Assembly (NCBI GenBank): GCA_028868715.1
Contig: JAGWUB010000002.1
Coordinates: forward strand, 211,388-275,387
Source: Patescibacteria group bacterium
Lineage (GTDB): Bacteria > Patescibacteriota > Minisyncoccia > Phycocordibacterales > UBA9973
DNA: 64,000 nucleotides
Reading direction: 5' to 3'
In this document: positions 1 through 64,000 of the stretch, piece after piece
How positions within the stretch are numbered: position 1 is the first letter of the stretch
Layout of the letters: each line of letters begins with the position of its first letter
The notes under the pieces: model-generated
Seen by the model: only the letters and a program-made list of their open reading frames with translations
Database searches by the model: none
What the model was told of the DNA's origin: nothing
Program-made: the position numbers and the translations under genes

Positions 1-64
1 TTAAAAAACTAGCCCCGATGAGGATGACGATAGCGATGAGAATTATAATTGTTGATTTTGACAT
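1..64 (-). CDS. N-terminus of a small membrane protein (partial, runs off window start)
   Basis: ATG at 64-62 on the minus strand gives MSKSTIIILIAIVILIGASFL..., a hydrophobic helix continuing past position 1. It is not in the ORF track because it is truncated. Confidence 0.2.
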   Translation of the reverse strand, partial: MSKSTIIILIAIVILIGASFL

Positions 65-78
65 ATATTTTTAAATTT

Positions 79-510
79 TTATTTAATAATAGCTACTTCT
101 TTAGACATAAAGTAGGTGGACAAAACAAATATTAAAACATAAAAGATCAGCCCGAGCGCACAGGTGGGCAAACCAAATATATACGCACCCAACCCTTGCT
201 GAAATAAAATTGGAATTTCTTTGAAAGTAAAGTAGCCAGCAAACAGCATGCCCAAGAAGGACACCATGCTGAGACCCAGTAAAGCCTTTCTCTTTTCTAT
301 TTTAGAAAATACTAACAACGAGCTAAAAATAGTAATGAGTAGAAACATTCCAAACCCGAAATAACACGCTGGGTAACCCAAGAAAAATGGGCAACCTTCA
401 TTAAAGGCGCACGTCGACGTGAAAAATTTTACCCCACTCAAATATCCTGAGAACAAAAGCCCCGCTATTGATAATATAAACACCGTAATGCTAATTTTAT
501 TTTTTGCCAT
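79..510 (-). CDS. polytopic membrane protein with conserved Cys residues (possible VKOR/DsbB-like thiol-disulfide oxidoreductase)
   Basis: 143 aa with 4-5 predicted TM helices. It has a Cys pair (TCAFNEGC) in the first loop plus CY and PTCAL motifs. It lies next to a rhodanese gene. The family assignment is tentative. Confidence 0.45.
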   Translation of the reverse strand: MAKNKISITVFILSIAGLLFSGYLSGVKFFTSTCAFNEGCPFFLGYPACYFGFGMFLLITIFSSLLVFSKIEKRKALLGLSMVSFLGMLFAGYFTFKEIPILFQQGLGAYIFGLPTCALGLIFYVLIFVLSTYFMSKEVAIIK

Positions 511-531
511 ATATACTATTATACCATTTTT

Positions 532-780
532 TTATCTCACGATATTTTTTGCCATATCATTTATCCCTCCCCCGTCAGCCACATTTGTAAAACCAGCCTT
601 TTCCAGCAAACCTTTGGCCATTGCAGATCTATTGCCAGTCTGGCAATACACAGTGATGACTTCATCTTTTTTTACATCTGGAAAAGATCCCTGCATCATA
701 TCAATGATATCGAAAAGCTTGGCGCCTTCTATGTGGCCATTGTCATATTCCTCTTTGGTGCGCACATCTAAAATTACCAT
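532..780 (-). CDS. rhodanese-domain sulfurtransferase
   Basis: 82 aa single rhodanese fold with the active-site loop VYCQTGNRS. Confidence 0.8.
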   Translation of the reverse strand: MVILDVRTKEEYDNGHIEGAKLFDIIDMMQGSFPDVKKDEVITVYCQTGNRSAMAKGLLEKAGFTNVADGGGINDMAKNIVR

Positions 781-812
781 AAATATATTTTTATTTTCCC
801 TAATAAAATTGA

Positions 813-1036
813 GTTAACCCCAAGTGCCATGACTAAAATAATAAAATGAATTACAATAATGGTCTTGAATTGGGGTCAACGTACCATATGCCGAACAAGA
901 TTAAATTTTATTACAACACTTCCCAGAAAACGTTAACCCCGATGTCTTGACCAGAACGATGATCTTCATCACAAAAATGGTCTTGAACCGGGGTTAACAC
1001 TTATTATGCCGAATAAGGTGAAATTTTATTACAACT
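813..1036. repeat. two tandem copies of a ~105-nt structured element (stem GTTAACCCC...GGGGTTAAC enclosing a conserved core)
   Basis: Unit 1 (813-918) and unit 2 (932-1036) are about 85% identical, including ACAAnAATGGTCTTGAA and ATGCCGAAnAAG...AAATTTTATTACAAC. The closing stem covaries between copies (CCCCAA/TTGGGG versus CCCCG/CGGGG). Confidence 0.6.
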
Positions 1037-1514
1037 ATAAACTCTCGGCGAGTTTGTCGAGCGATTGGTTCCAGCCCATGGTCGCCATCTCAGCCATCTC
1101 CTTTGGATGGCCCTCGTGCGTCAGGGTCAATTTGGTTTTGCCGTCTATTTCTTCAAATTCAAAAGTTACTTTCATCTCCTCTGGCCAAGTTCCTGGCATA
1201 CCCACCGCATTGGGAGAAATTATATTTCCATCTTTATCAGTAAAATGATCCATGGCCACTATCTTTTTCATTGGCACGATTTCTAAAAATGATCCGCCAC
1301 TCCAATAATCTTGCGCCGGCATATTTGGCCCAGCTGAGCCATGCATGCAGTAGAGATATTGCCCACCGATTTTAAAATCAATTTTAATAACTGGCGCCGT
1401 AAAATTTTTCGGCCCCCACCACTTCTGTATCCCCTCCACCGTAGTCCACGTCTCCCAAACCTTCCCCACCGGAGCATCAAACATTCTCGTAATTACTATA
1501 TCTTTTGTATCCAT
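1035..1514 (-). CDS. SRPBCC-superfamily protein (AHSA1/polyketide-cyclase-like START fold)
   Basis: 159 aa. The opening MDTKDIVITRMFDAPVGKVWETWT...WWGPKNF pattern is typical of Activator-of-Hsp90-ATPase-like SRPBCC proteins. Confidence 0.7.
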   Translation of the reverse strand: MDTKDIVITRMFDAPVGKVWETWTTVEGIQKWWGPKNFTAPVIKIDFKIGGQYLYCMHGSAGPNMPAQDYWSGGSFLEIVPMKKIVAMDHFTDKDGNIISPNAVGMPGTWPEEMKVTFEFEEIDGKTKLTLTHEGHPKEMAEMATMGWNQSLDKLAESL

Positions 1515-1533
1515 AAATTTATTTTAACATATT

Positions 1534-1758
1534 TTATTTCAATTGTTGAATTGCTCTTTGGTTGTCTTGTTCAATCAAATTTCTCGCATTCCTTGCCGCA
1601 TTAATATCCCCAAAGCCTCCATTCATCATATTGTTGTTACTACCCTGCCCGGTAGGGAAATTTGTAAACAACCCCGTCCTGACAATTATAAACGCAACAA
1701 TAGCCACTCCAATCAAAAGCATCAAAATCCCGATAAATCCTCTGTTGTGTTTTTTCAT
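1534..1758 (-). CDS. small single-pass membrane protein, hypothetical
   Basis: 74 aa with one N-terminal TM helix and a Gly/Asn-rich tail. Confidence 0.4.
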   Translation of the reverse strand: MKKHNRGFIGILMLLIGVAIVAFIIVRTGLFTNFPTGQGSNNNMMNGGFGDINAARNARNLIEQDNQRAIQQLK

Positions 1759-1776
1759 TTATAAATTATAACCTAT

Positions 1777-2130
1777 TTAATCTAGATGAACATGTATCTT
1801 TTTTTCTCGTATTTTTGATGCTTCTGCTAACGCTTTTGAGATTTCTTTCAAATATTTACTAACCATTTCATTTGGAATATGTATAGTATTGTAGCCATCT
1901 TTGGTAGACCAATAACCCCTATTCAAATCTTTTATAATTTGCTCAGAATTTGTAAGGTGGTGAACACCATCGACTTCTATATCAAGCTTTGCTTTTGGAA
2001 TTTCTATATCCACATATTTAAAACCGTCAAAGGCTTCCATTTCTACTTCCACTCCTAAATTTTCAAGAGCATTTTTTAAATCAATAGCTATTTTGGTAGG
2101 TTGTGGTTTTGGGTGTGTAATTTTTAACAT
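1777..2130 (-). CDS. hypothetical protein
   Basis: 117 aa ORF that packs tightly with its neighbours. No family recognised. Confidence 0.4.
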   Translation of the reverse strand: MLKITHPKPQPTKIAIDLKNALENLGVEVEMEAFDGFKYVDIEIPKAKLDIEVDGVHHLTNSEQIIKDLNRGYWSTKDGYNTIHIPNEMVSKYLKEISKALAEASKIREKKIHVHLD

Positions 2131-2162
2131 TATCTTATTTTACCTTAATTTAAGACTGGTGC

Positions 2163-2507
2163 CTATTTAGTATCCAAAAGGCACTCGCAGGGTTTGTTTT
2201 TGAGGATTATTTTTTGCTCTTTTATGGTATTTATAAACACGTTTTGGCTGGCCTTGCCACGGGCTAGTTTTTTATCTAGCGGGGTGTGGTGATTGTAGCC
2301 ACGCTTGGTAAATTCTTTGACCAAGGCTTGATGCCTGCCATAGAGCGCTCGCTCTTTCCCTACCCAACGCAAAGTCTCTGGATGGTGTGAATAACCACTC
2401 CGGCCTTTATGTTTGGTTAAAATATTCCAAAGACCATGTAGCTCGCGGTGCTCCGCGAGTAAATGTTTTCGGCATAGATGTTTTGGATGAATATCCCAGA
2501 CACGCAT
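2163..2507 (-). CDS. pyrimidine-dimer DNA glycosylase (T4 endonuclease V / DenV family)
   Basis: HLLAEHRELHGLWNIL aligns with T4 endoV HLMAEYRELPRVFGAV. Size (114 aa) and overall pattern fit the Pyr_excise family. Confidence 0.7.
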   Translation of the reverse strand: MRVWDIHPKHLCRKHLLAEHRELHGLWNILTKHKGRSGYSHHPETLRWVGKERALYGRHQALVKEFTKRGYNHHTPLDKKLARGKASQNVFINTIKEQKIILKNKPCECLLDTK

Positions 2508-2725
2508 TAGACTAATTTCTTTAGCTCTTCTTCGTATTTTTTCATGACTTGGAGGCCGGCGTCGGTTTGCGACATGCCGGACTTTACTTTTTCCTCCACT
2601 TCTTTGGCGATCTTTTGAAAAAGCTCCGGATTTTTTTCAATCATAGACACAAACATATCTATCTGTGCCTCCGGCACACCCTTTGTCCTAAGCATCTTTT
2701 TAAGTAAAAAATTTTGCATTCCCAT
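2507..2725 (-). CDS. small hypothetical protein
   Basis: 72 aa. Its stop overlaps the start of the downstream gene (ATGA-type coupling). Confidence 0.4.
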   Translation of the reverse strand: MGMQNFLLKKMLRTKGVPEAQIDMFVSMIEKNPELFQKIAKEVEEKVKSGMSQTDAGLQVMKKYEEELKKLV

Positions 2726-2761
2726 GGTGCCAGTATAACATAAATAGGTAAAACGTTTCTA

Positions 2762-3163
2762 TCAACGATACAGCGCCGAGGTTCTCTTGAGCTCCCTCCT
2801 GATAGCCTTGTGATTTGGTGCCACTTCGGCCACCAAGCTCCAAAAATTCACCGAATGATTAAATTCTTTTAAATGGCACAGCTCATGCACAATAATGTAG
2901 TCGGCAATGTGTGGGGGTAGAAATAAAATTTTGTAATTGAAATTTAAATTCCCGCCCTTGGAGCAGCTACCCCAACGAGTTTTAGTATCACGGATGGCTA
3001 CCCTGCTTATCTTGAAATTATAATGGGTATTTAGTTCTGTGATCCTTTGATGGACTAGGGCGCGAGCGGTTTCCTTGTGCTTTTTGTAATCCCATCTCGA
3101 AAATTTTTTCTTGCCAAGCAATTTTAAAATTTCATCTACTCGCAGAGGTTGGTTTCGTATCAT
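2762..3163 (-). CDS. YgjP-like metal-dependent hydrolase (M48/WLM-like, DUF45)
   Basis: HELCHL (HExxH) motif in a 133-aa protein with DUF45/YgjP-like architecture. Confidence 0.7.
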   Translation of the reverse strand: MIRNQPLRVDEILKLLGKKKFSRWDYKKHKETARALVHQRITELNTHYNFKISRVAIRDTKTRWGSCSKGGNLNFNYKILFLPPHIADYIIVHELCHLKEFNHSVNFWSLVAEVAPNHKAIRRELKRTSALYR

Positions 3164-3164
3164 A

Positions 3165-3389
3165 TTAATTTTCCACTATTAAAAGCTTGCTCGGATGTTT
3201 GTGACCGTTCACTATACGGACCTTGTTTTTAGGGACCTTAAAATATTCAGCCACCAACACTAAGATACGTGAATTCGCAAAATTTTTTTCAGCCTTTTCT
3301 TTGACCGAAACTTCAAAATGATCCTCGGATTTCTTTTTCCAAGACTCTTTTTTTGCTCCAGCGGTGACTTTGAGGTGAATGTAGCCCAT
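3165..3389 (-). CDS. DUF167 (YggU-like) protein
   Basis: 74 aa; [15 protein letters not shown]...VKEKAEKNFAN pattern of the YggU family. Confidence 0.6.
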   Translation of the reverse strand: MGYIHLKVTAGAKKESWKKKSEDHFEVSVKEKAEKNFANSRILVLVAEYFKVPKNKVRIVNGHKHPSKLLIVEN

Positions 3390-3877
3390 TATTTCAGATA
3401 ACTATCAAAATAAATGGCATGGCAAGTGTAGCCTCCTGGATTCTTTTGCAAATAATCCTGATGATAATCTTCGGCTAGATAAAACTTGCCAAGTGGCTCC
3501 AAGCTCGTGACCACTGGGTTCGGCCAGCGCTTTGACTTATTTACAATATCAATAAAATTTTCAGCTTCTTGTTTTTCTTCTTCGTTGCCATAAAAAATAG
3601 CTGAGCGGTAAGAAGTGCCTCGGTCATTTCCCTGCTGGTTTAGGGTTGTGGGATTGTGAATTTGAAAGAAAAAATCCAACAACTTTTTATATGAAGTCTT
3701 TTCGGTGTCGTATTCTATTTCCACTGCTTCGGCATGCCCTTCGTGGTTGTGATAAGTCGGATTTTCTACCTTGCCGCCAGTATAGCCGACGCTAGTGTTT
3801 ACTACCCCCGGCTGTTTTCGGATCAAGTCCTCCAAACCCCAAAAACATCCTCCCGCTAATACTATTTTTTTAATCAT
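3389..3877 (-). CDS. msrA: peptide methionine-S-sulfoxide reductase MsrA
   Basis: GGCFWG catalytic motif at the N-terminus. 162 aa with full-length MsrA pattern. Confidence 0.92.
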
Positions 3878-3889
3878 TCTTAAATTTAT

Positions 3890-4279
3890 TTACAAGAAAA
3901 ACAAATATATGCCGATGACGATAGCCACAAAACCATAAACGCCGAAGGCGGTTCGAAATTTTTTTACGAAATTCTGGTTTAATATCTCAGGCATAAAAAT
4001 GTAGGCCAAACCTTTCGCTAAAACCATCCAGACAAAGACGGTGACTAGGGTGCGCCATGTCCCATCCCAAACATTGTACTGCAGGAGGTATATCGACGAG
4101 AGGAACAGCAAAATCACCCCAGTCAAATACACAATGGCTGGATGATCAAAAAAGTCCTGAAGTAAATGTGGGATTGTCTTGCCCTTGATAATAAGAAACA
4201 AACCACTAACTACTAAATAGATACCTAGTATTTTCGCAACCAAAATTGTTATATCCATAAAATATACTCGCCCCGCCAA
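3890..4279 (-). CDS. 4-TM membrane protein, hypothetical
   Basis: 129 aa of hydrophobic helices. Confidence 0.5.
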   Translation of the reverse strand: MAGRVYFMDITILVAKILGIYLVVSGLFLIIKGKTIPHLLQDFFDHPAIVYLTGVILLFLSSIYLLQYNVWDGTWRTLVTVFVWMVLAKGLAYIFMPEILNQNFVKKFRTAFGVYGFVAIVIGIYLFFL

Positions 4280-4441
4280 CGGCGTGGGTTGGTTATTAAT
4301 AATATATTAATTATAACACAAACATTTTGCATAGTGGGGGTGTAAGAAATACTTGGACTAAACGTCAATAAACTATGTAATCCAATATTATCTCTTTGTC
4401 GAAAGGGATAGTTAGAATTATTAGTTAAATTAAAAATTAAT

Positions 4442-5206
4442 ATGAATAAAACAATAGGAATTATCATAGCGATTATCGTAATCATCGGTGGTGTGTATTT
4501 GTATACTCGTACCTCAAATAACACGAACTTATCCGAGACAAATACTGCAAGTACTACTCCAGAGAGTAGCCAAACAAATCAAGCTGCTGTGGCTCAAGGT
4601 CGAGCAGTTTTTTCGGTCACTGATGCGGCGACCAACATGAGCACTATCAGCGAGATAACGATGAAGATCAATAGTGTCGATGTCCACAGTGCCACCACGG
4701 GCTGGACGACTGTCTCTACCAATCCGCAGGTTTTCAATCTGCTTACCCTAAATGCTAAGAATCAGTCACAACTTTTGGCTGATGCAAACATAAGCGAGGG
4801 TACTTATGATCAAGTGCGTTTGATGGTGGATTCTATCACTGTCACTACTAAGGCTGGCGCAACCACCCAAGCCAAGCTTCCTTCTGGTGAATTAAAAATT
4901 AATACCAACCTAATAATAAAGGCTGGTGGCGCTACAAGCATTAATTTTGACTTCCTCGCAAGCAAATCTCTACACATAACTGGAAATGGAAAATACATTT
5001 TCGCTCCAGTTGTAAAGACAGAGTCAAGGAGTGATTCAAAGATAAATGTAGATGCAAATAATGTGGTTAAGGTTTCTGCTGGAAAAGTAGATGATACAAA
5101 TACTGTCGGCATGGATATCGATGGTAGTATCAAAAAGGATTTTCAAATTAAGAGCGATCAAAAATTAGAAATTGATACCAATAATGCTATCAAGCTAAAG
5201 CTTTAA
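4442..5206 (+). CDS. signal-anchored extracytoplasmic DUF4382-like protein
   Basis: N-terminal TM anchor, Thr/Ser-rich linker, then a beta-rich domain matching the DUF4382 pattern (MKINSVDVHS...GTYDQVRLMV...). Confidence 0.55.
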   Translation: MNKTIGIIIAIIVIIGGVYLYTRTSNNTNLSETNTASTTPESSQTNQAAVAQGRAVFSVTDAATNMSTISEITMKINSVDVHSATTGWTTVSTNPQVFNLLTLNAKNQSQLLADANISEGTYDQVRLMVDSITVTTKAGATTQAKLPSGELKINTNLIIKAGGATSINFDFLASKSLHITGNGKYIFAPVVKTESRSDSKINVDANNVVKVSAGKVDDTNTVGMDIDGSIKKDFQIKSDQKLEIDTNNAIKLKL

Positions 5207-5225
5207 TTTAAAATTCATTAAAAAA

Positions 5226-5250
5226 ACCTCGCTAGTGCGAGGTTTTTTTA
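5226..5250. terminator. bidirectional rho-independent terminator
   Basis: ACCTCGC-TAGT-GCGAGGT hairpin flanked by an A-run and a T-run, between convergent genes. Confidence 0.7.
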
Positions 5251-5262
5251 ATATTTTTTTAA

Positions 5263-6228
5263 CTATTTTGTGCCGCAATGTGCCTTGAGGGCAGCTAGGT
5301 CGGTGGCGGTCAGCGCTGTGTTTGTGCCTTGATTTAATTTATACATTATGGCTTTGGGGTCATCTACGTGCTCTAGGCCAAGCGCGTGCCCGAGCTCGTG
5401 CGCCAAGACTCGCACCAATTTATCGCGATTGCTAAATTCATAAATATCTATTTCTTTATTGATGCCATCGCTGACATATAGCCCTTCTTCAAACGTTTCC
5501 CCGCGCGAAACGTTGGTGGTGTTGTATTTATCGACAGAGAGGTTTAGGGTGTTGATCAGGCGATTGAGGGCGACGACTAACGCATTTATTTCATCCGCTT
5601 GGGCGTTTAGATTGTTTTGCAAAACTTGGATTTGCTTTGATTCGGCTACTAGCTCGAGGCGAGTGGCTTCTAGTTTATTAAATTCCGCTTGGGGTGCTCC
5701 GTTTCGCGCATTCCAATATTGCACTTGCGTCTCGTAAGCTTGTTGTCTTTGGTTAAAAGACGCCACTTGGGTATTGAAAGCAGTTTTATTGATGTCGTAT
5801 TGCGCTTTCAGAGAATCAAACTTAACTTTTAACATATCGTACGATGAGCGGTTGTCCTCTACGGTAATCCCGAGACTGCTGAGTTTGCTCGTCGCCTGCT
5901 GGCGATAGTCATAAATTAAATTTACTTTTAAAACATCGGCTCCGGTGTCAGCGGGAGTATAGGTAAAGAGTTGTTTGCCATAGGGCTTTTCCCAGATAGC
6001 TTCCGCGTCGGCAAGAGCGCTAAGAAAATAACTTTTAGAAATACCAAACTGGGTGTCAAAAGTTCCGAGATTGTATGGTATTGGTTCGGCGCAAGGCACT
6101 GGTGGATGAATCCGCGACTCTATCTTGCTAAGAAGTGGCGCAAACTGAGTGCTAAGTGGCGCCCGAAATTGATACACCGATGCCACGAGAACGAGTAACG
6201 GTATTAAAATTTTTAAAATATTTTTCAT
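5263..6228 (-). CDS. secreted zinc metalloprotease, matrixin/metzincin-like with coiled-coil region
   Basis: Signal peptide; long coiled-coil (Q/N-rich heptads); C-terminal HELGHALGLEH (HExxHxxGxxH) plus a downstream Met-turn-like MYK. Confidence 0.65.
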   Translation of the reverse strand: MKNILKILIPLLVLVASVYQFRAPLSTQFAPLLSKIESRIHPPVPCAEPIPYNLGTFDTQFGISKSYFLSALADAEAIWEKPYGKQLFTYTPADTGADVLKVNLIYDYRQQATSKLSSLGITVEDNRSSYDMLKVKFDSLKAQYDINKTAFNTQVASFNQRQQAYETQVQYWNARNGAPQAEFNKLEATRLELVAESKQIQVLQNNLNAQADEINALVVALNRLINTLNLSVDKYNTTNVSRGETFEEGLYVSDGINKEIDIYEFSNRDKLVRVLAHELGHALGLEHVDDPKAIMYKLNQGTNTALTATDLAALKAHCGTK

Positions 6229-6932
6229 TTTTTTTCTTGATTTATCTCTGGTCTTATAAAATAAACTCTTCTATTGTCATTGTCGTAAAAAACAACGTCT
6301 TCTTCGTGAGCTATTGTTTTGGGGCCATTTATTATTTTTGGTTTAAATGTAAAAAAACTTTGTACTTCCTCTGAAATAAGATCTACTGCTTGGTGATAAT
6401 CCACACCAGCCAATCCTCCATCTGTATGTCCACCGAGAATCACAGCATCTACTGTTTGCGGTATACATTTGTCTTTGACTTCATCTAATCGTAATTTTAA
6501 ATCATTCAAAAATTGAGCTTTATTTAAAAAACGAGGAGTAGATACCTGATGAGTTAAAAAGGAAATATTTTTATTGGTTCCCTGTTCTATTCCCCCTACA
6601 ATCAAACTCGTACAAGAAAAAATTGCATCTGACATTTTATTTGAACCATTAACCTGAGACATCACATAGGTTCCTTCACCGGCGTGTAAAAAACCATTTT
6701 CTTGAAATTCATGTTCTTTGCCAAACCAGTCAATATTCTCTAAATTGTCATTGTCTCTATTAACTAATCCAAAATTATTATCTAAATGGGAATAATCTGC
6801 TTTCTTAAAACTTTCTTCATCAAATTCTTTAGACTTTCTAAAATCCTCAAGAGTACCAATACACACAAAGATAGGCTTCACCCCTTCTTTCAAGTGTCCT
6901 CTGTGTTCAGATATATTTATACCTTCCTTCAT
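6225..6932 (-). CDS. hypothetical cytoplasmic protein (start overlaps downstream protease gene)
   Basis: 235 aa with no signal peptide. There is a 4-nt overlap with the matrixin-like gene. Confidence 0.45.
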   Translation of the reverse strand: MKEGINISEHRGHLKEGVKPIFVCIGTLEDFRKSKEFDEESFKKADYSHLDNNFGLVNRDNDNLENIDWFGKEHEFQENGFLHAGEGTYVMSQVNGSNKMSDAIFSCTSLIVGGIEQGTNKNISFLTHQVSTPRFLNKAQFLNDLKLRLDEVKDKCIPQTVDAVILGGHTDGGLAGVDYHQAVDLISEEVQSFFTFKPKIINGPKTIAHEEDVVFYDNDNRRVYFIRPEINQEKK

Positions 6933-6934
6933 TT

Positions 6935-7939
6935 TTATTTTTGAGTCAGAGTATACCTATCCAAAATAGCTTCAAACATAAGTGGAGCGACGATAGTGGC
7001 ATCGGATTCAATCACAAACATCGGAGTGTCCTTGGTGAGTTTGTCCCAAGTAATTTTTTCATTTGGAGTTGCGCCGGAATATGAACCATAGGAAGTCGTG
7101 GAGTCTGAAATCTGGCAGAAGTATCCCCATGGACGCACTTCTTTCTTTAAGTCGTATTTTATAGAAGGCACCACACAGATCGGGAAGTCGCCAGAGATAC
7201 CACCACCGATTTGGAAAAATCCAAGCCCCGGACCGTCTTTAGAAAGTTTTGGATACATGTCATATAGATACATCATGTACTCTATCCCAGTTTTTACAAC
7301 ATTTGAATTTGTTTCTCCATCATTACAGGCGGCAGCAAACACATTTCCCAAGGTCGAATCCTCCCACCCCGGAACAACTATTGGCAAATTTTTCTTCGCT
7401 GCCTCAAGTAGCCAGCAATGTTCGGGGTTGCCTTCGTATTTTCCTTTTAAATCATCAGAAAGTAACATTTTATAAAAATATTCGTGCGGGAAAAAACGCT
7501 CGCCTTTAGTTTCCGCATCCTTCCAGTGTTTTAAAATAATCGGCTCAATAACTCGAAAAGCTTCCTCCTCGGGGATAGTAGTGTCCGTAACTCGGCGCTC
7601 TCCTCGGTTTAAAATTGCCTCATCGTCTTCTTTGGTGAAATATCTATAGTCTGGGTAGTCCTTATAATGACTGTGTGCAACTAATCTAAAAATCGATTCC
7701 TCTAGGTTGGCACCTGTGCAAGATATGGTATGAATTTTGTCCTCTTTGATCATAGCCGCCAAGGTCACCCCCATCTGGGCCGAAGACATGGCTCCGCCCA
7801 TAGCCAGCATCATTTTACCGCCATCATCCAAGTGTTTTTTGAAAGCGAGGGTAGCATCCTTCATCGCCCGTGAATTAAAATTGTGGAATAGTTTTTGAAA
7901 TAGGCCCAATATTGAAAGCTGATTCTTTTCGTTACTCAT
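6935..7939 (-). CDS. deoxyhypusine synthase-like protein (DHS/homospermidine-synthase family)
   Basis: GGAMSSAQMG and TGANLEE motifs of the DHS family. I chose the start at MSNEKN (7939) rather than the track's upstream ATG (8011). Confidence 0.7.
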   Translation of the reverse strand: MSNEKNQLSILGLFQKLFHNFNSRAMKDATLAFKKHLDDGGKMMLAMGGAMSSAQMGVTLAAMIKEDKIHTISCTGANLEESIFRLVAHSHYKDYPDYRYFTKEDDEAILNRGERRVTDTTIPEEEAFRVIEPIILKHWKDAETKGERFFPHEYFYKMLLSDDLKGKYEGNPEHCWLLEAAKKNLPIVVPGWEDSTLGNVFAAACNDGETNSNVVKTGIEYMMYLYDMYPKLSKDGPGLGFFQIGGGISGDFPICVVPSIKYDLKKEVRPWGYFCQISDSTTSYGSYSGATPNEKITWDKLTKDTPMFVIESDATIVAPLMFEAILDRYTLTQK

Positions 7940-8030
7940 ATGTACAGTATACAAAATTTCTGCCAAAAAAGGCAACCTAGCTATGAGGGTTGTTTGCCTT
8001 TTTGGGGCCAATATGCAATAATAGCCCTAT

Positions 8031-8276
8031 ATGAATCTAGTGGTGAAAACTCTGCCATATGCGCAGATTATCCTTTCAGTGATATTAGTGACAGCAATCA
8101 TGCTTCAGCAGTCTGGAGCAGGCTTGGGTGGTGCTTTGGGTGGAGATGATACAGGTAGCTTTCATCACACTCGCCGAGGATTTGAAAAGTTTCTTTTTTA
8201 TTTGTCTATAGTATGTGGAATTCTTTTTGCTTTGTTTGCACTTCTGTCTATTGTATTGATAAAAACAAATAGCTAG
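8031..8276 (+). CDS. secG: preprotein translocase subunit SecG
   Basis: 81 aa, two TM helices. IMLQQSGAGLGGALGG matches SecG (IMLQQGKGADMGASFG). Confidence 0.8.
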   Translation: MNLVVKTLPYAQIILSVILVTAIMLQQSGAGLGGALGGDDTGSFHHTRRGFEKFLFYLSIVCGILFALFALLSIVLIKTNS

Positions 8277-8304
8277 AAATTCCTCTACGTGAAAATTTCT
8301 TTTT

Positions 8305-10113
8305 ATGGAAAATCCCTATAACCGTAAACGTGACTTTAAGGTTGCTCTAAAATTACCGACAAAGTCAAAAATAAACGCCGCACTGGCTTCTTTCTCAAAA
8401 AGAGAACGGATTGTTTTTTCTCTGCTAGTAGTAGTGCTGTTTGTGAGTGCCCTGCTACTCTTAAATAATATCAACAGGCATTTCATGGTGAGCGTACCGA
8501 TGCATGGTGGCAGTATTTCTGAAGGAATAATCGGCACCCCTCGCTTCGTCAACCCCGTACTCGCAAACTCCCCCGCTGACCAAGACTTGGTATCGCTCAT
8601 TTATTCAGGACTTATGAGAAAAAATTCAGATGGAGAGCTGATTCCTGATTTAGCAGAAAAATACACTGTTTCTGACGATGGGCTGACTTATACTTTTACT
8701 TTGAAAAATAATATTTATTTTCATGATGGCAAACCAGTCACTGTGGATGACATCATTTACACTATAAATACAGTAAAGGATTCTGTGATCAAGAGCCCAC
8801 ACAAGGCAAACTGGGACGGAGTGACTGTTTTAAAGATAGATGAAAAAACCGTTGAATTTAATCTAAAGAAACCATATGCATCTTTTTTGGAAAATACGAC
8901 CCTCGGCATCATGCCTTCATATCTATGGGGTGGTTCACCAATTGAATTAAATAGTGAAAATACTAACCCAATCGGATCAGGACCTTATATGATCACAAAC
9001 GTTAGCAAGCAAGCTTCAGGAATAATAAATTATTATGAACTGACATCGTTTAAAAAATTTGCCTTGGGTACACCATATATAGACACTCTGGGCCTACATT
9101 TTTACTCCAATGAAGATGACATGGTGAAAGCTCTCCAAAACAAGGAAGTGGATCAGATAAGTTCGGTCACCCCTGCAAACGCAGAAATTTTAAAGAATGA
9201 TGGATATAAAATAGAATCGGCAATTCTACCTAGAGTATTCGGACTTTTCTTTAATCAAAATGCTAATAGAATTTTTATTGATAAAACTGTAGTCAATGCT
9301 ATCGATCAGGCGATAGATAAAGACAAACTAGTACATGAAGTACTCTCTGGATACGGAGTCACCATCGACGAACCAATACCACCAAATATGGTAGAGTATC
9401 AAAGTCTAAATAGTGAAAATGGTACTTCCCGCGCAGATATATTGCAGAGTGTGCAACAGAGCTTGGCCGACGACGGTTGGGTAAAAAATGCTGATGGAAT
9501 TCTAGAAAAATCAGCGCAACCAACAAAGGTAGTTAAAACAAAAAAAGGTAAGACGTCGACCGTAGCTGTAGGTAAAAAGACGACTACCCTGCTTGAGTTT
9601 TCAATCTCAACTAGCGATGCCCCAGAGCTCACCAAGGCTGCTTCGTTGATACAACAAGATTTAGCGGCTGTCGGCATGAAGGTTGATATAAAAACTTTCC
9701 AAATCGGCAGTTTAAATCAAGACGTAATCCGTCCACGTCAATATGATGCTCTGCTCTTTGGAGAAATTATCAACAATGAATCCGATCTCTTTGCTTTTTG
9801 GCATTCCTCACAAAGAAAAGACCCAGGGCTCAATGTAGCTATGTATACCAATGCAAATGTAGACAAAATTTTAGAAGATGCTTTTGTGACAATCGACAAA
9901 GCTTCTAGAGTTAAAAAATATATCCAGTTTGAAAATGAAATTAAAAAAGATATGCCAGCGGTTTTTCTATACACCCCTGATTTTGTATATGTAGTATCCA
10001 AAAATCTTTCAGGGCTTTCTATGAATCATATAACTTTCCCATCGGATCGTTTTGTTGATGTATATTCATGGTATACGGAAAAATATAATGTTTGGAAAGT
10101 ATTTACCCACTAA
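8305..10113 (+). CDS. ABC transporter substrate-binding protein, family 5 (oligopeptide/nickel type), membrane anchored
   Basis: N-terminal TM anchor; SBP_bac_5 pattern (LIYSGLMRKNSDGELIPDLAEKYTVSDDGLTYTFTLK...HDGKPVT). Confidence 0.8.
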   Translation: MENPYNRKRDFKVALKLPTKSKINAALASFSKRERIVFSLLVVVLFVSALLLLNNINRHFMVSVPMHGGSISEGIIGTPRFVNPVLANSPADQDLVSLIYSGLMRKNSDGELIPDLAEKYTVSDDGLTYTFTLKNNIYFHDGKPVTVDDIIYTINTVKDSVIKSPHKANWDGVTVLKIDEKTVEFNLKKPYASFLENTTLGIMPSYLWGGSPIELNSENTNPIGSGPYMITNVSKQASGIINYYELTSFKKFALGTPYIDTLGLHFYSNEDDMVKALQNKEVDQISSVTPANAEILKNDGYKIESAILPRVFGLFFNQNANRIFIDKTVVNAIDQAIDKDKLVHEVLSGYGVTIDEPIPPNMVEYQSLNSENGTSRADILQSVQQSLADDGWVKNADGILEKSAQPTKVVKTKKGKTSTVAVGKKTTTLLEFSISTSDAPELTKAASLIQQDLAAVGMKVDIKTFQIGSLNQDVIRPRQYDALLFGEIINNESDLFAFWHSSQRKDPGLNVAMYTNANVDKILEDAFVTIDKASRVKKYIQFENEIKKDMPAVFLYTPDFVYVVSKNLSGLSMNHITFPSDRFVDVYSWYTEKYNVWKVFTH

Positions 10114-10129
10114 TTAATAAAAAATAATA

Positions 10130-12097
10130 ATGAAAAAAACAAGACTATCTTTCAGCTCTCTCAGTATTGAGAAACCTAAAACTCCGGTGAGTACGGCTGG
10201 CAGTGAGCAAACAGCAATGCACAAAACTTCTCCTCGTAGAATTGGAGAATATTCAGCAGGAGCTGGAAAACAAAAAACTAAAGACAAAAGCCGGTCATCT
10301 AAAAGCTCCACCTATCAATATTCCAAAAATAGTCATGGACCAAGTAAAGGTGGCAGTCGTTCACCATCAGGAAAGACACAATACAAAAATCTTAACGAAA
10401 GTAAAATTCCGCCACCAGAAGCAGGAGTCATTCGAGTCATCCCCTTTGGTGGAGTAGAAGAAGTCGGGAGAAATATGTTAATAATTGAGTCCAAAGACGA
10501 CATAATCGTTTTGGATATCGGTTTCCATTTCATTGACGAAGAAGAAGCTATGGGTGCAGATTTTACACTTCCAAACTTTAAATATTTAGAGGAACGCAAA
10601 GATAAAATTCGCGCCATCGCTATCACCCACGGACACCTAGACCACATTGGTGGTATACCATTTATCGTAGACCGCATAGGCAACCCACCAATCTATGCGC
10701 AATACTTGACGACGCTCATGATAAAGAAGCGTCAAGAAGAATTTATTGGTAAACCACCTTTGACTATAAATGTGGTAGATCAAGACACTAAAGTAAAGTT
10801 TAACCAACTTTCTCTAGGCTTTTTCCCAGTTTATCACTCTATTCCTGACTCAATGGGAGTAATCGTGGGCACCCCATACGGAAATATTATCGTATCAGGC
10901 GATATGAAACTTGAGCATGAAAATGGCAAACCAACGGTGAAAGAAGAAAAAAAGTGGACAGGGCTTGGTAAAGAGAAACCACTGTTACTGATTGCTGATT
11001 CTACCAACGCTGAAGTTCCTGGATTTTCAATCTCTGAAAAGGAAGTTCAAAAAAATATTGAGGAAATAATCAAAACGACGGAAGGTCGGCTAGTTATCGG
11101 AACTTTTGCCTCTCAATTTGATCGCATGATCAAAATCGTTGAAATTTGTGAACGCTATAATAAAAAAATCGTTGTAGAAGGAAGAAGTATGAAAAACAAC
11201 GTAGACATCGCCAAGCTGGCTGGACTTTTAAAGCCAAAAGACGACACCTTTATTGCGGCGCAAGATATAGACAATTATCCACCCAATCGTATCGTCATCA
11301 TCGCCACTGGCGCCCAAGGTGAAGAATTTGCTGCGCTAATGCGAATGGCCACCAACAAGCATAAATACATCAGACTAAATGCCAAGGATACTATCATGTT
11401 TTCTTCATCCGTAATCCCTGGAAATGAGGTCAGCATCCAGAAACTAAAAGACAGCCTATATCGACATGATTTGAAACTTATCCATTATGGAATAGCCGAA
11501 ATTCACTCTGGTGGGCACGCGAGACAGGAAGACTTAGTATGGATAAATAAGGCGGTGAATCCAAAATTCTTTATGCCCGGCTATGGCAACCATTCAATGT
11601 TGCGTATCCACGCTCAGATAATTCGCGAACGAAATAATTTTCCTAAAGAAAATATCGTAGTTCCAGATAATGGAACTATCGTAGAAATCATAGATAAAGG
11701 AACTAAAATAACCGTACGCAAAGAAAAAGCTCCAGCTTCTATGATGGTAGTGGATGGACTCTCAATCGGTGATGTTCAAGATGTCGTAGTTCGCGACCGA
11801 GTGATGTTGGCTCAAGACGGAATGTTTGTCATTATCGCTCTGCTTGATCAAAAAACCGGAAAGTTAAAAAAATCTCCAGATCTTATTTCTCGTGGATTTG
11901 TCTATCTAAAGGAAAATCAGGAACTACTCCGTCAGGTCAGAATTGTTATTAAAAAATTAGTAGAAAATTCTACCGCCAAGTCCAGTGTGGTAAACTTTGA
12001 TGTACTAAAGGCAGAATTGGGAGAGAACGTATCAAAGTTTTTATATCAAAAAACAGAAAAAAGACCTTTGGTTATACCAGTAATCTTGAGCGTATAA
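10130..12097 (+). CDS. rnj: ribonuclease J (beta-CASP metallo-beta-lactamase) with ~100-aa basic/Ser-rich N-terminal extension
   Basis: HGHLDH (ITHGHLDHIGG) and beta-CASP motifs; full RNase J pattern from IRVIPFGGVEEVGRNM onward. The N-terminal low-complexity region is K/S/G rich. Confidence 0.85.
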   Translation: MKKTRLSFSSLSIEKPKTPVSTAGSEQTAMHKTSPRRIGEYSAGAGKQKTKDKSRSSKSSTYQYSKNSHGPSKGGSRSPSGKTQYKNLNESKIPPPEAGVIRVIPFGGVEEVGRNMLIIESKDDIIVLDIGFHFIDEEEAMGADFTLPNFKYLEERKDKIRAIAITHGHLDHIGGIPFIVDRIGNPPIYAQYLTTLMIKKRQEEFIGKPPLTINVVDQDTKVKFNQLSLGFFPVYHSIPDSMGVIVGTPYGNIIVSGDMKLEHENGKPTVKEEKKWTGLGKEKPLLLIADSTNAEVPGFSISEKEVQKNIEEIIKTTEGRLVIGTFASQFDRMIKIVEICERYNKKIVVEGRSMKNNVDIAKLAGLLKPKDDTFIAAQDIDNYPPNRIVIIATGAQGEEFAALMRMATNKHKYIRLNAKDTIMFSSSVIPGNEVSIQKLKDSLYRHDLKLIHYGIAEIHSGGHARQEDLVWINKAVNPKFFMPGYGNHSMLRIHAQIIRERNNFPKENIVVPDNGTIVEIIDKGTKITVRKEKAPASMMVVDGLSIGDVQDVVVRDRVMLAQDGMFVIIALLDQKTGKLKKSPDLISRGFVYLKENQELLRQVRIVIKKLVENSTAKSSVVNFDVLKAELGENVSKFLYQKTEKRPLVIPVILSV

Positions 12098-12098
12098 G

Positions 12099-13253
12099 AT
12101 GACATCCAAACATCCATTTAGACTTCTATACTTTGTCGGTTTTATTTTTTCAATCCAGTATGGATTGGTGTTGTATATAAATTCTAGTTTTTTGGAACAA
12201 GTAATTCCCGAAAAAATTGTGGGTTTGGTATTCACCCTTGCCTCCTTTTTATCAATCCTCTTTTTACTAGAAATTCCAAGAATACTGAGCCGACTAGGTA
12301 ATTATAAAACTGCGATAATCCTCGTACTATGCAGCTCTATTTCTTTATTTAGCTTAAGTATTGCGCATTCAGCTCTTAGCACCGTTATCGCTTTTTTGTT
12401 TTACACTGTTGCAAATTATTCTCTACTGTTGTCCTTGGATGTTTTCATTGAAGAATATATTACCAGTGGAAAAATTGGCCGAACTCGCGGAACTTTTTTG
12501 GGTATCAGAAATTTAGGTATATTGATATCGCCAAGTATCGCTGTTTTGATCGTTACAAAAGCTTCATTTTTTGGCGTTTATTTATCAGCTTCATTATTTA
12601 CCCTCACTTCCCTCTTATTTATTTTCCCGCATTTGAAAAATTTTGAGGATCCTATCTACCGAAGAATATTAGTACGCGAAACACTAAAGAAAGTAAAACA
12701 AGATATAAGCTTAAAAAGGATATACTTGAGCGAATTTTTACTTTGCTTTTTTTATTCTTGGATGATAATTTACATGCCAATTTATCTTCATCAATATATC
12801 GGCTTTGGATGGCAAAACATCGGATTTATTTTTACTATCATGCTTATTCCCTTTGTGTTGGTGGATTATCCACTCGGGCGTTTATCGGACAAGATTGGAG
12901 AGAAAAAACTGTTAATTTTTGGATTTTCTATGGTATCTCTGTCCACAATTGCCATTTTCTTTCTCAAAACTCAAAGCATTTTTATTTGGGCACTAGTTTT
13001 GTTTGCGACCAGAGTCGGAGCAGCTGTCATTGAAGTAATGAACGAAAGTTATTTTTTCAAAAAAATTATGGCAGAGGATGCTGGGCTAATCAGCTTTTTT
13101 AGAAATATGTTTCCATTTGCTTTTATCGTCGCTCCCCTTTTTGCAATCCCTGTTTTATTCTTGGTTCCTTCTTTTAAATTTCTTTTTTTGACTCTCGGCA
13201 CGATAATGCTCTTGGGCTTTTTATCTAGCCTCCGATTGAAAGATGTAAAGTAA
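12099..13253 (+). CDS. MFS transporter
   Basis: 384 aa with 12 predicted TM helices and an MFS-like loop (GRLSDKIGEKK). Confidence 0.7.
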   Translation: MTSKHPFRLLYFVGFIFSIQYGLVLYINSSFLEQVIPEKIVGLVFTLASFLSILFLLEIPRILSRLGNYKTAIILVLCSSISLFSLSIAHSALSTVIAFLFYTVANYSLLLSLDVFIEEYITSGKIGRTRGTFLGIRNLGILISPSIAVLIVTKASFFGVYLSASLFTLTSLLFIFPHLKNFEDPIYRRILVRETLKKVKQDISLKRIYLSEFLLCFFYSWMIIYMPIYLHQYIGFGWQNIGFIFTIMLIPFVLVDYPLGRLSDKIGEKKLLIFGFSMVSLSTIAIFFLKTQSIFIWALVLFATRVGAAVIEVMNESYFFKKIMAEDAGLISFFRNMFPFAFIVAPLFAIPVLFLVPSFKFLFLTLGTIMLLGFLSSLRLKDVK

Positions 13254-13267
13254 AATATTTTAATTTT

Positions 13268-14590
13268 CTAGTTATCCTTAGCAGCCTCGAGGGTTACCGG
13301 AACCATTTTTTCTACGCCTTTGTGGAGAATTTTTAGATTTATTACTTGGCCAACGCTTTTTCCACGAATAATTGAGGAAAGGCTGGTTTTATCATCGAGC
13401 TTCACTCCATCAACTTCAAGAATAATGTCGTTTTCCACAATGCCAGCTTTGTCAGCGGGGCTTCCTGGAACAACTGCCAAATCACTCGCAGTTGCTCCGG
13501 ATTTTACCAATACTCCATAATCAACCGTTAGGTTGTTTTTGTCTTTTAAGTCAGGAGTTACATCCACATAGCGTAACCCCAGATATGCGCGAACAATTTT
13601 CCCAGTACTTTTTACAGAATCAATTGAACCCTTAATACTATTTATCGGCAAAGCAAATCCAATACTCTGGGCTCCTTGAGCCATAGCCACATTAACCCCT
13701 ATGACTTCTCCTCGAAGGTTCAGCAAGGGACCTCCAGAATTTCCGGGGTTGATGGCCGCATCAGTTTGAATCACGTGGTCTAGGGTTTCGGTCTTGCCTA
13801 AATTGTCGCCAGCAGTCACCGAACGAGCTAGACCAGAAACTACTCCGACAGAAACAGTGTTGCGATACTCTCCGAGAGCATTCCCAATCGCAATAACACT
13901 CTGCCCTACTTCGAGCGTATCTGAATTGCCAAGAGTAAGATATGAATAACCGGAGCCATCAATTTTGATAAGTGCAATATCTAAAACAGGATCTTTAGCA
14001 ATTACTTTTGCAGCATGTTTTTTGCCATCATTGGTAAACACGGTATATTCGACTCCTGTTTGGTCTACGACGTGTTTGTTGGTAACAATCAAGCCGTCAC
14101 TCGATACAAAAAACCCAGATCCACCGCCAATGTCTTTTTTCTCGGTACCATTTTGACGATATTGTGGAATGTTGAAATTGAAACCTGGGAAATTAGGAAA
14201 CAAATCTCCGAATGGGTTTTGTAGTTGTTGTTGATTGGGATCAATGTAGGCTTCATACTTTGGAACTTGCTTGGAAATGATTATAGAAACGACGGCTGGA
14301 TTTGTTTTCTTGACAGCGTCGATGACAAAAGAGTCTTGGGAAAAAATAGTAGACTTGTCTGAGCTACCAAAGATACCAGATGAAGTATCGCCATTGTTGG
14401 CCACTTGAGCCTCTCTCACGTATTCCTTGGCAAAATAAGCAAAAATGTTAGCTCGATAATGCCAGACTATACCTAGTCCCACTAACATAAAAACTAAAAA
14501 GGAAAGCAAGCTTGTAAAAAATATTAATGAAAAATCTCTATTGTTAAAGATTTTTTTAAAGAATTTTATTATATCTGGTTCTTGTTGCAT
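13268..14590 (-). CDS. htrA: HtrA/DegP-family serine protease with PDZ domain
   Basis: N-terminal TM anchor; trypsin-like core with GNSGGPLLN; C-terminal PDZ. Confidence 0.9.
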   Translation of the reverse strand: MQQEPDIIKFFKKIFNNRDFSLIFFTSLLSFLVFMLVGLGIVWHYRANIFAYFAKEYVREAQVANNGDTSSGIFGSSDKSTIFSQDSFVIDAVKKTNPAVVSIIISKQVPKYEAYIDPNQQQLQNPFGDLFPNFPGFNFNIPQYRQNGTEKKDIGGGSGFFVSSDGLIVTNKHVVDQTGVEYTVFTNDGKKHAAKVIAKDPVLDIALIKIDGSGYSYLTLGNSDTLEVGQSVIAIGNALGEYRNTVSVGVVSGLARSVTAGDNLGKTETLDHVIQTDAAINPGNSGGPLLNLRGEVIGVNVAMAQGAQSIGFALPINSIKGSIDSVKSTGKIVRAYLGLRYVDVTPDLKDKNNLTVDYGVLVKSGATASDLAVVPGSPADKAGIVENDIILEVDGVKLDDKTSLSSIIRGKSVGQVINLKILHKGVEKMVPVTLEAAKDN

Positions 14591-14649
14591 ATACTTTAAT
14601 ATACGTTACTAATAAACAAAATGTTGCACACTGGGTGTAAGAAATTATA

Positions 14650-15105
14650 TCAAAAATTATATTTTTTTAGCAAGTGACTTTTATATATTTTTTCCTTGTG
14701 AGGCTTTAAACGTATTATTTTTACGATAAGACCTTTATTTTTTAAGTCTTTTTTTAGATTTTGTACGTAGGCTCTTTGGTCATATCCTAGGGCAATAATA
14801 TTGGGCTTTTCTTTTAAAATGTGTGGAATGTGATTCTTTACTCCAGAAAGTATTACTTTATCAACCAAGGGACATTTTTTTAATAAAATCATCCTTTTCT
14901 TTTCATTTAAAGTCGGATACTTACCCTTTATTTTCAAAACATTTTTATCACGTGCGATTGAAACTATCAGAAATGATGCTTGGTCTAATTTTTTAGCCTG
15001 TTTTAAAAAATTTAAGTGTCCCTCGTGCAGTCCATCAAAGGTACCAAACACCATTATTTTTACCCTACTTACTGGAGGGTTCTTTTCCACAGGTTTTTTT
15101 GACAT
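14650..15105 (-). CDS. cytidylyltransferase-like nucleotidyltransferase (FAD-synthetase/TagD-like)
   Basis: GTFDGLHEGH (HxGH) nucleotidyltransferase motif in a 151-aa protein. Confidence 0.65.
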   Translation of the reverse strand: MSKKPVEKNPPVSRVKIMVFGTFDGLHEGHLNFLKQAKKLDQASFLIVSIARDKNVLKIKGKYPTLNEKKRMILLKKCPLVDKVILSGVKNHIPHILKEKPNIIALGYDQRAYVQNLKKDLKNKGLIVKIIRLKPHKEKIYKSHLLKKYNF

Positions 15106-15149
15106 AAGTTAAGGTAAGTATATACTAAGTTAGTTCCTTTTAAAAATTA

Positions 15150-15328
15150 AGAGAAGTGATTGGGGAAACTGGTTAGATTCCAGTACAGTGCCGCTACGGT
15201 AAGTCCCGATACGCCAATTGGCGAATCGAGGAACAAGTCCGAATACCAATCATTTTACTAATCCCGAGCAGGATCCTCTCTCATTTTTTTGAGAGACCAC
15301 AAATTCTGCCCGAGCAGAATTTTTTTTA
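15150..15328 (+). promoter_or_regulatory. cobalamin (B12) riboswitch with intrinsic terminator expression platform
   Basis: 15162-15205 GGGGAAACTGGTTAGATTCCAGTACAGTGCCGCTACGGTAAG matches the cobalamin aptamer core. There is a B12-box-like AGTCCGAATACCAATC (15237-15252). A TCTCTC/GAGAGA hairpin is followed by the terminator TTCTGCCCGAGCAGAA+T9 (15304-15328), ending 3 nt before the ATG at 15332. Confidence 0.75.
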
Positions 15329-15331
15329 TTT

Positions 15332-15793
15332 ATGAGAAGAAATATAAAAATAATAATAGCCGTTATAATTTTCCTGTCACTTGGAATTTTAGGTTGGCAA
15401 AATATTCACAAGCAAACCCTTGGCAGGAGCGTTAGCAACGAACAGAAAAATTTTTTAGCAAAAAAATTTCTTGGTGAATCCGAGAATATTTTGCCAACCC
15501 AACTCAAAACCGCGGATATAGAAGTAAACGGTGTAAAATACCAAACTGAAATTTCACAAAACACCAGTGTATATGATTTTATGGATAAATTGCGAACTGA
15601 AGGAAAAATAAATTTTGAGGACAAAACCTATGTCGGGATGGGGAAATTTATTGAATCCATAAATGGGATTAAAAATACTGGAGACAAAAGCTGGATCTAC
15701 TATGTCAACGGCAAAGAGGCACAAATTGGGGTTTCAAATTATAAGATGAATCCGGGAGATGTCGTATCTTGGAAATATGAGAAGGGTTATTAA
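15332..15793 (+). CDS. signal-anchored DUF4430-family protein (putative cobalamin-binding beta-domain protein)
   Basis: 153 aa; N-terminal TM/signal; DUF4430-like pattern (YYVNGKEAQIGVSNYKMNPGDVVSWKY). It sits directly downstream of the B12 riboswitch. Confidence 0.65.
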   Translation: MRRNIKIIIAVIIFLSLGILGWQNIHKQTLGRSVSNEQKNFLAKKFLGESENILPTQLKTADIEVNGVKYQTEISQNTSVYDFMDKLRTEGKINFEDKTYVGMGKFIESINGIKNTGDKSWIYYVNGKEAQIGVSNYKMNPGDVVSWKYEKGY

Positions 15794-15807
15794 GTTGTTT
15801 AAAAAAT

Positions 15808-17631
15808 ATGAAAAAAATATTAAAAGTTTTAATGGTTGTTGGAATATTATTAGCCGGAGGAAATAATTTAGCTCACGCAGATCCTCAAAGTGTAAACCTG
15901 ACTGTTCGTGATGGAGCCACCATTGTCTTCTCTGGGGCTGTGACCCTACCTACGACCATAACCAGCTTAAATGATGCCACGAATACGCCACACACCATTA
16001 ATTCCAGTAGTGTGCTCTCGGTATTGGATAGTGCTGCCACAGGCACAGGTTCAAATTTTAGTATTTCCAATCTGACATATTTTAGCTCTTTTGATTCTCT
16101 TTATTTAAAGTGTATTACCGACCCAAGTGGAGAAAAATGTGACAACTGGCAATATGCTGTAAATGGCTCTGGTCCTAGTGTAGGTATGGATAAAAATATT
16201 TTAGCTGGTGGAGAAAATGTATATGTGTATTTTGGGCCACAAAATAAAATTACTTTGAGTTCAGGAAATATAAAAACCACGGATACTTTGACCGTCACCA
16301 CGCAAAACTATGATTATGTAAATAATGCTTGGATCACAAGAGCTGGAGTGACTGTGGGTTTGACCCAACCTGACCCAAGCAATCCTTCTACGCCAACTGA
16401 AGTTAAAACTAGTCCAGTAGACGCTAATGGTCAAGCAACCTTTTCATCAATTCCTGCTGGAAATTATAATGTCGGAGTAAAAGAAGATTATTATTTTCCA
16501 ACTGAAGCCCTTACTGTAGCTACTCCTCCACCAACATCGAGTGGAGGTGGAGGTGGAGGAGGTGGATACGTAGCGAGTGCTGGCAAAGTGCTCGGAGTCA
16601 CCACTACTAAGACCGGCTTTGATTTAAAACTGGCATCTGATTTTCTTGTAGCCCAACAAAAGCCAGATGGCTCCTTTGGCGAAGATCTGTATACTGACTG
16701 GGCGGGTATGGCTTTAGCATCTGGAAATTATCAGAATCAAGTAATAAAACTAATTAAACATTTTGAAGAATCCCCTATTGCTGGTACTAATCTTACAGAT
16801 TATGAGAGGCATGCGATGGCATTGATGGCTCTCGGTCTCAATCCTTATGATACCAATGGCACAAACTACATTAAAAAAATAGCCGATAGTTTTGACGGTA
16901 AACAATTTGGAGATCCAACTCAAAATAATGACGATATTTTTGCGCTAATAGTTTTACAAAATGCCGGATACGGACAAGATGAAAAAATGATAACTGATGA
17001 TGTATCTTTTATACTTAGTACCCAAAAACAAGATGGCTCTTGGGATGAAAGTATAGATATGACTGGAGCTGGCATAGAAGCTTTGTCCGCATTCAATAAA
17101 AGTGATCAAGTAAAAAGTTCACTAACTAAAGCAGAGGCATTTTTAAAACAAACAGAGGAGAGCAATGGAGGCTGGGGTGATAATGCATCTTCCACTGCGT
17201 GGGCCATCGAAGGCATATTGGCCTTGGGTGAAAAACCGGAAGATTGGAAAAAAAATGATCCGACAAATCCTGGTGTAAGTAATACTCCACTTGATTATCT
17301 GGCAACAATGCAAGATACAGATGGCGGAATAAAGGATGCTAATATACAAACTAAAATTTGGGAAACAACTTACGTGATTTCTGCCCTCTCTGGTAAAACT
17401 TGGAATCAAACTATGCAAACATTTGATAAACCTAAAGATGTTAGTAATGTTCCTGGTGCATCCCCTGAAATAAAACCTGCGACAAAACCTGTAGTAATGT
17501 TAAAAAAAATAACTCCAATCACATCCAAAACAACAATACATGAAATAACTTTACCGGAAACACAAAATCCACCAGCACTAATACCTAAACCAGAAAACTG
17601 GTTCTCCAGATTGATACATTTTATTTTTTAA
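15808..17631 (+). CDS. secreted protein with prenyltransferase/squalene-oxidase-type alpha-alpha toroid repeats (putative cobalamin-binding alpha-domain protein)
   Basis: Signal peptide; Gly8 linker; repeated QxxDGSW, GGWGDN and TAWAIEGILALG motifs characteristic of PF00432/PF13243 repeats; Pro/Thr-rich C-terminal tail. Confidence 0.65.
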   Translation: MKKILKVLMVVGILLAGGNNLAHADPQSVNLTVRDGATIVFSGAVTLPTTITSLNDATNTPHTINSSSVLSVLDSAATGTGSNFSISNLTYFSSFDSLYLKCITDPSGEKCDNWQYAVNGSGPSVGMDKNILAGGENVYVYFGPQNKITLSSGNIKTTDTLTVTTQNYDYVNNAWITRAGVTVGLTQPDPSNPSTPTEVKTSPVDANGQATFSSIPAGNYNVGVKEDYYFPTEALTVATPPPTSSGGGGGGGGYVASAGKVLGVTTTKTGFDLKLASDFLVAQQKPDGSFGEDLYTDWAGMALASGNYQNQVIKLIKHFEESPIAGTNLTDYERHAMALMALGLNPYDTNGTNYIKKIADSFDGKQFGDPTQNNDDIFALIVLQNAGYGQDEKMITDDVSFILSTQKQDGSWDESIDMTGAGIEALSAFNKSDQVKSSLTKAEAFLKQTEESNGGWGDNASSTAWAIEGILALGEKPEDWKKNDPTNPGVSNTPLDYLATMQDTDGGIKDANIQTKIWETTYVISALSGKTWNQTMQTFDKPKDVSNVPGASPEIKPATKPVVMLKKITPITSKTTIHEITLPETQNPPALIPKPENWFSRLIHFIF

Positions 17632-18235
17632 ACTCTACAACTTTGCCGGCTAAAATTTCTACTTTATCGGCTTTGCGCAGGTTTTTGATTTGAGATTTAG
17701 AAAGAATGTCGTAATGCTTTTGCTTGTCTAGGGCCTTGTCTATATACCACAGATCCCCTTCGGCGGTAGCCCAATTTCGACTGTTGAATTTATTTAAATT
17801 TAGTGGAGCAGAATATTTACGCAAGGTCTTTTGCCCATTATCTAAAAAATATTCGTGAAAATAAGACATCACGAGTTCACGGATGTTTTTATAGATCGGT
17901 TCCCGATATCGTAGTACAGCATGATTTGTCTTGGATAAAGCGCCCCAGTGGCCATTCTGCTTGAATGAAGTGATAACGTGGTCAAAGTCCCCTTTGGTGG
18001 TCTGTAGGTGTAGCACACATGGAGTAAACCCATGCAAGGAAAGAATGTATGCTCCTAGGATAGCCCCCTCAATGCAATGAGCGTTGTGAGTACGAACAAC
18101 CATAAGTGGTGACTTTAATGTATCCACTCCATTCTTCTCAAAATTAAACTGGAGTTCATTTAGAAAACTCTGCACCTTGGCTGGTGTATTTAGTTTGTGG
18201 AGTAATGCCTTTTCAGCTTTAGTGAACGCTAACAT
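17621..18235 (-). CDS. hypothetical protein, possibly papain/transglutaminase-like Cys-His fold
   Basis: 204 aa; candidate catalytic Cys in NAHCIEGAILG and downstream His residues. Weak assignment. Confidence 0.4.
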   Translation of the reverse strand: MLAFTKAEKALLHKLNTPAKVQSFLNELQFNFEKNGVDTLKSPLMVVRTHNAHCIEGAILGAYILSLHGFTPCVLHLQTTKGDFDHVITSFKQNGHWGALSKTNHAVLRYREPIYKNIRELVMSYFHEYFLDNGQKTLRKYSAPLNLNKFNSRNWATAEGDLWYIDKALDKQKHYDILSKSQIKNLRKADKVEILAGKVVEFKK

Positions 18236-18242
18236 GCATCAT

Positions 18243-18929
18243 CTATTGCAAGGTAATACTTTTTATAGTGATCGGATCAATTGGCCTATCATTGGCGCCA
18301 GTCTTCACGAGTCCAATTTTATCTACGACATCTTGCCCAGCAACTACGTGCGCAAAAATTGTGTATGCAGGAGGAAGTGGATAGTTTGCCGTCATAATGA
18401 AAAATTGACTGCCATTGGTATTTGGTCCTGAGTTTGCCATAGCGACTATGCCCTTTTTATAACCTGTTTTATATAGATCTGATTGTGGGTTTATTTCATC
18501 GGCAAAGCTGTAGCCTGGGCCTCCTGTGCCCCAGAGCGCCATTTTACTGTCATCCTTGGAAAGTGGGTCCCCTCCTTGAATCATAAAATTCTTGATAACT
18601 CTGTGGAATTTAACCCCATCGTAAAAATTGCTTCCAGCTAACTTCGTAAAATTAGCTACAGTTTTTGGAGCATCGGTATTATAAAATTCAATTTTAATAT
18701 CTCCCATACTTGTATGTAATGTCGCGTCCATAATTTTTTTTGTATCGTTTACGTTAGTAGTAATTTTTGTATCCTTAGTGACACTTGTGTCATCTGTAGG
18801 AGTTTGGGTTTGCGCAACAGTCGAGGTGTCAATCGAATTTGCACCTTTTTCATCACGTGATTTAAATGCTAATAAAGCTATACCACCGATAATAATAACA
18901 ATAACTGCAATAATAATATATTTTTTCAT
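18243..18929 (-). CDS. ppiB: membrane-anchored cyclophilin-type peptidyl-prolyl cis-trans isomerase
   Basis: HRVIKNFMIQGGDP, GTGGPGY and MANSGPNTNGSQFFI cyclophilin motifs. N-terminal TM anchor and Thr-rich linker. Confidence 0.9.
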   Translation of the reverse strand: MKKYIIIAVIVIIIGGIALLAFKSRDEKGANSIDTSTVAQTQTPTDDTSVTKDTKITTNVNDTKKIMDATLHTSMGDIKIEFYNTDAPKTVANFTKLAGSNFYDGVKFHRVIKNFMIQGGDPLSKDDSKMALWGTGGPGYSFADEINPQSDLYKTGYKKGIVAMANSGPNTNGSQFFIMTANYPLPPAYTIFAHVVAGQDVVDKIGLVKTGANDRPIDPITIKSITLQ

Positions 18930-18938
18930 CTTTTTATA

Positions 18939-19490
18939 TTAATCTTTTTTGTAAAAATGAGCAACTGCCAAAAGGGTGAGAAGAGCGAAAAATGCTGTCA
19001 GCGCGAGCATGGGAATGGAAATATATCCGCCAAATTCAGAAACTAGGTGCTGATAGCATGATACTCCCGAAGCATCGCATGGAGTGTTTGTGGTTTCTCC
19101 AAAATAATAGAAAAAATTCTGATATGCCGAGACTAGAAAACCGATAGATAAGAGTGGGGCGACATATTTTACAATTTTTCTGTCTTGAGTCCAAAAGGCA
19201 ATGCCGAAAAGGAAAAATGATGGGAACATAAATACTCTCTGCCACCAACACAAGACACATGGAAGAAAATGAATGATTTCAGAATAAACCAATGGAAATA
19301 GCGAAGCGAAAAAGGAAATTAAAAAGCTGAGTACAAGGAAATGTTTACTGACATAATCCAGAAATTTATTCCTACTGTTTTTTTTATAAACAAAAAAAAG
19401 TAAAAATAGTGTAATGACTGAAAGAATCTGCAGAGCTATTGCTCCAGCTCCAAGAAAGACATTCAAATAGTGTATATTGTCGGGATTCAT
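18939..19490 (-). CDS. DsbB/BdbC-family disulfide bond formation protein
   Basis: 4 TM helices; CVLCWWQR (CxxC) in loop 1 and a second Cys pair, PCDASGVSC. Confidence 0.75.
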   Translation of the reverse strand: MNPDNIHYLNVFLGAGAIALQILSVITLFLLFFVYKKNSRNKFLDYVSKHFLVLSFLISFFASLFPLVYSEIIHFLPCVLCWWQRVFMFPSFFLFGIAFWTQDRKIVKYVAPLLSIGFLVSAYQNFFYYFGETTNTPCDASGVSCYQHLVSEFGGYISIPMLALTAFFALLTLLAVAHFYKKD

Positions 19491-19497
19491 TTTTTTA

Positions 19498-19911
19498 TTA
19501 TTGAGGTAGTGTACAGGAAGTGGCAGAAGCTAACGTCTCGAGCTTGACTCCTGCGCCATCTGGAGAATCATCGGGAATTCGGGTGCCATCGGCCAGTATC
19601 CAAGTAGGGTAACTTTTTATTCCTTTATCTATACAAACTTGTAGTTGCCCTCCTCCATCAGCGGTAGAACATTCTACATATGGTAAGAGATGAGCTGAAG
19701 AACCGAAAGCTCTCTTTTGAGCTTGGCAATGTGGACACCAGAAAGCGCCATAAAAGGTTGCGCCTTTATCCTTCAAGCAAGTCGCAAAAGCATCATATTT
19801 TCCTGGGCCTGCGGGCACTTCTTTGCTCCTTAATAAAACTGTGCCGATTAATCCTAAAACCAAAATACCTATTACTAATAAGAAGATTTTTACGTTATTT
19901 TTATTATCCAT
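19498..19911 (-). CDS. membrane-anchored thioredoxin-fold thiol-disulfide oxidoreductase (DsbA/BdbD-like)
   Basis: N-terminal TM; FWCPHCQAQK CxxC active site. Confidence 0.75.
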   Translation of the reverse strand: MDNKNNVKIFLLVIGILVLGLIGTVLLRSKEVPAGPGKYDAFATCLKDKGATFYGAFWCPHCQAQKRAFGSSAHLLPYVECSTADGGGQLQVCIDKGIKSYPTWILADGTRIPDDSPDGAGVKLETLASATSCTLPQ

Positions 19912-19928
19912 GCTTTAATTCTATCAAT

Positions 19929-20321
19929 TTAAAAAATCTTTGGCAAGAAAATGATGAGGCCAATGATGGCTGCAGCAAAAGTGGCGAGCAGTACTGCCCC
20001 AGCGGCGACATCCTTGGTATCTCTGGCATAGGGATGATATTCTGGCGAAGTCAGGTTGATATCTATTTCAATGGCCGTGTTAATCGCCTCTGCAACAAGC
20101 ACCAAACTAATTGTCAGTATAATCAATACCCATTCGATGTTTGAAATATGTAAAAGAAAACCTAGATAGATAGCCAAAAGTCCAAAAAAGGAAAGCGCCC
20201 AAGTATTTGGACTCGATTTAAACAAAACCCCAACCCCTCGCCAAGCATGCGTTGAATTTTTTATACGTGGTAAAATCGAAAAATTTTTTTTATCTTTCAT
20301 TTTTAGGTCCAAAATGACCAT
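19929..20321 (-). CDS. dgkA: prokaryotic diacylglycerol kinase family protein (DgkA/undecaprenol kinase)
   Basis: TAIEIDINLTSPEYHPYARDTKDVAAGAVL aligns with E. coli DgkA SAIEAVVDRIGSEYHELSGRAKDMGSAAVL. 3 TM helices. Confidence 0.8.
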   Translation of the reverse strand: MVILDLKMKDKKNFSILPRIKNSTHAWRGVGVLFKSSPNTWALSFFGLLAIYLGFLLHISNIEWVLIILTISLVLVAEAINTAIEIDINLTSPEYHPYARDTKDVAAGAVLLATFAAAIIGLIIFLPKIF

Positions 20322-20628
20322 ATGTTATATTATTATCCATTTCTGTGTCTCGCCTTCTATCTAATTCCTCTTGCTCTGAAAGTTTTTCACGTTCAGCCAA
20401 TTCTTTTCGTTTCTTTTTTTCTTCTGGATCTAATATTTTATTAATATTTTCTATTACTGATTTTTTGTGCTTTTTCAGGATATCTTTCTCCTCTTCAGTT
20501 AATTCTTGACGTCTTACTTCCTTAGCCCAAATAGCTTTTAAAGTCTCTTCTTCAGATTTGGGTTTTGGGAAAAGATTAGATTGATTTGGGTCTTCCATAT
20601 TCGTATTATATACCATCAAACAAAACAA
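20290..20628 (-). CDS. highly charged (K/E-rich) hypothetical protein
   Basis: 112-aa ORF. The real start is probably the internal MEDPNQ. Confidence 0.35.
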   Translation of the reverse strand: MFCLMVYNTNMEDPNQSNLFPKPKSEEETLKAIWAKEVRRQELTEEEKDILKKHKKSVIENINKILDPEEKKKRKELAEREKLSEQEELDRRRDTEMDNNITYGHFGPKNER

Positions 20629-20648
20629 AGACTATCCACCTGTGGATA

Positions 20649-21821
20649 TTACTGATACTGGATATAGCTAGGTTGAGGGTTTAGTTTTAACAAATCATTT
20701 GGAGTCATCATAGAAGTTCCAGGAGTCAGGATGTCATTTTTATAAAACAATTTAAACCCAGTAAACTGAACCGGCTGTGGGTAAATAAAATTCTTGTAAG
20801 TACCAATTTTTTTTGCCTTTCCACCCCAGCCATCCATATTCATCACTATTTGGACTTCGGGTAATGGTTTTATCTCTTTATAATTTGTTAACATGCCTTG
20901 AGTAAACCGATGCACGACTAAAATTTTTGGAGGTAAATTATTTTCTTTTACAATTTTTGCCAGATAGTTGGCAGCAAAGTTTACATCACTGGCGCTGAAC
21001 GTTCCTATAACTGTGCCCGGCTTGTTGCCAGTTTTCATTGAAAACTCTGGATCAATACCCAGATGTACATTTGGTAATTTTAAATATTTTTCAAAGACAG
21101 GAATTTCACTTTGGACGTTTGAAAGACCTACTTGAATATCTAGAAAAACAATTCCGTGTATTTTGTCTGCCATTTTTACTACCTTGTCTATCTCAGAACT
21201 CGGCATCCGCGCCCTATACTTACCATCCTTACCCGCACTTCCTTGAGCCACCACGGCGATATAGTGTAGTGCTGGAACAACTGGAGTGCTTGGATCAGCC
21301 ACTTCCCATTTTTTTACTTCGGTATTTAATTTTTGCAACATTACATCTTCACTATATTCTCCGAGAACTCCCATGTGCTTTGAGTATAGATTTCCGTAAT
21401 AGGCAACTATGCGATTAAAAGGCAAAAGAGCTCCGGCGTTAGGATATACGGTTTTTACTGGCCAGATATTTGGTAAAGCTATCTTGGCTGGCACCGTCAC
21501 CGTCGTAATCTTACCAGTCTTTTTGTCTTTGATGGTTTTAGTGGTTGGGCCCTTTGGTGGTGGGTTGTTTGCCAGTTCATTTAGCTTTTTATCATAAGTC
21601 GAAGTATTTAATGATGTAAGAACAGGGGTTAGGGGTTTGGTGGGAGTGGATACTTGGTCAGCATCAATTTCTCTCGGTGGGTAAGATATCGTATTACTAA
21701 AAAACTCTGGAAAAACAAAAAACAATACAGCTAGTAAAAATAGCGCCCCAGCAAAAAAAACCAAATGGCTTTTTTTGAATAGATTTTTTAGTCCAGACGT
21801 ATTCCTGTTTTGATCAGTCAT
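20649..21821 (-). CDS. membrane-anchored extracytoplasmic protein, hypothetical (possible TIM-barrel glycoside-hydrolase-like)
   Basis: N-terminal TM anchor; Pro/Thr-rich linker; ~280-aa globular domain with alternating beta/alpha pattern (IVAYYGNLYS, GIVFLDIQVG, HLGIDPEF). No confident family. Confidence 0.45.
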   Translation of the reverse strand: MTDQNRNTSGLKNLFKKSHLVFFAGALFLLAVLFFVFPEFFSNTISYPPREIDADQVSTPTKPLTPVLTSLNTSTYDKKLNELANNPPPKGPTTKTIKDKKTGKITTVTVPAKIALPNIWPVKTVYPNAGALLPFNRIVAYYGNLYSKHMGVLGEYSEDVMLQKLNTEVKKWEVADPSTPVVPALHYIAVVAQGSAGKDGKYRARMPSSEIDKVVKMADKIHGIVFLDIQVGLSNVQSEIPVFEKYLKLPNVHLGIDPEFSMKTGNKPGTVIGTFSASDVNFAANYLAKIVKENNLPPKILVVHRFTQGMLTNYKEIKPLPEVQIVMNMDGWGGKAKKIGTYKNFIYPQPVQFTGFKLFYKNDILTPGTSMMTPNDLLKLNPQPSYIQYQ

Positions 21822-21852
21822 GACTTACAGTATACAACAAAAGTGAGATATA

Positions 21853-23595
21853 TTATACTCTTTCTCCTATTTGCTGTCTCCACATAGCAGAATACAGTCC
21901 TTGTTTAGCCAAAAGCTCGGCATGCGCGCCAGATTCAGTTATGGCACCTTTTTCCAAGACATAGATAGTATCGGCATGCATAATCGTGGAGAGCCGGTGC
22001 GCAATCAAAATAGTAATGCGAGACTCTCCTTCTGAGACATCGCGAATTGTTTTGGTTATTTCTTCTTCGGTCAAAGAATCGAGCGACGAAGTCGCTTCGT
22101 CAAAGATTAAGATATTTGGTTTACGCAATAGGGCCCGAGCGATAGAAAGTCTTTGTTTTTCACCACCGGAAACTTTCACGCCTCCTTCACCGATAAGTGT
22201 ATCTATCCCTTTATCAGCTCTTTTCAAGAGAGATTGAGCGGCGCTTTTTTGCAACGCATCCAAACATTCTTTCTCCGTCGCGTTTGGATTCACGAAAAGT
22301 AAATTTTCTCTGATTGAGCCTGCAAAAAGCTGGGTGTCTTGAGTGACAAATCCAAATTGGCTACGCAATTTATTTAAATTTAATTCATTTTCTTTGATGC
22401 CGTTGTAGAGTACGCTCCCTTCTTTGGGTTCATATAGCCCAACCAAAAGCTTTACTAGGCTAGTTTTTCCTGCTCCTGACGGACCCACAAAGGCTATCGT
22501 CTGTCCGGATTTAACTTCAAAGGAGATATTGAGTAGAGCCGGCTTTTCGGCATTGCTATATGCAAAAGTAACATCATCAAACTTTAATGCCGATATTTTT
22601 TCAATAACTTTGGGGTTGATGGGCACAGGTTCGATGGGCGTATCCATTATTTGTTTAAATCTACCGAGCGCCACTTGGGCATCGCGATAATTGTTGATAA
22701 CGGTGCCCAGTTCTTGCAAGGGACCAAAGATAAAAAATGAATATATATAAAGAGAGAAAAATTGCCCAAAAGTAACTGTGCGAACAAAAACAAGATAGAG
22801 CAAAAAAGCTAATATGATGGTTCGCAGAAAATTTATCATGGTACCCTGCACAAAGCTAACACTTCGGATATAGCGAAGTTTTTTCAGTTCAAGTTTTAAA
22901 ATTTTATCGGTAGTATTATTTAGACGTAAAATTTCCTGATCAACTAACCCGAGACTTTTCACTAGTTCAATATTTCTCAAAGACTCAGTCGTAGATCCAG
23001 CTAGTGCTGTCATTTCGGTGAAAATTATTTTTTGAATCTTTTTTACCTTACTTGTCAGTAGATAACTGGCTATGCCAATAATCGGTATGGTGAGTGCGAA
23101 TACTATCGCCACGCCAAAGTATATATGAAAGGCATAAATAGTGACAAAAATGAAACCAATCAATGACACAAACAGCACATTGATAAATGAAGTAACGAAT
23201 AGCTCACTGGTAGTACGCACATTTTGCAATATACCTAGAGTTTCCCCGCTACGCTGATCTTCAAAAACTGCATATGGTAAGGCTAGTGAGTGTTCTATGC
23301 CATCGTTATAAATTTTTGTCCCCAAACGTTGAGTTACGGTATTTAAATAATAATCCTGAAAATTCTTGGCTACTCGAGACACAAAAGCCGCGCCGACAGC
23401 TATGGCCAGTAAAAAAGAAACTCCACCTAAAAATTGCTTCAAGGTAAATGAATTAAACTTGGTGGCATAGTCGTCTATCACGTGTCGAAAAATAAGTGGA
23501 TCAAGCAAAGAAAAGACTTGATTTACAGTCGCCAACACGAGAACTAGAACACAAAGTTTCCAATACTTTTTCAAATAGTGATAAAAAATTCTCAT
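21853..23595 (-). CDS. ABC exporter, fused permease-ATPase (MsbA/MdlB-like)
   Basis: 6-TM domain followed by NBD with Walker A GPSGAGKT, signature VSGGEKQR and Walker B ILIFDEATSSLD. Confidence 0.9.
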   Translation of the reverse strand: MRIFYHYLKKYWKLCVLVLVLATVNQVFSLLDPLIFRHVIDDYATKFNSFTLKQFLGGVSFLLAIAVGAAFVSRVAKNFQDYYLNTVTQRLGTKIYNDGIEHSLALPYAVFEDQRSGETLGILQNVRTTSELFVTSFINVLFVSLIGFIFVTIYAFHIYFGVAIVFALTIPIIGIASYLLTSKVKKIQKIIFTEMTALAGSTTESLRNIELVKSLGLVDQEILRLNNTTDKILKLELKKLRYIRSVSFVQGTMINFLRTIILAFLLYLVFVRTVTFGQFFSLYIYSFFIFGPLQELGTVINNYRDAQVALGRFKQIMDTPIEPVPINPKVIEKISALKFDDVTFAYSNAEKPALLNISFEVKSGQTIAFVGPSGAGKTSLVKLLVGLYEPKEGSVLYNGIKENELNLNKLRSQFGFVTQDTQLFAGSIRENLLFVNPNATEKECLDALQKSAAQSLLKRADKGIDTLIGEGGVKVSGGEKQRLSIARALLRKPNILIFDEATSSLDSLTEEEITKTIRDVSEGESRITILIAHRLSTIMHADTIYVLEKGAITESGAHAELLAKQGLYSAMWRQQIGERV

Positions 23596-23608
23596 ATTTT
23601 ATATTAGT

Positions 23609-24226
23609 TTAGAAACCTAGATCTTCATTGACTAGGATCATTCTTACCTTTCTTCCGGTAAATTCACTTTCTCTGTTGAAGGTCACTATTTTGCTAGGAA
23701 AAGTTCCGACTCCATATAATTGCTGCATGTGCACTTCTTCAAGAGGAATTACGTGTTCCATCAGACGATTGTAAGCATCTGGTAAGCTTGGAGTGATTTT
23801 TTTAGTACTAACAACAAAAATAAGATTTTGTGAGCTAAATACTATATGTGGTAATTGACTGCCAGTGTTTGAAGCGATAATAAACTCCCCCGTCTCAGCG
23901 AGTCCGTGCACACTGCCCAAATAATATTCTGAAAGAAGGGCTTGCTTGCGAAGTTCAGCTTGTTTGGCACCATCTTTTTCGGCAACTATCGCTGCATGCA
24001 AATTATTCCAGCCGTGTTCACCAGCCTTTAGATAATCTACCAAGCCTATTTGTTCCAAGGTAACTGAAGCTCCATTCATGACCGAAGCTCCTTTGGGGAT
24101 TAATTCTTTTATTTTTGTGAGCGCCTCTGCTCCACTCTGCACGACAAACGCTTCCACGTTCTTAGCAGCAAGGGCTTCGATAGTTTTTTTAGTAACTTCT
24201 TCTGTTGATAGTTTATTATATTCCAT
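23609..24226 (-). CDS. LUD-domain (YkgG/LutC-like, DUF162) protein
   Basis: 205 aa with the LUD pattern (IVFSSQNLIFVVSTKKI...). Confidence 0.6.
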   Translation of the reverse strand: MEYNKLSTEEVTKKTIEALAAKNVEAFVVQSGAEALTKIKELIPKGASVMNGASVTLEQIGLVDYLKAGEHGWNNLHAAIVAEKDGAKQAELRKQALLSEYYLGSVHGLAETGEFIIASNTGSQLPHIVFSSQNLIFVVSTKKITPSLPDAYNRLMEHVIPLEEVHMQQLYGVGTFPSKIVTFNRESEFTGRKVRMILVNEDLGF

Positions 24227-24266
24227 AGATACATTGTAGCATAAAAAAAATTTTAATGCTAAAAAT

Positions 24267-24560
24267 TTATTTTTTCAGCAAAAGAAAAATCAAAAATACG
24301 ATCACAAAGCACGCAAAAAATCCAACTGTTTTACCAAAGAAGGCCACGGCCTCTTTTTGCTTGCCTCCCATATAAAGCTGTATTGGTTCGGATAAAAACA
24401 AAAATCCCATCACAGCCGCTGACAACACAAATAAGCTCAAGACTGCCATTGGAATAAGTAAGGTTTTGCCCGGTAAAATAGAGGTCACCACATTCATGAC
24501 TAAAACTATAATTACGATGTAGAGGGCTGCGGCGAGTGCATGGATAAATGGTTTTTTCAT
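24267..24560 (-). CDS. small 3-TM membrane protein
   Basis: 97 aa, hydrophobic. Confidence 0.45.
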   Translation of the reverse strand: MKKPFIHALAAALYIVIIVLVMNVVTSILPGKTLLIPMAVLSLFVLSAAVMGFLFLSEPIQLYMGGKQKEAVAFFGKTVGFFACFVIVFLIFLLLKK

Positions 24561-24566
24561 AAAATT

Positions 24567-25748
24567 TTATTTTTTATATAAATAAAAGAAATCTCGACTC
24601 GATCCATTGAAATACCTAGCTGGATGGTTGAGGCTTTGTAATTCTTTATTTAAAGGAATGGAATCGTAGGTACCTTTACTATTTTTATTAAAAACATAGA
24701 AATGCACTTGCGAAGGATTAATGTCGAGCTGTACGGCACTCAAAGCCCCAGCCATTCGAAGCGCGTCAGCGAGAGTCATTGGACTTAAATTGTTACCAGC
24801 CGCGTATAAAAGATTACCCATTTTATTTATCCCGATTCCAGAACGCCAAGTATAAGTTCCACGAACTAGCTCTTTTTTAGAGTGTAGTACGCGCCCAAGT
24901 ACTTTTTTATATTCTTCCGGGGTCATAGTTGTTCTGTCATTATTCTCGAGGATTAGTGGGCCATTTTGACGAGCAAAAACTACATTAGTGCCAAGGTTGT
25001 CACCCGTATAATTAAAAATTTTAATGGACCCATCAGAGTAGGTGGCAATGGTTCCTGCGTCAACCTGGAGAGGAGCGTAAGTTTTATCACCCACAACCAT
25101 TCCATATTTTCCATCAGCATAAAGAAAACCACCATTAAATGCACCAACCAAGGTATTGTTATCCGCAACACTCTGTGGGACAACTCCTGGTCCAGGGTTT
25201 CCAAGAGATCCTCCTGGCTCCTTAGTGCCAGCGATAGCATTTATCCCTAAAAGTTTAGTATTTATTTCTACGATGGAAACAATGGCGTATGATCTTTGTG
25301 GATCTGGACGAATAAAAGTAGTAGCCATGACTTCTTTATCTGGGAAAAGTGCCGAAGAAAGGTTGTGCCAAATTCCCTCACCTGAAAGTGGCTTAAAGGA
25401 TTCGTTTGGAATAATCGGTGTATGATCGAGTTCTGGTGAAGTAATTAAATTTTTACCTTGATCTAAAAATTGTGGTGACTCTGGTGCCTTAAATTTATAA
25501 ATAATGTTGTCAGCAATATCAGAAATAGAGAAAAAAATGTTTTCAATAAAAATAACTTGCTGATCTCCTATAAGTGGACGTATATAATTATCGGTGATAT
25601 CGGCGGCAGCTGGGGCATCAAATTTAACGAAAATACCCAAGCCGATAAGCAAGATGACTACTACCAATAGAACCCTTTTAAGCCATTTAATAAAGGTTCT
25701 AAAGCGAAAAGATCTTATTTTTTTTTGATCTAATTTTATATCCTGCAT
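24567..25748 (-). CDS. membrane-anchored phosphodiester-glycosidase-like protein (DUF2233/NAGPA-like)
   Basis: N-terminal TM; VGAFNGGFLYADG resembles the AINGGFF core of the phosphodiester glycosidase family. Confidence 0.5.
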   Translation of the reverse strand: MQDIKLDQKKIRSFRFRTFIKWLKRVLLVVVILLIGLGIFVKFDAPAAADITDNYIRPLIGDQQVIFIENIFFSISDIADNIIYKFKAPESPQFLDQGKNLITSPELDHTPIIPNESFKPLSGEGIWHNLSSALFPDKEVMATTFIRPDPQRSYAIVSIVEINTKLLGINAIAGTKEPGGSLGNPGPGVVPQSVADNNTLVGAFNGGFLYADGKYGMVVGDKTYAPLQVDAGTIATYSDGSIKIFNYTGDNLGTNVVFARQNGPLILENNDRTTMTPEEYKKVLGRVLHSKKELVRGTYTWRSGIGINKMGNLLYAAGNNLSPMTLADALRMAGALSAVQLDINPSQVHFYVFNKNSKGTYDSIPLNKELQSLNHPARYFNGSSRDFFYLYKK

Positions 25749-25754
25749 ATACTT

Positions 25755-26108
25755 TTACTTCTGAAAATAAAAAATAACCACGACACCTAAAATCAATAGA
25801 GCATACCCAATTAATTGTAGAGAGTCTAGCCGTTCATTTAATAGAAATACTGATACAATACTAACAATAATGAAACTCATAATCAACATGACTGGATTGG
25901 CTACAGACAGAGGCAAGGTTCGAAGAGCTAGTACAAAAAAAATAGCATTGATGGCAAAAAGACCACATCCGACTATAACCAAATAGTTCCGAGAGATTAT
26001 AGACAACAGTGACCCATGTAAAGCAACTCCGCGATTGGCGGCTAGTTTAAAAACGACACTTCCGGCCGAATTCAGTATGAAAGCAATTATCAGATATAAA
26101 ATTGACAT
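25755..26108 (-). CDS. 4-TM EamA/SMR-like small transporter (ArnE/ArnF-like lipid-linked sugar flippase candidate)
   Basis: 117 aa with 4 TM helices; SAGSVVFKLAA N-terminal signature of DMT/EamA half-transporters. Confidence 0.6.
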   Translation of the reverse strand: MSILYLIIAFILNSAGSVVFKLAANRGVALHGSLLSIISRNYLVIVGCGLFAINAIFFVLALRTLPLSVANPVMLIMSFIIVSIVSVFLLNERLDSLQLIGYALLILGVVVIFYFQK

Positions 26109-26131
26109 ATATAACGATTATTATAGCATTT

Positions 26132-26581
26132 TTAACCAATAAAGTGTTTAGCGAAGTCGTCTAATATATATATTAACTTAACTTTAAGAGAGTCGCTTTG
26201 GCTCGTTAGTCGTTTTACTTTTATAAAATCAGCGCCTATTTTTTTTGCAAAAAGGCCGTCAATCAATATTTTATCTCCAATAACCAGTAGGTTTGTTTTA
26301 AGCTGATCGGGTAAATTTTTTATTACTTTTTTATTCGGTTTTTTAAAGGACGAAATCAAAAGTGGAATATGTGTTTTATTTGCTATATCATTATCCCGAT
26401 CTGGTAAATGTTTGTTGGAAAATAAAAAAATGGAATTAGCCGTGGCCATCTCTTCAATTTTTTTTGCTACCAGCGGATCTAGGTCTGACCCACCGTCCGC
26501 GGTTATGGTGCCGTCAATATCGAGAATAATGGTTTTACGGGACCAAGCGGAGACATCTAATTCTTTAAAATACTTTTCCAT
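26132..26581 (-). CDS. HAD-superfamily phosphatase
   Basis: ILDIDGTIT (DxDGT motif I) and downstream GDKIL(I)DG motif IV. Confidence 0.7.
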   Translation of the reverse strand: MEKYFKELDVSAWSRKTIILDIDGTITADGGSDLDPLVAKKIEEMATANSIFLFSNKHLPDRDNDIANKTHIPLLISSFKKPNKKVIKNLPDQLKTNLLVIGDKILIDGLFAKKIGADFIKVKRLTSQSDSLKVKLIYILDDFAKHFIG

Positions 26582-26595
26582 TTATATAGTGACAA

Positions 26596-27639
26596 TTAAA
26601 AAAATAATTTAGCCAGCCCAAGTATGCCCTGCTTCCAAGGCACTCTATGGGTCACCCCTGATTTATTTGCGAAACTATCTAAATTTTCAAGATACCAATC
26701 GTAATTTCGCACTAGGGCTTGCTTGTTTGAATATTTAGGATTATAACCGAGAATTTTTTCAGCCTTTTCAATAGACACAAATGAATCTTTGGAAGCCGTT
26801 TCATATACCCATTTATAAAGTGGTGACAAATGTAAGGCTTCTAATATCCGCAGAGTCCAGATCACCGGCGCAGCTGGTAAGCCAATTATTTTTTTACCAA
26901 ATCCAGCCTTATCTAGCACTGCCTGATAATCTTCTTTCATGGTGGTAAATTCCTTGGCGCCAATATTGAAAGTATCATTTACAATTTTGTTATCCAAAGT
27001 AGCACAAAGATAAATGGCATCACATAGATCTTCCACATCTAGAAGCTGATATCTGTTCCTACCATTGCCGATCATGGGAAAATTTTTGCCGTCTTTGGCC
27101 CAATCGTAAAACAAGGCAAATACTCCAAGTCTTTCTTTGCCGATGAATGATTTGGGTCGAATAATCGGCACACACATTCCTTTGGTTCTATATTCTAAAC
27201 AAACATTTTCTGCCAGAATCTTGGCCTCGCCATATGGACCGACGCCAATCAAGGTATCCTCTTCTACTAGGGGGTGGTGGTCAGGGATGCCGTAAACTGC
27301 AGTAGAAGAAATGTGGATCACTCTCGCCACTTTGTGTGCATAGGCGCTTTCTAAAATGTTTCTAGTACCTTCTACGTCGGTAGAAAATATTTCTTCTTTG
27401 GAATAAAGTGGCAGAGCCGCAGCTGTATGCACCACGATATCTATGCCCTCCATGCACTTGTCTACTATTTGTTTATTTCTGATGTCGCCTACTACGACTG
27501 TGATCTTGTCCGTTTGGTCCTTTTCAGGATAATCAAATACATCCTTATCCAAGGAAACAACCGTGTGCCCTTTGTCTATGGCATAACGAATAAAATTAAT
27601 ACCCAAGAAACCCGATCCACCAGTTACAAGAAATTTCAT
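26596..27639 (-). CDS. NAD-dependent epimerase/dehydratase (extended SDR)
   Basis: N-terminal VTGGSGFLG Rossmann motif; 347 aa extended-SDR pattern. Confidence 0.85.
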
Positions 27640-27648
27640 ATAGCTTAA

Positions 27649-28491
27649 TTATATATGTAAATAAATAATAAAAAACATCGTCAGAATCCAAGCCAGACTA
27701 CTTAAAAAAATTACTTTATCGGCGATAATTACCTTCTCTGGATATTCGGCTTTGTGAGTAGTGAAAACTAAAAATAAGTAGCGGACAATGCCTAGGATTA
27801 CCAAAAAGATTGAGAAAACAGCTACGTTGGAATTTAAAACCAGTACACTATATAAACTATAAGCGATAATCACCAAAGTGGCAGAAATGATAAGCATGGC
27901 ATTGAGAAACTCCGGAGTATATTGCAAGAGAACAATTCTCTTGTCGTCTTGACTAAATTCAGCTAGCCTTTTGGCGACAATCAAAAACAAGGAAATGAAG
28001 ATTATACAAAGCAAAAGCCAGTTGGAGATGGGCACCATAGCGGCAATTCCACCGACCATAATTCGGATAAAATAAAACGTGGAAACGAGCAAAATATCCA
28101 AGATAGCAATATGCTTAAAATATTTTGAGTACAGAACGTTTAACAGAAAATATAATACCATCAACCAAAATATTTGCGGGATAAAAAAATAAATTACAGC
28201 AACAACAACGATCAGTAAGCTACAGAGTAAAATAATTGCGGACTTGATGGAAACTGCGCCAGAGGCGATCGGCCGATTTTTTTTAGTGCTGTGTTTTTGA
28301 TCTTGCTCCTTATCAAAAATATCGTTCAATATATAGACCGAACTGGCGGTGAGACAAAAAACGATAAAAGCCAAGGTCACAAGCGTAAGCTTACTATAAA
28401 CAAAAAAATCTTTCGCAAAAAAGAGCGGTACAAATATAAAAAAATTCTTAATCCAGCTATAAGGTCGCATTAATCTCAACATTGGTGGCAT
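27649..28491 (-). CDS. UbiA-family polyprenyl-phosphate glycosyl(phosphoribosyl)transferase (DPPR-synthase-like)
   Basis: 8-9 TM helices; NDIFDKEQD (NDxxDxxxD) followed by RPIASGAVS, as in decaprenyl-phosphate phosphoribosyltransferase homologs. Confidence 0.75.
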   Translation of the reverse strand: MPPMLRLMRPYSWIKNFFIFVPLFFAKDFFVYSKLTLVTLAFIVFCLTASSVYILNDIFDKEQDQKHSTKKNRPIASGAVSIKSAIILLCSLLIVVVAVIYFFIPQIFWLMVLYFLLNVLYSKYFKHIAILDILLVSTFYFIRIMVGGIAAMVPISNWLLLCIIFISLFLIVAKRLAEFSQDDKRIVLLQYTPEFLNAMLIISATLVIIAYSLYSVLVLNSNVAVFSIFLVILGIVRYLFLVFTTHKAEYPEKVIIADKVIFLSSLAWILTMFFIIYLHI

Positions 28492-28517
28492 GGACCCATT
28501 ATAGCAAACTTATTTAC

Positions 28518-28940
28518 CTAATTGAAATTAATCAAAAAGCTATACATGCCCATGCCGCACACACCACGAAGCGGCACACCAGCCACTGGGGTACCGATAT
28601 CTATTTCAGTTTCTCCGGTTTGGGGCAGGATTTTTTGGAAACCGATGGAATGAATTGCTAGAGATGAAGAACAATCATAAGAGCCGTTGGTTTTGACGAT
28701 AAGTTTTGTCGGAATGCCAGCCTTGGCAGTGGAGACTTTGGGTGAATAACCGCCTCCGGCAGCAATAGTGACATATTGAATGCCATCTTTTATTTGAATA
28801 TTGGCTACCGAACCAGCACTACTGCCACCACCACTTGATCCTAAAATAAAAACAAAACCCACCACTGCCAAGATCACAATTGTCGCCACGATGAAAGGAG
28901 TTTTATTTGTTCCGTTAGATGTTTTTTTATTTTTACTCAT
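28518..28940 (-). CDS. membrane-anchored cupredoxin-like (Cupredoxin_1) metal-binding protein
   Basis: N-terminal TM; IQIKDGIQYVTIAAGGGYSPKVSTAKAGIPTKLIVKTNG cupredoxin_1-like beta-sandwich; C-terminal Cys/Met-rich CGMGMY. Confidence 0.55.
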   Translation of the reverse strand: MSKNKKTSNGTNKTPFIVATIVILAVVGFVFILGSSGGGSSAGSVANIQIKDGIQYVTIAAGGGYSPKVSTAKAGIPTKLIVKTNGSYDCSSSLAIHSIGFQKILPQTGETEIDIGTPVAGVPLRGVCGMGMYSFLINFN

Positions 28941-28942
28941 AA

Positions 28943-29956
28943 TTAAATATTGAATAGTGGGTTGATAATACCGAGTCCAGCCAGCCCAGCCAAGAGCGCA
29001 AATAATCCAAAGCCGATAACTACGACCCCAGCTGATTTAAAGAATAGTGGCGCATATTTTCCGTGAGCGATTGAAGCCGAGCCAAATGATAGCAACAAAA
29101 GCATCGGCAAGGTTCCTAGAGCAAAAGCAAGCATGATGAGAAGACCAATAGTAAAGGATCCACTTCCAAGCGCCGCAAACTGCATTGATTGAGTAAATCC
29201 ACAGGGTAAGAAGAATGTACCGAAGCCCACTAGAAGTGGCGCAAAGGTTTTATGTTCTACCTTTCTAAAAAAATTAAAAATCCCCGATGGCAGTGTGATT
29301 TTATTTTTAGCAAATACTCCGACTAAATTTAAACCTAAATACAACATAATAAGTGATGCAACAATTCCTAATATTGCTGTAGTCGTAAATGTAGAATTAA
29401 TAGGTATGGCGCTACCCACCACCCCGAGAACTCCCCCTAATACCGCAAAGCTTACTAATCTACCACTATGAAAGAGAAAGAAAGTTTTGGTGTCACTCTC
29501 ATTGTCTTGTGATACTTTGGCTGAAAGTGAGAGCACCAGCCCGCCGACAATGGCCAAGCAGGAAGAAACTGAAGCAATGAGTCCAATGATAAATGCGGTT
29601 GCTGGTGTAGTCTTGCCACCGATGCCCAAGTTGAGAATACCTGATTTTTGTAACAGGAAAAATAAAAGTAAAAATCCAAGCCCAATGGGTATAGCTTTCC
29701 AGGTGGTGTTGTCACTCTCTTTTTCTGAAATAATTTTTTCTACTGAAAGAGTGTATCCGTTTGGTCTTATTTTTTCGCTCAAAATACCTGCCATTTCTTC
29801 TGGACTTTTTTCACTATCAACTTCTACTTCCACGACTTCCTTATTTAGATCAACCTGAACATTTTTAACAAAATCTTGCTCTTGCAAAACATCTTCGATT
29901 AAGATTTTACATGCTGCACAATGCGTACCCGAAACATGAAATGTATATTTTTTCAT
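28943..29956 (-). CDS. HMA (heavy-metal-associated) domain fused to a two-Cys polytopic membrane domain (DsbD/CcdA-like)
   Basis: N-terminal SGTHCAACK metal-binding motif in a ferredoxin-like domain. The membrane domain has conserved Cys in SVSSCLAIVGG and FFLPCGFTQ. Confidence 0.6.
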   Translation of the reverse strand: MKKYTFHVSGTHCAACKILIEDVLQEQDFVKNVQVDLNKEVVEVEVDSEKSPEEMAGILSEKIRPNGYTLSVEKIISEKESDNTTWKAIPIGLGFLLLFFLLQKSGILNLGIGGKTTPATAFIIGLIASVSSCLAIVGGLVLSLSAKVSQDNESDTKTFFLFHSGRLVSFAVLGGVLGVVGSAIPINSTFTTTAILGIVASLIMLYLGLNLVGVFAKNKITLPSGIFNFFRKVEHKTFAPLLVGFGTFFLPCGFTQSMQFAALGSGSFTIGLLIMLAFALGTLPMLLLLSFGSASIAHGKYAPLFFKSAGVVVIGFGLFALLAGLAGLGIINPLFNI

Positions 29957-29959
29957 AAA

Positions 29960-32332
29960 TTATAATTTTATACTTTTAATTCTAAGTGAATTGGAAACTA
30001 CGGACACGCTCGACATCGCCATCGCGAATCCAGCAAACACCGGCGAAAGTAGCCAGCCAAATATTGGATAAAAAAGCCCAGCTGCTAGTGGAATTCCAAC
30101 AATGTTATATATAAAAGCCCAGAAAAGATTCTGCTTGATTCCACGCATGGTTATTTTGGAAAGTTTAATTGCTTTGACGAGCTTGGAAATATCTCCACCC
30201 AAAAGAGTAATCCCGGCTGACTCAATAGCCACGTCGGTGCCTGTACCCATAGCGATACCCACATCAGCTTGTGCTAATGCTGGAGCGTCGTTCACTCCGT
30301 CCCCCGCCATAGCCACAATGTGTCCCTCCGTTTGTAATTTTTTAATCTTCAATAATTTATCTGCCGGCAAGACATGCGCCATGACATCATCAATACCCAC
30401 AAGTGATGCAATATATTTGGCAGCCCTTTCATCGTCTCCAGTAACCATAATTACTTTGATTCCGAGTTTATGTAGGTTGTCCACTGCTTGCTTGGATTCT
30501 GCCTTTATTTCGTCAGCTACCATCACAAACCCAAGCACTTTCTCGCTCGTAGCCAGGATAACTGGTGTCTTACCTTCCGCGGTAAATTGTTCTAATTTGG
30601 CAGTATCGAAAGAAAGTTTTAAGTCTTGTATTAGTTTTGCGTTCCCAACAAAATACTCTATTCCATCGATTGACCCTTTTAGACCCTTGCCTTGTATTCC
30701 CTCAAAATTTGAAGTATCTACTATTTTTATTTTTTTATCTTGGGCGTAGTTAACAATGGCATGAGCAATTGGATGCTCAGATTTTTTTTCTAAGGATGTC
30801 AAGATTGAAATAAATTTTTCGTCCGACAAGTCTGAAGAATTTTGAATATCAACCAGTGTAGGTTTGCCGATAGTAATCGTGCCAGTTTTATCTACAATGA
30901 CTGTATCTACTTTATGAAGTTTTTCCAAGGTTGCCGCATCTTTGATCAAAATTCCCTCGCGAGCACCCTTGCCGACTCCAACTATAATTGCCGTCGGCGT
31001 GGCCAGCCCGAGCGCACAAGGACAAGCAATCACCAGTACGCCGACAAAAGAAACCAAGCCGAATGAGAGTGCTTGTGAAAATCCTAGTGGCCCCGCCCCA
31101 ACAAGCAACCATATTCCGAGAGTTGCAAAAGCGATTACCAATACAATCGGCACAAAGATACTTGAAATTTTATCAGCTAAGGCCTGTATGGGGGCTTTAC
31201 TTCCTTGCGCATCTTCTACCATCTGTATGATATGAGCAAGAAGTGTTTCCGCGCCGACTTTGGTACCTTTGAAGGTAAATGCGCCACTGGTATTGATAGT
31301 ACCCGCCACCACACTATCACCAACTTTTTTGGAAGCAGGCATTGGTTCACCGGTCACCATTGATTCATCGACAAAAGATGCCCCTTCGGTAATTATTCCA
31401 TCTACTGGAATTTTACTTCCGGGTTTTACAATAATTAAGTCGCCGTGCACCACTTGATCAATTGGGATCTCAATTTCTTTCCCACCTCTGGTGACTAGAG
31501 CGGTTTTGGCCTGAAGATTAAGTAATTTTTCGATGGCATCGCCAGTTTTTAATTTAGATCTTGCTTCCAGATATTTTCCGAGAGCAATAAAAGTAATGAC
31601 CACAATAGTCACATCATAATAAGTCTGCGTGACATTAATAAAGGGGGCCAGTGATTTTTCAAATGCAGTAACAATAAAACTATATAAAAATGCTGTGATG
31701 GTGCCGATGCCGATCAAGGTATCCATATTTGCTTTACCGTAGCGGAGAAAACGATAGAAGCCAAGTAGGTATGGCTTACCGACAACAAAGAGTGTGTAGG
31801 CCGCCATTATTGGTAATAAGTGATGAAAAAATTCGCCTAGGTTGTAGCTCATTTCTGGCACAGCTTTGTACTCTGCTAAAATGTCCCAAGCCATAATAAA
31901 GATACTTATCACTGCAAGTGGAATAGCCGAGATAACTTTGTTCCGCATATCTTTAATTTCTGCCAACTTTTCAGCCTTGGATTGATTGAGCCCCAAGTGT
32001 GCAGCATGCTCGTCCTCACTCATACCCATTTCGCTCGCCGACATATTCATATTGTGTGCGTCTGATGCAACTAGAGAATACCCTAGTGGCTCTAACTTTT
32101 TATTGAAAGATTCTGGGTTGGTTTTACTTTGATCAAAAGATATTTTTGCATTTTCAGTGCCATTATTAACAGCAATAGATTCTACGCCGTCAATTTTTTT
32201 GACAGTTCGCTCGATAATGCTGGCGCATGAAGCACAATGCATACCTTTTACTTTAAAGGTTTTTGTATACATATTATTTTCTCTTAAGTTTATAAACCTT
32301 AAGTATCTCGGTAGTAGCTTTACCTGTGTCAC
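29960..32332 (-). CDS. copA: copper-translocating P1B-type ATPase
   Basis: N-terminal HMA (GMHCASCAS), [25 protein letters not shown]. The start may be at the internal MYTKTF (32272). Confidence 0.93.
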
Positions 32333-32537
32333 CCTTTTTCATTTGGTCTACGACGCAATGACTAAGATGACCCTCCATAAGAGTGTCTTCAACATTTGAA
32401 AGACCTTGCTTGACCGCCGATGTTTGGGTGATGACATCAATGCAGTAAGTGCCACCATCTATCATTTTTTGAAGCCCACGAACTTGACCCTCAATTATTT
32501 TGAGGTGTCTGATTAATTTATCTTTATTGGTTTTCAT
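32274..32537 (-). CDS. csoR: CsoR/RcnR-family metal-sensing transcriptional repressor
   Basis: 87 aa; the CsoR Cu(I) ligand triad aligns as Cys (YCIDVIT), His and Cys (HLSHCV), with helical bundle pattern. Confidence 0.85.
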
Positions 32538-32548
32538 TCCAATAGTGT

Positions 32549-32566
32549 ATACCCCCTAGGGGGTAT
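32549..32566. promoter_or_regulatory. perfect 18-bp palindrome ATACCCCCTAGGGGGTAT, CsoR-type operator
   Basis: GC-tract palindrome 12 bp upstream of the csoR start. It closely resembles the B. subtilis CsoR operator (TACCCTACGGGGGTAT). Confidence 0.75.
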
Positions 32567-32599
32567 TGTCAACTTTTGGAAATTTAGGGTGTGGAAAAC

Positions 32600-32770
32600 T
32601 TATTTAATTTCTGGTTCTTGGTGAAATTTTTTTCCTAGATAGTACGGCCAGACTATAAGCGCTAGCACTCCCCTCCAAAATGAAAGACGAAGATAGCCGA
32701 TGGAAAAAAGCCAACCTATGGCCCACAGCACACCAAAAACATTATCGTGATTTATTATTATATTTGGCAT
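32600..32770 (-). CDS. unannotated 56-aa two-helix membrane mini-protein (paralog 1)
   Basis: Translated manually: MPNIIINHDNVFGVLWAIGWLFSIGYLRLSFWRGVLALIVWPYYLGKKFHQEPEIK. Below the ORF-track size cutoff. Confidence 0.5.
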   Translation of the reverse strand: MPNIIINHDNVFGVLWAIGWLFSIGYLRLSFWRGVLALIVWPYYLGKKFHQEPEIK

Positions 32771-32782
32771 AAAATTATTTTT

Positions 32783-32944
32783 TTAATGAATAATTGAAAA
32801 CGCGACCCCTAAAAAGTATGGCCAAACTATGATTGCTAGAACTCCCTTCCAGAAAGTTAGGTGTAGAAAGCCAATGGTAAAGAGCCAGGCCACAATCCAC
32901 GCCCCGCCTGTAAACATATTATTTTCTATTTTAATTTTGTTCAT
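32783..32944 (-). CDS. unannotated 53-aa two-helix membrane mini-protein (paralog 2)
   Basis: MNKIKIENNMFTGGAWIVAWLFTIGFLHLTFWKGVLAIIVWPYFLGVAFSIIH. About 60% identical to paralog 1 over the WxxxWLFxIGxLxLxFWxGVLAxIVWPYxLG core. Confidence 0.5.
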   Translation of the reverse strand: MNKIKIENNMFTGGAWIVAWLFTIGFLHLTFWKGVLAIIVWPYFLGVAFSIIH

Positions 32945-33043
32945 CTATTAATTATATCAAATATATTAAAAATTGACGAGCCAAAAGTGTGAAATATTAA
33001 TTGGGGATATTCGTCAGTATTTAAAGAGGGGTATAAAGAAGGT

Positions 33044-33487
33044 ATGGGAAAGGTCGATATTATTAACATTAATAAGTTGCTGAGTATTATTAATTTAATA
33101 AACAATTTTATGGAAAAATTCAATTGGACAAAGGCACTAGGTTTTGGGGCACTTATTTGGCTCATTATGTTTGCTCTTGTTTCTGCTTTTGTAGGATTTA
33201 ACATCTATGAGGCACTCCTTTCAAAAATCATCTTTGTACTTGCTGCTGGCCTACTCTCTTATCTATGTGTCAGAAACGTAAAAACGGCATCACTCGGACG
33301 AGCTTTTGAGTATGGACTTACTTGGGTCGCTGTCGGCGTCGTGCTTGATCTCTTGGTTAGTATGCAATTTAATCCTACTATGCTCCTCGCTTGGGAATAC
33401 TGGGTAAGTTATGCTTTCATTCTGTTTGTACCAATGTTTTATTCAGGGTTTGGAACTACGAAGAATGTAAATGCTTTGCACGCCTAG
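33044..33487 (+). CDS. 4-TM membrane protein, hypothetical
   Basis: 147 aa, hydrophobic helices. Confidence 0.5.
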   Translation: MGKVDIININKLLSIINLINNFMEKFNWTKALGFGALIWLIMFALVSAFVGFNIYEALLSKIIFVLAAGLLSYLCVRNVKTASLGRAFEYGLTWVAVGVVLDLLVSMQFNPTMLLAWEYWVSYAFILFVPMFYSGFGTTKNVNALHA

Positions 33488-33645
33488 TATAAAAATAAAC
33501 AATCAAACTATGTTAGACAAAAAGAAAATATTACGAGAACAGGGACATTTGACTCGTCCTCCTAGGTTGGAAGGTGTGGTAAAAAACAAGAATATGAATC
33601 CGGTGAAAAAGAAGAAAAGAAAATTTACAACAATAACTTATCAAT

Positions 33646-33993
33646 ATGATCAAGATAATTACCAAAGGGTCTTATAGATTAATCAATACTACGGACCACC
33701 ACAAGCTTCTATACTTAGAGGATCAGGGTTATATGTGGACCTATGCCAGAAATATTGGAGAGTTGCTAACTTTCTCCACGCATCCCCATCAACGAGATTA
33801 TCTTTTGGCTGAAGGCAAATATAATATCTATAAAGTGAAGGATGATCCAAAGTTGATCGACTTGCTTCATTTGGAGTTGTCGGTGGGGAGAAAATGGCAA
33901 GGCTATTTGCTTCTAACTGGACTGCCTACAAAAAAGAAAATCCGCAGTCGCATTGTGCCAACTGAGGAAATAATTTCTGGTAAAAAATATTAA
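33646..33993 (+). CDS. hypothetical protein
   Basis: 115 aa, no recognisable family. Confidence 0.4.
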   Translation: MIKIITKGSYRLINTTDHHKLLYLEDQGYMWTYARNIGELLTFSTHPHQRDYLLAEGKYNIYKVKDDPKLIDLLHLELSVGRKWQGYLLLTGLPTKKKIRSRIVPTEEIISGKKY

Positions 33994-33995
33994 GC

Positions 33996-34385
33996 TTATG
34001 ATCTTTTATACTGAGAGAGCCCAAGAATATTTCCTTCGGAATCTTTAAACCAAGCTAGGAAACCCATTTCACCGTCTTTTCCTAGCGGAGTTTTACCACG
34101 CACCACTTGGCCACCGTTTTCAACAATTTTATTTAAAGCTAATTCAATGTCTGCAACATCAACATAAAACATAGGGTATGGCATGCTGGGGTCACGCTTG
34201 CCAGAGCCTCCATTTATAAAACCTGGTTCAATTGGTTGCATCTTTTCATTTATCTCTCCAGTTTGCCAGCTAGTATAGCCAAATTGTTCCCATTCGAATG
34301 GTTTCCAACCAAAAACGTTTTGATAGAAGGATTTTGCTCTCTCCTTGTCATCCCACGGAAATTCAAAATGTGTAACTTTATCCAT
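33996..34385 (-). CDS. VOC-family (glyoxalase/bleomycin-resistance fold) protein
   Basis: 129 aa with HFEFPWDDKERAKSFYQNVFGW N-terminal beta-alpha-beta-beta-beta module pattern. Confidence 0.7.
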   Translation of the reverse strand: MDKVTHFEFPWDDKERAKSFYQNVFGWKPFEWEQFGYTSWQTGEINEKMQPIEPGFINGGSGKRDPSMPYPMFYVDVADIELALNKIVENGGQVVRGKTPLGKDGEMGFLAWFKDSEGNILGLSQYKRS

Positions 34386-34424
34386 GCCTACATTATACCA
34401 TATTTTCTATTCCAAAAAAATATA

Positions 34425-34925
34425 TTACTTTATGATTAATTCTTCTTTTGAAAAGGAATAATAAAAAGAAAAACAAATAGCGCAAAAGATGACGAAAATA
34501 CCAGCAGAGAAAATTGCTGACCCTATTACTGATGTGTATCTAAGTAAACCCGTCATTTGCAATAGAGCATTCCAGTCATGAGTAGTGCTATCCCCTCCCA
34601 AAAGTGGCAACTGCATTGCTATGGAGTCAGAGGCATAGACGGAAACGTTGATGAGGTTCTGCCCGACCCAAAACAGCACCAGCGAAGCAGAAAAATATTC
34701 TCGACGCTGGTAAAAATAAAATGAAAACATAAGTGGAAGTAATACTTGCCAAAGAGAGCCGCCGAGAATATGTAAAAATTCACCAAATGGAAGAAAAATG
34801 ATATGCCCCGCTTCGTGAATAATTAAATTTACGTTATCAATAAAATGCCAATCTGTATACGTAAGACAGTAATATAAAAAATATGCTGTGGCTACAAGTG
34901 TGGTTATAAATCGTGTTTTGTTCAA
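34425..34925 (-). CDS. polytopic membrane protein with HExxH motif (putative membrane-embedded zinc metalloprotease)
   Basis: IIHEAGHII within or adjacent to TM2; 5 TM helices. Confidence 0.45.
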   Translation of the reverse strand: MNKTRFITTLVATAYFLYYCLTYTDWHFIDNVNLIIHEAGHIIFLPFGEFLHILGGSLWQVLLPLMFSFYFYQRREYFSASLVLFWVGQNLINVSVYASDSIAMQLPLLGGDSTTHDWNALLQMTGLLRYTSVIGSAIFSAGIFVIFCAICFSFYYSFSKEELIIK

Positions 34926-34996
34926 AGTGTATTTATTATATCAGAAATTATTGGGTGTCTGGTACTCTATTGGAACCTTTTGTAGGGAAATAAGGG

Positions 34997-36220
34997 TTAA
35001 AAAGACTCAGCAAAAACACTTGCGGAGCTTTTAAATATTATGTCATTATTTTGAGGCGCTTCTATTTTATATGGGAAAGATTTACCACTATCATCTATGT
35101 ATTCCTCAGGATCTACGAATATTACTTTTAAATTTTGTTTTCTTGCCGATTGCTGTACAAGTCTTCTGTCTGCGTGAGAACCTATTACGAGTAAACTTTT
35201 GGCCTTTTTATTAAATTTAATCTTTGGTGTTAAAAATTGGTCAGTAAATTTTCTAACATACAATTCTGGTATGCCTAATCTTGATATAATGCCATCATAA
35301 TTATTAGTAATAACTGGTCCTACAACTAAACCACTCTTATAGGCACGCTTTAACCATTTATAAAATGATGAGTTTGGCTTGGCTAGCCATGATTGAGAAA
35401 TTATTTTCGTTGCAGATAAATAAAAATTGGAAGGATTTTCGATAATTGTTTCAAATAAATTATCGTCATTACCAAATATAAAGGTTTTATTCACGTTAGT
35501 AGTTTGATATATTTTATGTAAATAGGAAAGAGGATAAACTCCAGTTTCAGTAGATGGACCACAACCAAGTTCAATCTGAAAAGGTTGATATTTCAATATA
35601 TCACTGACATGTTTTACATATTTTGAATGCCCCTTTTGTAGAGGTATTCGAAACCCTTTCTTAATTATTTTCCAAGGATAATATTTTCTTTCATTTTTGA
35701 CATTAATATTACCACCAGTAATTTCTACATCGATCATCTTATAGTCATATGGTATTGGAAGATATTTTTTTACTTCTTCACTTTTTGGTTTAAAAATATT
35801 TATCTTTATTTTTAAACCTCCTAAAGAAGCGGACAGACCTTGTTTTGTTGTTTTGTAAGTAATATTTTTATTTTTCAGAGAAGCAACCATTTTTTTAAAA
35901 ATTTTTTCGGCTTCATGTTTGGGTAAGGAATGATTTATTTTTAAATAAACCCCCTTCAAAAGAAGTTCGGCAATTTTACCCTTGCAAGCAATATCATAGT
36001 TATCAATAAAATGTACTACTCTCCACCTACGGTCTTTTTCCGATTTCCATTTAGATTCATTTTTATTTTCCTTAGCTTGTGTTCTTCTCCATATTCCTTC
36101 ATGTAAATATCTACCGGTAGAAACAAACTGCTTGTTCCAGATTTCCAATCCCTTATTTTTCTTCTGCTGTGCGATTTTAAGTGGAAATTCCATAAGTTTT
36201 TTATACCACATAAAAACCAA
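34997..36220 (-). CDS. SIR2-like (SIR2_2/DHS-like NAD-binding fold) protein with ~200-aa Lys-rich N-terminal domain of unknown function
   Basis: C-terminal half has LGCGPSTETGVYP (GxGxSxxxG[IV]P), ITNNYDGI (compare ThsA TTNYD) and LLVIGSHAD (compare sirtuin LLVIGTSL). No canonical downstream HG catalytic His is obvious. Confidence 0.55.
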   Translation of the reverse strand: MVFMWYKKLMEFPLKIAQQKKNKGLEIWNKQFVSTGRYLHEGIWRRTQAKENKNESKWKSEKDRRWRVVHFIDNYDIACKGKIAELLLKGVYLKINHSLPKHEAEKIFKKMVASLKNKNITYKTTKQGLSASLGGLKIKINIFKPKSEEVKKYLPIPYDYKMIDVEITGGNINVKNERKYYPWKIIKKGFRIPLQKGHSKYVKHVSDILKYQPFQIELGCGPSTETGVYPLSYLHKIYQTTNVNKTFIFGNDDNLFETIIENPSNFYLSATKIISQSWLAKPNSSFYKWLKRAYKSGLVVGPVITNNYDGIISRLGIPELYVRKFTDQFLTPKIKFNKKAKSLLVIGSHADRRLVQQSARKQNLKVIFVDPEEYIDDSGKSFPYKIEAPQNNDIIFKSSASVFAESF

Positions 36221-36231
36221 AAAATCAATTG

Positions 36232-36302
36232 CTGGGAGACTTGGACTCGAACCAAGATAACATCCTCCAGAGGGATGTGTCCTACCATTAGACGATCTCC
36301 CA
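36232..36302 (-). tRNA. tRNA-Gln (anticodon CUG)
   Basis: Cloverleaf folded by hand: acceptor TGGGAGA/TCTCCCA, anticodon stem CATCC/GGATG with loop CTCTGGA, T-arm CTTGG-TTCGAGT-CCAAG, discriminator G. No encoded CCA. Confidence 0.8.
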
Positions 36303-36377
36303 ATCTATATACCCTAACACCGTAAACTTAACACATTTTCACTAGAACATAAAGGGTTTATTTGGTATAATTAATGT

Positions 36378-37133
36378 ATGAGCAAAAGCCATAAAAATAA
36401 AGCAATCTTTTATGTGGTAATTCTAATTCTTTTAGTTGGATTGGGGTTGTTTTTGAAACAAAAAAAGGCAATTGCGCCTTTAGTTACTGAAAATCCTACG
36501 AGTCAGACTCAAGAAAATACAAGCCCAGTTTCCATTGGTTCTAAAACTATCAAGGAAGAAAATTTCACGGGGACGGTATCTACGGTTTCCGGCAAAAGTA
36601 TCCTCGCAGCAAAATCACAAGCGTATATCGACCAAGAAGTGAATGATTTTCGAAAACAAGCCAACAATGATGTCCCACCAATGCGACAAAAATTTGGAGC
36701 TGATAGTCCTACAGCGCAATACGAGATTGATATTGAGGCAAAATATGTAAAAAGTGAAAAGACAGAGTCAGTCTCAATCCTCACTTATACCTACACTGGT
36801 GGTGCGCATGGTAACAGTTCTTATAAAGTCATTACTACTACGTTAGTTAGTGGAAAAATTTTATCCTTGTCTGATGTCATTAAAAAAGGTAAAGAAAGCG
36901 CTTTTACTACATACGTAAAGAAAGCCTTAAATGACTGGCGACCAGAAGGTTCAGATGGTTCACCCGTCTTCCCTGAAGACGTCCAAGCTTTGACCTTTAA
37001 CTCGTTTGCTAATTGGTCCTTAGACAACACAAATCTGATAATCTACTTTAGCCAATACGACATCGGACCAGGAGTGCTGGGTCCAGTAGCTTTTCCGCTA
37101 CCAATAGAAAAAATCAAAGATTTTCTCCAATAG
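36378..37133 (+). CDS. membrane-anchored DUF3298/DUF4163 (RsiV/PdaC C-terminal-like) protein
   Basis: N-terminal TM; TYTGGAHGN signature of DUF3298. Confidence 0.7.
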   Translation: MSKSHKNKAIFYVVILILLVGLGLFLKQKKAIAPLVTENPTSQTQENTSPVSIGSKTIKEENFTGTVSTVSGKSILAAKSQAYIDQEVNDFRKQANNDVPPMRQKFGADSPTAQYEIDIEAKYVKSEKTESVSILTYTYTGGAHGNSSYKVITTTLVSGKILSLSDVIKKGKESAFTTYVKKALNDWRPEGSDGSPVFPEDVQALTFNSFANWSLDNTNLIIYFSQYDIGPGVLGPVAFPLPIEKIKDFLQ

Positions 37134-37162
37134 TACTCTAACTTATTTACTAAAATATAAAA

Positions 37163-38809
37163 TTACTTCTTAGCAGCACAAGCTTTGATAAAAGCTGTAA
37201 AAAGCGGGTGTGGATTGAGTGGATGTGCCAAAAATTCTGGATGAAATTGAGTGCCTAAGAAAAATGGGTGTTTAGATTTTGGTAATTCGGCTATTTCCAT
37301 CAAATGTCCATCTGGAGAACGCCCAGAAAAAATGAGCCCAGCAGCCTCCAAGTCTCCTATAAATGATGGGTTCACCTCGTAGCGATGTCGGTGTCGTTCT
37401 ACTATTTGTTTTTTACCGTAGCTCTTCTCAGCCACAGTCCCTGAGCGAAGAATAGCTTTGTACTCTCCGAGACGCATAGATCCTCCATAGGAATTATTTT
37501 TTAAAATTTCTTTTTGAGATTCCATCACGTCTATGACTATGTTTTTTGAATGAGGGTTCACTTCTCTGGTATTGGCATCCTTGAGCCCTAAAACGTTCCG
37601 CGCATATTCTATCACCATCATTTGCATGCCGTAGCACAATCCAAAATATGGAATTTTATTTTTACGGGCAAACTCTACCGCGCGCAATTTCCCTTCTACG
37701 CCCCTACTGCCAAAACCGCCTGGAACAATAATTCCGTCATATTTTTTTAAATCTTTCAGTTTTGCAGGATTTTTTTCAAAATCAACCGAGTTCAACCAAG
37801 AAATAATTGGTTTTTTGTTTTGTGAATAAGAGGAGTATTTTATCGCTTCAATTACCGACAAATAAGAATCAGACAAGATAAAATCTCCGGTTTCAAAATA
37901 TTTACCAATCATCGCTATTTTTACTGTTTCCTTGCCATTGTGTGCATGTTTGGCAAAATTTTTCCAAGCGTTCCAAGCCTTGGTATCAGGTTTTTTACAC
38001 ACGACGCCCATTAGTTCGCAAAGTTTGTCGGAAAGCTTTTCTTTTTCAAAATTTAGCGGTATATCATAAATACTATCCACGTCTGGCGCAGAAATCACTC
38101 GGTCAGGTGGAACACTGCAAAACATAGAGATCTTTTCTTTTCTTTTTTCATCTAGGCGGACATCACTGCGAGCAATAATAAAATCAGCTTGCACGCCAGA
38201 ATTGTTTAATAGTCGTGCTGCGTGTTGAGTGGGCTTTGTTTTCATCTCTCCAATCTTTGAAGGTGTCGGCAAATAAGAAACCATAATGAAAAACACATCC
38301 TTTGGAGATTCCGTTTTCATCATTCTAGCAGCTTCCAAGAATAAAATATTTTCGTATTCTCCAGCTGTACCCCCAACTTCGATAATGACCACATCTGCTT
38401 TGGCCACCGCTCCAGCCTTTTTTATTCTGTCTATAACTTCGAGTGGAATATCGGGGACGACTTGCACACACTTGCCTTTGTATTCTAAGTTTCGTTCTTT
38501 TTCTATGACGGTCTTATACACTCGGCCGGTAGTCATGTAATTGCCCTTAGTTAAATTTAAATCCAAGAAACGTTCATAGTTTCCCATGTCCTGATCTGTC
38601 TCATCACCATCAGACAGCACAAAGACTTCACCATGTTCTACCGGATTCATGGTTCCAGCGTCCACATTGATATACGGATCAATCTTCATGGCCGTGACAG
38701 CAAGCCCACGATTTTTTAAAATAAGTCCGAGAGAGGAGGCAGTAATTCCTTTCCCTACTCCGGAAATAACTCCACCTACCACAAAGATATATTTAGTTTC
38801 TTTATTCAT
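37163..38809 (-). CDS. pyrG: CTP synthase
   Basis: N-terminal synthetase domain (VVGGVISGVGKGI) and C-terminal class-I glutamine amidotransferase (GLCYGMQ). Confidence 0.95.
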   Translation of the reverse strand: MNKETKYIFVVGGVISGVGKGITASSLGLILKNRGLAVTAMKIDPYINVDAGTMNPVEHGEVFVLSDGDETDQDMGNYERFLDLNLTKGNYMTTGRVYKTVIEKERNLEYKGKCVQVVPDIPLEVIDRIKKAGAVAKADVVIIEVGGTAGEYENILFLEAARMMKTESPKDVFFIMVSYLPTPSKIGEMKTKPTQHAARLLNNSGVQADFIIARSDVRLDEKRKEKISMFCSVPPDRVISAPDVDSIYDIPLNFEKEKLSDKLCELMGVVCKKPDTKAWNAWKNFAKHAHNGKETVKIAMIGKYFETGDFILSDSYLSVIEAIKYSSYSQNKKPIISWLNSVDFEKNPAKLKDLKKYDGIIVPGGFGSRGVEGKLRAVEFARKNKIPYFGLCYGMQMMVIEYARNVLGLKDANTREVNPHSKNIVIDVMESQKEILKNNSYGGSMRLGEYKAILRSGTVAEKSYGKKQIVERHRHRYEVNPSFIGDLEAAGLIFSGRSPDGHLMEIAELPKSKHPFFLGTQFHPEFLAHPLNPHPLFTAFIKACAAKK

Positions 38810-38826
38810 TGGGACTTTTTGCTATT

Positions 38827-39744
38827 CTATTTATTTAAATATCTTCTAATTGCCAAGAAGCTGGAAACAATACCGAGGAACACCCCAAACAGTAAATTGA
38901 TTACAAAAATTTGAAATATGTTTGAAATATAATAATCGTAGATATTAAATCCAAAGAAGTTGGTCATATTTCTACCGAGCCAAAACGTGACTGGCCAAAA
39001 TAGGATCAAGGTCGCGAACGTAGCAATAATACCATAAATTACCCCTTCCACCATAAAGGGACCTCGCACGTACATTTTAGAGGCTCCGACTAGACGCATG
39101 ACACCTATTTCGTCTCTGGAAATAAAGATAGCCAGCCTAATAGTATTGAAAGTAATAATAATGGAAATAATCACCAAAATCAGAGTAATGAGAAAGCCCA
39201 ATTCGTGCGCCCCAGCAATTAGAGAGTTCAGTCTATCTATCACAAGTTTATTTTGGTTATAATTTATCTTGTCTATGATATTCGTATAATCCGACATCAC
39301 TGGGTTGTCTCCTTTGATAAAATTAGCTATTCCCTCATATTGAGAAATGTCTTTGGCTTTAATATTTAGATAAGCGCCGAGTGGATTTGTTCCTAATTCG
39401 TCGAGAGCAGCAATCGTAGGGTAATCGTTTTCATGGCGGGAGCGGAAAAGGTCTAGCGCCTGCTTGTCGCTCGTATACGAAACATCGGCTACTTCGGGCA
39501 ACTTCACAAGGGCATCTTTTAACGATAGTATCTTATCTTCGGGGGCGCCGACATTGAAGTAGATAGTTATATCAACTTTATCTTTGATATTATTTAACGA
39601 GAAATAAAGTACTGACTGTAAGATAATAATGGTGGTAACAAAAGAAAGAGTGATGGTTACTATCAATACTGCTGCAAAAGAAATCAAGCCACTTCGCTTA
39701 AAGTTTAAAAATCCGGCTTTGATAATTCTTTTTAATTCAGTCAT
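38827..39744 (-). CDS. ftsX: cell-division ABC transporter permease FtsX
   Basis: FtsX topology: TM, large extracytoplasmic loop, 3 C-terminal TMs. Immediately downstream of ftsE. Confidence 0.85.
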   Translation of the reverse strand: MTELKRIIKAGFLNFKRSGLISFAAVLIVTITLSFVTTIIILQSVLYFSLNNIKDKVDITIYFNVGAPEDKILSLKDALVKLPEVADVSYTSDKQALDLFRSRHENDYPTIAALDELGTNPLGAYLNIKAKDISQYEGIANFIKGDNPVMSDYTNIIDKINYNQNKLVIDRLNSLIAGAHELGFLITLILVIISIIITFNTIRLAIFISRDEIGVMRLVGASKMYVRGPFMVEGVIYGIIATFATLILFWPVTFWLGRNMTNFFGFNIYDYYISNIFQIFVINLLFGVFLGIVSSFLAIRRYLNK

Positions 39745-39771
39745 GAATATAGTAGCGATTATAGCACAAAC

Positions 39772-40443
39772 CTATTTTCCACCTTTGCTATCCCTGATAA
39801 TCTTGCCTTTTTCCATTGTGATTACTCTTTTGTTTACAGACTCAATCACTTTAGGGTTGTGGGTTGTCAAAATAATAGTGGTACCAAGGTCATTGATTTT
39901 TTTTAAAATTTGAATTATTTCAAAAGTGTTAGTGGGGTCCAAATTTCCCGTAGGCTCATCGGCAATAATTAGTTCTGGTTGATTGATGATGGCTCTGGCG
40001 ATGGCTAGGCGTTGTTGTTCGCCACCTGAGAGCTGGTGTGGAAAGTGAAAAACTTTATCGCTTAAATTAACCAATTCCAGCACGTGCGGAACATCGCTTT
40101 CTATTTCTTCGTCGGTTTTACCTAGAGCCTCCATAGCAAAAGCGATATTTTCGTAACTTGTTTTATTAGATAAGAGTCTAAAATCCTGAAAAACGACCCC
40201 CATTCTCCTGCGCAATTGAGTTAAGTCTTTATTATTTAATGTATGTATATCGGTAGATTCAAAAAAAACGGTACCGAGGGTAGGATTATCATCTACTAAA
40301 ATCATTTTAGCCAAGGTAGTCTTGCCAGCGCCGGAATGACCAACGATGGATACAAATTCTCCCGTGTCTATAGTCAAAGTGACATCATCTAATGCCACCG
40401 AATCATCCTTATATAATTTTGAAACATTATTGAAATAAATCAC
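39772..40443 (-). CDS. ftsE: cell-division ABC transporter ATPase FtsE
   Basis: Walker A GHSGAGKTT, signature LSGGEQQR, Walker B IIADEPTGNLD. 223 aa. Confidence 0.9.
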   Translation of the reverse strand: MIYFNNVSKLYKDDSVALDDVTLTIDTGEFVSIVGHSGAGKTTLAKMILVDDNPTLGTVFFESTDIHTLNNKDLTQLRRRMGVVFQDFRLLSNKTSYENIAFAMEALGKTDEEIESDVPHVLELVNLSDKVFHFPHQLSGGEQQRLAIARAIINQPELIIADEPTGNLDPTNTFEIIQILKKINDLGTTIILTTHNPKVIESVNKRVITMEKGKIIRDSKGGK

Positions 40444-40455
40444 CTTTTTATCTTA

Positions 40456-41340
40456 TCACAAATTTAACTCCCCATCAATAAAACTATCTATCTCGCCACT
40501 TAAAACAGCGTCTATGTTTGATGTTTCCACACCAGTGCGGTGGTCTTTGACCATTTTATAGGGATGCAGCACATAGGAACGGATCTGGCTCCCCCATTCT
40601 ATCTCGGTATTTTTCATTTTCATACTCTCCTCTACGCTTTTTTTGTCTTTTTCCGCCTGTTTAAATATTTTGGCACGTAAAATAGCCAGAGCTTGCTCAC
40701 GATTTTGCTCCTGTGAGCGTTCTTTGGAAGCAGAAACACTCAGGCCAGTAGGGATATGGACAATGCGAACAGCTGTTTCTCTTTTATTAACATTTTGTCC
40801 ACCGGGGCCGCTACTTTTGGAAAATTCTATTTTTAAATCATTTTCGGGGATTACAATATCCTTTTCTTGAAGCTTGGAAAACTTAGGTAAAACTTCGACT
40901 AAAGAAAAAGACGTGTGCCTCAATTTTTTTGCATTAAAGGGTGAGATGCGCACTAGGCGGTGTACCCCAGATTCGTTTTTTAAATTCCCATAGGCTCCAG
41001 TGCCGGAAATTTCAATTGTTATACTGCGGTATCCTCCATGATCATTTTTGTGCTCGTGAATCAAGGAAGTTGACCAGCCTTTTTTCTTGGCATATTTTTC
41101 GTACATGGAAAGAAGCATAGCCGAAAAATCTTCCGCATCATCGCCTCCAGCTCCGGAAATTATTGAGAGTATGGCACTACCTTTATCGTATTTACCAATG
41201 CCGCTTTTTTTGTCTCTTAGTTCTGCCAGTTCTTTTAAAACTTCTTGGGCTTTATTTTTATCATTCCAAAAATCTGGCTGTGACATTGCCACCTCCAGCT
41301 CATTTATTCTTTCCTGTATATCTTTTGCACCTTCAGCCAT
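40456..41340 (-). CDS. prfB: peptide chain release factor 2 (short N-terminus, no frameshift site evident)
   Basis: SPF tripeptide (RF2 stop-codon recognition) and GGQ (SGPGGQNVNK). 294 aa; the alignment starts at about residue 25-30 of E. coli RF2. Confidence 0.85.
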   Translation of the reverse strand: MAEGAKDIQERINELEVAMSQPDFWNDKNKAQEVLKELAELRDKKSGIGKYDKGSAILSIISGAGGDDAEDFSAMLLSMYEKYAKKKGWSTSLIHEHKNDHGGYRSITIEISGTGAYGNLKNESGVHRLVRISPFNAKKLRHTSFSLVEVLPKFSKLQEKDIVIPENDLKIEFSKSSGPGGQNVNKRETAVRIVHIPTGLSVSASKERSQEQNREQALAILRAKIFKQAEKDKKSVEESMKMKNTEIEWGSQIRSYVLHPYKMVKDHRTGVETSNIDAVLSGEIDSFIDGELNL

Positions 41341-41362
41341 GTTTTCAGTATAGCAAATAAAA

Positions 41363-41393
41363 GATGGGTCGACATTTCTGTCGACCCGATTTT
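41363..41393 (-). terminator. rho-independent terminator (perfect 9-bp-stem palindrome GGGTCGACA-nnnn-TGTCGACCC)
   Basis: On the minus strand the hairpin is followed by a T-rich tract, immediately after the 41413-41670 gene and before the prfB promoter (TATACT). Confidence 0.6.
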
Positions 41394-41412
41394 GAGAATC
41401 AAAGACTCTCGA

Positions 41413-41670
41413 TTAGTTATTAACTCTATACACATGAACTGTAAGGTTTCCGTCCTTGTGATAGTGCCTAGCTCGAAGAGTGTATGCTCCAATTTTCTCC
41501 GAGCTCGAAGTACAATAATGTGTGTTCGGGAATAATTCCCGAGAATATAGTTGGCTCAAACCAAAGGAATCTACCCTCTTCTCTGAGCCAACAACAATAA
41601 ATTGTGTGTTCTCGTCAGGCGAGAAGAAAGTTTTGACTGCTATCATTTGAGCCTCCTTTTGAAACAACAT
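41413..41670 (-). CDS. hypothetical protein
   Basis: 85 aa ORF with its own terminator. No family assigned. Confidence 0.4.
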   Translation of the reverse strand: MLFQKEAQMIAVKTFFSPDENTQFIVVGSEKRVDSFGLSQLYSRELFPNTHYCTSSSEKIGAYTLRARHYHKDGNLTVHVYRVNN

Positions 41671-41744
41671 TGGTATCCTGAATCTTTATTAAGAATATCT
41701 GTATTATCATTTATTGTGAAGTTTTTTAACATCCATCGGGTAAT

Positions 41745-42443
41745 TTGAACTTTTTGTTAAATCTGTTAGAATTTAGAAACATGATCAAAATACAGCCAAT
41801 TGTCAGAGAGATAGTCCTCAGTGAAGTAGAGGCTTGTTTTGCGCTTACCAATGGCTATATGAATATGAGTAGCTATGCTTACCAAATACGGCCAAGAGTA
41901 GAAGCTTTGACCAAGAAAAAGGTCACTATTGCGAGCCTTGTGGTTTCCCTCTCCCGTCTGCGCAAGGAATTTAGAAAAGAACGCCCACTCGTCCATGACG
42001 TGGTTATAAAAAACATAACTACCAAGCTCCCAATTTCAGAAATAATTTACGAAAACAATGCAAAGTTTATCAAAGATCTCGAATCACTCCATCGAAAACT
42101 AGAGCTTTCGCAAGACGATTTATTTACCACCACCATCGGCATGGCTGAACTAGATATAATTTGTTCATCAAATATTGAGAAAAAAATTCTGAAACATTTT
42201 CGGTCAAAACCAATTGTGGTAAATCGCAAACTAGCGGCCATAGGCGTGTCTTTTGGCAAGGAAGTGTTTGATACTCCAAATGTATTTTTCTCATTACTCT
42301 CTGTCACTGCTCGAGCTAGAATAAATCTGGAAGAACTAATTTCCACTCCGACCGAGCTCGTATTTATTGTGGCTGAAAAAGATTTCGGCAAAACTGTTGC
42401 TTTGTTTTCAGAACTACATAGAAAGACAAATGTAAAAGATTGA
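41745..42443 (+). CDS. ACT-domain-like regulatory protein, hypothetical
   Basis: Two beta-alpha-beta-beta-alpha-beta-like segments (e.g. VFFSLLSVTARARINLEEL...LVFIVAEKD). The start may be the internal MIKIQP. Confidence 0.4.
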   Translation: MNFLLNLLEFRNMIKIQPIVREIVLSEVEACFALTNGYMNMSSYAYQIRPRVEALTKKKVTIASLVVSLSRLRKEFRKERPLVHDVVIKNITTKLPISEIIYENNAKFIKDLESLHRKLELSQDDLFTTTIGMAELDIICSSNIEKKILKHFRSKPIVVNRKLAAIGVSFGKEVFDTPNVFFSLLSVTARARINLEELISTPTELVFIVAEKDFGKTVALFSELHRKTNVKD

Positions 42444-42515
42444 GCCGATGGACAGGATTGAACTGTCGACCCCCGCTTTACGAAAGCGGTGCTCTACCAA
42501 CTGAGCTACATCGGC
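42443..42515 (-). tRNA. tRNA-Thr (anticodon CGU)
   Basis: GCCGATGTAGCTCAGTTGGTAGAGCACCGCTTTCGTAAAGCGGGGGTCGACAGTTCAATCCTGTCCATCGGCT. Anticodon loop TTCGTAA. Confidence 0.85.
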
Positions 42516-42522
42516 TTACTAG

Positions 42523-42594
42523 AGCCGTTGGTGGGGATCGGACCCACGCTCTCCATATTACCAATATGGTGCTTTACCACTAAGCTACAACGGC
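42523..42594 (-). tRNA. tRNA-Thr (anticodon GGU)
   Basis: GCCGTTGTAGCTTAGTGGTAAAGCACCATATTGGTAATATGGAGAGCGTGGGTCCGATCCCCACCAACGGCT. Anticodon loop TTGGTAA. Confidence 0.85.
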
Positions 42595-42639
42595 TAAACA
42601 CCTAAACATAGTAGTTTATTTTAGTCTTTTTTGCAAAAA

Positions 42640-43125
42640 TTATTTATTGAGTTCCTCCTCCGCTCGTTCTGCTAAATCAAGCATAGTTGCTATTTCTTGT
42701 GGAGTAAGTTTTCTTGGCTTAGTATCTTTGACACAAAAAACACCGATTGGTTGATGTGTCGGACGATCAAAAAGAGCAATTCCCGCATAGAACCTGATAA
42801 AGGGAGAGCCGACTACCATTGGATTATCTGCAAAACGTGGATCCAGTAAAGTATCTTCAACCATAAAAATGTGCGTAGCGAGTAATGCGTGTCCACAAAA
42901 TGAAGCCGCCCTGTCTCCTTCCTTTTTATCAAAACCTACACACGACTTGAACCATTCTCTATTAGAATCTAAAATAGTAACCATAGAGATAGGGACATGC
43001 AACTTTTCTACTGCTTCTCTGGTCAAAACATCAAACCGTTCTTCCGGCTTGGTGTCTAAGATAGCCAACCGATGCAGGGCTTCCAATCTTTTGTTTTCAT
43101 CTGCTGGTATGGGTGCTCTTTGCAT
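42640..43125 (-). CDS. GAF-domain protein
   Basis: 161 aa stand-alone GAF pattern (LAILDTKPEERFDVLTREA...FCGHAL...VEDTLLDPRFADNP). Confidence 0.75.
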   Translation of the reverse strand: MQRAPIPADENKRLEALHRLAILDTKPEERFDVLTREAVEKLHVPISMVTILDSNREWFKSCVGFDKKEGDRAASFCGHALLATHIFMVEDTLLDPRFADNPMVVGSPFIRFYAGIALFDRPTHQPIGVFCVKDTKPRKLTPQEIATMLDLAERAEEELNK

Positions 43126-43187
43126 ATATTAATTGTACACCCAAAAAACAAGAATCAACTTTTCCTGTGCATAACTTTTTAGTCTCC

Positions 43188-44258
43188 TTATTTTTTATTA
43201 TTAATGTAATTATATATAATACTGGAAATGTCTTTAATAATAGAGGCTAATTTCTGTTCATCCAAGTGCCCATCACCACTATAAGAACCTTTTACGTTTA
43301 TACATACTTCATAAGGATTATTTGGAAAATATACAATACCACAATTACTTAACTCTATATTTTTTATATTTTGATGTAATGCGTCAGTATCAACATATTC
43401 ACCATATTTTTGCGCAACATTTACACCAGTTGGAACACCAGCAGAAATACCATCATGAAAAGTAGATTTATTCATTATTGAAAGAGCTTTTTCTGAATTG
43501 ATTTCTGATAAATATGTAGAATTATATAAAATTCTTAAAAAATCAGAGTATTGTGTAGTGGAAATAGTAAAATCAGTCGTTGCGTCTGGATTTTTAATAT
43601 TAAAATCATTAAAAACATCGTCCAGAATTTTATGATTGATATATTTTAATAATAAATCGTTAGCCCCATTATCAGAATCTTTTATCATTGTTTGTATAAG
43701 TTGATCTACTGTATAGCTTTGACCAACTACTAAATTAGAATTTTGTCCATAATTAAGAACAGAAATTTGTTTATTAATATCATCAGAATAAATTAAATTT
43801 TGCTGTAAAATAGAAGGATCTAATTGAGCTTCACGGAAATATGCCATCATAACTAACACTTTCATCATACTACCAGGATGAAATTGAACGTCAGCATTAA
43901 CACCAGCCCATTTATTATTTAAAAAATTTCTATAAAAGACACTAATATTATTGATAGTATTATTTTGATATTGATTTTGTACATAAGTATTAATTTGTTG
44001 TTCTAAATCCTTATCTTCCATTAAATAGCGAGCATTTCCAAACTTGTAGCCAAGTAGAGGATAGATAAATTGATAATTAAAATTATTTTCACGAACAGGA
44101 ACTATTCCAGATACTATATCCTGGGTCCATTTAAAATTTCTAATAAAACTAACATAATAACCCACACCAAATGCAAAGATAAATATGCATAAGCATATTA
44201 AAATAATTTTAATTTTTGATACTTTAAAAAAGTTGTTCTTTCCTGCGAAATTGCTCAT
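43188..44258 (-). CDS. membrane-anchored class-A beta-lactamase-like serine hydrolase (PBP/transpeptidase-fold)
   Basis: SMMK (SxxK) and SDN (KDSDNGANDLL) motifs. I chose the start at MSNFAGK (44258) to avoid a 55-nt overlap with the upstream gene; the track ORF extends to 44330. Confidence 0.6.
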   Translation of the reverse strand: MSNFAGKNNFFKVSKIKIILICLCIFIFAFGVGYYVSFIRNFKWTQDIVSGIVPVRENNFNYQFIYPLLGYKFGNARYLMEDKDLEQQINTYVQNQYQNNTINNISVFYRNFLNNKWAGVNADVQFHPGSMMKVLVMMAYFREAQLDPSILQQNLIYSDDINKQISVLNYGQNSNLVVGQSYTVDQLIQTMIKDSDNGANDLLLKYINHKILDDVFNDFNIKNPDATTDFTISTTQYSDFLRILYNSTYLSEINSEKALSIMNKSTFHDGISAGVPTGVNVAQKYGEYVDTDALHQNIKNIELSNCGIVYFPNNPYEVCINVKGSYSGDGHLDEQKLASIIKDISSIIYNYINNKK

Positions 44259-44275
44259 ATAAAAATTTATAGACC

Positions 44276-44836
44276 CTACCCTATTAGCTTCATCATTTCT
44301 CGAGTAAATGCCCATATGTCCATGGGCCAACGTGAGGTGACTAGGTTGCCATCTACTACCACATCTTTATCTTCCCAAATACCTCCAGCTTTTTTAATAT
44401 CTTCCGGAACACCATCATGCCAAAAAGAAGTGAGATGTCTTCCTTTAATAACGTCCGCAGATGCTAGGGTCCATGGACCGTGGCAAATAGAGGCAACTGG
44501 CTTATTCTTTTCAAAAAATGATTTAGTTATATCTAGAGCTTTTTTAATTTTACGAACCGTGTGTGGAGCTCCATCAGGGAATCCTCCGGGAATGAGTAGG
44601 AGGTCATATTTATCTGGGTCAACATCATCTATTTTAATTGTTGCTTCTATCGGATAACCGTGCTCGCCAAAAATCGTTTCTACTTTGGGAGCAGCTATGT
44701 CTACCTGCCAGCCAGCTTCGAGTAAACGATACACTGGAATATATACTTCCATGTCTTCAAATTTATTTGCAGTTAAAACGACAGCTTTTTTGGTCGCATT
44801 ATTTGGTTGTACTACTTCTCCAAATGGCATAATCAT
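44276..44836 (-). CDS. DJ-1/PfpI-family protein (class-I glutamine amidotransferase-like; protease/glyoxalase III)
   Basis: Nucleophile elbow SICHGP; 186 aa. Confidence 0.85.
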   Translation of the reverse strand: MIMPFGEVVQPNNATKKAVVLTANKFEDMEVYIPVYRLLEAGWQVDIAAPKVETIFGEHGYPIEATIKIDDVDPDKYDLLLIPGGFPDGAPHTVRKIKKALDITKSFFEKNKPVASICHGPWTLASADVIKGRHLTSFWHDGVPEDIKKAGGIWEDKDVVVDGNLVTSRWPMDIWAFTREMMKLIG

Positions 44837-44914
44837 TATTATAGCAATTCTAAATTTTAAAAATCAAGGATTAAAAATTCCTATAAAATTTAGCTATATT
44901 GTATGGTTACAAAG

Positions 44915-45316
44915 TTATTCTGTCGTAACTCCGTCAAATTCTTCTTTTATAGATTCGGCGTCTTTTTTGGTCTCTCGAACAATGCCATCTTTGTGGTGGG
45001 CTGGAGAATAAATTGTATATAGTTTCAAATCTTCGTTATCAGAAGTATTTATAATATTGTGCTTTGAACCTGCGGGAATAATTACTACGTCACCAGCACT
45101 GATGGAGTATTCTGTCTCATTAATCATGACTTTACCCTGACCCTTTTCAAATCTAAAAAATTGATCATTTCTATGATGTGTTTCTAGTCCAATTTCTTCT
45201 AATGGCCTTAGCGACATCAACACCAACTGCATATGCCCTCCAGTGTACAAAACTTTTCTAAAGTAAGTATTTTCTATAGCTAAATCCTCTATGTTTTCTT
45301 TATATCCTTTCTTCAT
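44915..45316 (-). CDS. cupin-domain protein
   Basis: Two cupin motifs (GGHMQLV...H / G..VIIPAGSKHN). Confidence 0.7.
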   Translation of the reverse strand: MKKGYKENIEDLAIENTYFRKVLYTGGHMQLVLMSLRPLEEIGLETHHRNDQFFRFEKGQGKVMINETEYSISAGDVVIIPAGSKHNIINTSDNEDLKLYTIYSPAHHKDGIVRETKKDAESIKEEFDGVTTE

Positions 45317-45384
45317 ATATATAATTTATTTCCTACCCCTTAAGCCGTCCTTCGCTTAAAATTATTACATTCACATATATGATG

Positions 45385-45458
45385 CGCGATCGACCGGACT
45401 TGAACCGGCAACCTCTTCCGTGACAGGGAAGCGCTCTAACCAGTTGAGCTACGACCGC
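45385..45458 (-). tRNA. tRNA-Asp (anticodon GUC)
   Basis: GCGGTCGTAGCTCAACTGGTTAGAGCGCTTCCCTGTCACGGAAGAGGTTGCCGGTTCAAGTCCGGTCGATCGCG. Anticodon loop CTGTCAC. Confidence 0.85.
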
Positions 45459-45537
45459 ATAGTTACTTACCTTATAAACTATCTCAAAAACAACACTTTT
45501 ACACAAAACAGCGCATGCGCTCGCTATATTCTTATCT

Positions 45538-45562
45538 GAGTTGAGCTACGACCGCATAGCCC
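45538..45562. repeat. duplicated 5' fragment of tRNA-Asp (pseudo-tRNA remnant)
   Basis: AGTTGAGCTACGACCGCATAG occurs at 45442-45462 (tRNA 5' end plus 4-nt leader) and again at 45541-45561. Confidence 0.6.
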
Positions 45563-45609
45563 TTATTATACATAAAATTGCACAATTTAAAAGAGTTGTT
45601 TATTTTTTG

Positions 45610-45683
45610 TGTCGGCGGGAGGAATCGAACCTCCGACCTTGGGCTTATGAGTCCCACGCTCTAACCGTCTGAGCTACGCCGAC
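45610..45683 (-). tRNA. tRNA-Met elongator (anticodon CAU; tRNA-Ile2 not excluded)
   Basis: GTCGGCGTAGCTCAGACGGTTAGAGCGTGGGACTCATAAGCCCAAGGTCGGAGGTTCGATTCCTCCCGCCGACA. Loop CTCATAA. G1-C72 and A31/G39 argue against an initiator. Confidence 0.75.
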
Positions 45684-45764
45684 ATACAAATAGGCAAAAG
45701 TATTTTCGCTCTTTTACTATAACAGTTTTAGGTAAAAATTCAAATTTTCTGTTATTATTAAAAC

Positions 45765-47930
45765 ATGGAACTTTCTGATAAGTTGGAGCTAAAATTTCGC
45801 CTAGATGCAACCCAGAAAAGAGCCTTAAATAAGCTCAAGCTTTTCTCGGTGGCAGATTTACTATTCCACTTCCCTGTCAGGTACAGCGATATAAGCACAG
45901 TGATGAAGGTTTCAGATTTGACACCCGGTGACAATGCTACGGTTTACGGAAAAATATCCAAGCTAAGAACCAAAAAGGCTTTCCGCTCAAAAATACCTAT
46001 GGCTGAAGGTGAGATAGAGGATTTGTCGGGAAAAATAAAAATAACCTGGTTCAACCAAGCATACCTAGCCAAGATGATTAAAAATGGACAAAGTGTAAAG
46101 TTGACTGGCAAAGTCACCCAAGGCAAGAATGGCATCTATTTAGCTAATCCCGAAGTAGAAAAATTGCAAAATATGCCGATTGATTCTCATGATACCCTCT
46201 TTAAAAAAGGTGGCGCAGAAAACAATGAAGGTTTCTCATATCCAATTTACGTAGAAACTCGTGGCATCACGAGTAAATGGTTTTACCACGCAATTGAAAA
46301 GATATTAAAAGAGCACACGCTAGATAATATTGAAGACTATATCCCTCCCGAAATTTTAACAAAATATCATCTACCTACTTTAAAAACGGCGTTAATTTGG
46401 ATTCATAAACCAAAAAATAAAGACGATGCTGAGTCAGCTAGAAAAAGGTTTGCCTTTGAAGAAGTTTTTTGTATCCAGCTAGAACGTCAACACGACAAAT
46501 TTGAATACCGAAAAAATAAATCGTTTCAAATAAAACCAGACAAAGAAGACGTGCAAGATTTCCTAAAACGCTTTCCCTTTGAACCGACCAAATCTCAAAA
46601 AAAATCAATTGAAGTTGCTTTGTCAGATATGGCCAAAAATTTTCCGATGTCACGACTGCTCGAAGGAGACGTGGGCTCTGGTAAGACAGCTGTGGCCGCT
46701 ACGGCTGCTTATGTCGTAGTAAAACAAAGACCTAGTGGACAAACTTTTGGTAATTTAAATGTAGCCTATATGGCCCCGACAGAAATACTAGCTACGCAAC
46801 ACTTTGAATCCTTTATAAAATATTTTAAACACTTGCCGATAAATGTTGGGCTCATCACCGGTTCCGGTTGTAGAAAATTTCCTTCGAAGACAGATCCAAG
46901 TAAATGGACTACTATTTCTCGCGCCCAACTTTTAAAATGGGTAGCCAATGGAGAAATACCGATACTCATCGGCACTCACGCCTTGATCCAAAAAACAGTA
47001 AAATTTAAAAATCTTGCTCTCGTGGTCATTGACGAGCAACACAGATTTGGCACAGCCCAGAGACGCAACCTCGTACGTAAAGACGCCATAGCCCCACACC
47101 TGCTTTCAATGACAGCAACGCCAATCCCCCGCACTTTGGCCCTCACTATCTATGCTGATCTGGATCTATCACTCTTGGACGAAATGCCTCTCGGACGCAA
47201 ACAAATAATTACTGAAATAATTACTCCTAACAAGCGCGATGAAACCTATGAACAAATTCGCACTGAGCTCAAGGCCGGCAGACAGCTCTATGTCATCTGT
47301 CCACGAATCTTTGAGCCAGATCCAGAAAAAGAATTAGCTCTGAATGTAAAATCTGCGGTAGAAGAAGCCAAGCGATTAAAAAAAGAAGTCTTTCGTGAAT
47401 ATGAGATCGGAGTATTGCACAGCAAGATGAGTAAGGAGAAAAAAGAAAAAGTGATGCAGGAATTTACCGAAGGAAAAATCCAAATTCTGTGTGCCACTTC
47501 AGTGGTAGAAGTCGGAGTAAATGTCCCTAATGCCACCATTATAATCATCGAAGGTGCCGAAAGATTTGGACTAGCTCAACTGCACCAGCTACGTGGGCGA
47601 GTAATTAGAAGCTCGCATCAAGCTTATTGCTATATCTTTGCTGACGCTAAGACAGAAAAGACTATTGCTCGTTTAAAAGCCCTCAAAACTGCCAAAAATG
47701 GCTTTGAGCTCGCGGAACTAGACTTATCGCTCCGTGGCGCCGGTGAGCTCGGAGGAACCAAGCAGTGGGGTATAACCGACCTTGGCATGGAAGCCATCAA
47801 GAATATAAAAATGGTGGAAGCCGCCCGTACTGAAGCTATTCGTTTGATAGAAGCTGATCCAGAACTTACTAAATATCCGCTCCTCAAACAAAAAGTTCAC
47901 CAAAAAGCTGGCGAATTTCATTTTGAATAA
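45765..47930 (+). CDS. recG: ATP-dependent DNA helicase RecG
   Basis: N-terminal wedge/OB domain; helicase motifs GDVGSGKT, VIDEQHRFG, TATPIPRT; RecG C-terminal region. Confidence 0.92.
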   Translation: MELSDKLELKFRLDATQKRALNKLKLFSVADLLFHFPVRYSDISTVMKVSDLTPGDNATVYGKISKLRTKKAFRSKIPMAEGEIEDLSGKIKITWFNQAYLAKMIKNGQSVKLTGKVTQGKNGIYLANPEVEKLQNMPIDSHDTLFKKGGAENNEGFSYPIYVETRGITSKWFYHAIEKILKEHTLDNIEDYIPPEILTKYHLPTLKTALIWIHKPKNKDDAESARKRFAFEEVFCIQLERQHDKFEYRKNKSFQIKPDKEDVQDFLKRFPFEPTKSQKKSIEVALSDMAKNFPMSRLLEGDVGSGKTAVAATAAYVVVKQRPSGQTFGNLNVAYMAPTEILATQHFESFIKYFKHLPINVGLITGSGCRKFPSKTDPSKWTTISRAQLLKWVANGEIPILIGTHALIQKTVKFKNLALVVIDEQHRFGTAQRRNLVRKDAIAPHLLSMTATPIPRTLALTIYADLDLSLLDEMPLGRKQIITEIITPNKRDETYEQIRTELKAGRQLYVICPRIFEPDPEKELALNVKSAVEEAKRLKKEVFREYEIGVLHSKMSKEKKEKVMQEFTEGKIQILCATSVVEVGVNVPNATIIIIEGAERFGLAQLHQLRGRVIRSSHQAYCYIFADAKTEKTIARLKALKTAKNGFELAELDLSLRGAGELGGTKQWGITDLGMEAIKNIKMVEAARTEAIRLIEADPELTKYPLLKQKVHQKAGEFHFE

Positions 47931-47962
47931 GACTTGAAATTTTCTGATATATATGTTTTAAT

Positions 47963-48307
47963 ATGACAGGAGGCGGACAAACTAGTATTATATCGATACT
48001 AGGGGATGCCGAAAAGTACATGGCGGAACTAAAAGTACTTCGAGAAATCCTTTCGAAGTCAGTGAACTTCTTTTTTAATTCTCAATTTTGTCTAAATGAT
48101 AAGGAGGTCACTTTCATTTACAAAGAAGACGAGAAGGATGATGGGAAGATCATTGTAACGTTCAAAAAACTTGGAGATTTACCTGGTATATACATAAGCT
48201 GTCGTTCGTGCTGGATGACAAGCAATGGCGTATTTCTTTTCAGTGAAAAGGCAAAATACGATAAGTGTTACGCTTGCTGCCATATACCGAGAGAAATTTT
48301 CAAATAA
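47963..48307 (+). CDS. hypothetical protein with C-terminal Cys cluster (possible zinc ribbon)
   Basis: 114 aa; CRSCW...CYACCH. Confidence 0.4.
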   Translation: MTGGGQTSIISILGDAEKYMAELKVLREILSKSVNFFFNSQFCLNDKEVTFIYKEDEKDDGKIIVTFKKLGDLPGIYISCRSCWMTSNGVFLFSEKAKYDKCYACCHIPREIFK

Positions 48308-48362
48308 ACAATTAAACGATTTATCAAAAAAGACCTGGGGCATCCCGGGCTTTTTTTAATTC

Positions 48363-48920
48363 TTATTGATAACTAGGTTTTATTTCTTCTTCGCCTTCTA
48401 TGTGACTAGAAATGCGCGCTAAGGCATAGAGTAAACTAGATAACCGATTTAAATATTGCCTAGATTCTGCAGAAACGTTTCTTTTCCCTTCTTCTTGCAC
48501 AGCCACTACCCTCCTCTCTGCTCTTCTCGCTAGTGTTCGTGCAAAATCAAACATACCACCTACTTCTGTTGCACCAGAAATAAAAAATGTTTTTATCGGT
48601 GGCAACATTTTTTCAATACCATCCACCAATGCCTCTACTTCTTTTATCTTATCTTCGCTGATGCTCATCTCTGATCCAGCCACTTCGGCCTGAACTATGA
48701 AAAGATTTTGCTGAACCACTAAAATAACATCGGAAAACTTTTGTTCACCTGATTCTATTTTAAAACTCATACCTTTAGTTTTCGCCCGAGTAAAACCAAG
48801 AAAAGAGTTCACTTCATCGAGTGTACCTAGCGCTTCCGCCACAAGTGAACTTTTTGAAACCCGTTGGTCACAACCGAAGGTCTTGGTAGTGCCATCGTCC
48901 CCTTTCCTGGTATACAACAT
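48363..48920 (-). CDS. pduO: PduO-type ATP:cob(I)alamin adenosyltransferase
   Basis: MLYTRKGDDGTTKTFG...LNSFLG matches the PduO-type N-terminus (IYTKTGDKGTTSL). Start placed at the internal ATG (48920), 11 nt after the nrdJ stop. Confidence 0.85.
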   Translation of the reverse strand: MLYTRKGDDGTTKTFGCDQRVSKSSLVAEALGTLDEVNSFLGFTRAKTKGMSFKIESGEQKFSDVILVVQQNLFIVQAEVAGSEMSISEDKIKEVEALVDGIEKMLPPIKTFFISGATEVGGMFDFARTLARRAERRVVAVQEEGKRNVSAESRQYLNRLSSLLYALARISSHIEGEEEIKPSYQ

Positions 48921-48931
48921 AGTTTTTTTAG

Positions 48932-51238
48932 TTAGATCTCGCAGACTCCAGAGACACAAGCAAATTCTTTTGCTCCTACGGTATTGTCAGTAGCCTCGTA
49001 TTGAGAAAGTTTTGAGAAATCAATCTTACCGATAGCTTTTGAACGTCTTTCGTATTCTTCCTTTTTTATTTCTTCATATGGAGCTAGCTGATAGACGTGT
49101 TCTGATCGTGGCAGGAAAGAAAGTCCACCAATCCAATCCCAATTTTCGTAAACGAAATTACCTACAGCTATCCACTCATCTGGGCCAACATAAATAGTTG
49201 CCGATGGATTGTGTTCTACAAAGTGCTCTTTGAGTCTCTTCCATTCCTTCATTAAATCTAAAGCTGAAACTTCATCTTTAAAGATAGCTCCTTGGGGTGC
49301 TTTTACTGGGAATTCCAGAACAAACGTGGTGGCTGTGTCTTCTGATTGCCCGACTTCGGGTAAACATGGCACTCCTTGATCTCGAGCCATTTGCAGTAAT
49401 GTATCAGTGTGAGAAATGCGTACTCGGCGAATAAAATATGGAGCGTACCAAGGGTGCATACCTGAGCCGACTCCTAGGAGCTGACCGGAATTTCCGTGTG
49501 GCTTTACGCAAGTGATCGCAGTAGAAGAATTAATCCCAAAACGTTTTGCATATTTTTTATTTACTTCAACCGAATGTGCTTTTAGAGCGTCCAATACTTT
49601 ATCTTCGCGAACAATCGGATTATCGTAATATCCAGTGAGTGATACTCCGAGCAATCTTTCTTCGTCACAATTTTCTTTCCATTTTTTTGAAAGATAACCA
49701 AAATTAGTTAAGGTAGATTGATATGTTCCAAGTAAGGTAGCGAGTTCTATCTTTCTCTTTAGTGTCGCTGCTGTGTCTTTTGGACGGATGACTATACTGG
49801 TTAAATTACAAAATTGCTTTGATCTCAAATAAATTTCTCCGCAAGGATTTAATCCGATCTGTCTTTCGTCTTTGATAGCTGCCCATCTACGCGCTGGTAC
49901 TTGTTTCTCTAGTCCTGCTCGGTTGAAAATTCCACGCTCACCAGATTTTGATTTTACAAGTGCAGTCCACTCATCCAAGAATTCTTCTGCTCCAGGCTTT
50001 GCATTATAAACTGCAGAATTATTTGCCATAGCTCTCTGACCTTCAGTGAGATAAAATTGTCCTTTCTTTGAGTCTCGCATTTCTGTATCTTCAAGTTCGG
50101 AAAGAGAGATGAGTGCGCTACGTCGTACTCCTCCGGCGACAACGATCAAACCGATCTGGCAGATGATATCGTGCATATCTAAGTTTGAAAGTCTTCTACC
50201 TTGTTTAGATAAAATTTTACGTTTAGAAAATTCCATCAAGTCCATTAGTGGTTGCGGTCCGGAAGCTTTACCTCCAGCTGTTTCTAGACGTGAACCAGCT
50301 GGTCTGATCATTCCATAATCAAACTTCACATCTCTGCCATCAAACCAAGCATTTAATCCCAAAACAAAAGCATCCGCCCAACCTTCTTTACTATCTACGA
50401 CTACGTGCGTCGGAGCTTTTTCTTTTATTTGTTTCTTGATTTGTGGAAATTTTTGAACATTTTCCCATTCAACTGCAAAGCCAAGCCCTGCTCCACACAT
50501 AGAGACATACATGATCTCGCCAAGGTCTTGGGTGCAGGTAGGAGCAATATATGAACAATTATAAGCCCAAACATTAGACTGACGACAAGCTTTGCCAGCA
50601 GACCATAAAAGTCGCATAGATGGGCAAATATCTTGATTTAAGATAGCTTCTCTGACGTCTTCATACTCTTTAGCGGTAAGTTTGTTTCCGAGGTTCTCCT
50701 TCATGTAAGCCATGTAGCGATCAATAGTTTCTATCCATGTCTCACGACGGCCAAGCTCTGGAATCCAACGAGAATAAAATTGGTAGAAAATATATTCTGA
50801 GTAAGGGCTTGAAAAATATTTACTAGATTCTTCGACAGCAAGACGAACTGCTTCTGGTACTGGACCAAATTCTGCTCGAAGAAGAGAACGCTTGTTACGA
50901 TAAAGTATGTAGCTCTTGGCTGTAGCGGTAAAATCATTTTTCATCAACTCTTTTTCTACAAAATCTTGGACTATCTCAACTGTGGGCAAAAATTTTGCAC
51001 CCTTGTGTTTGTTTACTAACTCAGTCCGCAATTCGAGAAGGTTTTTAAAAACACTATTAGCTACCTTGTGAGATTCAGTTTCTCCACCTTCACCTGTGAC
51101 TTCAAAAGCTTTAGAAATGGCTCCAGCGATAATTTCTAAATCAAAAGGAATTACCTCCCCGCTTCTCTTGCGAATTGATTTTATTTTTGATAATTCGCTT
51201 TTTGAAATTTTTTCTTTTGTTTTTGTTTTTGTTGTCAT
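48932..51238 (-). CDS. nrdJ: class II (adenosylcobalamin-dependent) ribonucleotide reductase NrdJ with N-terminal ATP-cone
   Basis: NPCGEIYLRSKQFCNLTSI (NPCGE thiyl-radical Cys plus CNL) is the class II hallmark. N-terminal ATP-cone-like segment; C-terminal Cys pair ACVSGVC. Confidence 0.85.
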   Translation of the reverse strand: MTTKTKTKEKISKSELSKIKSIRKRSGEVIPFDLEIIAGAISKAFEVTGEGGETESHKVANSVFKNLLELRTELVNKHKGAKFLPTVEIVQDFVEKELMKNDFTATAKSYILYRNKRSLLRAEFGPVPEAVRLAVEESSKYFSSPYSEYIFYQFYSRWIPELGRRETWIETIDRYMAYMKENLGNKLTAKEYEDVREAILNQDICPSMRLLWSAGKACRQSNVWAYNCSYIAPTCTQDLGEIMYVSMCGAGLGFAVEWENVQKFPQIKKQIKEKAPTHVVVDSKEGWADAFVLGLNAWFDGRDVKFDYGMIRPAGSRLETAGGKASGPQPLMDLMEFSKRKILSKQGRRLSNLDMHDIICQIGLIVVAGGVRRSALISLSELEDTEMRDSKKGQFYLTEGQRAMANNSAVYNAKPGAEEFLDEWTALVKSKSGERGIFNRAGLEKQVPARRWAAIKDERQIGLNPCGEIYLRSKQFCNLTSIVIRPKDTAATLKRKIELATLLGTYQSTLTNFGYLSKKWKENCDEERLLGVSLTGYYDNPIVREDKVLDALKAHSVEVNKKYAKRFGINSSTAITCVKPHGNSGQLLGVGSGMHPWYAPYFIRRVRISHTDTLLQMARDQGVPCLPEVGQSEDTATTFVLEFPVKAPQGAIFKDEVSALDLMKEWKRLKEHFVEHNPSATIYVGPDEWIAVGNFVYENWDWIGGLSFLPRSEHVYQLAPYEEIKKEEYERRSKAIGKIDFSKLSQYEATDNTVGAKEFACVSGVCEI

Positions 51239-51243
51239 GGGAT

Positions 51244-51798
51244 TTAAATTATTTTAGGGTTAAGAATATTAATGGAAGATACTACCGACTTTCGTTTCCT
51301 TTTTTTTATCAGAAACTTATATATGGCGGGAGATAAAACTAAAGCAAAAGAAATGTTTCCCAAGAGATGCAGTGCGGTAAATGGAATCTGTCCGACGAGT
51401 GTAGTCAGAAACGATTGATGGAAGAACAATGGACCGATAGTTAAGCCCGTCACAGCATCAAAAAACAAAGTTCCAATGATTGCAAAACGCACGTAACTCC
51501 ATCTGTCTGAATTATGCTTCTTAAAATAACTTGCAGACCAAAAACCTATTACTCCATAAGCTCCAGTGGTAAATAAAGTTTGCAAACCAAGTGTTCCAGT
51601 TAATACATCGTAGAGTAAAATACTTAAAACGGCAAAAGAAAAACCCGCAAGGGCTCCATAGTACTTACTAAATGGCATAGTGGTCGCTAATATTGGTTCA
51701 ATATTTGGTGCGCGTAGCGGAAGAAGTCGTACGAGAAGACACAAGACAAGTCCAACTGTAAATTTAAAATAATTTTTTTTGCCTGAATCCATAGACAA
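51244..51798 (-). CDS. ECF-transporter S-component-like 6-TM membrane protein (substrate unknown; B12 candidate by context)
   Basis: 184 aa with 5-6 TM helices and the size/topology of an ECF S component. It is the first gene of the nrdJ-pduO operon. Confidence 0.45.
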   Translation of the reverse strand: MSMDSGKKNYFKFTVGLVLCLLVRLLPLRAPNIEPILATTMPFSKYYGALAGFSFAVLSILLYDVLTGTLGLQTLFTTGAYGVIGFWSASYFKKHNSDRWSYVRFAIIGTLFFDAVTGLTIGPLFFHQSFLTTLVGQIPFTALHLLGNISFALVLSPAIYKFLIKKRKRKSVVSSINILNPKII

Positions 51799-51804
51799 CC
51801 ATTA

Positions 51805-51840
51805 TACACGAAACCAGACCCCTTATGTAAAGTGGATAAC
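51805..51840 (-). promoter_or_regulatory. sigma70-type promoter with extended -10 (TGTATAAT) for the ECF-S/nrdJ/pduO operon
   Basis: On the minus strand, TTACAT-N18-TGTATAAT ends 8 nt before the ATG, implying a leaderless or near-leaderless mRNA. Confidence 0.45.
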
Positions 51841-52053
51841 CCTGATTTTTTGCTAATTTTGACGAAAAATTATTTTAAGCAACATCGAAAAAAATAAAAC
51901 AAGATGCAGTCCAGAACCTCTAGGGTTGGCAACAGTTTTTAAGTCACAATTTTTTTTATTTTTGTAAAACTAGCTGTATTGACAACACTAATAATGTAAT
52001 TTCTAATATAAAATTACGAATTCTGGGATAGATTTTTGGGTTGGCTCAATTTT

Positions 52054-52130
52054 TGGTGCGCGTGCCACGATTCGAACGTGGGACCCTCGAGGTATAAGCT
52101 CGATGCTCTAACCAACTGAGCTACACGCGC
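52054..52130 (-). tRNA. tRNA-Ile (anticodon UAU), CCA encoded
   Basis: GCGCGTGTAGCTCAGTTGGTTAGAGCATCGAGCTTATACCTCGAGGGTCCCACGTTCGAATCGTGGCACGCGCACCA. Anticodon stem TCGAG/CTCGA, loop CTTATAC. Confidence 0.8.
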
Positions 52131-52189
52131 ATACAGAAATACAATATCTCATTTTCGCATTAAAAACAATATAAAAAACAACAAGAATC

Positions 52190-54124
52190 TTAAAGAAGAG
52201 ATTCTTCAGTCGGAGCTATAATTTCTTTTTTCTTTAGCAGAATGCCATGAGCAGTTAGAATTTTCTCATATTCCTCTTGTTCTAGAGTTTCTACTTCGAT
52301 GAGCTTGTGAGCTATGGCTGTAAATGCTTTTTTATTTTCCGCTAAAACTTTTTCTGCAGTCTTCAATCCATCATTTACGATTCTCTTAACCTCAGCATCA
52401 ACTTGGGTAGAGACATTTTCAGAATATTCTTTTTCTACAACTTCTCCATATTGAGTTCGGGTGCTTCCGCCCAAAGTAATCGGACCGATAACATCCGACA
52501 TCCCCCACCGCGTGACCATAGAGCGAGCGAGATTTGTCGCTACTTGTAAATCACTTGATGGTCCGGTAGTAATATCGCCGAACATCATCTGCTCTGCCGC
52601 ATATCCACCGAGTGACATGGCGATGTCATCTATGAATTCTTTTTTTGATTGCAGACGTCTTTCTTCAAGTGGTAATTTCAAAGTGTATCCTCCAGCATTT
52701 CCGCGAGCGATGATAGAAACTTTATGTACTGGATCAGCATAAGGCAAGACTGAAGCAACCAGCGCATGACCCGCTTCGTGATACGCAGTAATTTCTTTTT
52801 CTTTTTTAGAAAGTAAATGACTTTTGCGTTCAGGCCCAAGCATAACTTTTTCAATCGCCCGAATCAGATCAAATTGAAAAACTTTTTTACGATTCTCACG
52901 TGCAGCCAAAATTGCCCCTTCATTCATTAGAGAATATAAATCAGCGCCAGAAAATCCTGGAGTGCGTTCCGCAATTAATTTTAAATTAATATCTTCAGCT
53001 AATGGTTTTTTTACCGCATAAATTTCCAAGATTGCTTCGCGGTCAGCGCGATCAGGTAAATCCAAAATTACTTTTCTATCAAAACGTCCAGGACGAACAA
53101 GTGCTGGGTCGAGCACATCTGGTCTATTGGTAGCGGCCATGACTATAACTTTATCGTTTGGCTCAAAACCATCCATTTCTACTAGTATTTGATTTAAGGT
53201 CTGCTCTCGTTCGTCGTTTCCTCCTCCAAATCCCCCACCACGAATTCGTCCGATGGCATCTATTTCATCCACAAATATAATGGCTGGAGCGGATTTTTTG
53301 GCCATTTTAAACAAATCTCTTACTCTTGAGGCTCCAACGCCCACAAACATTTCCACAAATTCACTACCTGACAAATGGAAAAATGGTACTGAAGCTTCAC
53401 CAGCCACAGCTCGAGCAAGTAGGGTCTTGCCTGTGCCAGGAGAGCCGGTCAACATCACACCCTTGGGAATCCTAGCTCCTATATCCAAAAATTTCTTTGG
53501 GCTTTTCAGAAAGTCTACGATTTCTTTTAATTCTTCCTTAGCTTCTTTACATCCAGCGACATCTTTGAAAGTTACTCGGCTATTTTTATCATTCGGATCA
53601 GTGATACGCGCCTTGGATTGCCCAAAAGTCATAGCCTGCATTCCTGCACCTTTTACTTGGCGCGAAATATACCAAAAGAAAATTACAATAAATAAAATCG
53701 GTAATAGAAACGGTAGAATATTTAAAAGCCAGAAACTAAATCCGTTCTCATCTTTTATTTGGATATCAGTTTGGGCGAGTGCCTCACTGGTGACACCATA
53801 ATTAAAAAGTGTTTGCGAAAGTGCTGAGCCGACTTCTTTTTTAGATGTTTTTACTTGGTCGTCAATGTAAGTGATAGAAAGATTGTCCCCCTCAACAACA
53901 ATTTTCTTAACTTCTCCAGCAGAAACACTTTTAGCTAAATCAGAAATTGAAACCTCGGGAATAGTTTTTCCGCTTCCACTTATTACTAAGTAAAGTGCGG
54001 CGATGATCATAAAAATAAATAAAGCCCCAGCAATACTAGTGGAAAGTTTTGTTTCCTTTTTACCATCTTTACCTCCGCCTTTATTGTTTTGTCCGATTTT
54101 TTTCTTTAAAGAATTGAAATCCAT
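52190..54124 (-). CDS. ftsH: ATP-dependent zinc metalloprotease FtsH
   Basis: Two N-terminal TMs; AAA module ([13 protein letters not shown]); HEAGHA zinc site. Confidence 0.95.
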
Positions 54125-54174
54125 ACAAAAATTATAGCATAAAAAAATAATAAAATCTATGGTAAGATTAAATC

Positions 54175-54618
54175 ATGGCTAACTATGCGGAAAATCGAAA
54201 AGCTCGTTTCAACTATGAAATTTTAGAAAAGTACGAATCCGGTATTGAACTTTTGGGGACCGAAGTTAAATCTGTGAGAAGTGGACAGATGTCCTTGGAT
54301 GGTTCTTTTGTAATTGTCCGCGGAGGTGAAGTATTTTTAATAAATGCCAACATTCCACCATATCAAATAAAAAATGCTCCAAAGGACTACGACCCACTAC
54401 GCAATAGAAAACTTTTACTAACTAAAAAAGAAATAAAAGAACTCACTGGCAGTGAGAAAACAAACTTGACGATTGTGCCTCTTTCAGTGTATAATAAAGC
54501 TAGAAAAATCAAAGTAAGCATTGCTTTAGTTAAAGGCAAGAAAAAATTTGATAAACGTGAGACTCTCAAAAAACGCGATACTGATCGCGAGATCAGAAGA
54601 GAATATCGGGGAAAATAA
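54175..54618 (+). CDS. smpB: SsrA-binding protein SmpB
   Basis: RKARFNYEILEKYESGIELLGTEVKS...LLLTKKEI SmpB pattern; basic C-terminal tail. Confidence 0.9.
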   Translation: MANYAENRKARFNYEILEKYESGIELLGTEVKSVRSGQMSLDGSFVIVRGGEVFLINANIPPYQIKNAPKDYDPLRNRKLLLTKKEIKELTGSEKTNLTIVPLSVYNKARKIKVSIALVKGKKKFDKRETLKKRDTDREIRREYRGK

Positions 54619-54640
54619 AAGGACGTTGAAAATACAATAT

Positions 54641-55037
54641 GGGGATGCAAGGCATAGACAGTAGGCCTCTTGTTATTGATGCATACCGAGCATGGACGTA
54701 ATCTCGTAAAAATTCGTCTAAATGTTAATTGCAAAATTAGCTTCTAAGGTGAAAGCTTCAGTTTCTCCATACTTCGGTATGAATGAATTCGCTTTCGCTC
54801 TAGCTTAACTTAGGTTCGGCTAGTGTCTCTCTTATAGACTTCCGATATATAAGATGGGGCAACATATTATCGGGATAGTTCCCTCGCCTGTTCCGACGAG
54901 AGAGCAAAACAAAGGAACTCGATTAAAAAATATTTGGCTCGCTTAAGAATTTTTTAATTAAAACCAAAAAGCGTGCTACGTATGTAGACTTCTTTACAAT
55001 AACCTTCTGCACGGGGATTCAATTTCCCCCATCTCCA
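54641..55037 (+). ncRNA. ssrA: tmRNA (SsrA), one-piece
   Basis: Starts GGGGATG... and ends with a tRNA-like T-arm GGGGA-TTCAATT-TCCCC plus acceptor CATCTCC-A. Acceptor pairing gives the G3-U70 alanine identity pair. Candidate tag frame ...GMNEFAFALA* ends TAA around 54829-54831. Lies 23 nt after smpB. Confidence 0.8.
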
Positions 55038-55079
55038 CTATTTATAGCCCAAAGGATAATTTTTTGATATATTTACATC

Positions 55080-55364
55080 ATGAAGGAAGAAAGCCCATTA
55101 AAACGAATTCTGAAAACCGAATTTAAACAAGGCCTTGGGCCAAATTGGAACGGAATAAAACAATACCTAAATTACCCAAAATTTCCCAGTCGTGCTAAAA
55201 ATTTTAAATTAGAACTCGCCGATGCGATTTTAAATCACTCTATCAGTAGAGAAGAATTTGAACTTTTGACAGCAGTAGATCAAGATACCCAAGCTGATGT
55301 TGATCAGTTTTTAATTGAAGAAATCTGGAAACCTTTATATGGGGATGAACCAATTTCTATCTAA
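55080..55364 (+). CDS. hypothetical protein
   Basis: 94-aa ORF between tmRNA and infC. Confidence 0.4.
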   Translation: MKEESPLKRILKTEFKQGLGPNWNGIKQYLNYPKFPSRAKNFKLELADAILNHSISREEFELLTAVDQDTQADVDQFLIEEIWKPLYGDEPISI

Positions 55365-55441
55365 ATAAAGACATTCCACCATTAGTTGACTTTGTAGCCT
55401 AAATACGCTATATTTTAGTAGTTAAATACTATATATACCAA

Positions 55442-55948
55442 TTGCGTGAAAGAATAAACAACCAAATACGGGCTTCGGAACTGCGGGTTTTAGACAGTGA
55501 AAATAAAAATCTCGGTGTTTTAAGTATAAGAGATGCTCTAGAATTAGCCCAAAGTAAGGGTTTAGACTTGATTGAAACAGGCCCAAACTCCGTTCCCCCA
55601 CTCGCAAAGATAATGGATTTTGGTAAATATAAGTATGAGGCAAGTAAGAAATTAAAGAAGCAAAAAAGTACGGCAAAACATACTGAAACCAAATTGGTTC
55701 AAATAAAAATAGGTACGGGAGACCATGACCTAGAACTGAAGGCCAAAACTGTTTCGAAATGGTTAAAAGAAGGTCATAGGATTAAAATTGAACTTTTCTT
55801 AGCTGGACGCGCTAAATACATGGATGAAAAATTCCTAAAAGAGCGTTTGGATAGAATACTTCACTTAATCACTGAAGATTATAAAATATCAGACGCATAT
55901 AAAAAGGGTCCAAAAGGTTTAACTACCACAATAGAAAAATCAAAATAA
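55442..55948 (+). CDS. infC: translation initiation factor IF-3 (non-AUG start)
   Basis: RINNQIRASELRVL...LGVLSIRDALELAQSKGLDLIE matches the IF3 N and C domains. The in-frame region upstream is open from 55403 with ATA/ATT/TTG candidates; TTG at 55442 is used. Confidence 0.85.
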   Translation: MRERINNQIRASELRVLDSENKNLGVLSIRDALELAQSKGLDLIETGPNSVPPLAKIMDFGKYKYEASKKLKKQKSTAKHTETKLVQIKIGTGDHDLELKAKTVSKWLKEGHRIKIELFLAGRAKYMDEKFLKERLDRILHLITEDYKISDAYKKGPKGLTTTIEKSK

Positions 55949-55954
55949 AAATTT

Positions 55955-56149
55955 ATGAAAGGAATGAAAACAAATAAATCATATAGCAAGCGATTAAAAC
56001 TTACGAAAAACGGCAAGGTAATTTCTAGAAAGCCAGGTTTTAATCATTTCAATGCAAAGCAATCCCGCACCAAACAACTTGGCGGTCGCAAGCGACAAAA
56101 TTTTATAATTAAAAATAAACCAAAAAGCCACTTACTACCCTTTTCCTAA
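55955..56149 (+). CDS. rpmI: 50S ribosomal protein bL35
   Basis: Short basic protein (KRLKLTKNGKVISRK...) directly after infC, in the conserved infC-rpmI-rplT order. Confidence 0.8.
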   Translation: MKGMKTNKSYSKRLKLTKNGKVISRKPGFNHFNAKQSRTKQLGGRKRQNFIIKNKPKSHLLPFS

Positions 56150-56179
56150 GAAAAATAGCAGTGGACGTTAAATAATAAT

Positions 56180-56554
56180 ATGACAAGAGTAAAAAAAGGA
56201 GTACACGCATTAAAGAGAAGAAGAAGTGTTTTAAAGCAAACTAAAGGTATGCGACATGGTCGCAGTACTAAGGAGCGTCAGGCAAAAGAGGCGCTACTAC
56301 ACGCTGGAAACTATTCTTTCGCTCACCGAAAAGATAAGAAGTCTCATAATAGAAAACTTTGGAATATAAAAATAAATGCTAGCAGTCGTGAACTCGGCAT
56401 GTCTTATTCTAAACTAATTGATGCCCTCAAAAAGAAAAACATACTGCTTGATCGAAAAATTTTATCTGACTTTGCCGAGCATCATCCATCAACTTTTGCA
56501 AAAGTAATCGAAGCAGTAAATAAACCAAAAGCCACCGCAACTGCAACTAAATAA
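56180..56554 (+). CDS. rplT: 50S ribosomal protein bL20
   Basis: MTRVKKGVHALKRRRSVLKQTKG...HRKDKK bL20 pattern. Confidence 0.9.
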   Translation: MTRVKKGVHALKRRRSVLKQTKGMRHGRSTKERQAKEALLHAGNYSFAHRKDKKSHNRKLWNIKINASSRELGMSYSKLIDALKKKNILLDRKILSDFAEHHPSTFAKVIEAVNKPKATATATK

Positions 56555-56565
56555 TCAACAAAATA

Positions 56566-56595
56566 AAAAACCCCACACGGGGTTTTTTATTTTAC
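56566..56595. terminator. bidirectional rho-independent terminator
   Basis: AAAAAACCCCACACGGGGTTTTTTATTTT between the convergent rplT and LOG-like genes. Confidence 0.75.
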
Positions 56596-57201
56596 GGCAG
56601 GAGCTGGTGAAACTATTTTATATTCAGCTATTTTGTCTTTTTTAATGAGAGCGATGATTTCTGTGATAAGTTTTTTGGGGTCGTTGCCTACAGCTATTTT
56701 TGAATTGGGCCTATGTCCTTTGGCTACAATTTCCTCGAGCTCTGCCCCCATCTCCCATGGTCCTTCAAAAATACCGATAGGTTTTTGATCTTCAAAGGCA
56801 ATAGTAAATTCATGGATAGTTCCAATGCGTCCGCATCCACAGATAACCGCATCCGCGCTACGAGTAAGTAAAATATCGCGCCCAGCATAACCAAAGCCGG
56901 TGTAAATTATCAAATCCATATAATCAAGTGGAAGTTTGAATGTCTCTACATGTTCTTTTTCTGAAGTAGCTGGAGAAATTCCTATGGAAATACCTCCGAC
57001 TTCTTTCAAGCCCATTGCTACCCAAAGCGGAAAACCTGTCGTAGCTCCAGTTACCAGCACTGCTCCCTGACGCGCTATCTCACGTCCGAGCTCTTTGGCT
57101 TTCTCTAATGCATCCACTCCGCAGTGACCAGTCTCAGCGGCGCCCGATACGCAAATTTTTATTTGATTATGTCCGTGTTTAGTATTTAAAAGAGGTTCCA
57201 T
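56587..57201 (-). CDS. TIGR00725/LOG-like Rossmann-fold protein (SLOG superfamily)
   Basis: IKICVSGAAETGHCG...GAVLVTGATTGFP...ADAVICGCGRIGT pattern of LOG/DprA-like SLOG proteins. Confidence 0.65.
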   Translation of the reverse strand: MEPLLNTKHGHNQIKICVSGAAETGHCGVDALEKAKELGREIARQGAVLVTGATTGFPLWVAMGLKEVGGISIGISPATSEKEHVETFKLPLDYMDLIIYTGFGYAGRDILLTRSADAVICGCGRIGTIHEFTIAFEDQKPIGIFEGPWEMGAELEEIVAKGHRPNSKIAVGNDPKKLITEIIALIKKDKIAEYKIVSPAPAVK

Positions 57202-57220
57202 TTGTTCATTGTAACATTAT

Positions 57221-58585
57221 CTAACAAGAAAGCGTAACGCTGGTTCCCTGCTCCGGAGCGTAAGCTTCAATACCTAAATTATCTCTCAATTTCTGAACTA
57301 AAAACATTGAAGATTTTGGTTCACCCATGACTACAAAAACTTTTTTTATAGACTCCTGCATATCTTCCACAAAATTTAAAAGCCCATCCGAATCTTTGTG
57401 TCCTGAATATCCATAAATTGTTACGACATGTGCTCGCACTATGACATCCTCACCAGAAATACGCACTGTCTTTACGCCTTCTTGGATCAAGCGTCCTGGA
57501 CTACCTACAGCTTGGTAGCCAGCTAAAAGTATCGTATTATTTGGGTCTGGCAAATAATGTCTCTCGTGATGCACTACTCGTCCACCAGTAGACATTCCAC
57601 TGCCCGCTATGACTATTTTGGGATTCGGCACATTGGCAATCATTCTAGACTCTTCAGACTTCAAGGTATTGTGCAGCCCCGGAAAATCAAACAAGTATTT
57701 CTCGTGCGACATCGCTTTCTGAGCCGACTCATTAAAATACTCCCTAAATTGCTTAAAAACATCAGTCAAACGAATAGCCAGTGGCGAATCAAGGAAAATA
57801 GGCATTACCGGAATACGGTCCCCTTCTACTAATGCATTTAGCTCAAAAAGAAGCTCCTGTGAACGCTCTAATGAGAAAGTCGGAATGATCAGGGTGCCCT
57901 TACGTTTATAATTATCTTCAATCGTTTCTTCTAAATACTTTCGGCGCTCGTCTCTAGATTCATGATTTCTGTCACCATACACAGATTCCATAACTAGATA
58001 GTCCACATCAGGCACTTTTTCGGTATCTGGTAAGATTGGTGAAGGACTATTCCCCAAATCCCCAGTGAAGAGAATTCTCTTTCCATTGTAAGTAAATAAA
58101 ACCATCGCCGAGCCTAGTATGTGCCCTGCGTTAAAAAGTGACACTTCTAAATTTGGAGTTACATTTATTTTTTGATGGTAATCAAAACCCTCCCACAAAG
58201 AAAGTGCGAGTTTTATGTTTTCGGGCGTATAGATTTTATCTAGACCTATGTCTGTATTTTTAGATAAAATTCCAGCGGTGTCCTCAAGCATTGGGAGAGA
58301 TAAAGCTTTGGTGGGTTTAGTAGAATAAATTTTACCTCGGAAGCCTTCGTGCAGGAGTTTGGGAATTCTTCCTACATGATCCACATGCGAATGGGTGACA
58401 AAAAGAATATCTATTTCTTTTGGATCATACACGAATGGTTCCCAATTTACATCATCCGCCAACTTTAATCCTTGAGTCAGACCACAATCAACTAAAATTT
58501 TCTTACCATCAACCTCTAAAAGAAAATTAGCTCCTGTTACTGAGCCTGTACCTCCATGAAATGTTATTTTAGCTGTCTTTTCCAT
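57221..58585 (-). CDS. MBL-fold beta-CASP hydrolase (CPSF/RNase-J-like RNA-processing nuclease)
   Basis: THSHVDHVG (HxHxDH) and a downstream beta-CASP region; 454 aa. Confidence 0.8.
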   Translation of the reverse strand: MEKTAKITFHGGTGSVTGANFLLEVDGKKILVDCGLTQGLKLADDVNWEPFVYDPKEIDILFVTHSHVDHVGRIPKLLHEGFRGKIYSTKPTKALSLPMLEDTAGILSKNTDIGLDKIYTPENIKLALSLWEGFDYHQKINVTPNLEVSLFNAGHILGSAMVLFTYNGKRILFTGDLGNSPSPILPDTEKVPDVDYLVMESVYGDRNHESRDERRKYLEETIEDNYKRKGTLIIPTFSLERSQELLFELNALVEGDRIPVMPIFLDSPLAIRLTDVFKQFREYFNESAQKAMSHEKYLFDFPGLHNTLKSEESRMIANVPNPKIVIAGSGMSTGGRVVHHERHYLPDPNNTILLAGYQAVGSPGRLIQEGVKTVRISGEDVIVRAHVVTIYGYSGHKDSDGLLNFVEDMQESIKKVFVVMGEPKSSMFLVQKLRDNLGIEAYAPEQGTSVTLSC

Positions 58586-58599
58586 TTTTTTATTATACC

Positions 58600-58989
58600 T
58601 TATTTTTCTATAGAAATATAATTCTTTAAAAAGTACAGAACTGCTAATCCTCCACCAGCGAGATCAAAGAAGACATCCGAAATAGTATCTAAGGCATTAA
58701 ATGGTGTTTGCGCAATTATATTATAAAAAATAATTTCAAATACTTCCCAGCCAACCCCGACTACAAATACAAATAGCAGTATCTTTAAAAGCGACTTAAG
58801 TGAACTATCTTTGGGTGGAAAAAAATAAACAGAAGCTAGTCCGAGGCAAATTCCGCCCAATGTGTGCATGATCATATCAAAATACCAAATTGCAGAATAC
58901 CAGTAGAATTTATTTGCCAGCGAATTCACTAAAAAAAGAGTAACAGTTAAAAATGACAAAGTCTTTATAAGTTTTTTGCGATCCATCAC
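58600..58989 (-). CDS. VanZ-like membrane protein
   Basis: 4 TM helices; DVFFDLAGGGLA motif typical of VanZ family. Confidence 0.6.
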   Translation of the reverse strand: MMDRKKLIKTLSFLTVTLFLVNSLANKFYWYSAIWYFDMIMHTLGGICLGLASVYFFPPKDSSLKSLLKILLFVFVVGVGWEVFEIIFYNIIAQTPFNALDTISDVFFDLAGGGLAVLYFLKNYISIEK

Positions 58990-59011
58990 TGAATTTTATC
59001 ATATTTCCAAG

Positions 59012-59205
59012 AAAAAACCCCGCGCGGCGGGGGTACTTCTTAGGACTATCTCAGATATATTACCATAGCTAAAAGCTAAGTGGGTGCGAGACGCTTATAA
59101 CCAAGGCTATAATCGATCGACGCTCCCATAAATTGTTGTCTAGGTAATAACCGGAAATAACCCTACTAAAATTATACTACCTCCAAATTTTTCCGCAAGA
59201 TATTT
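59012..59205 (-). ncRNA. candidate structured 5' leader or small RNA with its own promoter and intrinsic terminator (upstream of the VanZ-like gene)
   Basis: On the minus strand: promoter TTGCGG-N16-TATAAT (about 59170-59200); ~155-nt transcript ending in CCCCCGCCGCGCGGGG+T6 (59012-59036), 25 nt before the VanZ-like start. Only a 17-codon ORF inside, with no SD. Confidence 0.35.
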
Positions 59206-59251
59206 TCTAAAAAAACACAAATTTCAAATAAAAACAAGTTTGACAAAATAC

Positions 59252-59278
59252 AAAAGCCCCCACTCGGGGGCTTTTTAA
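59252..59278. terminator. bidirectional terminator after ndk
   Basis: AAAAGCCCCCACTCGGGGGCTTTTT. Confidence 0.7.
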
Positions 59279-59283
59279 CTTAA

Positions 59284-59814
59284 TTAAGAGTGCTTGTGTG
59301 AATTTCTTTTTTGAGTAAATTTTTCATGAGTGGTTTCGTAGTCAAAAAGTTCATTCTCAGAAAACCAGTGCGCAATTTCCAATTTTGCTTCTTCTTGGTC
59401 TCCAGAAGCATGCAATAAGTTTGGTAAACCAACTTCTTCTTTATCAGCATGAGCAAAACTCATGTGTGAGTAATCTCCACGAATGGTTCCAGGTAATGCA
59501 CTCTTGGATTCTGTTGGTCCAACCATTTTTCTAACAAAAGCAACGGCTTCTATTCCTTCTAAAACAAAAGCAATGACAGGGCCCTCGCTCATCATTTCTA
59601 CCGTAATATCAAATATTTTTTGATTGTGACGAGATATCATCTTGCCTATAGTTTCGTAATGATGATAATAGTGCTCTTTGTCAGGAGTCAACATCTTTGC
59701 TCCCACTATCTTAAAACCCGCCTTTTCAAAACGAGATAATATTTCTCCTACTATCCCCCGCTGTACTGAATCAGGCTTGAATATTACTAATGTTCTTTCT
59801 TGTTGATTTTTCAT
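59284..59814 (-). CDS. ndk: nucleoside diphosphate kinase
   Basis: RTLVIFKPDSVQRGIVGEILSRFEKAGFKIV and NLLHASGD (catalytic His) NDK pattern. Confidence 0.9.
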   Translation of the reverse strand: MKNQQERTLVIFKPDSVQRGIVGEILSRFEKAGFKIVGAKMLTPDKEHYYHHYETIGKMISRHNQKIFDITVEMMSEGPVIAFVLEGIEAVAFVRKMVGPTESKSALPGTIRGDYSHMSFAHADKEEVGLPNLLHASGDQEEAKLEIAHWFSENELFDYETTHEKFTQKRNSHKHS

Positions 59815-59862
59815 ATGTAGCTATCTTAACAGAAAAATATATTTTTGTAAATTTATTTTAAA

Positions 59863-62643
59863 TTATTCCATTGTCCTATATCTGGCCATGATTTCGTTTT
59901 CTACCTCGGTGCGGTCGCGACCGTATTTGATATAGGAAAGTTCTTTCAAGCTATCCACGATATCTGGGTTCCCTGTTTCTGGGGCAAGAGTTTTGATGTT
60001 GAAAGGCTTGGTCGGCTGGCCATTTACCAGCATGCTCATGTAAGCATTATAGTTATCCAGTTTGGTTATATCCTGCGCTGTAAATTGAGGCTTAAATTTT
60101 TGTTCTAAAAAGTTTGCGTCTTCGGTGCCAACTCGAAAGACAGCCATAGAACCAACGTTTCCAAAAACAGCATTTTTAATTTTTTCATCTAGTTGGCTGA
60201 TGTATTGATGCGCGATATTTAATGAAAGTCGATATTTGCGAGCTTCAGACAGAATAGAAGAAATGGAATCTGTGGTGACATTTTGAAATTCGTCAATGTA
60301 AAGATAAAAGTCATTCATCGGTTTCCCAAACATATCCACTCGAGAGAGTGCTGCCATTTGAATTTTGCCCACCAAGACAAGCCCAATTAAGTTGGCATTG
60401 ATGTCTCCTAGTCGGCCCTTGGAAAGATTGACCAAGAGAATCTTTTTCTCATCCATAATTTTTCTAAAATTGAAAACTGAATTTTGTTGGAGGACCACCG
60501 GACGCATAATGTCGTTGCTGATAAAGTTGTCAAATTTTGAGGAAATATAAGGCACGAAGTTGGCTAAAGATTGATCGCCGGTTGTCTGCTCGGCATTAAT
60601 CCAAAATTGTTTAATAATTGGGTTCTTGCAACGAGCCAGTTTCATATCCCGAAACTCTTTATCGCCTAGCACCCTAGTAATTTCAAGCAAGGTTGACCCA
60701 GACTCTGGATCTTCCATCACTAAAAAGGCGCTATTTCTAAAGTATTGTTCAAACATGGCGCCACCACCAATTTTCATATCAAAAAGTTTGTTGAAAATTC
60801 CCATCATTTCGTTGACCACAAAAGTTTTCTGTTCTGGATAAGCTGGATCATATTCCAGCATATTGAGCCCCATTGGTCGCGCCGTATAGGCTGGGTCGAA
60901 ATAAATAACATCGTCAATGCGTTCTTTAGGGATACGAGACAATATAGTTTGGATATCTGTGCCGTGAGGGTCGATATAGCAACAGCCATCCCCATTTTTG
61001 ATGTCTTGAGTAATCATATTGAGCATTATGTTGGTCTTTCCGGTTCCAGTCTGACCGATGACATAAAAGTGACGCATTCTGTCTTCTCGTGCCATTTTTA
61101 CTTCAGTATCCCGACCACGGTAACTATTGATACCGAGAGTGATACCTTCGTGTCCCATTTCGATGGGCGCTGGAGCAATACCGGCCTTGGCCTCCTTGAG
61201 CTGTGGTTGACTGCCAATGCCGACAGGAAAATGAAACACAGAAGCAAGTTCTTTTAAATTCATTGGGAGCATTTTGTCGTGAGAAAAAGAACGAAATGAA
61301 AAATCATGAAATAGTTTTTTTAAATCATGGCCATGCATTTCTTCAAAAATAAAGGAGTTGCTAGCTGCTTCAGAAAATTGATTGAAGGATGATTCTATTT
61401 CTTTTAGGATGGCTTGCGCCCGCTCACGGGTTTCTCCAGAAGCGATGACTCGGATGTTGGCCTTCATGATGCTACTTTTTATCTTGTTGCTGATTTTCTC
61501 GGCTGCGCCCTCATCCACTGCGCGTCTGCCCTTCATATATTTTTCTTGATTTTTTGCTTCCGGATCTTTGGCATGCTTACCAAAAATAAGATGTTTGCCC
61601 GCTTTTAGAAAAGCTTTGTTAAATTTATAGAAATTATCGGCGGCATGCTTGACCGAATATCCGTCTTTCACATCATCTAATATTTTATGAAATTCAGTTA
61701 TAAATTTATCCCCTGCTGGAGCAACTATCAATTGAATGGCTGCGCCCTCACCTTCGGTCTGTAATTGCGAAAAAACGTTTAATATAGTGTTCATGGGGTC
61801 GTGATCTATGTTGTCATAGGTCTTGATGGGCATCACTCCCCGTTCGGTGAAAGAAGCGTAAGCTCCGACTGAACCGCCTTCTTCATTGAAGATATTGTAA
61901 TCATCGGTTACTTCGTGAACTTTGGCATTGTGATAAAAAGCCAAGATTTGCTTTTCAAAAAGTGAAATATATTTGTTTGGTATCCCAGCGTAAACTACCA
62001 CTTGATCACTTTGGTTACCGAGAGCAACTTCTAAAGTGAAATAAATTTCATCTTTGTTGAATCTATCTGCTGAGATAGACTGCATGCCAGCGTAAAATTG
62101 TTCCATCGCCCCGATAAATTCTTTGAAGCCTTTTGATTTGTCAGCCTCGTCTGTTGGCGGTGGAAGAGTTATCTCAAAAAGTGTCATGTTTAGTGATTTA
62201 TATAATGGTGTGCCTTCTTTATAATCACTCTGCAACCCTTGGGTTTGTCCTGTCTTTATATATTGAATTAAAATTCTGTGAAAGTCATCATCAATGTGCG
62301 GGTTGTTCATCCCTTCTATCACCGAGAGAGCATTACGAACTCCTTTAGTGATCACAATACCTAAAAGCTCTTCCATGACTATGTCGTGTGGTTCAGGTTT
62401 GAGCGCCAAAACTATATTTTCTTTATCGCGCTTTTCTAAGGCGTGGCTCGGATGAATTACTTTCTCAACTGGAATATTTTTATATGCTCCGACGACATCT
62501 CTGACCGCATTGTCACCGGCATGTTCAAAGCGCCCTTTTTTAATTAGATCCGCTTCCCTTTTAGCTACATGCGCTCGTAAATAATTAAGCTCCTCTTCTG
62601 GAGTCTTGAACTTTGGCATTTCCTTAAAAAATGTAGGTTCCAT
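59863..62643 (-). CDS. large FtsK/HerA/VirB4-superfamily P-loop ATPase (AAA_10-like, T4SS VirB4/TraG-type)
   Basis: 926 aa. The C-terminal half has Walker A YVIGQTGTGKTN, Walker B LYIDEFQNV and RKYRLSLNIAHQYISQL, reminiscent of the T4SS ATPase C-terminus. The ~500-aa N-terminal region is unassigned and has no TM helices. Confidence 0.6.
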   Translation of the reverse strand: MEPTFFKEMPKFKTPEEELNYLRAHVAKREADLIKKGRFEHAGDNAVRDVVGAYKNIPVEKVIHPSHALEKRDKENIVLALKPEPHDIVMEELLGIVITKGVRNALSVIEGMNNPHIDDDFHRILIQYIKTGQTQGLQSDYKEGTPLYKSLNMTLFEITLPPPTDEADKSKGFKEFIGAMEQFYAGMQSISADRFNKDEIYFTLEVALGNQSDQVVVYAGIPNKYISLFEKQILAFYHNAKVHEVTDDYNIFNEEGGSVGAYASFTERGVMPIKTYDNIDHDPMNTILNVFSQLQTEGEGAAIQLIVAPAGDKFITEFHKILDDVKDGYSVKHAADNFYKFNKAFLKAGKHLIFGKHAKDPEAKNQEKYMKGRRAVDEGAAEKISNKIKSSIMKANIRVIASGETRERAQAILKEIESSFNQFSEAASNSFIFEEMHGHDLKKLFHDFSFRSFSHDKMLPMNLKELASVFHFPVGIGSQPQLKEAKAGIAPAPIEMGHEGITLGINSYRGRDTEVKMAREDRMRHFYVIGQTGTGKTNIMLNMITQDIKNGDGCCYIDPHGTDIQTILSRIPKERIDDVIYFDPAYTARPMGLNMLEYDPAYPEQKTFVVNEMMGIFNKLFDMKIGGGAMFEQYFRNSAFLVMEDPESGSTLLEITRVLGDKEFRDMKLARCKNPIIKQFWINAEQTTGDQSLANFVPYISSKFDNFISNDIMRPVVLQQNSVFNFRKIMDEKKILLVNLSKGRLGDINANLIGLVLVGKIQMAALSRVDMFGKPMNDFYLYIDEFQNVTTDSISSILSEARKYRLSLNIAHQYISQLDEKIKNAVFGNVGSMAVFRVGTEDANFLEQKFKPQFTAQDITKLDNYNAYMSMLVNGQPTKPFNIKTLAPETGNPDIVDSLKELSYIKYGRDRTEVENEIMARYRTME

Positions 62644-62697
62644 TATTCCAATTATACCCCGTAGTGAATTTTTTACAAAATTAGTATACTAGTATAT

Positions 62698-63552
62698 ATG
62701 AAAGAAGGAGTGCCACCAAGTAAAATAGATAAATTAAGAAGGTTTGTCGAAGTCTCTAGGGAAACTACGGAGAAAATACACAGGGGGTCTGGTACTGATA
62801 TGAATAATACTGGATCAAAAAAACAAATCATATATAGAAATATCAAAGAAGCAAGGTCCGTAAAAAAACTAGAAGAAAGTTACCAAGACGGATGGACTCA
62901 TACAGATTCTGATCTGGTGAACGGATATCAGGCATTTGGTAAGGTATTTGAAAATGTAATACCAAAATATTATAAAAACATTCGTGAGTATATAGAGAAA
63001 AAGCTAGAAACTAAAGAGGGTTCTGTTGTTCTTTTAGAACTAGGAGGGGTGGCTTCTAATCTAAGTAGAGATTTTACTACTGGATTTTTAAAAAAATCTG
63101 CTGGAGTTTCACTGACGGATCTAAGACGTTCAGAATCCAGAAAAAATTCTGACAACATATTTCATCATAAAGTGATAATCGGTAATATATTTTCAGAAGA
63201 AACTCGTAAAAAAATTGAAAATTGGCTCAGGGAAGATAAGGTGGATATTATATTTGAGAAAATGGGTGGAGCATTACGTTCCATACCAAGCCATCCTACC
63301 CAATGGATAGATGAACTAAGATGGATATATAAGTTAAGTTCAGATAGAGCAATATTTTTTCTTCAAATTGCTTACAAAGAAAACAATCAATACCCTCCAA
63401 TCGTTTCCGCCAAAATAATAAAACCTTGGATAAAAATGATTGAGAGAAAATTCGAAGGTAAACTTGAAGTTGCTTGGGATGGAAATGTAATGCGAATAAC
63501 AAAACTAGAAGGTGCTCCAGAAGAATTACCTGAATTAGATATTATTCCTTAA
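62698..63552 (+). CDS. hypothetical protein
   Basis: 284 aa, divergently transcribed from the ATPase gene. Weak possible Rossmann-like VVLLELGGVAS. Confidence 0.45.
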   Translation: MKEGVPPSKIDKLRRFVEVSRETTEKIHRGSGTDMNNTGSKKQIIYRNIKEARSVKKLEESYQDGWTHTDSDLVNGYQAFGKVFENVIPKYYKNIREYIEKKLETKEGSVVLLELGGVASNLSRDFTTGFLKKSAGVSLTDLRRSESRKNSDNIFHHKVIIGNIFSEETRKKIENWLREDKVDIIFEKMGGALRSIPSHPTQWIDELRWIYKLSSDRAIFFLQIAYKENNQYPPIVSAKIIKPWIKMIERKFEGKLEVAWDGNVMRITKLEGAPEELPELDIIP

Positions 63553-64000
63553 ATTTTAGTTAAAATTTCTGGGTCACCGTCGGTGATGAGAATGGTATGT
63601 TCAAAATGAGCACTTCGTTTTCCGTCAGCGGTGTGAAAAGTATAATCATCTTCGTCTAAGGTCACATGCTTTGTACCATGATTTAACATCGGCTCTAGCG
63701 CTATAACCATTCCAGGAACTATTTTGGCACCAGTGCCAGCTTTGCCAAAATTTGGGATAAAGGGGTCTTCATGAATTTCTCGCCCGACACCGTGCCCAGC
63801 CAAAACCTCTACGATCCCGTACTTATTGCCAGCCCTAGAACGCACAAAACGTTCTATACTACTACTTATATCTCCAATCCTATTACCGACACGCGCAGCC
63901 TCAATCCCTACCTTTAGGGCCTTCTCTGTGGTGTCTATAAGTTTTTGGTCTCCGGAGCTAATTTCCCCCACCCCAGTCGTAAGGGCCATATCGGTAAAAA
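63549..64000 (-). CDS. map: methionine aminopeptidase type I (C-terminal part; N-terminus beyond window end)
   Basis: Pita-bread-fold metal ligand region (...HGVGREIHEDP...ALEPM...FEHTILIT). The ORF is open to the window edge. Confidence 0.85.
   Translation of the reverse strand, partial: FTDMALTTGVGEISSGDQKLIDTTEKALKVGIEAARVGNRIGDISSSIERFVRSRAGNKYGIVEVLAGHGVGREIHEDPFIPNFGKAGTGAKIVPGMVIALEPMLNHGTKHVTLDEDDYTFHTADGKRSAHFEHTILITDGDPEILTKI

Follow-up and report, generated by a model that had tools for sequence, protein, structure and literature searches.

The closest described systems to the element analysed here are intrinsic terminators together with the hairpins of 3'-UTRs and leader attenuators, tandem sRNA genes, REP/BIME and MITE-like repeats, and the attC sites of integrons. 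OmrA/OmrB and PrrF1/PrrF2 are tandem paralogous pairs of bacterial sRNAs. REPs are short palindromes present in tens to hundreds of near-identical copies, and attC sites are imperfect hairpins, about 60-70 nt long, whose centres vary and whose conserved ends contain GTT and AAC. In the window (the whole 64 kb stretch of DNA that was analysed, which comes from a Patescibacteria MAG), two tandem copies of a hairpin module, unit A and unit B, lie between an SRPBCC gene and a rhodanese gene. A further full copy is present at a related locus, L031, of Candidatus Paceibacterota.

Like intrinsic terminators and the hairpins of 3'-UTRs and leader attenuators, the module has a sense-strand hairpin just 3' of a stop codon. 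As in intrinsic terminators, the core is GC (CCCC/GGGG), and in unit A and L031 the stem is followed by a U-run with which the A-rich 5' flank pairs. Unlike intrinsic terminators, its hairpins are 64-68 nt in length with an internal loop and a variable apex, and they are preceded by a 30-nt motif; moreover, unit B lacks an adjacent U-run and a consensus terminator scan is silent. The module resembles tandem sRNA genes in its two diverged tandem copies, conserved 5' segment, variable middle and terminator-like stem, whereas it is single in L031. To our knowledge, no chaperone context for sRNAs is known in Patescibacteria.

Like REP/BIME and MITE-like repeats, the module consists of imperfect palindromes right after stop codons, between co-directional genes. 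Its presence or absence differs among relatives, and, like REP/BIME elements, it may stabilise the upstream message. However, REPs are shorter and near-identical in their many copies, whereas only two copies, 71% identical, were found in 64 kb here, and the module lacks a target-site duplication and includes a non-palindromic conserved 30-nt motif. It is similar to attC sites in hairpin size, variable centre, conserved ends and location between small cassette-like genes whose order varies among relatives. Unlike attC sites, its ends do not fit the RYYYAAC...GTTRRRY arrangement, its basal stem runs on without an unpaired spacer in the centre, there is no array, and no integrase family was called in the neighbouring genes. 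An attC identity was therefore rejected: the arms, (T/C)GTTRAC... and ...GTTAAC(G/T), mismatch both cores (RYYYAAC and GTTRRRY), the stem is continuous over 11-12 bp, and only two sites are present, the neighbouring gaps (12-35 nt) containing none. What is new is that the element has cross-genus relatives; in kind it is a small lineage-specific intergenic RNA hairpin module of a familiar type.

The intergenic region and its tandem units

The intergenic region at 781-1034 (minus strand, 254 nt) extends from the minus-strand SRPBCC/AHSA1-family gene (1035-1514) to the gene encoding an 82-aa rhodanese (532-780, minus strand), which is followed by a gene encoding a VKOR-like membrane protein (79-510, minus strand). 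The SRPBCC gene has its own leaderless-type promoter (tgtTAAAAT-N6-ATG) and the VKOR-like gene has TATAAT 7 nt before its ATG, whereas the rhodanese gene lacks the TAnn[AT]T-N6-ATG signature. Genes in the window are separated by a median of 21 nt, so a gap of 254 nt between co-directional genes is unusual here. In several cases the other long gaps are occupied by tmRNA, tRNA genes or a cobalamin riboswitch. The gap sequence is identical in two independent Logan assemblies, the organism occurs in SRR32006837 and SRR32006838, and gene callers made no prediction within 781-1034.

Two tandem direct units with a period of 118 nt occupy the gap, with 12-15 nt before the rhodanese ATG. Unit A (917-1034, minus strand, 118 nt) begins directly after the SRPBCC stop codon TAG (1035-1037). 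Unit B (793-916, minus strand) is the more diverged copy and lacks both the stem extension and a U-run directly after the hairpin. The duplication is demonstrated by an ungapped alignment of 93 nt at 73% identity (offset 118 nt); over the whole length, 79/111 positions (71%) are identical. The covariance model built from the element scores unit A at 127 bits and unit B at 117 bits. Tandem Repeats Finder did not call the repeat in the gap because the copies are too diverged. Mismatches between the units involve all four bases in both directions and are only mildly clustered (P=0.025-0.14), both copies being intergenic.

Each unit contains an inverted repeat: one of 10 nt with 100% complementarity in unit A (932-941/989-998) and one of 11 nt with 91% complementarity in unit B (813-823/870-880). 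The preliminary description of this DNA had proposed a tandem duplicated structured element that fills the whole space between the SRPBCC and rhodanese genes, and both statements agree with the present data. Its unit length of about 105 nt has to be replaced by the 118-nt period. The inverted repeats that it saw as enclosing the units are present, but the units extend beyond them by about 36 well-conserved nucleotides at one end and by about 15 nt at the other.

No further copy was found in the 64 kb window by BLAST, nhmmer, covariance model or pattern search, and no additional copy was found in the 134 kb searched (the window and about 70 kb of related loci). The pattern GTTAACCCC-N30-60-GGGGTYAAC is present in the window at the gap only, where shuffled sequences give an expectation of 0. 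The lack of a match to known elements, also stated previously, was borne out by Rfam 15. The best hits in the gap region were sR2 (19 bits, threshold 42) and MIR4378 (17 bits, threshold 90), both at chance level, and a scan of the whole window at gathering thresholds returned nothing at 781-1034; the L031 homologue likewise gave nothing.

Architecture of the module

On the minus strand, each unit is composed of a 36-nt 5' segment, a hairpin of 67-68 nt and a U-rich tail. The 5' segment is the best-conserved part, with 27/36 positions identical between units A and B. It includes a 30-nt motif that reads TTGTAATAAAA-N6-CTT-ATTCGGCATA in unit A (1005-1034, minus strand) and TTGTAATAAAA-N6-CTT-GTTCGGCATA in unit B (887-916, minus strand), and that is also conserved in L031 and in two further related loci (L004 and L006). 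The consensus of the motif as RNA is UUGUAAUAAAA-N6-CUN-RUUCGRCAUA, the 3' part being CTN-RTTCGRCATA as DNA.

Hairpin A (932-998, minus strand, 67 nt) is formed by a basal stem (GUUAACCCCGGU/AUCGGGGUUAAC), an inner helix (GACCA/UGGUC) and an apical helix (GAUGA/UCAUC). Hairpin B (813-880, minus strand, 68 nt) has the basal stem GUUGACCCCAA/UUGGGGUUAAC, in which one pair is G·U on the minus strand, and its AU-rich apex is weak. The fragment 923-1040, containing hairpin A, folds at -34.6 kcal/mol (z -4.3), and the fragment 805-925, containing hairpin B, folds at -27.1 kcal/mol (z -1.8). The basal stem of 11-12 bp encloses 46-47 nt, including an internal loop and the inner helix, and the hairpins of units A, B and L031 are all imperfect. 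The loops had been described as about 85% identical; the interiors of hairpins A and B in fact share 31/44 positions (70%), and their apical parts only 7/16.

The U-run GUUUUCU (925-931, minus strand) directly follows hairpin A and pairs back to AAGU on the 5' side of the stem. The same arrangement is found in L031 (GUUUUUAU), the tails of unit A and L031 both consisting of one G followed by 4-5 U. In the tail of unit B (UCAAUUUUAUUA), the run begins 4 nt after the stem. Downstream of hairpin B, AAUUUUAUUA (801-810, minus strand) is a perfect complement of UAAUAAAAUU, which is present in both 30-nt motifs (904-913 and 1022-1031). In the minimum-energy fold, the pairing of 801-810 closes the whole array, and L031 has an 8-nt counterpart of this complementarity (AUAUAAUU/AAUUAUAU). 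The 10-nt complementarity between motif and tail could thus close the whole module in the predicted fold, or it could be due to chance, since it consists of A and T only.

Relatives in other genomes

Homologues were located by BLAST of the gap against all fetched related loci. A full unit with the long hairpin was identified at L031 (2163-2271), a locus reached via another orthologue of a 243-aa protein that is encoded three genes downstream of rhodanese in the window genome. This unit shows 70% identity over 108 nt with the window gap (E=3e-11), with 67% identity to unit A and 59% to unit B. Its neighbours are a gene encoding a 150-aa protein and a DUF6496 gene. A partial copy of the motif is also present at L031:1639-1668, after the rhodanese gene of that genome. 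Three full copies are therefore known, two of which are paralogues in one genome.

Short forms were identified in L004 and L006, which come from two closely related Patescibacteria. Here, the stop codon of a YgjP-like gene immediately precedes the 30-nt motif (TTGTAATAAAA-N6-CTN-GTTCGACATA), and a gene encoding a 245-aa orthologue (59% identity) of the 243-aa protein follows 79 nt downstream. In these loci a 20-nt palindrome with GTTAAC at its centre (TTTAATAGTTAACTATTAAA) takes the place of the long hairpin; at the position of TTTAATAGTTAACTATTAAA in L006, GTTRAY...RTTAAC is found in the window and L031. The preliminary description had called for a search for further copies, which thus yielded none in the window itself but a full copy in L031 and the short forms in L004 and L006. 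In L026-L028, whose 243-aa orthologues are the nearest to that of the window (64-70% identity), the element is absent at that locus.

The distance from the preceding stop codon to the module is 0-2 nt in the window and in L004 and L006, and 28 nt in L031, and the module has different flanking genes in different genomes. Since unit A and L031 are 67% identical although the 243-aa orthologues from the three lineages share only 57-59% identity, non-coding conservation at this level indicates that the element has been under selection. Unit A is about as similar to L031 as to unit B, which shows the tandem duplication to be old and unit A to be the more conservative copy.

The possibility that the module belongs to one of its neighbours was considered and rejected. 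Orthologues of the rhodanese (59-71% identity) have upstream gaps of 0-56 nt without the element, so it is not a conserved rhodanese leader. A tie to the rhodanese/thiol operon is not supported either, as rhodanese orthologues at 63-71% identity lack the element and the module is located between other genes in the relatives. A 3' element of the SRPBCC gene was rejected because in its closest relative (L011, 82% identity) the next gene follows after 6 nt, and L013 is also without the element. Rhodanese homologues are all 76-86 aa long; the short gene start is therefore genuine, and an N-terminal extension of the rhodanese into the gap was rejected.

Pairing, covariation and strand

The three full units (A, B and L031) were aligned and a consensus structure was predicted by RNAalifold. 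Its basal stem of 12 bp leads through an internal loop to an inner helix of 4-5 bp, and the apex is variable. The inner helix is GACCA/UGGUC in the window and GCCAG/CUGGU in L031. In the basal stem, 35/36 cells of the alignment are standard pairs. Position 6 is C-G in units A and B and U-A in L031, and position 10 is G-C in unit A, A-U in unit B and G-C in L031, each of which represents a double change, whereas positions 4 and 11 vary via G·U. Two further double changes are found in the stem extension, where unit A and L031 have AAGU/GUUU and the short forms of L004 and L006 have AAUA/UAUU. Conservation of the hairpin across genera, with compensation, is demonstrated by these changes.

In the three-sequence alignment, 91% of cells are paired, compared with 25-48% when the partners are slid. 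Shuffled alignments reached 91% pairing in 10/500 cases and the observed four double changes in 39-43/500 cases, statistics that are thin because there are only three full copies, two of them paralogues of one genome. The preliminary description had based its case for selection on RNA pairing on stem differences that appear on both arms in units A and B. One of the three differing stem positions is indeed changed on both arms (A-T versus G-C), but the other two are one-sided and keep their pairing only through G·U on the minus strand. The shuffling control with two copies was uninformative (119/500), and in simulations four random substitutions left all 11 pairs intact on one strand or the other in 1.4-18% of trials, so the two copies alone are weak evidence for compensation. 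Selection on pairing is nevertheless supported by the L031 copy and by the double changes in L004 and L006. Template switching in replication is able to yield apparently compensatory hairpin changes without selection (PMC8794818).

A preference for the gene-sense strand is evident from the wobble pairs and from folding. Six G·U cells occur on the gene-sense (minus) strand, whereas one favours the antisense strand. The L031 unit folds at -33.5 kcal/mol (z -5.1) in the sense and at -24.1 kcal/mol (z -3.7) in the antisense orientation, and unit B has z values of -1.8 (sense) and -0.3 (antisense). Because pairing is kept, wobbles lie on the sense strand and sense folding is better, the structure is real and conserved, and it is most consistent with a sense-strand RNA, as judged from a small sample of three sequences, two of which are paralogous.

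Promoters and terminators around the module

In 19/75 genes of the window, TAnn[AT]T precedes the start codon at a distance of exactly 6 nt, usually with G at -14, and 15/19 of these local promoters have a TGn extension. Shine-Dalgarno sites are almost absent from the window, and the TAnn[AT]T-N6-start layout has the signature of leaderless transcription. The 243-aa orthologues in L004, L006, L026-L028 and L031 likewise have TATAAT-N6-ATG (TATGAT in L028). Genes located 3' of full modules (rhodanese in the window and DUF6496 in L031) have no local promoter signature, whereas the 245-aa gene 3' of the short form in L004 and L006, where the long hairpin is absent, has TATAAT-N6-ATG. Since the rhodanese gene has no local promoter, its message probably starts upstream and would have to run through the hairpins.

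The 30-nt motif contains -10-like hexamers (TAAAAT, or TATAAT in L031, and CATAAT) without the local-type G at -14 or T at -12. The counterpart of the motif hexamer in L004 and L006 is TAAAAC/TAAAAG. The motif also contains TTGTAA-N20-CATAWT, the spacer of which is too long, and the assignment of a promoter to the motif is ambiguous. As the motif hexamers lack the local TGn context, a promoter, and with it an sRNA, is possible but unproven at this position.

Clear intrinsic terminators are present in the window at 5204-5265 and 56560-56593, each combining a GC stem and a 4-nt loop with a long T-run. The terminator scan called no terminator in the gap at 781-1034. The module hairpins do not show the short loop (3-8 nt) of an intrinsic terminator, as the basal stem encloses 46-47 nt, whereas the local terminators have 4-nt loops.

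Probable function and alternative explanations

The module is probably a functional, unnamed RNA signal at gene boundaries. The explanation preferred here, which is tentative and is held with a little less than even confidence, is that it is a lineage-specific (Paceibacterota) non-coding cis-acting module, read on the sense strand and present as two old tandem copies, in which the 30-nt motif would be a single-stranded segment. The position at the stop codon, the U-runs of hairpin A and L031, their pairing with the A-rich flank and the promoter context suggest a cis-acting element of punctuation or leader type. Such a module would have its effect in cis, on the transcript running across the gene boundary. 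Its hairpin, which may be terminator-like, attenuator-like or stabilising, would end or protect the upstream SRPBCC message, and the U-rich tail would be able to pair back with the A-rich sequence immediately before the stem. In addition, the module would provide the downstream rhodanese-VKOR message with a structured 5' leader. From these features, we infer that the module is transcribed and that it may act on termination, read-through or stability. Several points count against this explanation. The canonical terminators of the region are compact, unlike the module hairpins, unit B has neither an adjacent U-run nor a stem extension, and a plain terminator would leave the well-conserved 30-nt motif unexplained. 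An alternative (antiterminator) fold of the module was not found, and no specific regulatory logic is evident because the flanking genes differ between genomes.

A live but unlikely rival, although the architecture fits, is that the units are two paralogous genes of trans-acting sRNAs of about 90 nt. In such sRNAs, the -10 box would lie in the motif, transcription would start about 7 nt downstream of it, RUUCGRCAUA would be the 5' seed, and the hairpin with its U-run would be the terminator. A conserved 5' segment is followed by a hairpin that is kept in structure and variable in sequence and then by a U-run, and the element is independent of the identity of its flanking genes. TAAAAT/TATAAT agrees with the local -10 consensus TAnn[AT]T, and in L004 and L006, where the hexamer is spoiled, the long hairpin is missing too. 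On the other hand, the motif hexamer lacks the TGn extension found in most local promoters, the U-run of unit B is poor, and a start inside the motif would leave the complementarity between motif and tail without a role. A search for targets of the seed near start codons gave nothing convincing in the limited DNA searched.

A small non-autonomous palindromic element, or a recombining palindrome, at gene boundaries is considered quite unlikely. The long hairpin would then reflect either insertion at the two GTTAAC direct repeats or deletion between them; the tandem arrangement would be a side effect, and an influence on RNA would be incidental. This possibility stays live because of the patchy distribution among relatives, the changing neighbours and the polymorphism between long and short forms exactly at the GTTAAC palindrome. 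Inverted repeats are present at the module ends (10 nt in the window and 8 nt in L031), and the template switching mentioned above can mimic compensatory change. Against a palindromic element, no target-site duplication was found beside the hairpin-bearing module or the terminal repeats, no further copy occurs in the window or in the related loci, and no transposase or integrase family was called among the adjoining genes. The copies are also old (59-71% identical) and are not recent insertions. The definition of a MITE, which the preliminary description had named as a reading that would undo its own, does not fit in particular. Homology extends well beyond the GTTAACCCC/GGGGTTAAC arms, the bases beside the arms and beside the 10-nt AT inverted repeat are not direct repeats, and the only direct repeat at the arms is the palindromic GTTAAC inside the arms themselves; neither a target-site duplication nor dispersed copies were seen in the window and related loci.

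Copies were also sought in large collections, with DNA patterns other than the 30-nt motif. With these patterns, the viral contig collection gave chance matches only, and the genome contig collection gave chance matches only, among them one Bacteroidales hairpin that shares the loop motif. Of two scans of metagenome contigs, again with patterns other than the 30-nt motif, one gave nothing and the other four GC-rich coding matches at chance level. BLAST against phage and plasmid records found nothing.

A functionless relic is highly unlikely. In that case, slippage would have duplicated in tandem either some intergenic DNA or the 3' terminus of a gene that has since been lost (for example, the DoxX gene that precedes rhodanese in L003), with a palindrome in it by chance. 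The window holds only two copies, the clustering of mismatches between them is mild, and the compensatory evidence from two copies is weak. There is, in addition, a 13-nt identity (TAGTCATGGCACT) between hairpin B and the 3' end of DoxX_2 in L003, at a similar distance from the rhodanese start. However, the cross-genus conservation (E=3e-11) is found even though the orthologous proteins are only about 58% identical, the stem changes are compensated, and the genome is very compact. A DoxX pseudogene was rejected, as the conceptual translations gave no Pfam match to a DoxX profile and no BLASTP alignment to the L003 DoxX protein, and the 13-mer is restricted to the diverged unit B, being absent from unit A and L031.

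A more elaborate regulatory reading is also given a low probability. The module would be a new Paceibacterota-specific cis-regulatory leader that functions as a protein- or ligand-controlled attenuator, the 30-nt motif being its sensor site. The two copies would be arranged in tandem like some riboswitches and would gate the promoter-less rhodanese-VKOR genes of thiol or sulfur stress.

Two known systems with repeated sequences were rejected on other grounds. A type III toxin-antitoxin locus (ToxI-like), in which near-identical short tandem repeats precede a gene for an endoribonuclease toxin, does not agree with repeats that are 71% identical with a period of 118 nt, or with downstream genes that encode rhodanese and a VKOR-like protein. 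A template/variable repeat pair (TR/VR) of a diversity-generating retroelement, which would differ at adenines of one copy only and have one copy within a target gene, does not agree with mismatches in all four bases in both directions and with two intergenic copies.

That the units encode small peptides is scarcely credible: short conserved translated stretches do occur in several frames, namely the minus-strand ORFs sharing LTP(I/V)QDH(Y/F)C at 814-879 (21 aa) and 911-1000 (29 aa), a 15-aa micro-ORF of unit B whose TAAAAT-N6-TTG mimics a leaderless gene start, and the plus-strand MPNK(I/V)KFYYN, but such stretches appear in every frame because the DNA itself is conserved, and no frame has start and stop codons at matching positions in units A, B and L031. 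Examination of all six frames demonstrated no coding frame. The LTP frame has lengths of 29, 21 and 10 aa in units A, B and L031, respectively; unit A and L031 lack a start codon for the 15-aa frame; the MPNK frame is interrupted by a stop at codon 4 in L004 and in unit 2 runs for 80 codons antisense through the SRPBCC gene; and a 1-nt indel within the hairpin shifts the frames between units. The silence of the gene callers in the gap points in the same direction.

Significance for Patescibacteria

Patescibacteria (CPR) have tiny, tightly packed genomes, and gene regulation in these bacteria is almost unknown. With a -10 box 6 nt before the start in a quarter of the genes of the window and no Shine-Dalgarno sites there, punctuation and the structure of long leaders may carry much of the regulation. 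If the module proved to be an attenuator, it would be among the first regulatory RNAs defined in ultra-small, Shine-Dalgarno-less and largely leaderless bacteria. If it were instead a mobile palindrome, it would help explain the shuffling of small accessory genes such as those encoding rhodanese, YgjP-like proteins, TspO and others. The covariance model built here (R1) provides a handle for a phylum-wide search, and the conserved, unannotated boundary hairpin, compensated across genera, is a concrete candidate for a signal of the punctuation or leader kind.

Gene neighbourhood of the element

The tandem units A and B lie between an SRPBCC gene and a rhodanese gene, in a shuffled accessory region (window 1-4300). 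One set of small accessory genes of this region was found again in six related loci from other genomes, namely L001, L003, L004 (short form of the unit), L006 (short form), L028 and L031 (a Candidatus Paceibacterota locus with a full unit). The recurring set consists of genes for rhodanese, YgjP-like, TspO/MBR, PF1765-like, DUF1905 and GIY-YIG proteins and for a 243-aa protein encoded three genes downstream of rhodanese in the genome of the window; its order and inserts differ among these relatives.

A 13-nt exact identity (TAGTCATGGCACT) links L003:2958-2977 with window 820-832. In L003 it is located where a DoxX_2 gene ends (3') and overlaps the start of the rhodanese gene; in the window it falls in the 3' interior of hairpin B (813-880, minus strand). 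Its spacing from the rhodanese ATG is similar in both. This identity was judged to be probably due to chance. A hairpin (ACAACCCCACT-TCAAGACCATTCTTGC-AGTGGGGTTGT) was also found directly past a gene end at L010:3987-4033, in an unrelated genome (Bacteroidales UBA1769). It has ACCCC..TTCAAGACCATT..GGGGT in common with the window hairpins, and this likeness is probably a coincidence.

Other structured RNAs and intergenic gaps

Known structured RNAs were identified elsewhere in the window, among them two on the plus strand. A cobalamin riboswitch aptamer (RF00174; 42 bits vs threshold 31.5) occupies 15114-15268 within a 226-nt gap, and a tmRNA gene (RF00023; 124 bits), missed by ARAGORN, occupies 54641-55040. 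Shortly 3' of the riboswitch is a 19-nt inverted repeat (15389-15407/15484-15502; 95% complementary, arms 76 nt apart). Neither an Rfam family nor a tRNA was found in the long gaps at 32333-33043 (711 nt, between divergent genes) and 58990-59283 (294 nt, between co-directional genes).

Terminators and gene starts

Textbook bidirectional intrinsic terminators, composed of an A-run, GC stem, 4-nt loop and T-run, are present at 5204-5265 and 56560-56593 and provide a local reference for terminator appearance in this genome. A TAnn[AT]T hexamer lies exactly 6 nt 5' of the start codon in 19 of the 75 crude gene calls in the window (e.g., the gene starts at 1515-1526, 1759-1770 and 2131-2142), against a background of about 3 per offset, and in 15 of these 19 starts position -14 is a G. 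The gene starts of the window have almost no Shine-Dalgarno-like pentamers. This genome seems to depend on leaderless transcription from extended -10 promoters.

Follow-up and report, generated by a model that had tools for sequence, protein, structure and literature searches.

The vertebrate proteins transcobalamin and intrinsic factor bind B12 between an N-terminal alpha6/alpha6 toroid and a C-terminal beta domain. Functional analogues of the system described here are found in Bacteroides, where the riboswitch-regulated, surface-exposed lipoproteins BtuG and BtuH capture B12 with high affinity and feed it to a membrane transporter. As vertebrate reference we used transcobalamin, intrinsic factor and haptocorrin (PF01122 alpha plus PF14478 beta domain; PDB 2bb5, 2pmv, 4kki). 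The closest prokaryotic precedent is that of Burroughs, Balaji, Iyer and Aravind (2007, Biol Direct 2:4, PMC1796856), who predicted that bacterial surface proteins combining an SLBB domain with an alpha/alpha-toroid are extracellular B12 scavengers: in these proteins the SLBB domain is fused to the toroid on either side, with inserted Ig folds, the same operon carries another, paralogous gene for an extracellular SLBB protein, and the hosts are without B12 synthesis. The word 'riboswitch' does not appear in that paper. In Lactobacillus sakei a 'transcobalamin-like' pair, Lsa1839 (beta) and Lsa1840 (alpha), is described together with an ECF transporter in the cited passages of bioRxiv 10.1101/864751. 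Finally, CbrT of Lactobacillus delbrueckii, which experiments have shown to be a subunit of a B12 transporter (Santos et al. 2018, PMC5997447; PDB 6fnp), lies in an nrdJ-cbrS-cbrT-pduO cluster.

The window analysed here, a 64-kb stretch of Patescibacteria DNA, contains an operon that belongs to this known, predicted kind of B12 scavenger. A previous sequence-only reading of the same DNA had put forward B12 capture; the architecture had already been predicted to be that of a bacterial B12 scavenger in 2007 (PMC1796856). The features of the operon, all on the plus strand, are the following:

15099-15126, plus strand: sigma-70-like promoter (-35 TTGACA at 15099-15104, 16-nt spacer, -10 TATACT at 15121-15126)
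15114-15268, plus strand: cobalamin riboswitch aptamer (RF00174)
15263-15275, plus strand: conserved CCCGAGCAGGAU box just 3' of the aptamer, invariant in 7/7 aligned leaders
15301-15327, plus strand: intrinsic terminator (9-bp stem of 15301-15309 with 15314-15322, CCGA loop, U8 at 15320-15327)
15332-15793, plus strand: gene 1, 153 aa (membrane anchor aa 5-21, disordered linker aa 28-55, transcobalamin-beta-like SLBB/DUF4430 domain aa 60-151)
15808-17631, plus strand: gene 2, 607 aa, made up of the six segments below
15808-15879, plus strand: Sec signal peptide, aa 1-24 (...LAHA/DPQ; AF2 helix aa 2-18)
15889-16242, plus strand: divergent SLBB/DUF4430-like beta-grasp domain, aa 28-145 (PF14478 score, homologs, hhalign, secondary structure)
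16243-16521, plus strand: Ig-like/prealbumin-like beta-sandwich, aa 146-238 (weak CarboxypepD_reg and SpaA matches; AF2 all-beta, pLDDT above 90)
16522-16617, plus strand: flexible Gly-rich linker including a Gly8 run, aa 239-270 (pLDDT below 50 for aa 246-264)
16618-17427, plus strand: 12-helix alpha6/alpha6 toroid, aa 271-540
17428-17631, plus strand: disordered Pro/Lys-rich tail (pLDDT below 50 for aa 545-593), C-terminal hydrophobic helix and stop

Conservation was counted over 80 Patescibacteria loci (genomes), 74 members of the gene 2 family and 70 leaders. The cobalamin riboswitch proposed from the sequence is real: the Rfam covariance model RF00174 matches 15114-15268 significantly, scoring 42.0 bits where the gathering score is 31.5 (E = 1.8e-9 in the local search and 3.3e-7 over the full window), the aptamer covers the full model (positions 1-189), the core string starts at 15162 as claimed, and AAGUCCGAAUACCAAUC is aligned with the B12-box part of the model. 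In the 70 homologous aptamers 96.4% of the cells are paired, and compensatory changes are present in 19 of the 28 pairs; none of 500 shuffles was as good, and slid registers were paired only to the extent of 24-47%. Rfam independently confirms the riboswitch in 7 of 11 sampled loci, in one of them as AdoCbl-II. The promoter (11/12 matches) is the best site of the region, as judged by consensus match only. Its -35 element overlaps the start of a divergent gene (14650-15105).

The hairpin terminator that the sequence-only reading had placed before gene 1 was found as a stem at 15301-15322 (predicted energy -9.3 kcal/mol, z = -7.5), with a run of 8 T rather than the 9 reported; this run is followed by ATTT and then by the gene 1 ATG at 15332. 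A terminator-like hairpin with U-run is also recognized in 63 of the 70 homologous leaders. The segment GCAGGAU (15269-15275) can pair with AUUCUGC (15303-15309), which is the 5' arm of the terminator, and is the predicted arm of an antiterminator; in the predictions the alternative fold (15240-15312; -17.1 kcal/mol, z = -4.55) and the terminator are mutually exclusive. An expression platform consisting of terminator and antiterminator is thus predicted to be coupled to the aptamer, and the choice between the two folds would depend on the ligand.

Gene 1 was correctly read as a signal-anchored DUF4430 protein: it scores 51.2 bits against PF14478 (DUF4430; Pfam cut-off 23.8), and its N-terminus is a hydrophobic helix. 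The AF2 model, in which the DUF4430 domain has pLDDT above 90, displays strands 60-65 and 68-73, a helix 80-89, a hairpin 95-100/104-110, and strands 119-125 and 144-151: this is a beta-grasp fold in which a beta-hairpin is inserted behind the helix, the signature of the SLBB clade as defined in PMC1796856. When the model was compared to the PDB with Foldseek, all 19 significant matches (E from 8.5e-7 to 1.9e-4; next class of match at E of at least 0.03) were beta domains of transcobalamin, haptocorrin or intrinsic factor, or the bacterial DUF4430 protein 3u7z; the isolated human beta domain with cyanocobalamin bound (5np4) is one of them, and the TM score to the isolated human beta domain is 0.76. 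The likeness between DUF4430 and the transcobalamin beta domain, which the sequence-only reading had suggested, is borne out by these 19 top matches.

The product of gene 2 carries the signal peptide (...AHA/DP), the toroid motifs QKQDGSW and NGGWGDN, the Gly8 run and the Pro/Lys-rich tail on which its description as a secreted toroid protein had been based. What that description missed are about the first 240 residues, which form a second DUF4430-like beta-grasp domain and an Ig-like domain. The N-terminal domain scores 23.6 bits against PF14478, 0.2 bits under the cut-off of 23.8, and the same Pfam family is matched at E ≤ 0.01 by 46 of the 74 family members (best E = 6.8e-8). The hhalign match between residues 60-145 of gene 1 and residues 49-138 of gene 2 is weak (E = 7e-4, probability 26%). 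In the family Cys102 of this domain is invariant and Cys111 is present in at least 90% of members; the short C-terminal helix NWFxxLxxxIF (aa 598-606) is likewise conserved, with W598 kept in at least 90% of the 74 homologs. The arrangement of the domains is not defined by the AF2 model of the whole protein (pTM = 0.54).

In the structure comparison gene 1 matches the transcobalamin beta domain as anticipated, and the alpha6/alpha6 toroid of gene 2 is present, but as a generic fold that terpene cyclases and intrinsic factor match about equally. The best sequence matches of gene 2 are SQHop_cyclase_C and squalene-hopene cyclase. In a Pfam search the window protein had no PF01122 match at E ≤ 0.01; across the family, weak PF01122 matches were seen in 34 of 74 members (best E = 3e-8) and SQHop_cyclase_C in 74 of 74. 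Neither the gene 2 protein nor the family profile matched the PDB sequences of transcobalamin, intrinsic factor or haptocorrin at E ≤ 1. A conserved acidic motif, DNDD in the family consensus and NNDD in the window protein (aa 373-376), resembles the DxDD of class II cyclases. Gene 2 appears to be a complete transcobalamin-like protein whose domains stand in the opposite order, and gene 1 adds a further beta domain that is anchored in the membrane. The sequence-only reading had taken the two proteins as the two halves of a 'split' transcobalamin; this is only partly right, because gene 2, with its own DUF4430-like domain, appears to hold both transcobalamin parts.

The NCBI name for gene 2 is 'terpene cyclase/mutase family protein'. 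We considered a class II terpene cyclase and judge it highly improbable: the scores are far under the respective cut-offs (TIGR01507, 39.8 bits versus 431; TIGR01787, 38.1 versus 323), there is a single 12-helix toroid instead of the two-toroid beta-gamma architecture, and the protein has a Sec signal. The name is probably wrong for this family.

Of the 80 Patescibacteria genomes, 75 have gene 1 immediately before gene 2, and the riboswitch is present in 69; no riboswitch was found in 4 loci with sufficient upstream sequence. Since the riboswitch-gene 1-gene 2 arrangement recurs in dozens of genomes and the covariation of the RNA is strong, it reflects more than chance. As previously noted from the sequence, the two-gene operon contains no BtuCDF-type transporter, nor any other transporter gene. 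A candidate is present elsewhere in the window, in a group of three genes whose order is CbrT-like gene, reductase, adenosyltransferase:

51244-51798, minus strand: CbrT-like ECF transporter S-component, 184 aa, multi-TM (profile match to 6fnp_A; PF07155 in the family)
48932-51238, minus strand: ATP-cone plus class II (adenosylcobalamin-dependent) ribonucleotide reductase, RTPR-like, 768 aa (TIGR02505, PDB 1l1l)
48363-48959, minus strand: PduO-type ATP:cob(I)alamin adenosyltransferase (TIGR00636, 132.3 bits, cut-off 108.45)

The S-component has about 5-6 hydrophobic helices, and its homologs are named 'ECF transporter S component' at NCBI. The sole PDB match of the family profile below E = 1, a weak one, is chain A of the ECF-CbrT structure (6fnp_A, E = 0.0016), which from its length of 182 aa is presumably CbrT; the generic PF07155 is matched by 25 of 27 members (best E = 1.5e-9). 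The reductase has TIGR02505 as its best match, at 285 bits under the cut-off of 340, and matches PDB 1l1l with E = 2.6e-41. In 26 of the 80 loci the CbrT-like S-component and the class II reductase are directly upstream of the module on the same strand, and the adenosyltransferase is present in 17 of these 26 and in 19 of the 28 loci with the reductase; it is mostly PduO-type, with a CobA-type enzyme in three loci as a non-orthologous replacement. In one locus (L040) the gene 1-gene 2 pair is joined to the CbrT-like/reductase operon across a 13-nt gap, and the riboswitch is absent. An ECF A/A'/T energising module was found neither in the 64-kb window nor in the 80 loci. On these assignments, which derive from sequence, the S-component is a candidate for the membrane step of B12 uptake, and the class II reductase is the B12 consumer.

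Altogether, we regard it as likely that the locus is a B12-repressed operon for the extracellular capture of cobalamin, or of a related corrinoid, in this Patescibacteria (CPR) bacterium. When intracellular B12 is high, the aptamer would bind it and the CCCGAGCAGGAU box would not be free for the antiterminator, without which the terminator at 15301-15327 would halt transcription ahead of gene 1. Under B12 scarcity the antiterminator would form and both genes would be expressed. The gene 2 protein would be exported via its Sec signal and, by analogy with transcobalamin, its beta-grasp SLBB domain and its toroid, joined by the Ig-like spacer and the Gly-rich linker, would close around one corrinoid. 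Gene 1 would provide a second SLBB domain at the membrane, held by the N-terminal anchor through a disordered tether of about 30 residues. In the most likely scheme the gene 2 protein captures the ligand and the membrane-anchored SLBB domain of gene 1 hands it over to the CbrT-like ECF S-component; once imported, the cobalamin would be converted by PduO to the adenosyl form that the class II ribonucleotide reductase uses. Our survey of the literature retrieved no binding data for bacterial members of the family.

More tentatively, the locus may encode a two-stage, riboswitch-gated extracellular B12 relay, in which the secreted SLBB-Ig-toroid protein captures cobalamin from the surroundings or from the surface of a host cell, and the membrane-tethered solo SLBB protein is the receptor that hands it to the CbrT-type S-component. 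Such a relay would parallel, in a prokaryote, the carrier-receptor pathway of vertebrates, to whose ancestor it might be related, and would be the route by which ultra-small symbionts obtain B12 for DNA-precursor synthesis.

A strict split, with a single heterodimeric B12 site built from the beta domain of gene 1 and the toroid of gene 2, and with the gene 2 N-terminal domains serving just as spacers or anchors, appears unlikely to us. The adjacency of the two genes in 75 of 80 loci would suit this arrangement, as would the fact that gene 1 comes much nearer to the DUF4430/transcobalamin-beta consensus (51.2 bits) than does the gene 2 N-terminal domain (23.6 bits); in the cited passages of bioRxiv 10.1101/864751 the L. 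sakei beta/alpha pair is also modelled as a heterodimer. However, gene 2 has its own SLBB-like domain, recognized by Pfam in 46 of 74 members and endowed with conserved cysteines, and its flexible linker is long enough for this domain to fold back onto the toroid. Moreover, in locus L033 the riboswitch is directly upstream of gene 2 and gene 1 is absent, and in some homologs (P0002, P0003, P0093) it is the SLBB-Ig module of gene 2 that is duplicated, rather than gene 1 that is fused.

Patescibacteria are widely regarded as episymbionts, and this, together with an operon that has no transporter gene, speaks for corrinoids being bound and sequestered for ends other than uptake (by competition or piracy at the host-cell surface, or as extracellular storage). 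The ligand could also be a different one, such as cobinamide, a cobamide analogue or heme: heme is proposed for the L. sakei homologs in the cited passages of bioRxiv 10.1101/864751, and cobinamide is also transported by ECF-CbrT (PMC5997447). We consider this family of explanations improbable, as genes for uptake and synthesis are the ones that cobalamin riboswitches usually repress, and the close genomic association with the CbrT-like, reductase and adenosyltransferase genes suggests a supply of AdoCbl to the cell. Finally, the best sequence matches, the DxDD-like motif and the NCBI name of gene 2 would agree with a secreted enzyme (a terpene cyclase/mutase, or a glycoside-hydrolase-like or thioester-domain-like toroid) only incidentally associated with the riboswitch, but this is highly improbable given the scores far under the family cut-offs, the lone toroid in place of a two-domain cyclase architecture, a Sec signal that puts the protein outside the cell and away from isoprenoid substrates, the fused and paired SLBB domains, the riboswitch in 69 of 80 genomes and the surrounding B12 gene clusters.

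B12-repressed capture, our preferred reading, is of consequence for the biology of Patescibacteria, which have minimal genomes and many of which depend on a B12-dependent class II ribonucleotide reductase for deoxynucleotides, so that B12 acquisition becomes a bottleneck of replication. The locus and its conserved linkage constitute a complete candidate route from the outside of the cell to the enzyme. The riboswitch is independent evidence that the long-predicted bacterial transcobalamin-like (SLBB plus toroid) proteins deal with B12, and such a role touches the proposed bacterial origin of the B12 carriers of animals. What is added here is that the system predicted in 2007 is tied to a candidate B12 importer subunit and to a B12-dependent enzyme of DNA-precursor synthesis.

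These results can be set against the known systems as follows. BtuG and BtuH are outer-membrane lipoproteins that feed the TonB-dependent BtuB, and their folds (a beta-propeller in BtuG) are unrelated to those of the window proteins. With respect to the vertebrate carriers, in which the N-terminal toroid precedes the beta domain, the order in gene 2 is reversed (beta-Ig-linker-alpha) and an extra Ig-like domain is present; the sequence identity is only 10-17%, and the window protein does not reach PF01122. The module also adds a second beta domain, encoded by a gene of its own and anchored in the membrane; a riboswitch governs its expression, and its presumed partner is an ECF S-component, not CD320 or cubilin.

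The L. sakei pair is similar in that its beta-like and alpha-like proteins are separately encoded and exported and, on the authors' proposal, would capture an extracellular tetrapyrrole and deliver it to an ECF S-component; it differs in that the authors propose heme rather than B12 and the whole ECF system is in one operon, and the cited passages do not mention a riboswitch (bioRxiv 10.1101/864751). The gene content of window 51798-48363 (CbrT-like gene, class II reductase, PduO) is the same as that of the L. delbrueckii CbrT cluster, and in 26 Patescibacteria loci the cluster is contiguous with the riboswitch module; the S-component resembles CbrT only remotely (E = 0.0016), and no ECF module is seen nearby. 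Lastly, the systems of PMC1796856 are from Firmicutes and archaea, in operons usually with CbiO/CbiQ-type genes, whereas the present one is from Patescibacteria: its operon consists of the two binding proteins only, is preceded by a cobalamin riboswitch, and is linked to a CbrT-like S-component, a class II ribonucleotide reductase and an adenosyltransferase.

The reading best supported by our analysis is that the cobalamin riboswitch and the two genes that follow it form a B12-repressed module for extracellular capture. The B12 capture role proposed by an earlier sequence-only reading is well supported, whereas its description of the module as a split device, its statement that no transporter is present and its implied novelty need correction. 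An Rfam scan of the whole window gives a single riboswitch match, to RF00174 at 15114-15268 (+), at 42.0 bits (gathering score 31.5), covering the model over its full length; this significant match bears out the riboswitch that had been recognized by eye, the core string of which starts at 15162 as claimed. The features of the leader and the genes after it are as follows.

15099-15104 and 15121-15126, sigma-70-like promoter (TTGACA, 16-nt spacer, TATACT), the best consensus match in the region
15263-15275, conserved box CCCGAGCAGGAU, identical in seven aligned leaders and containing GCAGGAU (15269-15275)
15301-15322, terminator hairpin 3' of the aptamer (9 bp, −9.3 kcal/mol, z −7.5)
15320-15327, run of eight U, followed by AUUU and then by the gene 1 ATG at 15332
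15332-15793 (+), gene 1, DUF4430 protein of 153 aa (PF14478, 51.2 bits)
15808-17631 (+), gene 2, SLBB-Ig-toroid protein of 607 aa, with a Sec signal peptide (...LAHA/DPQ)

The GCAGGAU segment is predicted to pair with the terminator's 5' arm (AUUCUGC, 15303-15309), giving an alternative antiterminator of −17.1 kcal/mol. Since terminator and antiterminator share this arm, the leader is predicted to be a transcription-termination OFF switch, its ligand dependence being part of the prediction. The tract had been counted as U9, with 3 nt left before the ATG, which is off by one, because eight U and then AUUU precede the start codon. A weak match to STnc370 (15260-15330, 24 bits against 54) is accounted for by the terminator. 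The gene 1 ATG lies only 4 nt past the U-run, and Shine-Dalgarno-like sequences are absent before gene 1 (15320-15331) and gene 2 (15794-15807), the latter interval, GTTGTTTAAAAAAT, being the entire gap between the two genes.

Both the riboswitch and the gene pair are conserved. The window proteins have identical counterparts in an NCBI MAG that bears the label "Patescibacteria group bacterium". We scanned one genome per species and kept 80 of 156 loci with a relative of gene 2; their labels are nearly all Nomurabacteria, Paceibacterota or a related name, with one record labeled Burkholderiales. A gene 1 homolog lies immediately 5' of gene 2 in 75 of the 80. Four of the remaining five have little or no upstream room: the region is cut by contig ends in L048, L050 and L062, while in L033 the riboswitch stands directly 5' of gene 2 and gene 1 is absent. 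At the Rfam gathering threshold, 11 sampled loci yielded RF00174 in six and AdoCbl-II (RF01689) in a seventh, invariably just 5' of gene 1. A covariance model built from seven aptamers for the locus survey finds a match on the correct strand and in the correct position in 69 of the 80 loci, and finds none in only four loci with sufficient upstream sequence (L040, L054, L069, L073). In the alignment of 70 aptamers, pairing holds in 96.4% of the cells, and compensatory changes occur at 19 of 28 pairs; none of 500 shuffles reached any of these measures, and slid registers gave 24-47% pairing. By a crude test that has no background model, a hairpin and U-run follow 63 of the 70 aptamers. The other riboswitch class, AdoCbl-II, occupies the same position 5' of the DUF4430 gene at L063:5221-5298 (RF01689, 57 bits).

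Both proteins carry export signals. The AlphaFold model of the gene 1 protein, computed with 52 homologs as input, has a hydrophobic helix at the N-terminus (aa 5-21). A disordered tether follows at 28-55, and residues 60-151 form a beta-grasp domain in which the helix is followed by an inserted hairpin; pLDDT exceeds 90 across this domain. A Foldseek search of the PDB returned 19 matches at E ≤ 1e-3, every one of them either 3u7z, a DUF4430 protein from bacteria, or a beta domain from one of the carriers transcobalamin, haptocorrin and intrinsic factor, so that the likeness between DUF4430 and the transcobalamin beta domain proposed beforehand proves correct. The TM score to the isolated human transcobalamin beta domain, of which apo and cyanocobalamin-bound structures exist (5no0, 5np4), is 0.76; the next matches, to ubiquitin-like and MoaD-like proteins, have E ≥ 0.03. 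This link surfaced only in the fold search: searches of PDB sequences with gene 1 and with the gene 1 family profile yielded no meaningful match, and none to transcobalamin.

The gene 2 protein was modeled with 74 homologs as input (mean pLDDT 85.7), and is predicted to have the following parts.

aa 28-145, beta domain
aa 146-238, Ig-like sandwich
aa 246-264, Gly-rich linker, disordered (pLDDT < 50)
aa 273-535, alpha6/alpha6 toroid of 12 helices
aa 545-593, Pro/Lys-rich tail, disordered
aa 598-606, short, conserved C-terminal hydrophobic helix

The toroid had thus been described correctly from sequence, but the N-terminal beta and Ig-like domains had been missed. To judge from profile comparisons, the beta domain appears to be a divergent DUF4430 domain: PF14478 is matched by 46 of the 74 family members (best E 6.8e-8), with the window protein just under the cut-off (23.6 bits against 23.8), and in a profile-profile alignment residues 60-145 of gene 1 align to residues 49-138 of gene 2 (E 7e-4, probability 26%) with the motif W-x-Y-x-V-N-G...G in common. 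As for the toroid, all 74 members match SQHop_cyclase_C, 65 the TED domain and 34 the Cobalamin_bind family PF01122, while scores against true cyclase families are about one tenth of the cut-offs; the gene 2 profile retrieved cyclases only, and not transcobalamin, from PDB sequences. A toroid of this fold could serve a transcobalamin-like role, yet the fold alone is no indication of one.

Because a DUF4430-like domain and a toroid occur in one chain, gene 2 alone contains both building blocks of transcobalamin, in reversed order. This bears on a strictly split arrangement, in which the beta domain of gene 1 and the toroid of gene 2 form one site: a separate beta domain is indeed encoded by gene 1, and such a site is possible, but it is less economical, since gene 2 carries a beta domain of its own and L033 lacks gene 1. 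Two homologs of about 810 aa (P0002 and P0003) were considered as gene 1-gene 2 fusions and rejected, as it is gene 2's own SLBB-Ig module that is tandemly duplicated; some homologs of 808-1057 aa (P0002, P0003, P0093) have two such copies before a single toroid, and P0093 has additional N-terminal Ig-like repeats.

Other traits of the gene 2 family concern its C-terminus and its cysteines. Within aa 541-607 (17428-17631), the terminal helix has the consensus KKNWFxxLxxxIF, with W598 present in at least 90% of the 74 homologs; it is shorter than a normal transmembrane span requires, and could serve as a docking peptide or as an anchor to the membrane or cell wall. In the SLBB domain C102 is invariant and C111 is conserved in at least 90%. 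DsbB-like and thioredoxin-like CxxC genes lie near the module in many loci (18939-19911 (−) in the window), and directly after gene 2 on the same strand in eight (L031:7803-8742, L042:7802-8963); given the two conserved cysteines, they are possibly a dedicated disulfide-forming pair for gene 2.

The module is repeatedly linked to a candidate gene for B12 import and to genes for B12 activation and use. A class II, B12-dependent ribonucleotide reductase lies directly 5' of it on the same strand in 28 loci; of these, 26 have a small membrane protein adjoining the reductase and 19 a corrinoid adenosyltransferase, mostly PduO-type and in three cases CobA/BtuR-type in the same slot. The usual order (L049, L045) is membrane protein, reductase, PduO, riboswitch, DUF4430, toroid; in L040, without a riboswitch, the DUF4430 gene begins 13 nt past PduO (L040:5370-5383). 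The CobA/BtuR-type genes of L017, L054 and L063 (e.g. L063:4695-5216; PF02572, E 5.7e-51) represent non-orthologous replacement. In the window the same three genes sit 33 kb from the module.

51798-51244 (−), membrane protein (CbrT-like)
51238-48932 (−), reductase, ATP-cone and RTPR-like (TIGR02505 285 bits, below the 340 cut-off; PDB 1l1l, E 2.6e-41)
48959-48363 (−), PduO (TIGR00636, 132 bits against 108)

This operon, 48363-51798 (−), would be the import, activation and use side of the B12 pathway. Its membrane protein is, on the strength of family profiles, an ECF S-component. PF07155 is matched by 25 of the 27 members of its family (best E 1.5e-9), homologs bear the NCBI name "ECF transporter S component", and at E < 1 the family profile finds a single PDB match, chain A of 6fnp (E 0.0016). 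The 6fnp structure is that of ECF-CbrT, which transports vitamin B12 in Lactobacillus delbrueckii (PMC5997447), and a length of 182 aa suggests that its chain A is CbrT. In L. delbrueckii, cbrT belongs to an nrdJ-cbrS-cbrT-pduO cluster (PMC5997447). The gene content of that cluster is the same as that of the window operon. No EcfA/A'/T module was found in the 64-kb window or in the 80 loci; such an absence is usual for S-components with a common energising module, and the energising step is here a presumed one. The gene 1-gene 2 operon itself lacks a transporter gene, as had been noted, but the candidate S-component at 51244-51798, linked in 26 loci, had been overlooked. Neither Rfam nor the seven-aptamer model detects a riboswitch before the window reductase cluster, and the riboswitch here governs only the capture proteins, consistent with a high-affinity front end for scavenging that is called upon only under B12 shortage.

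The remaining surroundings are less telling of function. Two genes flank the operon.

14650-15105, divergent cytidylyltransferase-like gene
17621-18235 (−), convergent vasohibin-like gene, overlapping the last 11 nt of gene 2 (PF14822, 25.2 bits against 24)

Clustering the ORFs of the 80 loci revealed two kinds of neighbourhood. One is the reductase-linked arrangement described above. The other is the synteny of the window, common to about 34 loci: upstream lie RNase J, an MFS transporter, HtrA and the cytidylyltransferase-like gene, and downstream the vasohibin-like gene, DsbB and a thioredoxin-like gene. DAG kinase, DoxX, RecG, a T2SS ATPase and a P-type ATPase also recur. These neighbours look like lineage synteny, and the conserved neighbourhood of the 80 loci holds no B12 transporter besides the CbrT-like gene. 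An MsbA-like ABC protein (21853-23595), considered as a BacA-type B12 importer, is common to only five loci, and that role is therefore unsupported. The vasohibin-like gene, of transglutaminase-like protease fold, persists downstream in 39 of the 80. In seven loci (L017, L029, L035, L039, L040, L063, L065; e.g. L063:7825-8172) the toroid gene is followed at once, on its own strand, by a gene for an ArsR-family HTH protein of about 115 aa; SLBB-ArsR fusions in archaea were noted by Burroughs et al. 2007 (PMC1796856). Elsewhere the window contains a tmRNA at 54641-55040 (+) (Rfam, 124 bits), six tRNA genes within 36232-52130 (−) (Rfam), and a heavy-metal cluster at 28943-32332 (an HMA plus DsbD-like protein and an HMA-domain P-type ATPase).

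In the proposed mechanism both proteins would bind corrinoid. The SLBB domain and toroid of gene 2 would close around it in the manner of transcobalamin, as suggested by the linker of about 30 residues, which is disordered and hence presumably flexible; the membrane-tethered SLBB domain of gene 1 would take the corrinoid and hand it on to the S-component. The ligand may be other than cobalamin, for example cobinamide or heme, the latter having been proposed for L. sakei (bioRxiv 10.1101/864751). That the toroid is an enzyme is unlikely despite a conserved DxDD-like motif (DNDD in the family consensus, NNDD at aa 373-376 of the window protein), because gene 2 is exported, has a single toroid, scores very low against cyclase families and sits within B12 gene clusters; the name assigned by NCBI, "terpene cyclase/mutase family protein", is probably wrong.

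Capture modules of this architecture are of a known, predicted kind. In defining the SLBB superfamily, Burroughs, Balaji, Iyer and Aravind (2007; PMC1796856) described bacterial transcobalamin-like SLBB domains fused to an alpha/alpha toroid on either side, and also to Ig-fold domains, with a paralogous second gene for an extracellular SLBB protein in the operon and in hosts without B12 synthesis; they predicted B12 scavenging for these proteins, so that the architecture, implied by the sequence-only reading to be novel, had been foreseen in 2007. A split beta/alpha pair beside an ECF transporter, assigned to heme, was later described for L. sakei (bioRxiv 10.1101/864751). In the literature we found no experimental test of B12 binding by any bacterial member of the family, no description of the module or its riboswitch in Patescibacteria, and nothing relevant that combines transcobalamin with a riboswitch. 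The locus does not belong to the eukaryotic PF01122 family, by sequence or by domain order, but plausibly works like that family. It extends the transcobalamin-like SLBB and toroid family to a new lineage, offers independent evidence at the RNA level that these proteins deal with cobalamin, and provides a conserved cluster in which they are linked to adenosyltransferases, a class II reductase and a CbrT-like S-component.

Follow-up and report, generated by a model that had tools for sequence, protein, structure and literature searches.

Five consecutive open reading frames on the minus strand were confirmed at positions 24567-28491 of the window, by which we mean the whole 64-kb stretch of DNA analyzed, and they are separated by intergenic gaps of 6-23 nt (Table 1). 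The GC content of these genes (0.34-0.40) is the same as that of the window, unrelated copper-resistance genes are also present in the same-strand run, and scans of the cluster for promoters and terminators yielded matches at chance level only. In the public record, three of the five genes are named "hypothetical protein", the UbiA and SDR genes carry generic family names, and no pathway-specific name is given.

Table 1. Genes at the locus, in minus-strand order, with predicted or proposed roles.
Gene product	Position	Strand	Length and remarks
UbiA protein, PPPRS/DPPRS-type polyprenyl-phosphate 5-phosphoribosyltransferase (predicted)	27649..28491	-	280 aa, ~8-9 TM helices
NAD-dependent extended SDR with GalE-like catalytic motifs; proposed lipid-linked ribofuranose epimerase	26596..27639	-	347 aa
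HAD-IIIA (YqeG/PGP-phosphatase-type) phosphatase; proposed 5'-phosphatase of polyprenyl-P-ribose-5-P	26132..26581	-	149 aa
4-TM ArnE/ArnF/SMR-like protein; proposed lipid-linked pentose flippase	25755..26108	-	117 aa
P393, membrane-anchored NAGPA/DUF2233-fold protein; adjacent, probably outside the pathway	24567..25748	-	393 aa

The UbiA protein (MDE2399976.1, "UbiA family prenyltransferase") was assigned by Pfam to the generic UbiA family (8.6e-25), and the NCBIfam models of decaprenyl-phosphate phosphoribosyltransferase (DPPRS) matched it with 197.3 bits (NF008978, 3e-58), 191.4 bits (NF008977, 2.3e-56), and 159.4 bits (NF008976), vs. at most 46.2 bits for the models of quinone (UbiA, MenA-type), haem (CyoE), chlorophyll (ChlG), and GGGP (GGGPS) enzymes. 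The two highest scores are below the curated equivalog cut-offs (207 for NF008978 and 234 for NF008977), and this near miss explains the generic public name. Its best relative in the PDB is Rv3806c (8j8j, 2.3e-41; 33% identity over 280 columns), and the runner-up is chlorophyll synthase (1.4e-5). The protein contains the loop II motif NDxxDxxxD (N56-D57-xx-D60-xxx-D64) and the R...E residues of loop IV (R175 and E178 in KRLAE, 174-178), which are required or conserved in both Rv3806c and ORF15 of Citrobacter youngae (PMC11127046), and its RPIASG (73-78) aligns with RPIAAG of Rv3806c. Judged from its sequence, the protein is clearly of the predicted polyprenyl-phosphate 5-phosphoribosyltransferase type, as the sequence-only reading had proposed, and in neither model scores nor PDB matches was it grouped with the quinone or haem prenyltransferases.

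The SDR belongs to the Pfam Epimerase family (1.2e-39), and no NCBIfam equivalog was matched. Its motifs are TGGSGFLG (6-13), S111-S-T113, and Y136-xxx-K140; the Asp-Glu pair of the 4,6-dehydratases is lacking, and the structural model displays a generic GalE/RmlB fold. These features agree with the NAD-dependent extended-SDR epimerase that was initially read from the sequence. Among CPR, Clostridia, Chloroflexota, and Actinomycetota, this SDR retains 74-87% identity, and haloarchaeal homologs still show 52-54%; the family is conserved far more strongly than its cluster partners: its identity remains at 74-79% while that of the partner UbiA falls to 30-39%. A further homolog (33% identity, 2e-65) belongs to a rhizobial candidate system (Rhizobium sp. 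CCGE531) listed by Kelly et al. A deoxyhypusine-synthase-like gene is another recurrent neighbor of this SDR.

The HAD protein, likewise expected to be a phosphatase, scored above the cut-off of PF09419 (25.2 vs. 20.4 bits) and below that of the YqeG-type HAD-IIIA model TIGR01668 (3.3e-13), and all catalytic motifs are present (DxDGT at D21-x-D23-G-T, SN, K, and GDxxxxD). No significant similarity was detected between it and the PRP domain of the UbiA fusion protein in one of the compared loci (L060); the characterized PRP domain belongs to a different HAD subfamily. The 4-TM protein gave sub-threshold matches to TMEM234 (2.4e-6), ArnE (4.6e-6; 26.8 bits vs. a family cut-off of 92), ArnF (1.6e-5), EamA (3.5e-5), and SMR, and its homolog in Rhizobium sp. 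CCGE531, annotated as "SMR family transporter", follows the SDR gene there (27% identity, 6e-8). It had been described as ArnE/ArnF-like or Rv3789-like; the former likeness was retained, and the latter was not, no GtrA match being obtained in the Pfam and NCBIfam profile searches. It is best regarded as an ArnE/F-like putative transporter of the kind found in three-component systems (see below).

The arrangement of these genes is conserved. UbiA, SDR, HAD, and 4-TM genes occur together in all four CPR genomes that were found via the UbiA protein, and the UbiA-SDR pair recurs in Omnitrophota, Planctomycetota (Planctomycetia), Streptomyces (in the order SDR-UbiA), rhizobial symbiosis plasmids, and haloarchaea. 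The SDR gene lies directly downstream of the UbiA gene in seven loci (L001-L003, L012, L021, L024, and L059), and in a Spirochaetes MAG (L018) a close SDR homolog is situated four genes upstream of UbiA. The HAD gene is syntenic with UbiA-SDR in L001-L003, L059, L069-L071, L073, L075, L078, L088, L090, L096, L123, L130, and L146, and synteny of the 4-TM gene extends over CPR loci and Clostridium (L004, L040, and L054). In haloarchaea, a DPPRS gene, the SDR gene, and two GT-C genes are clustered, and the rhizobial pSym plasmids (pNGR234a and pRCCGE531b) hold the series SDR-SMR-GMC oxidoreductase-GT-C-SDR-HAD::UbiA, with SDR identities of 33-35%. DprE1-like genes accompany UbiA in two loci of other lineages (L041 and L052). 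Among the 37 SDR-centered metagenome loci with enough flanking sequence, a UbiA gene was present within four genes in 13, a HAD gene in 8, and a 4-TM gene in 6. The other 24 are without an adjacent UbiA gene, as are homologs of 76-79% identity from three long genomic contigs, of which one is a complete Serpentinicella genome, one comes from an Anaerolineae MAG, and one from a metagenome assembly; the tie of the SDR to UbiA is therefore frequent and not obligatory.

The fifth protein, P393, had been taken for a surface phosphodiester-glycosidase-like member of the cluster. No profile was matched directly in hmmscan, its homologs at 45-67% identity carry PF09992, and its AlphaFold model (pLDDT 80) matches DUF2233 (3ohg, 7e-11) and NAGPA (6u11, 4e-10), which upholds the proposed fold. 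Membership in the cluster was not upheld: the gene order with P393 after the cluster is restricted to the closest relatives (L001 and L069), and homologs in two further loci (L149 and L150) are found in unrelated contexts, one of them beside an LCP-family gene. P393 represents a common CPR protein that elsewhere has no linkage to the cluster, and it is most likely an independent envelope enzyme.

Based on homology and gene order, the four genes at 25755-28491 probably account for the cytoplasmic part of a pathway to a polyprenyl-phosphate-pentofuranose donor. In the first and best-supported step, the UbiA-type enzyme would transfer 5-phosphoribose from PRPP to polyprenyl phosphate. The HAD phosphatase would then remove the 5'-phosphate to give polyprenyl-P-ribofuranose, and the SDR, using bound NAD, would epimerize one ring hydroxyl via a keto intermediate, resulting in xylofuranose if C3 is the target or arabinofuranose if it is C2. 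The ArnE/F-like 4-TM protein, probably as a dimer, may flip the lipid-linked sugar across the membrane to its outer face. Finally, a GT-C transferase encoded elsewhere (AftB-like in CPR relatives) would attach the pentofuranose to a glycan or protein of the cell surface. The donor pathway suggested by the sequence-only reading is thus supported by family assignment, by gene order across phyla, and by a characterized precedent (Kelly et al., 2024, PMC11127046). The candidate pentoses are plain Ribf, Araf, or Xylf. Arabinose is not the only option, and in the one system of this kind whose stand-alone SDR has been characterized, the product is xylofuranose. That the SDR is a single-enzyme, DprE1/DprE2-independent 2'-epimerase producing polyprenyl-phospho-arabinofuranose appears unlikely on present evidence; if it were so, DPA-like donors, and hence Araf-containing surface glycans, would occur widely among bacteria and archaea, the episymbiotic CPR among them.

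Other explanations were considered for the first enzyme and for the SDR. The generic Pfam assignment and public name would suit a conventional quinone, haem O, or ether-lipid prenyltransferase with unrelated neighbors, but the gap between the DPPRS models (159-197 bits) and those for UbiA, MenA-type, CyoE, ChlG, and GGGPS (15-46 bits), together with the PDB match to Rv3806c (2e-41 vs. 1e-5 or worse for others), makes this reading extremely improbable. It could also be proposed that the pathway consists of UbiA, HAD, and 4-TM proteins only, with plain polyprenyl-P-ribofuranose as the donor, and that the SDR is a housekeeping nucleotide-sugar or other oxidoreductase often located among envelope genes. 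The close homologs without adjacent UbiA in Serpentinicella, the Anaerolineae MAG, and the metagenome assembly, the recurrent deoxyhypusine-synthase-like neighbor, the constancy of the SDR relative to its UbiA partner, and the generic fold all point in this direction. However, the SDR gene is directly beside a PPPRS gene in CPR, Omnitrophota, Planctomycetota, Actinomycetota, rhizobia, and haloarchaea, far above chance, and the stand-alone SDR of Citrobacter was genetically shown to epimerize a lipid-linked pentose; a role outside the pathway is accordingly considered rather unlikely.

The consumer of the donor leaves room for another alternative. No GT-C gene was found in the 64-kb window, in which an MFS transporter is the sole large multi-TM protein, and neither the AftB-like profile nor any of five further GT-C neighbors taken from related loci matched the six-frame translation of the window. 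The product might be an end-point membrane glycolipid or an intermediate on the cytoplasmic face rather than a GT-C donor, which would account for the absence of a nearby transferase gene, and the closest relatives (L001 and L069) likewise have no GT-C gene next to the cluster. This is quite improbable, since the window covers only 64 kb of a 288-kb contig, the conserved genes of the cluster include one for a flippase-like protein, and the corresponding clusters of two more distant CPR relatives (L002 and L059) contain or adjoin genes of a multi-TM, AftB-like GT-C family; in the PDB this family matched nothing but the arabinosyltransferase AftB (1e-9, with the DD motif aligned).

This tiny-genome bacterium belongs to the CPR (Patescibacteria), which have minimal biosynthetic capacity and a host-attached life and about whose surface chemistry very little is known. 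Lipid-anchored pentose pathways are known from mycobacterial arabinan and from Citrobacter O-antigen side chains, and to our knowledge this kind of pathway has not yet been described in CPR. Surface decoration with a pentofuranose at the expense of PRPP would offer a concrete starting point for identifying a surface glycan of CPR and, possibly, determinants of host attachment. The known range of the pentofuranose system reported in 2024 would grow to include CPR through this cluster and archaea through the UbiA-SDR pairing of haloarchaeal loci; moreover, an unusually conserved and unnamed SDR family is singled out as a candidate lipid-linked pentose epimerase.

The three-component pentofuranose system is composed of a PPPRS, a phosphatase, a small flippase, a GT-C transferase, and an optional SDR epimerase (Kelly et al., 2024, PMC11127046). 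In Citrobacter youngae O1/O2, these are ORF12 (GT-C/GT136), ORF13 (SDR), ORF14 (ArnE/F-like transporter), and ORF15 (HAD-PRP::UbiA PPPRS); ORF15 makes polyprenyl-P-Ribf from PRPP, and ORF13 (MH325884.1), a C3 epimerase, alone turns the Ribf side chain to Xylf (PMC11127046). In common with this system, the window has a PPPRS-type UbiA protein with NDxxDxxxD and the R/E residues, a predicted phosphatase of the HAD superfamily, and a putative 4-TM transporter resembling ArnE/F. It also encodes an extended SDR that stands alone and contains TGxxGxxG and YxxxK; the likeness to ORF13 consists of these shared SDR motifs. Homologs of both the window SDR and the 4-TM protein are encoded in Rhizobium sp. 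CCGE531, at a locus that Kelly et al. name as a candidate system. In contrast to Citrobacter, the phosphatase of the window is a separate gene of the YqeG/PGP-phosphatase subfamily and not a fused PRP domain, no GT-C gene is nearby, and the CPR bacterium that carries the cluster has neither an outer membrane nor an O antigen.

The sequence-only reading had likened the cluster to the mycobacterial DPA pathway (Rv3806c, Rv3807c, DprE1/DprE2, Rv3789, and the Aft/Emb GT-C enzymes). The logic is indeed the same (PRPP to lipid-P-ribose-5-P, dephosphorylation, epimerization, flipping, and GT-C transfer), Rv3806c and the UbiA protein of the window are homologous (33% identity, 2e-41), and the GT-C of CPR relatives is AftB-like, but the other parts differ. 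The window contains no homologs of DprE1 (FAD_binding_4), GMC oxidase, GtrA, or PHP proteins; the FAD oxidase DprE1 and the classical-SDR DprE2 are both missing, and the only SDR is of the extended type, which would need to perform both redox half-reactions. The phosphatase is a HAD protein, not PAP2 (Rv3807c), and the 4-TM protein is ArnE/F-like, not GtrA (Rv3789). Compared with ArnE/ArnF, the undecaprenyl-phosphate-L-Ara4N flippase of E. coli and Salmonella, the 4-TM protein has the same topology, size (~110-120 aa), and association with a lipid-linked pentose, but it is encoded by a single gene instead of a heterodimer pair, its scores are far below the family cut-offs, and the donor proposed here would be derived from PRPP, not from a UDP-sugar. 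The uncharacterized rhizobial and haloarchaeal clusters have the same SDR family beside a PPPRS, and in rhizobia an SMR-like gene follows that SDR; they differ in their GT-C genes and extra redox enzymes, and in haloarchaea a PHP-domain protein occupies the place expected for the phosphatase. Because homologs of DprE1, DprE2, PAP2, and GtrA are all absent from the window, the DprE1/DprE2 route is the poorer match, and the three-component system of Kelly et al. (2024) is the right comparator for this cluster.

The five consecutive minus-strand ORFs that the sequence-only reading placed at 24567-28491 are all present, separated by gaps of 6-23 nt, and they form part of a longer same-strand run in which the gaps are equally short. 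A copper-resistance set adjoins the cluster upstream, comprising an 87-aa CsoR-like protein, a CopA P-type ATPase, an HMA+DsbD_2 membrane protein and a cupredoxin-like protein (gaps of 2-26 nt), so that what looks like one operon combines genes of unrelated function. Downstream, the run includes a 97-aa membrane protein with three transmembrane segments (3-TM), a LUD-domain protein, an ABC transporter and a membrane-anchored 390-aa protein; the 97-aa and 390-aa proteins are without family assignment and are "hypothetical" in the public record. A scan for promoters and terminators gave counts at chance level. In the public record, the UbiA protein is named "UbiA family prenyltransferase" and the extended SDR "NAD(P)-dependent oxidoreductase", and the HAD protein, the 4-TM protein and the 393-aa membrane-anchored protein (P393) are all named "hypothetical protein".

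Coordinates of the cluster genes and of other features in the window
Feature	Positions	Strand
Deoxyhypusine synthase homolog	6935-8011	
Cobalamin riboswitch region	15114-17631	
204-aa protein, vasohibin-family match	17621-18235	
390-aa membrane-anchored protein	20649-21821	minus
97-aa 3-TM protein, just downstream of P393	24267-24560	minus
P393	24567-25748	minus
117-aa 4-TM protein	25755-26108	minus
HAD protein	26132-26581	minus
Extended SDR	26596-27639	minus
UbiA protein	27649-28491	minus
Copper-resistance set	28518-32537	minus
tRNA-Ile	52054-52130	
smpB-like ORF	54175-54618	
tmRNA	54641-55040	

The UbiA protein scored 197, 191 and 159 bits against the three NCBIfam models for decaprenyl-phosphate phosphoribosyltransferase (DPPRS); all remaining UbiA-type models, those for 4-hydroxybenzoate prenyltransferase, haem O synthase, chlorophyll synthase, GGGP synthases and EboC, gave 15-46 bits. 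Its best score lies narrowly under the trusted cut-off (197.3 vs 207), which accounts for the generic public name. Among solved structures, the best match was the mycobacterial enzyme Rv3806c (2.3e-41, nearly full length, 33% identity), followed by the chlorophyll synthase (1.4e-5) and DGGGP synthase (9e-4) families. The protein contains N56-D57-xx-D60-xxx-D64, RPIASG and R175/E178, which match residues assigned to the active site, by mutagenesis or structure, in Rv3806c and in ORF15 of Citrobacter youngae. Based on the model and structure scores, the protein is of the proposed DPPR-synthase type and does not cluster with quinone or haem prenyltransferases.

The HAD protein is above the Pfam cut-off for PF09419, the phosphatidylglycerophosphate-phosphatase family, resembles YqeG-type HAD-IIIA enzymes and retains all four HAD motifs. 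A PF09419-family phosphatase, acting on the phosphomonoester head group of a lipid, is a sensible analogue for it; it shares no similarity with the PRP domain that proteobacterial systems carry as a fusion with UbiA. The 4-TM protein gave weak matches to the ArnE, ArnF, EamA and SMR models and no match to the GtrA models.

Conservation of the gene arrangement was surveyed around both UbiA and the SDR. The UbiA-centered survey drew on species-representative genomes and covered 59 loci. All of the nearest relatives belonged to CPR bacteria, namely Paceibacterota (68%), Parcubacteria (60%), Minisyncoccia (55%) and Peregrinibacteria (53%), and in all four of these genomes the HAD and 4-TM genes come after UbiA-SDR, in one order or the other. 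The UbiA-SDR pair was also found in Omnitrophota and Planctomycetia, and a close SDR homolog lies four genes upstream of UbiA in a Spirochaetes MAG. In other lineages, the partner of UbiA was another kind of HAD (PF12710), a GtrA protein, a DprE1-like FAD enzyme or a GT-C-like protein. The SDR-centered survey covered 80 metagenome loci, 37 of which had flanks of 2.5 kb or more on each side; among these 37, a UbiA homolog occurred within four genes of the SDR in 13, the HAD in eight and the 4-TM gene in six. Among annotated records, a Streptomyces plasmid carries SDR-UbiA, and haloarchaeal replicons (a plasmid of Haloterrigena sp. KLK7 and two others) carry side by side a DPPRS gene, the SDR (52-54% identity) and two GT-C genes, together with a PHP-domain protein, which suggests a lipid-linked pentofuranose pathway in archaea. 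The rhizobial symbiosis plasmids pRCCGE531b and pNGR234a (in the latter near nodS/nodU) carry a cluster of an SDR, an SMR transporter, a hypothetical gene, a GMC oxidoreductase, a multi-TM protein of ~660 aa, a second SDR and HAD::UbiA. The SDR and SMR genes of this cluster are homologous to the window SDR (2e-65) and 4-TM protein (6e-8), and the presence of two distinct redox modules suggests that a lipid-linked pentose is modified in two ways.

The SDR contains TGGSGFLG, S111-S-T113 and Y136-xxx-K140 and has no Asp-Glu pair of the 4,6-dehydratases, and thus resembles a GalE-type epimerase or oxidoreductase. A fold search with its predicted model (pLDDT 82.6) recovered the generic GalE/RmlB fold and nothing more specific, with no hint of the substrate. 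Its 21-residue C-terminal tail is specific to this SDR family and is kept in CPR bacteria, rhizobia and haloarchaea; the last helix is amphipathic and could seat the protein at the membrane. The family is strongly conserved: identity is 74-87% across CPR, Clostridia, Chloroflexota and Actinomycetota, and the best 120 database matches, from the same four groups, are all at least 75% identical. An exhaustive search (E up to 1e-30) gave 429 representatives of 50%-identity clusters, of which the best was 62% identical, followed by 55%, ~50% and values down into the 30s.

This conservation raises the alternative that the SDR functions independently, outside the lipid-linked pentose pathway. The SDR is 74-79% identical to the window protein even where its UbiA partner is only 30-39% identical, and the family often lacks a UbiA neighbor: close homologs occur with no adjoining UbiA on three long genomic contigs, one of them a complete genome. 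Other neighbors include a DUF368/VCA0040-like membrane protein in Serpentinicella and, in one group of loci, a deoxyhypusine-synthase-like gene directly after the SDR. Recent horizontal transfer as the source of the conservation finds no support in the window, where GC and GC3 are ordinary and the cluster's composition bears no trace of recent transfer into this genome. Therefore, an independent function of the SDR stays alive as a less probable explanation. On the side of the pathway stand the UbiA assignment, the conserved arrangement and the Citrobacter youngae precedent, by which the pathway interpretation of the sequence-only reading is borne out in substance: the cluster probably encodes a polyprenyl-phosphate pentofuranose donor pathway, in which a polyprenyl-phosphate 5-phosphoribosyltransferase, the HAD phosphatase, the SDR epimerase and an ArnE/F-like flippase would act in that order.

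The fifth gene was weighed as a further member of the pathway. P393 gave no match in a direct profile search, its homologs carry PF09992, and its predicted model matches DUF2233 and NAGPA structures, so that the description as a surface phosphodiester-glycosidase-like protein holds. This family, which CPR bacteria carry very commonly, lies downstream of the cluster only in the closest relatives; at two other CPR loci, the homologs are in unrelated neighborhoods away from UbiA clusters, once beside an LCP-family ligase gene. P393 was accordingly rejected as a pathway member and is treated as an independent envelope enzyme; it is unlikely to be an unconventional user of the glycosyl-phosphodiester donor.

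No GT-C transferase was found in the 64-kb window by TM counting, Pfam, an AftB-like profile or phmmer with the GT-C genes of six related loci, the profile and these genes being run against the six-frame translation, and ~4.7 kb beyond one window end held no relevant gene. The consumer of the donor is thus encoded elsewhere in the genome or absent. Two CPR relatives (L002 and L059) carry a multi-TM gene of 530-570 aa inside or beside the cluster, which forms one family with neighbors from four other loci; in the PDB, this family matches only the arabinosyltransferase AftB (1e-9), and the alignment includes the GT-C "DD" motif. The closest relatives (L001 and L069) have no GT-C adjoining the cluster.

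Several other features of the window were recorded. The deoxyhypusine synthase homolog (PF01916, 6.5e-36), here in a bacterium, belongs to the same family as the recurrent SDR neighbor elsewhere. A cobalamin riboswitch (42 bits, 3e-7) precedes the genes of a 153-aa protein and of a secreted 607-aa protein, the latter combining DUF4430 with a squalene-hopene-cyclase-like repeat domain, and the three are probably a B12 capture or uptake unit. The 204-aa protein scores 25.2 bits against the Pfam vasohibin family, barely over the cut-off of 24; this family is known mainly from eukaryotes. The tRNA-Ile has the anticodon TAT (UAU), an uncommon means of reading AUA codons in bacteria. The tmRNA (124 bits), with the smpB-like ORF just upstream, is ordinary.

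The cluster offers a concrete handle on the surface glycans of CPR bacteria, and also on an unnamed, hyper-conserved SDR family. A literature search found no paper connecting CPR/Patescibacteria with DPPR synthase; in the study of Kelly et al. (2024; PMC11127046), CPR bacteria are unmentioned and archaea appear in the reference list only. In the Citrobacter youngae system described there, the HAD::UbiA protein ORF15 makes polyprenyl-P-ribofuranose from PRPP, the single GalE-like SDR ORF13 converts the ribofuranose side chain to xylofuranose, its C3 epimer, the ArnE/F-like ORF14 is put forward as the exporter, and the GT-C ORF12 (GT136) attaches the sugar on the extracytoplasmic side; DprE1/E2 homologs go with arabinofuranose-containing glycans (Kelly et al., 2024). 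Rhizobium sp. CCGE531, to whose locus the window SDR and 4-TM proteins are homologous, is among their candidates. The proposed likeness to the mycobacterial decaprenyl-phospho-arabinose route stands for the first enzyme and the logic, but not for the remaining parts, since DprE1, DprE2, PAP2 and GtrA homologs are absent across the whole 64-kb window, and a single extended SDR is present instead of DprE1/E2. A separate YqeG-type HAD takes the place of the fused PRP or PAP2 phosphatase of known pentofuranose systems. From this comparison, the window therefore holds a member of the kind of system described by Kelly et al. (2024), one that is, as judged from its sequences, built of partly non-orthologous parts.
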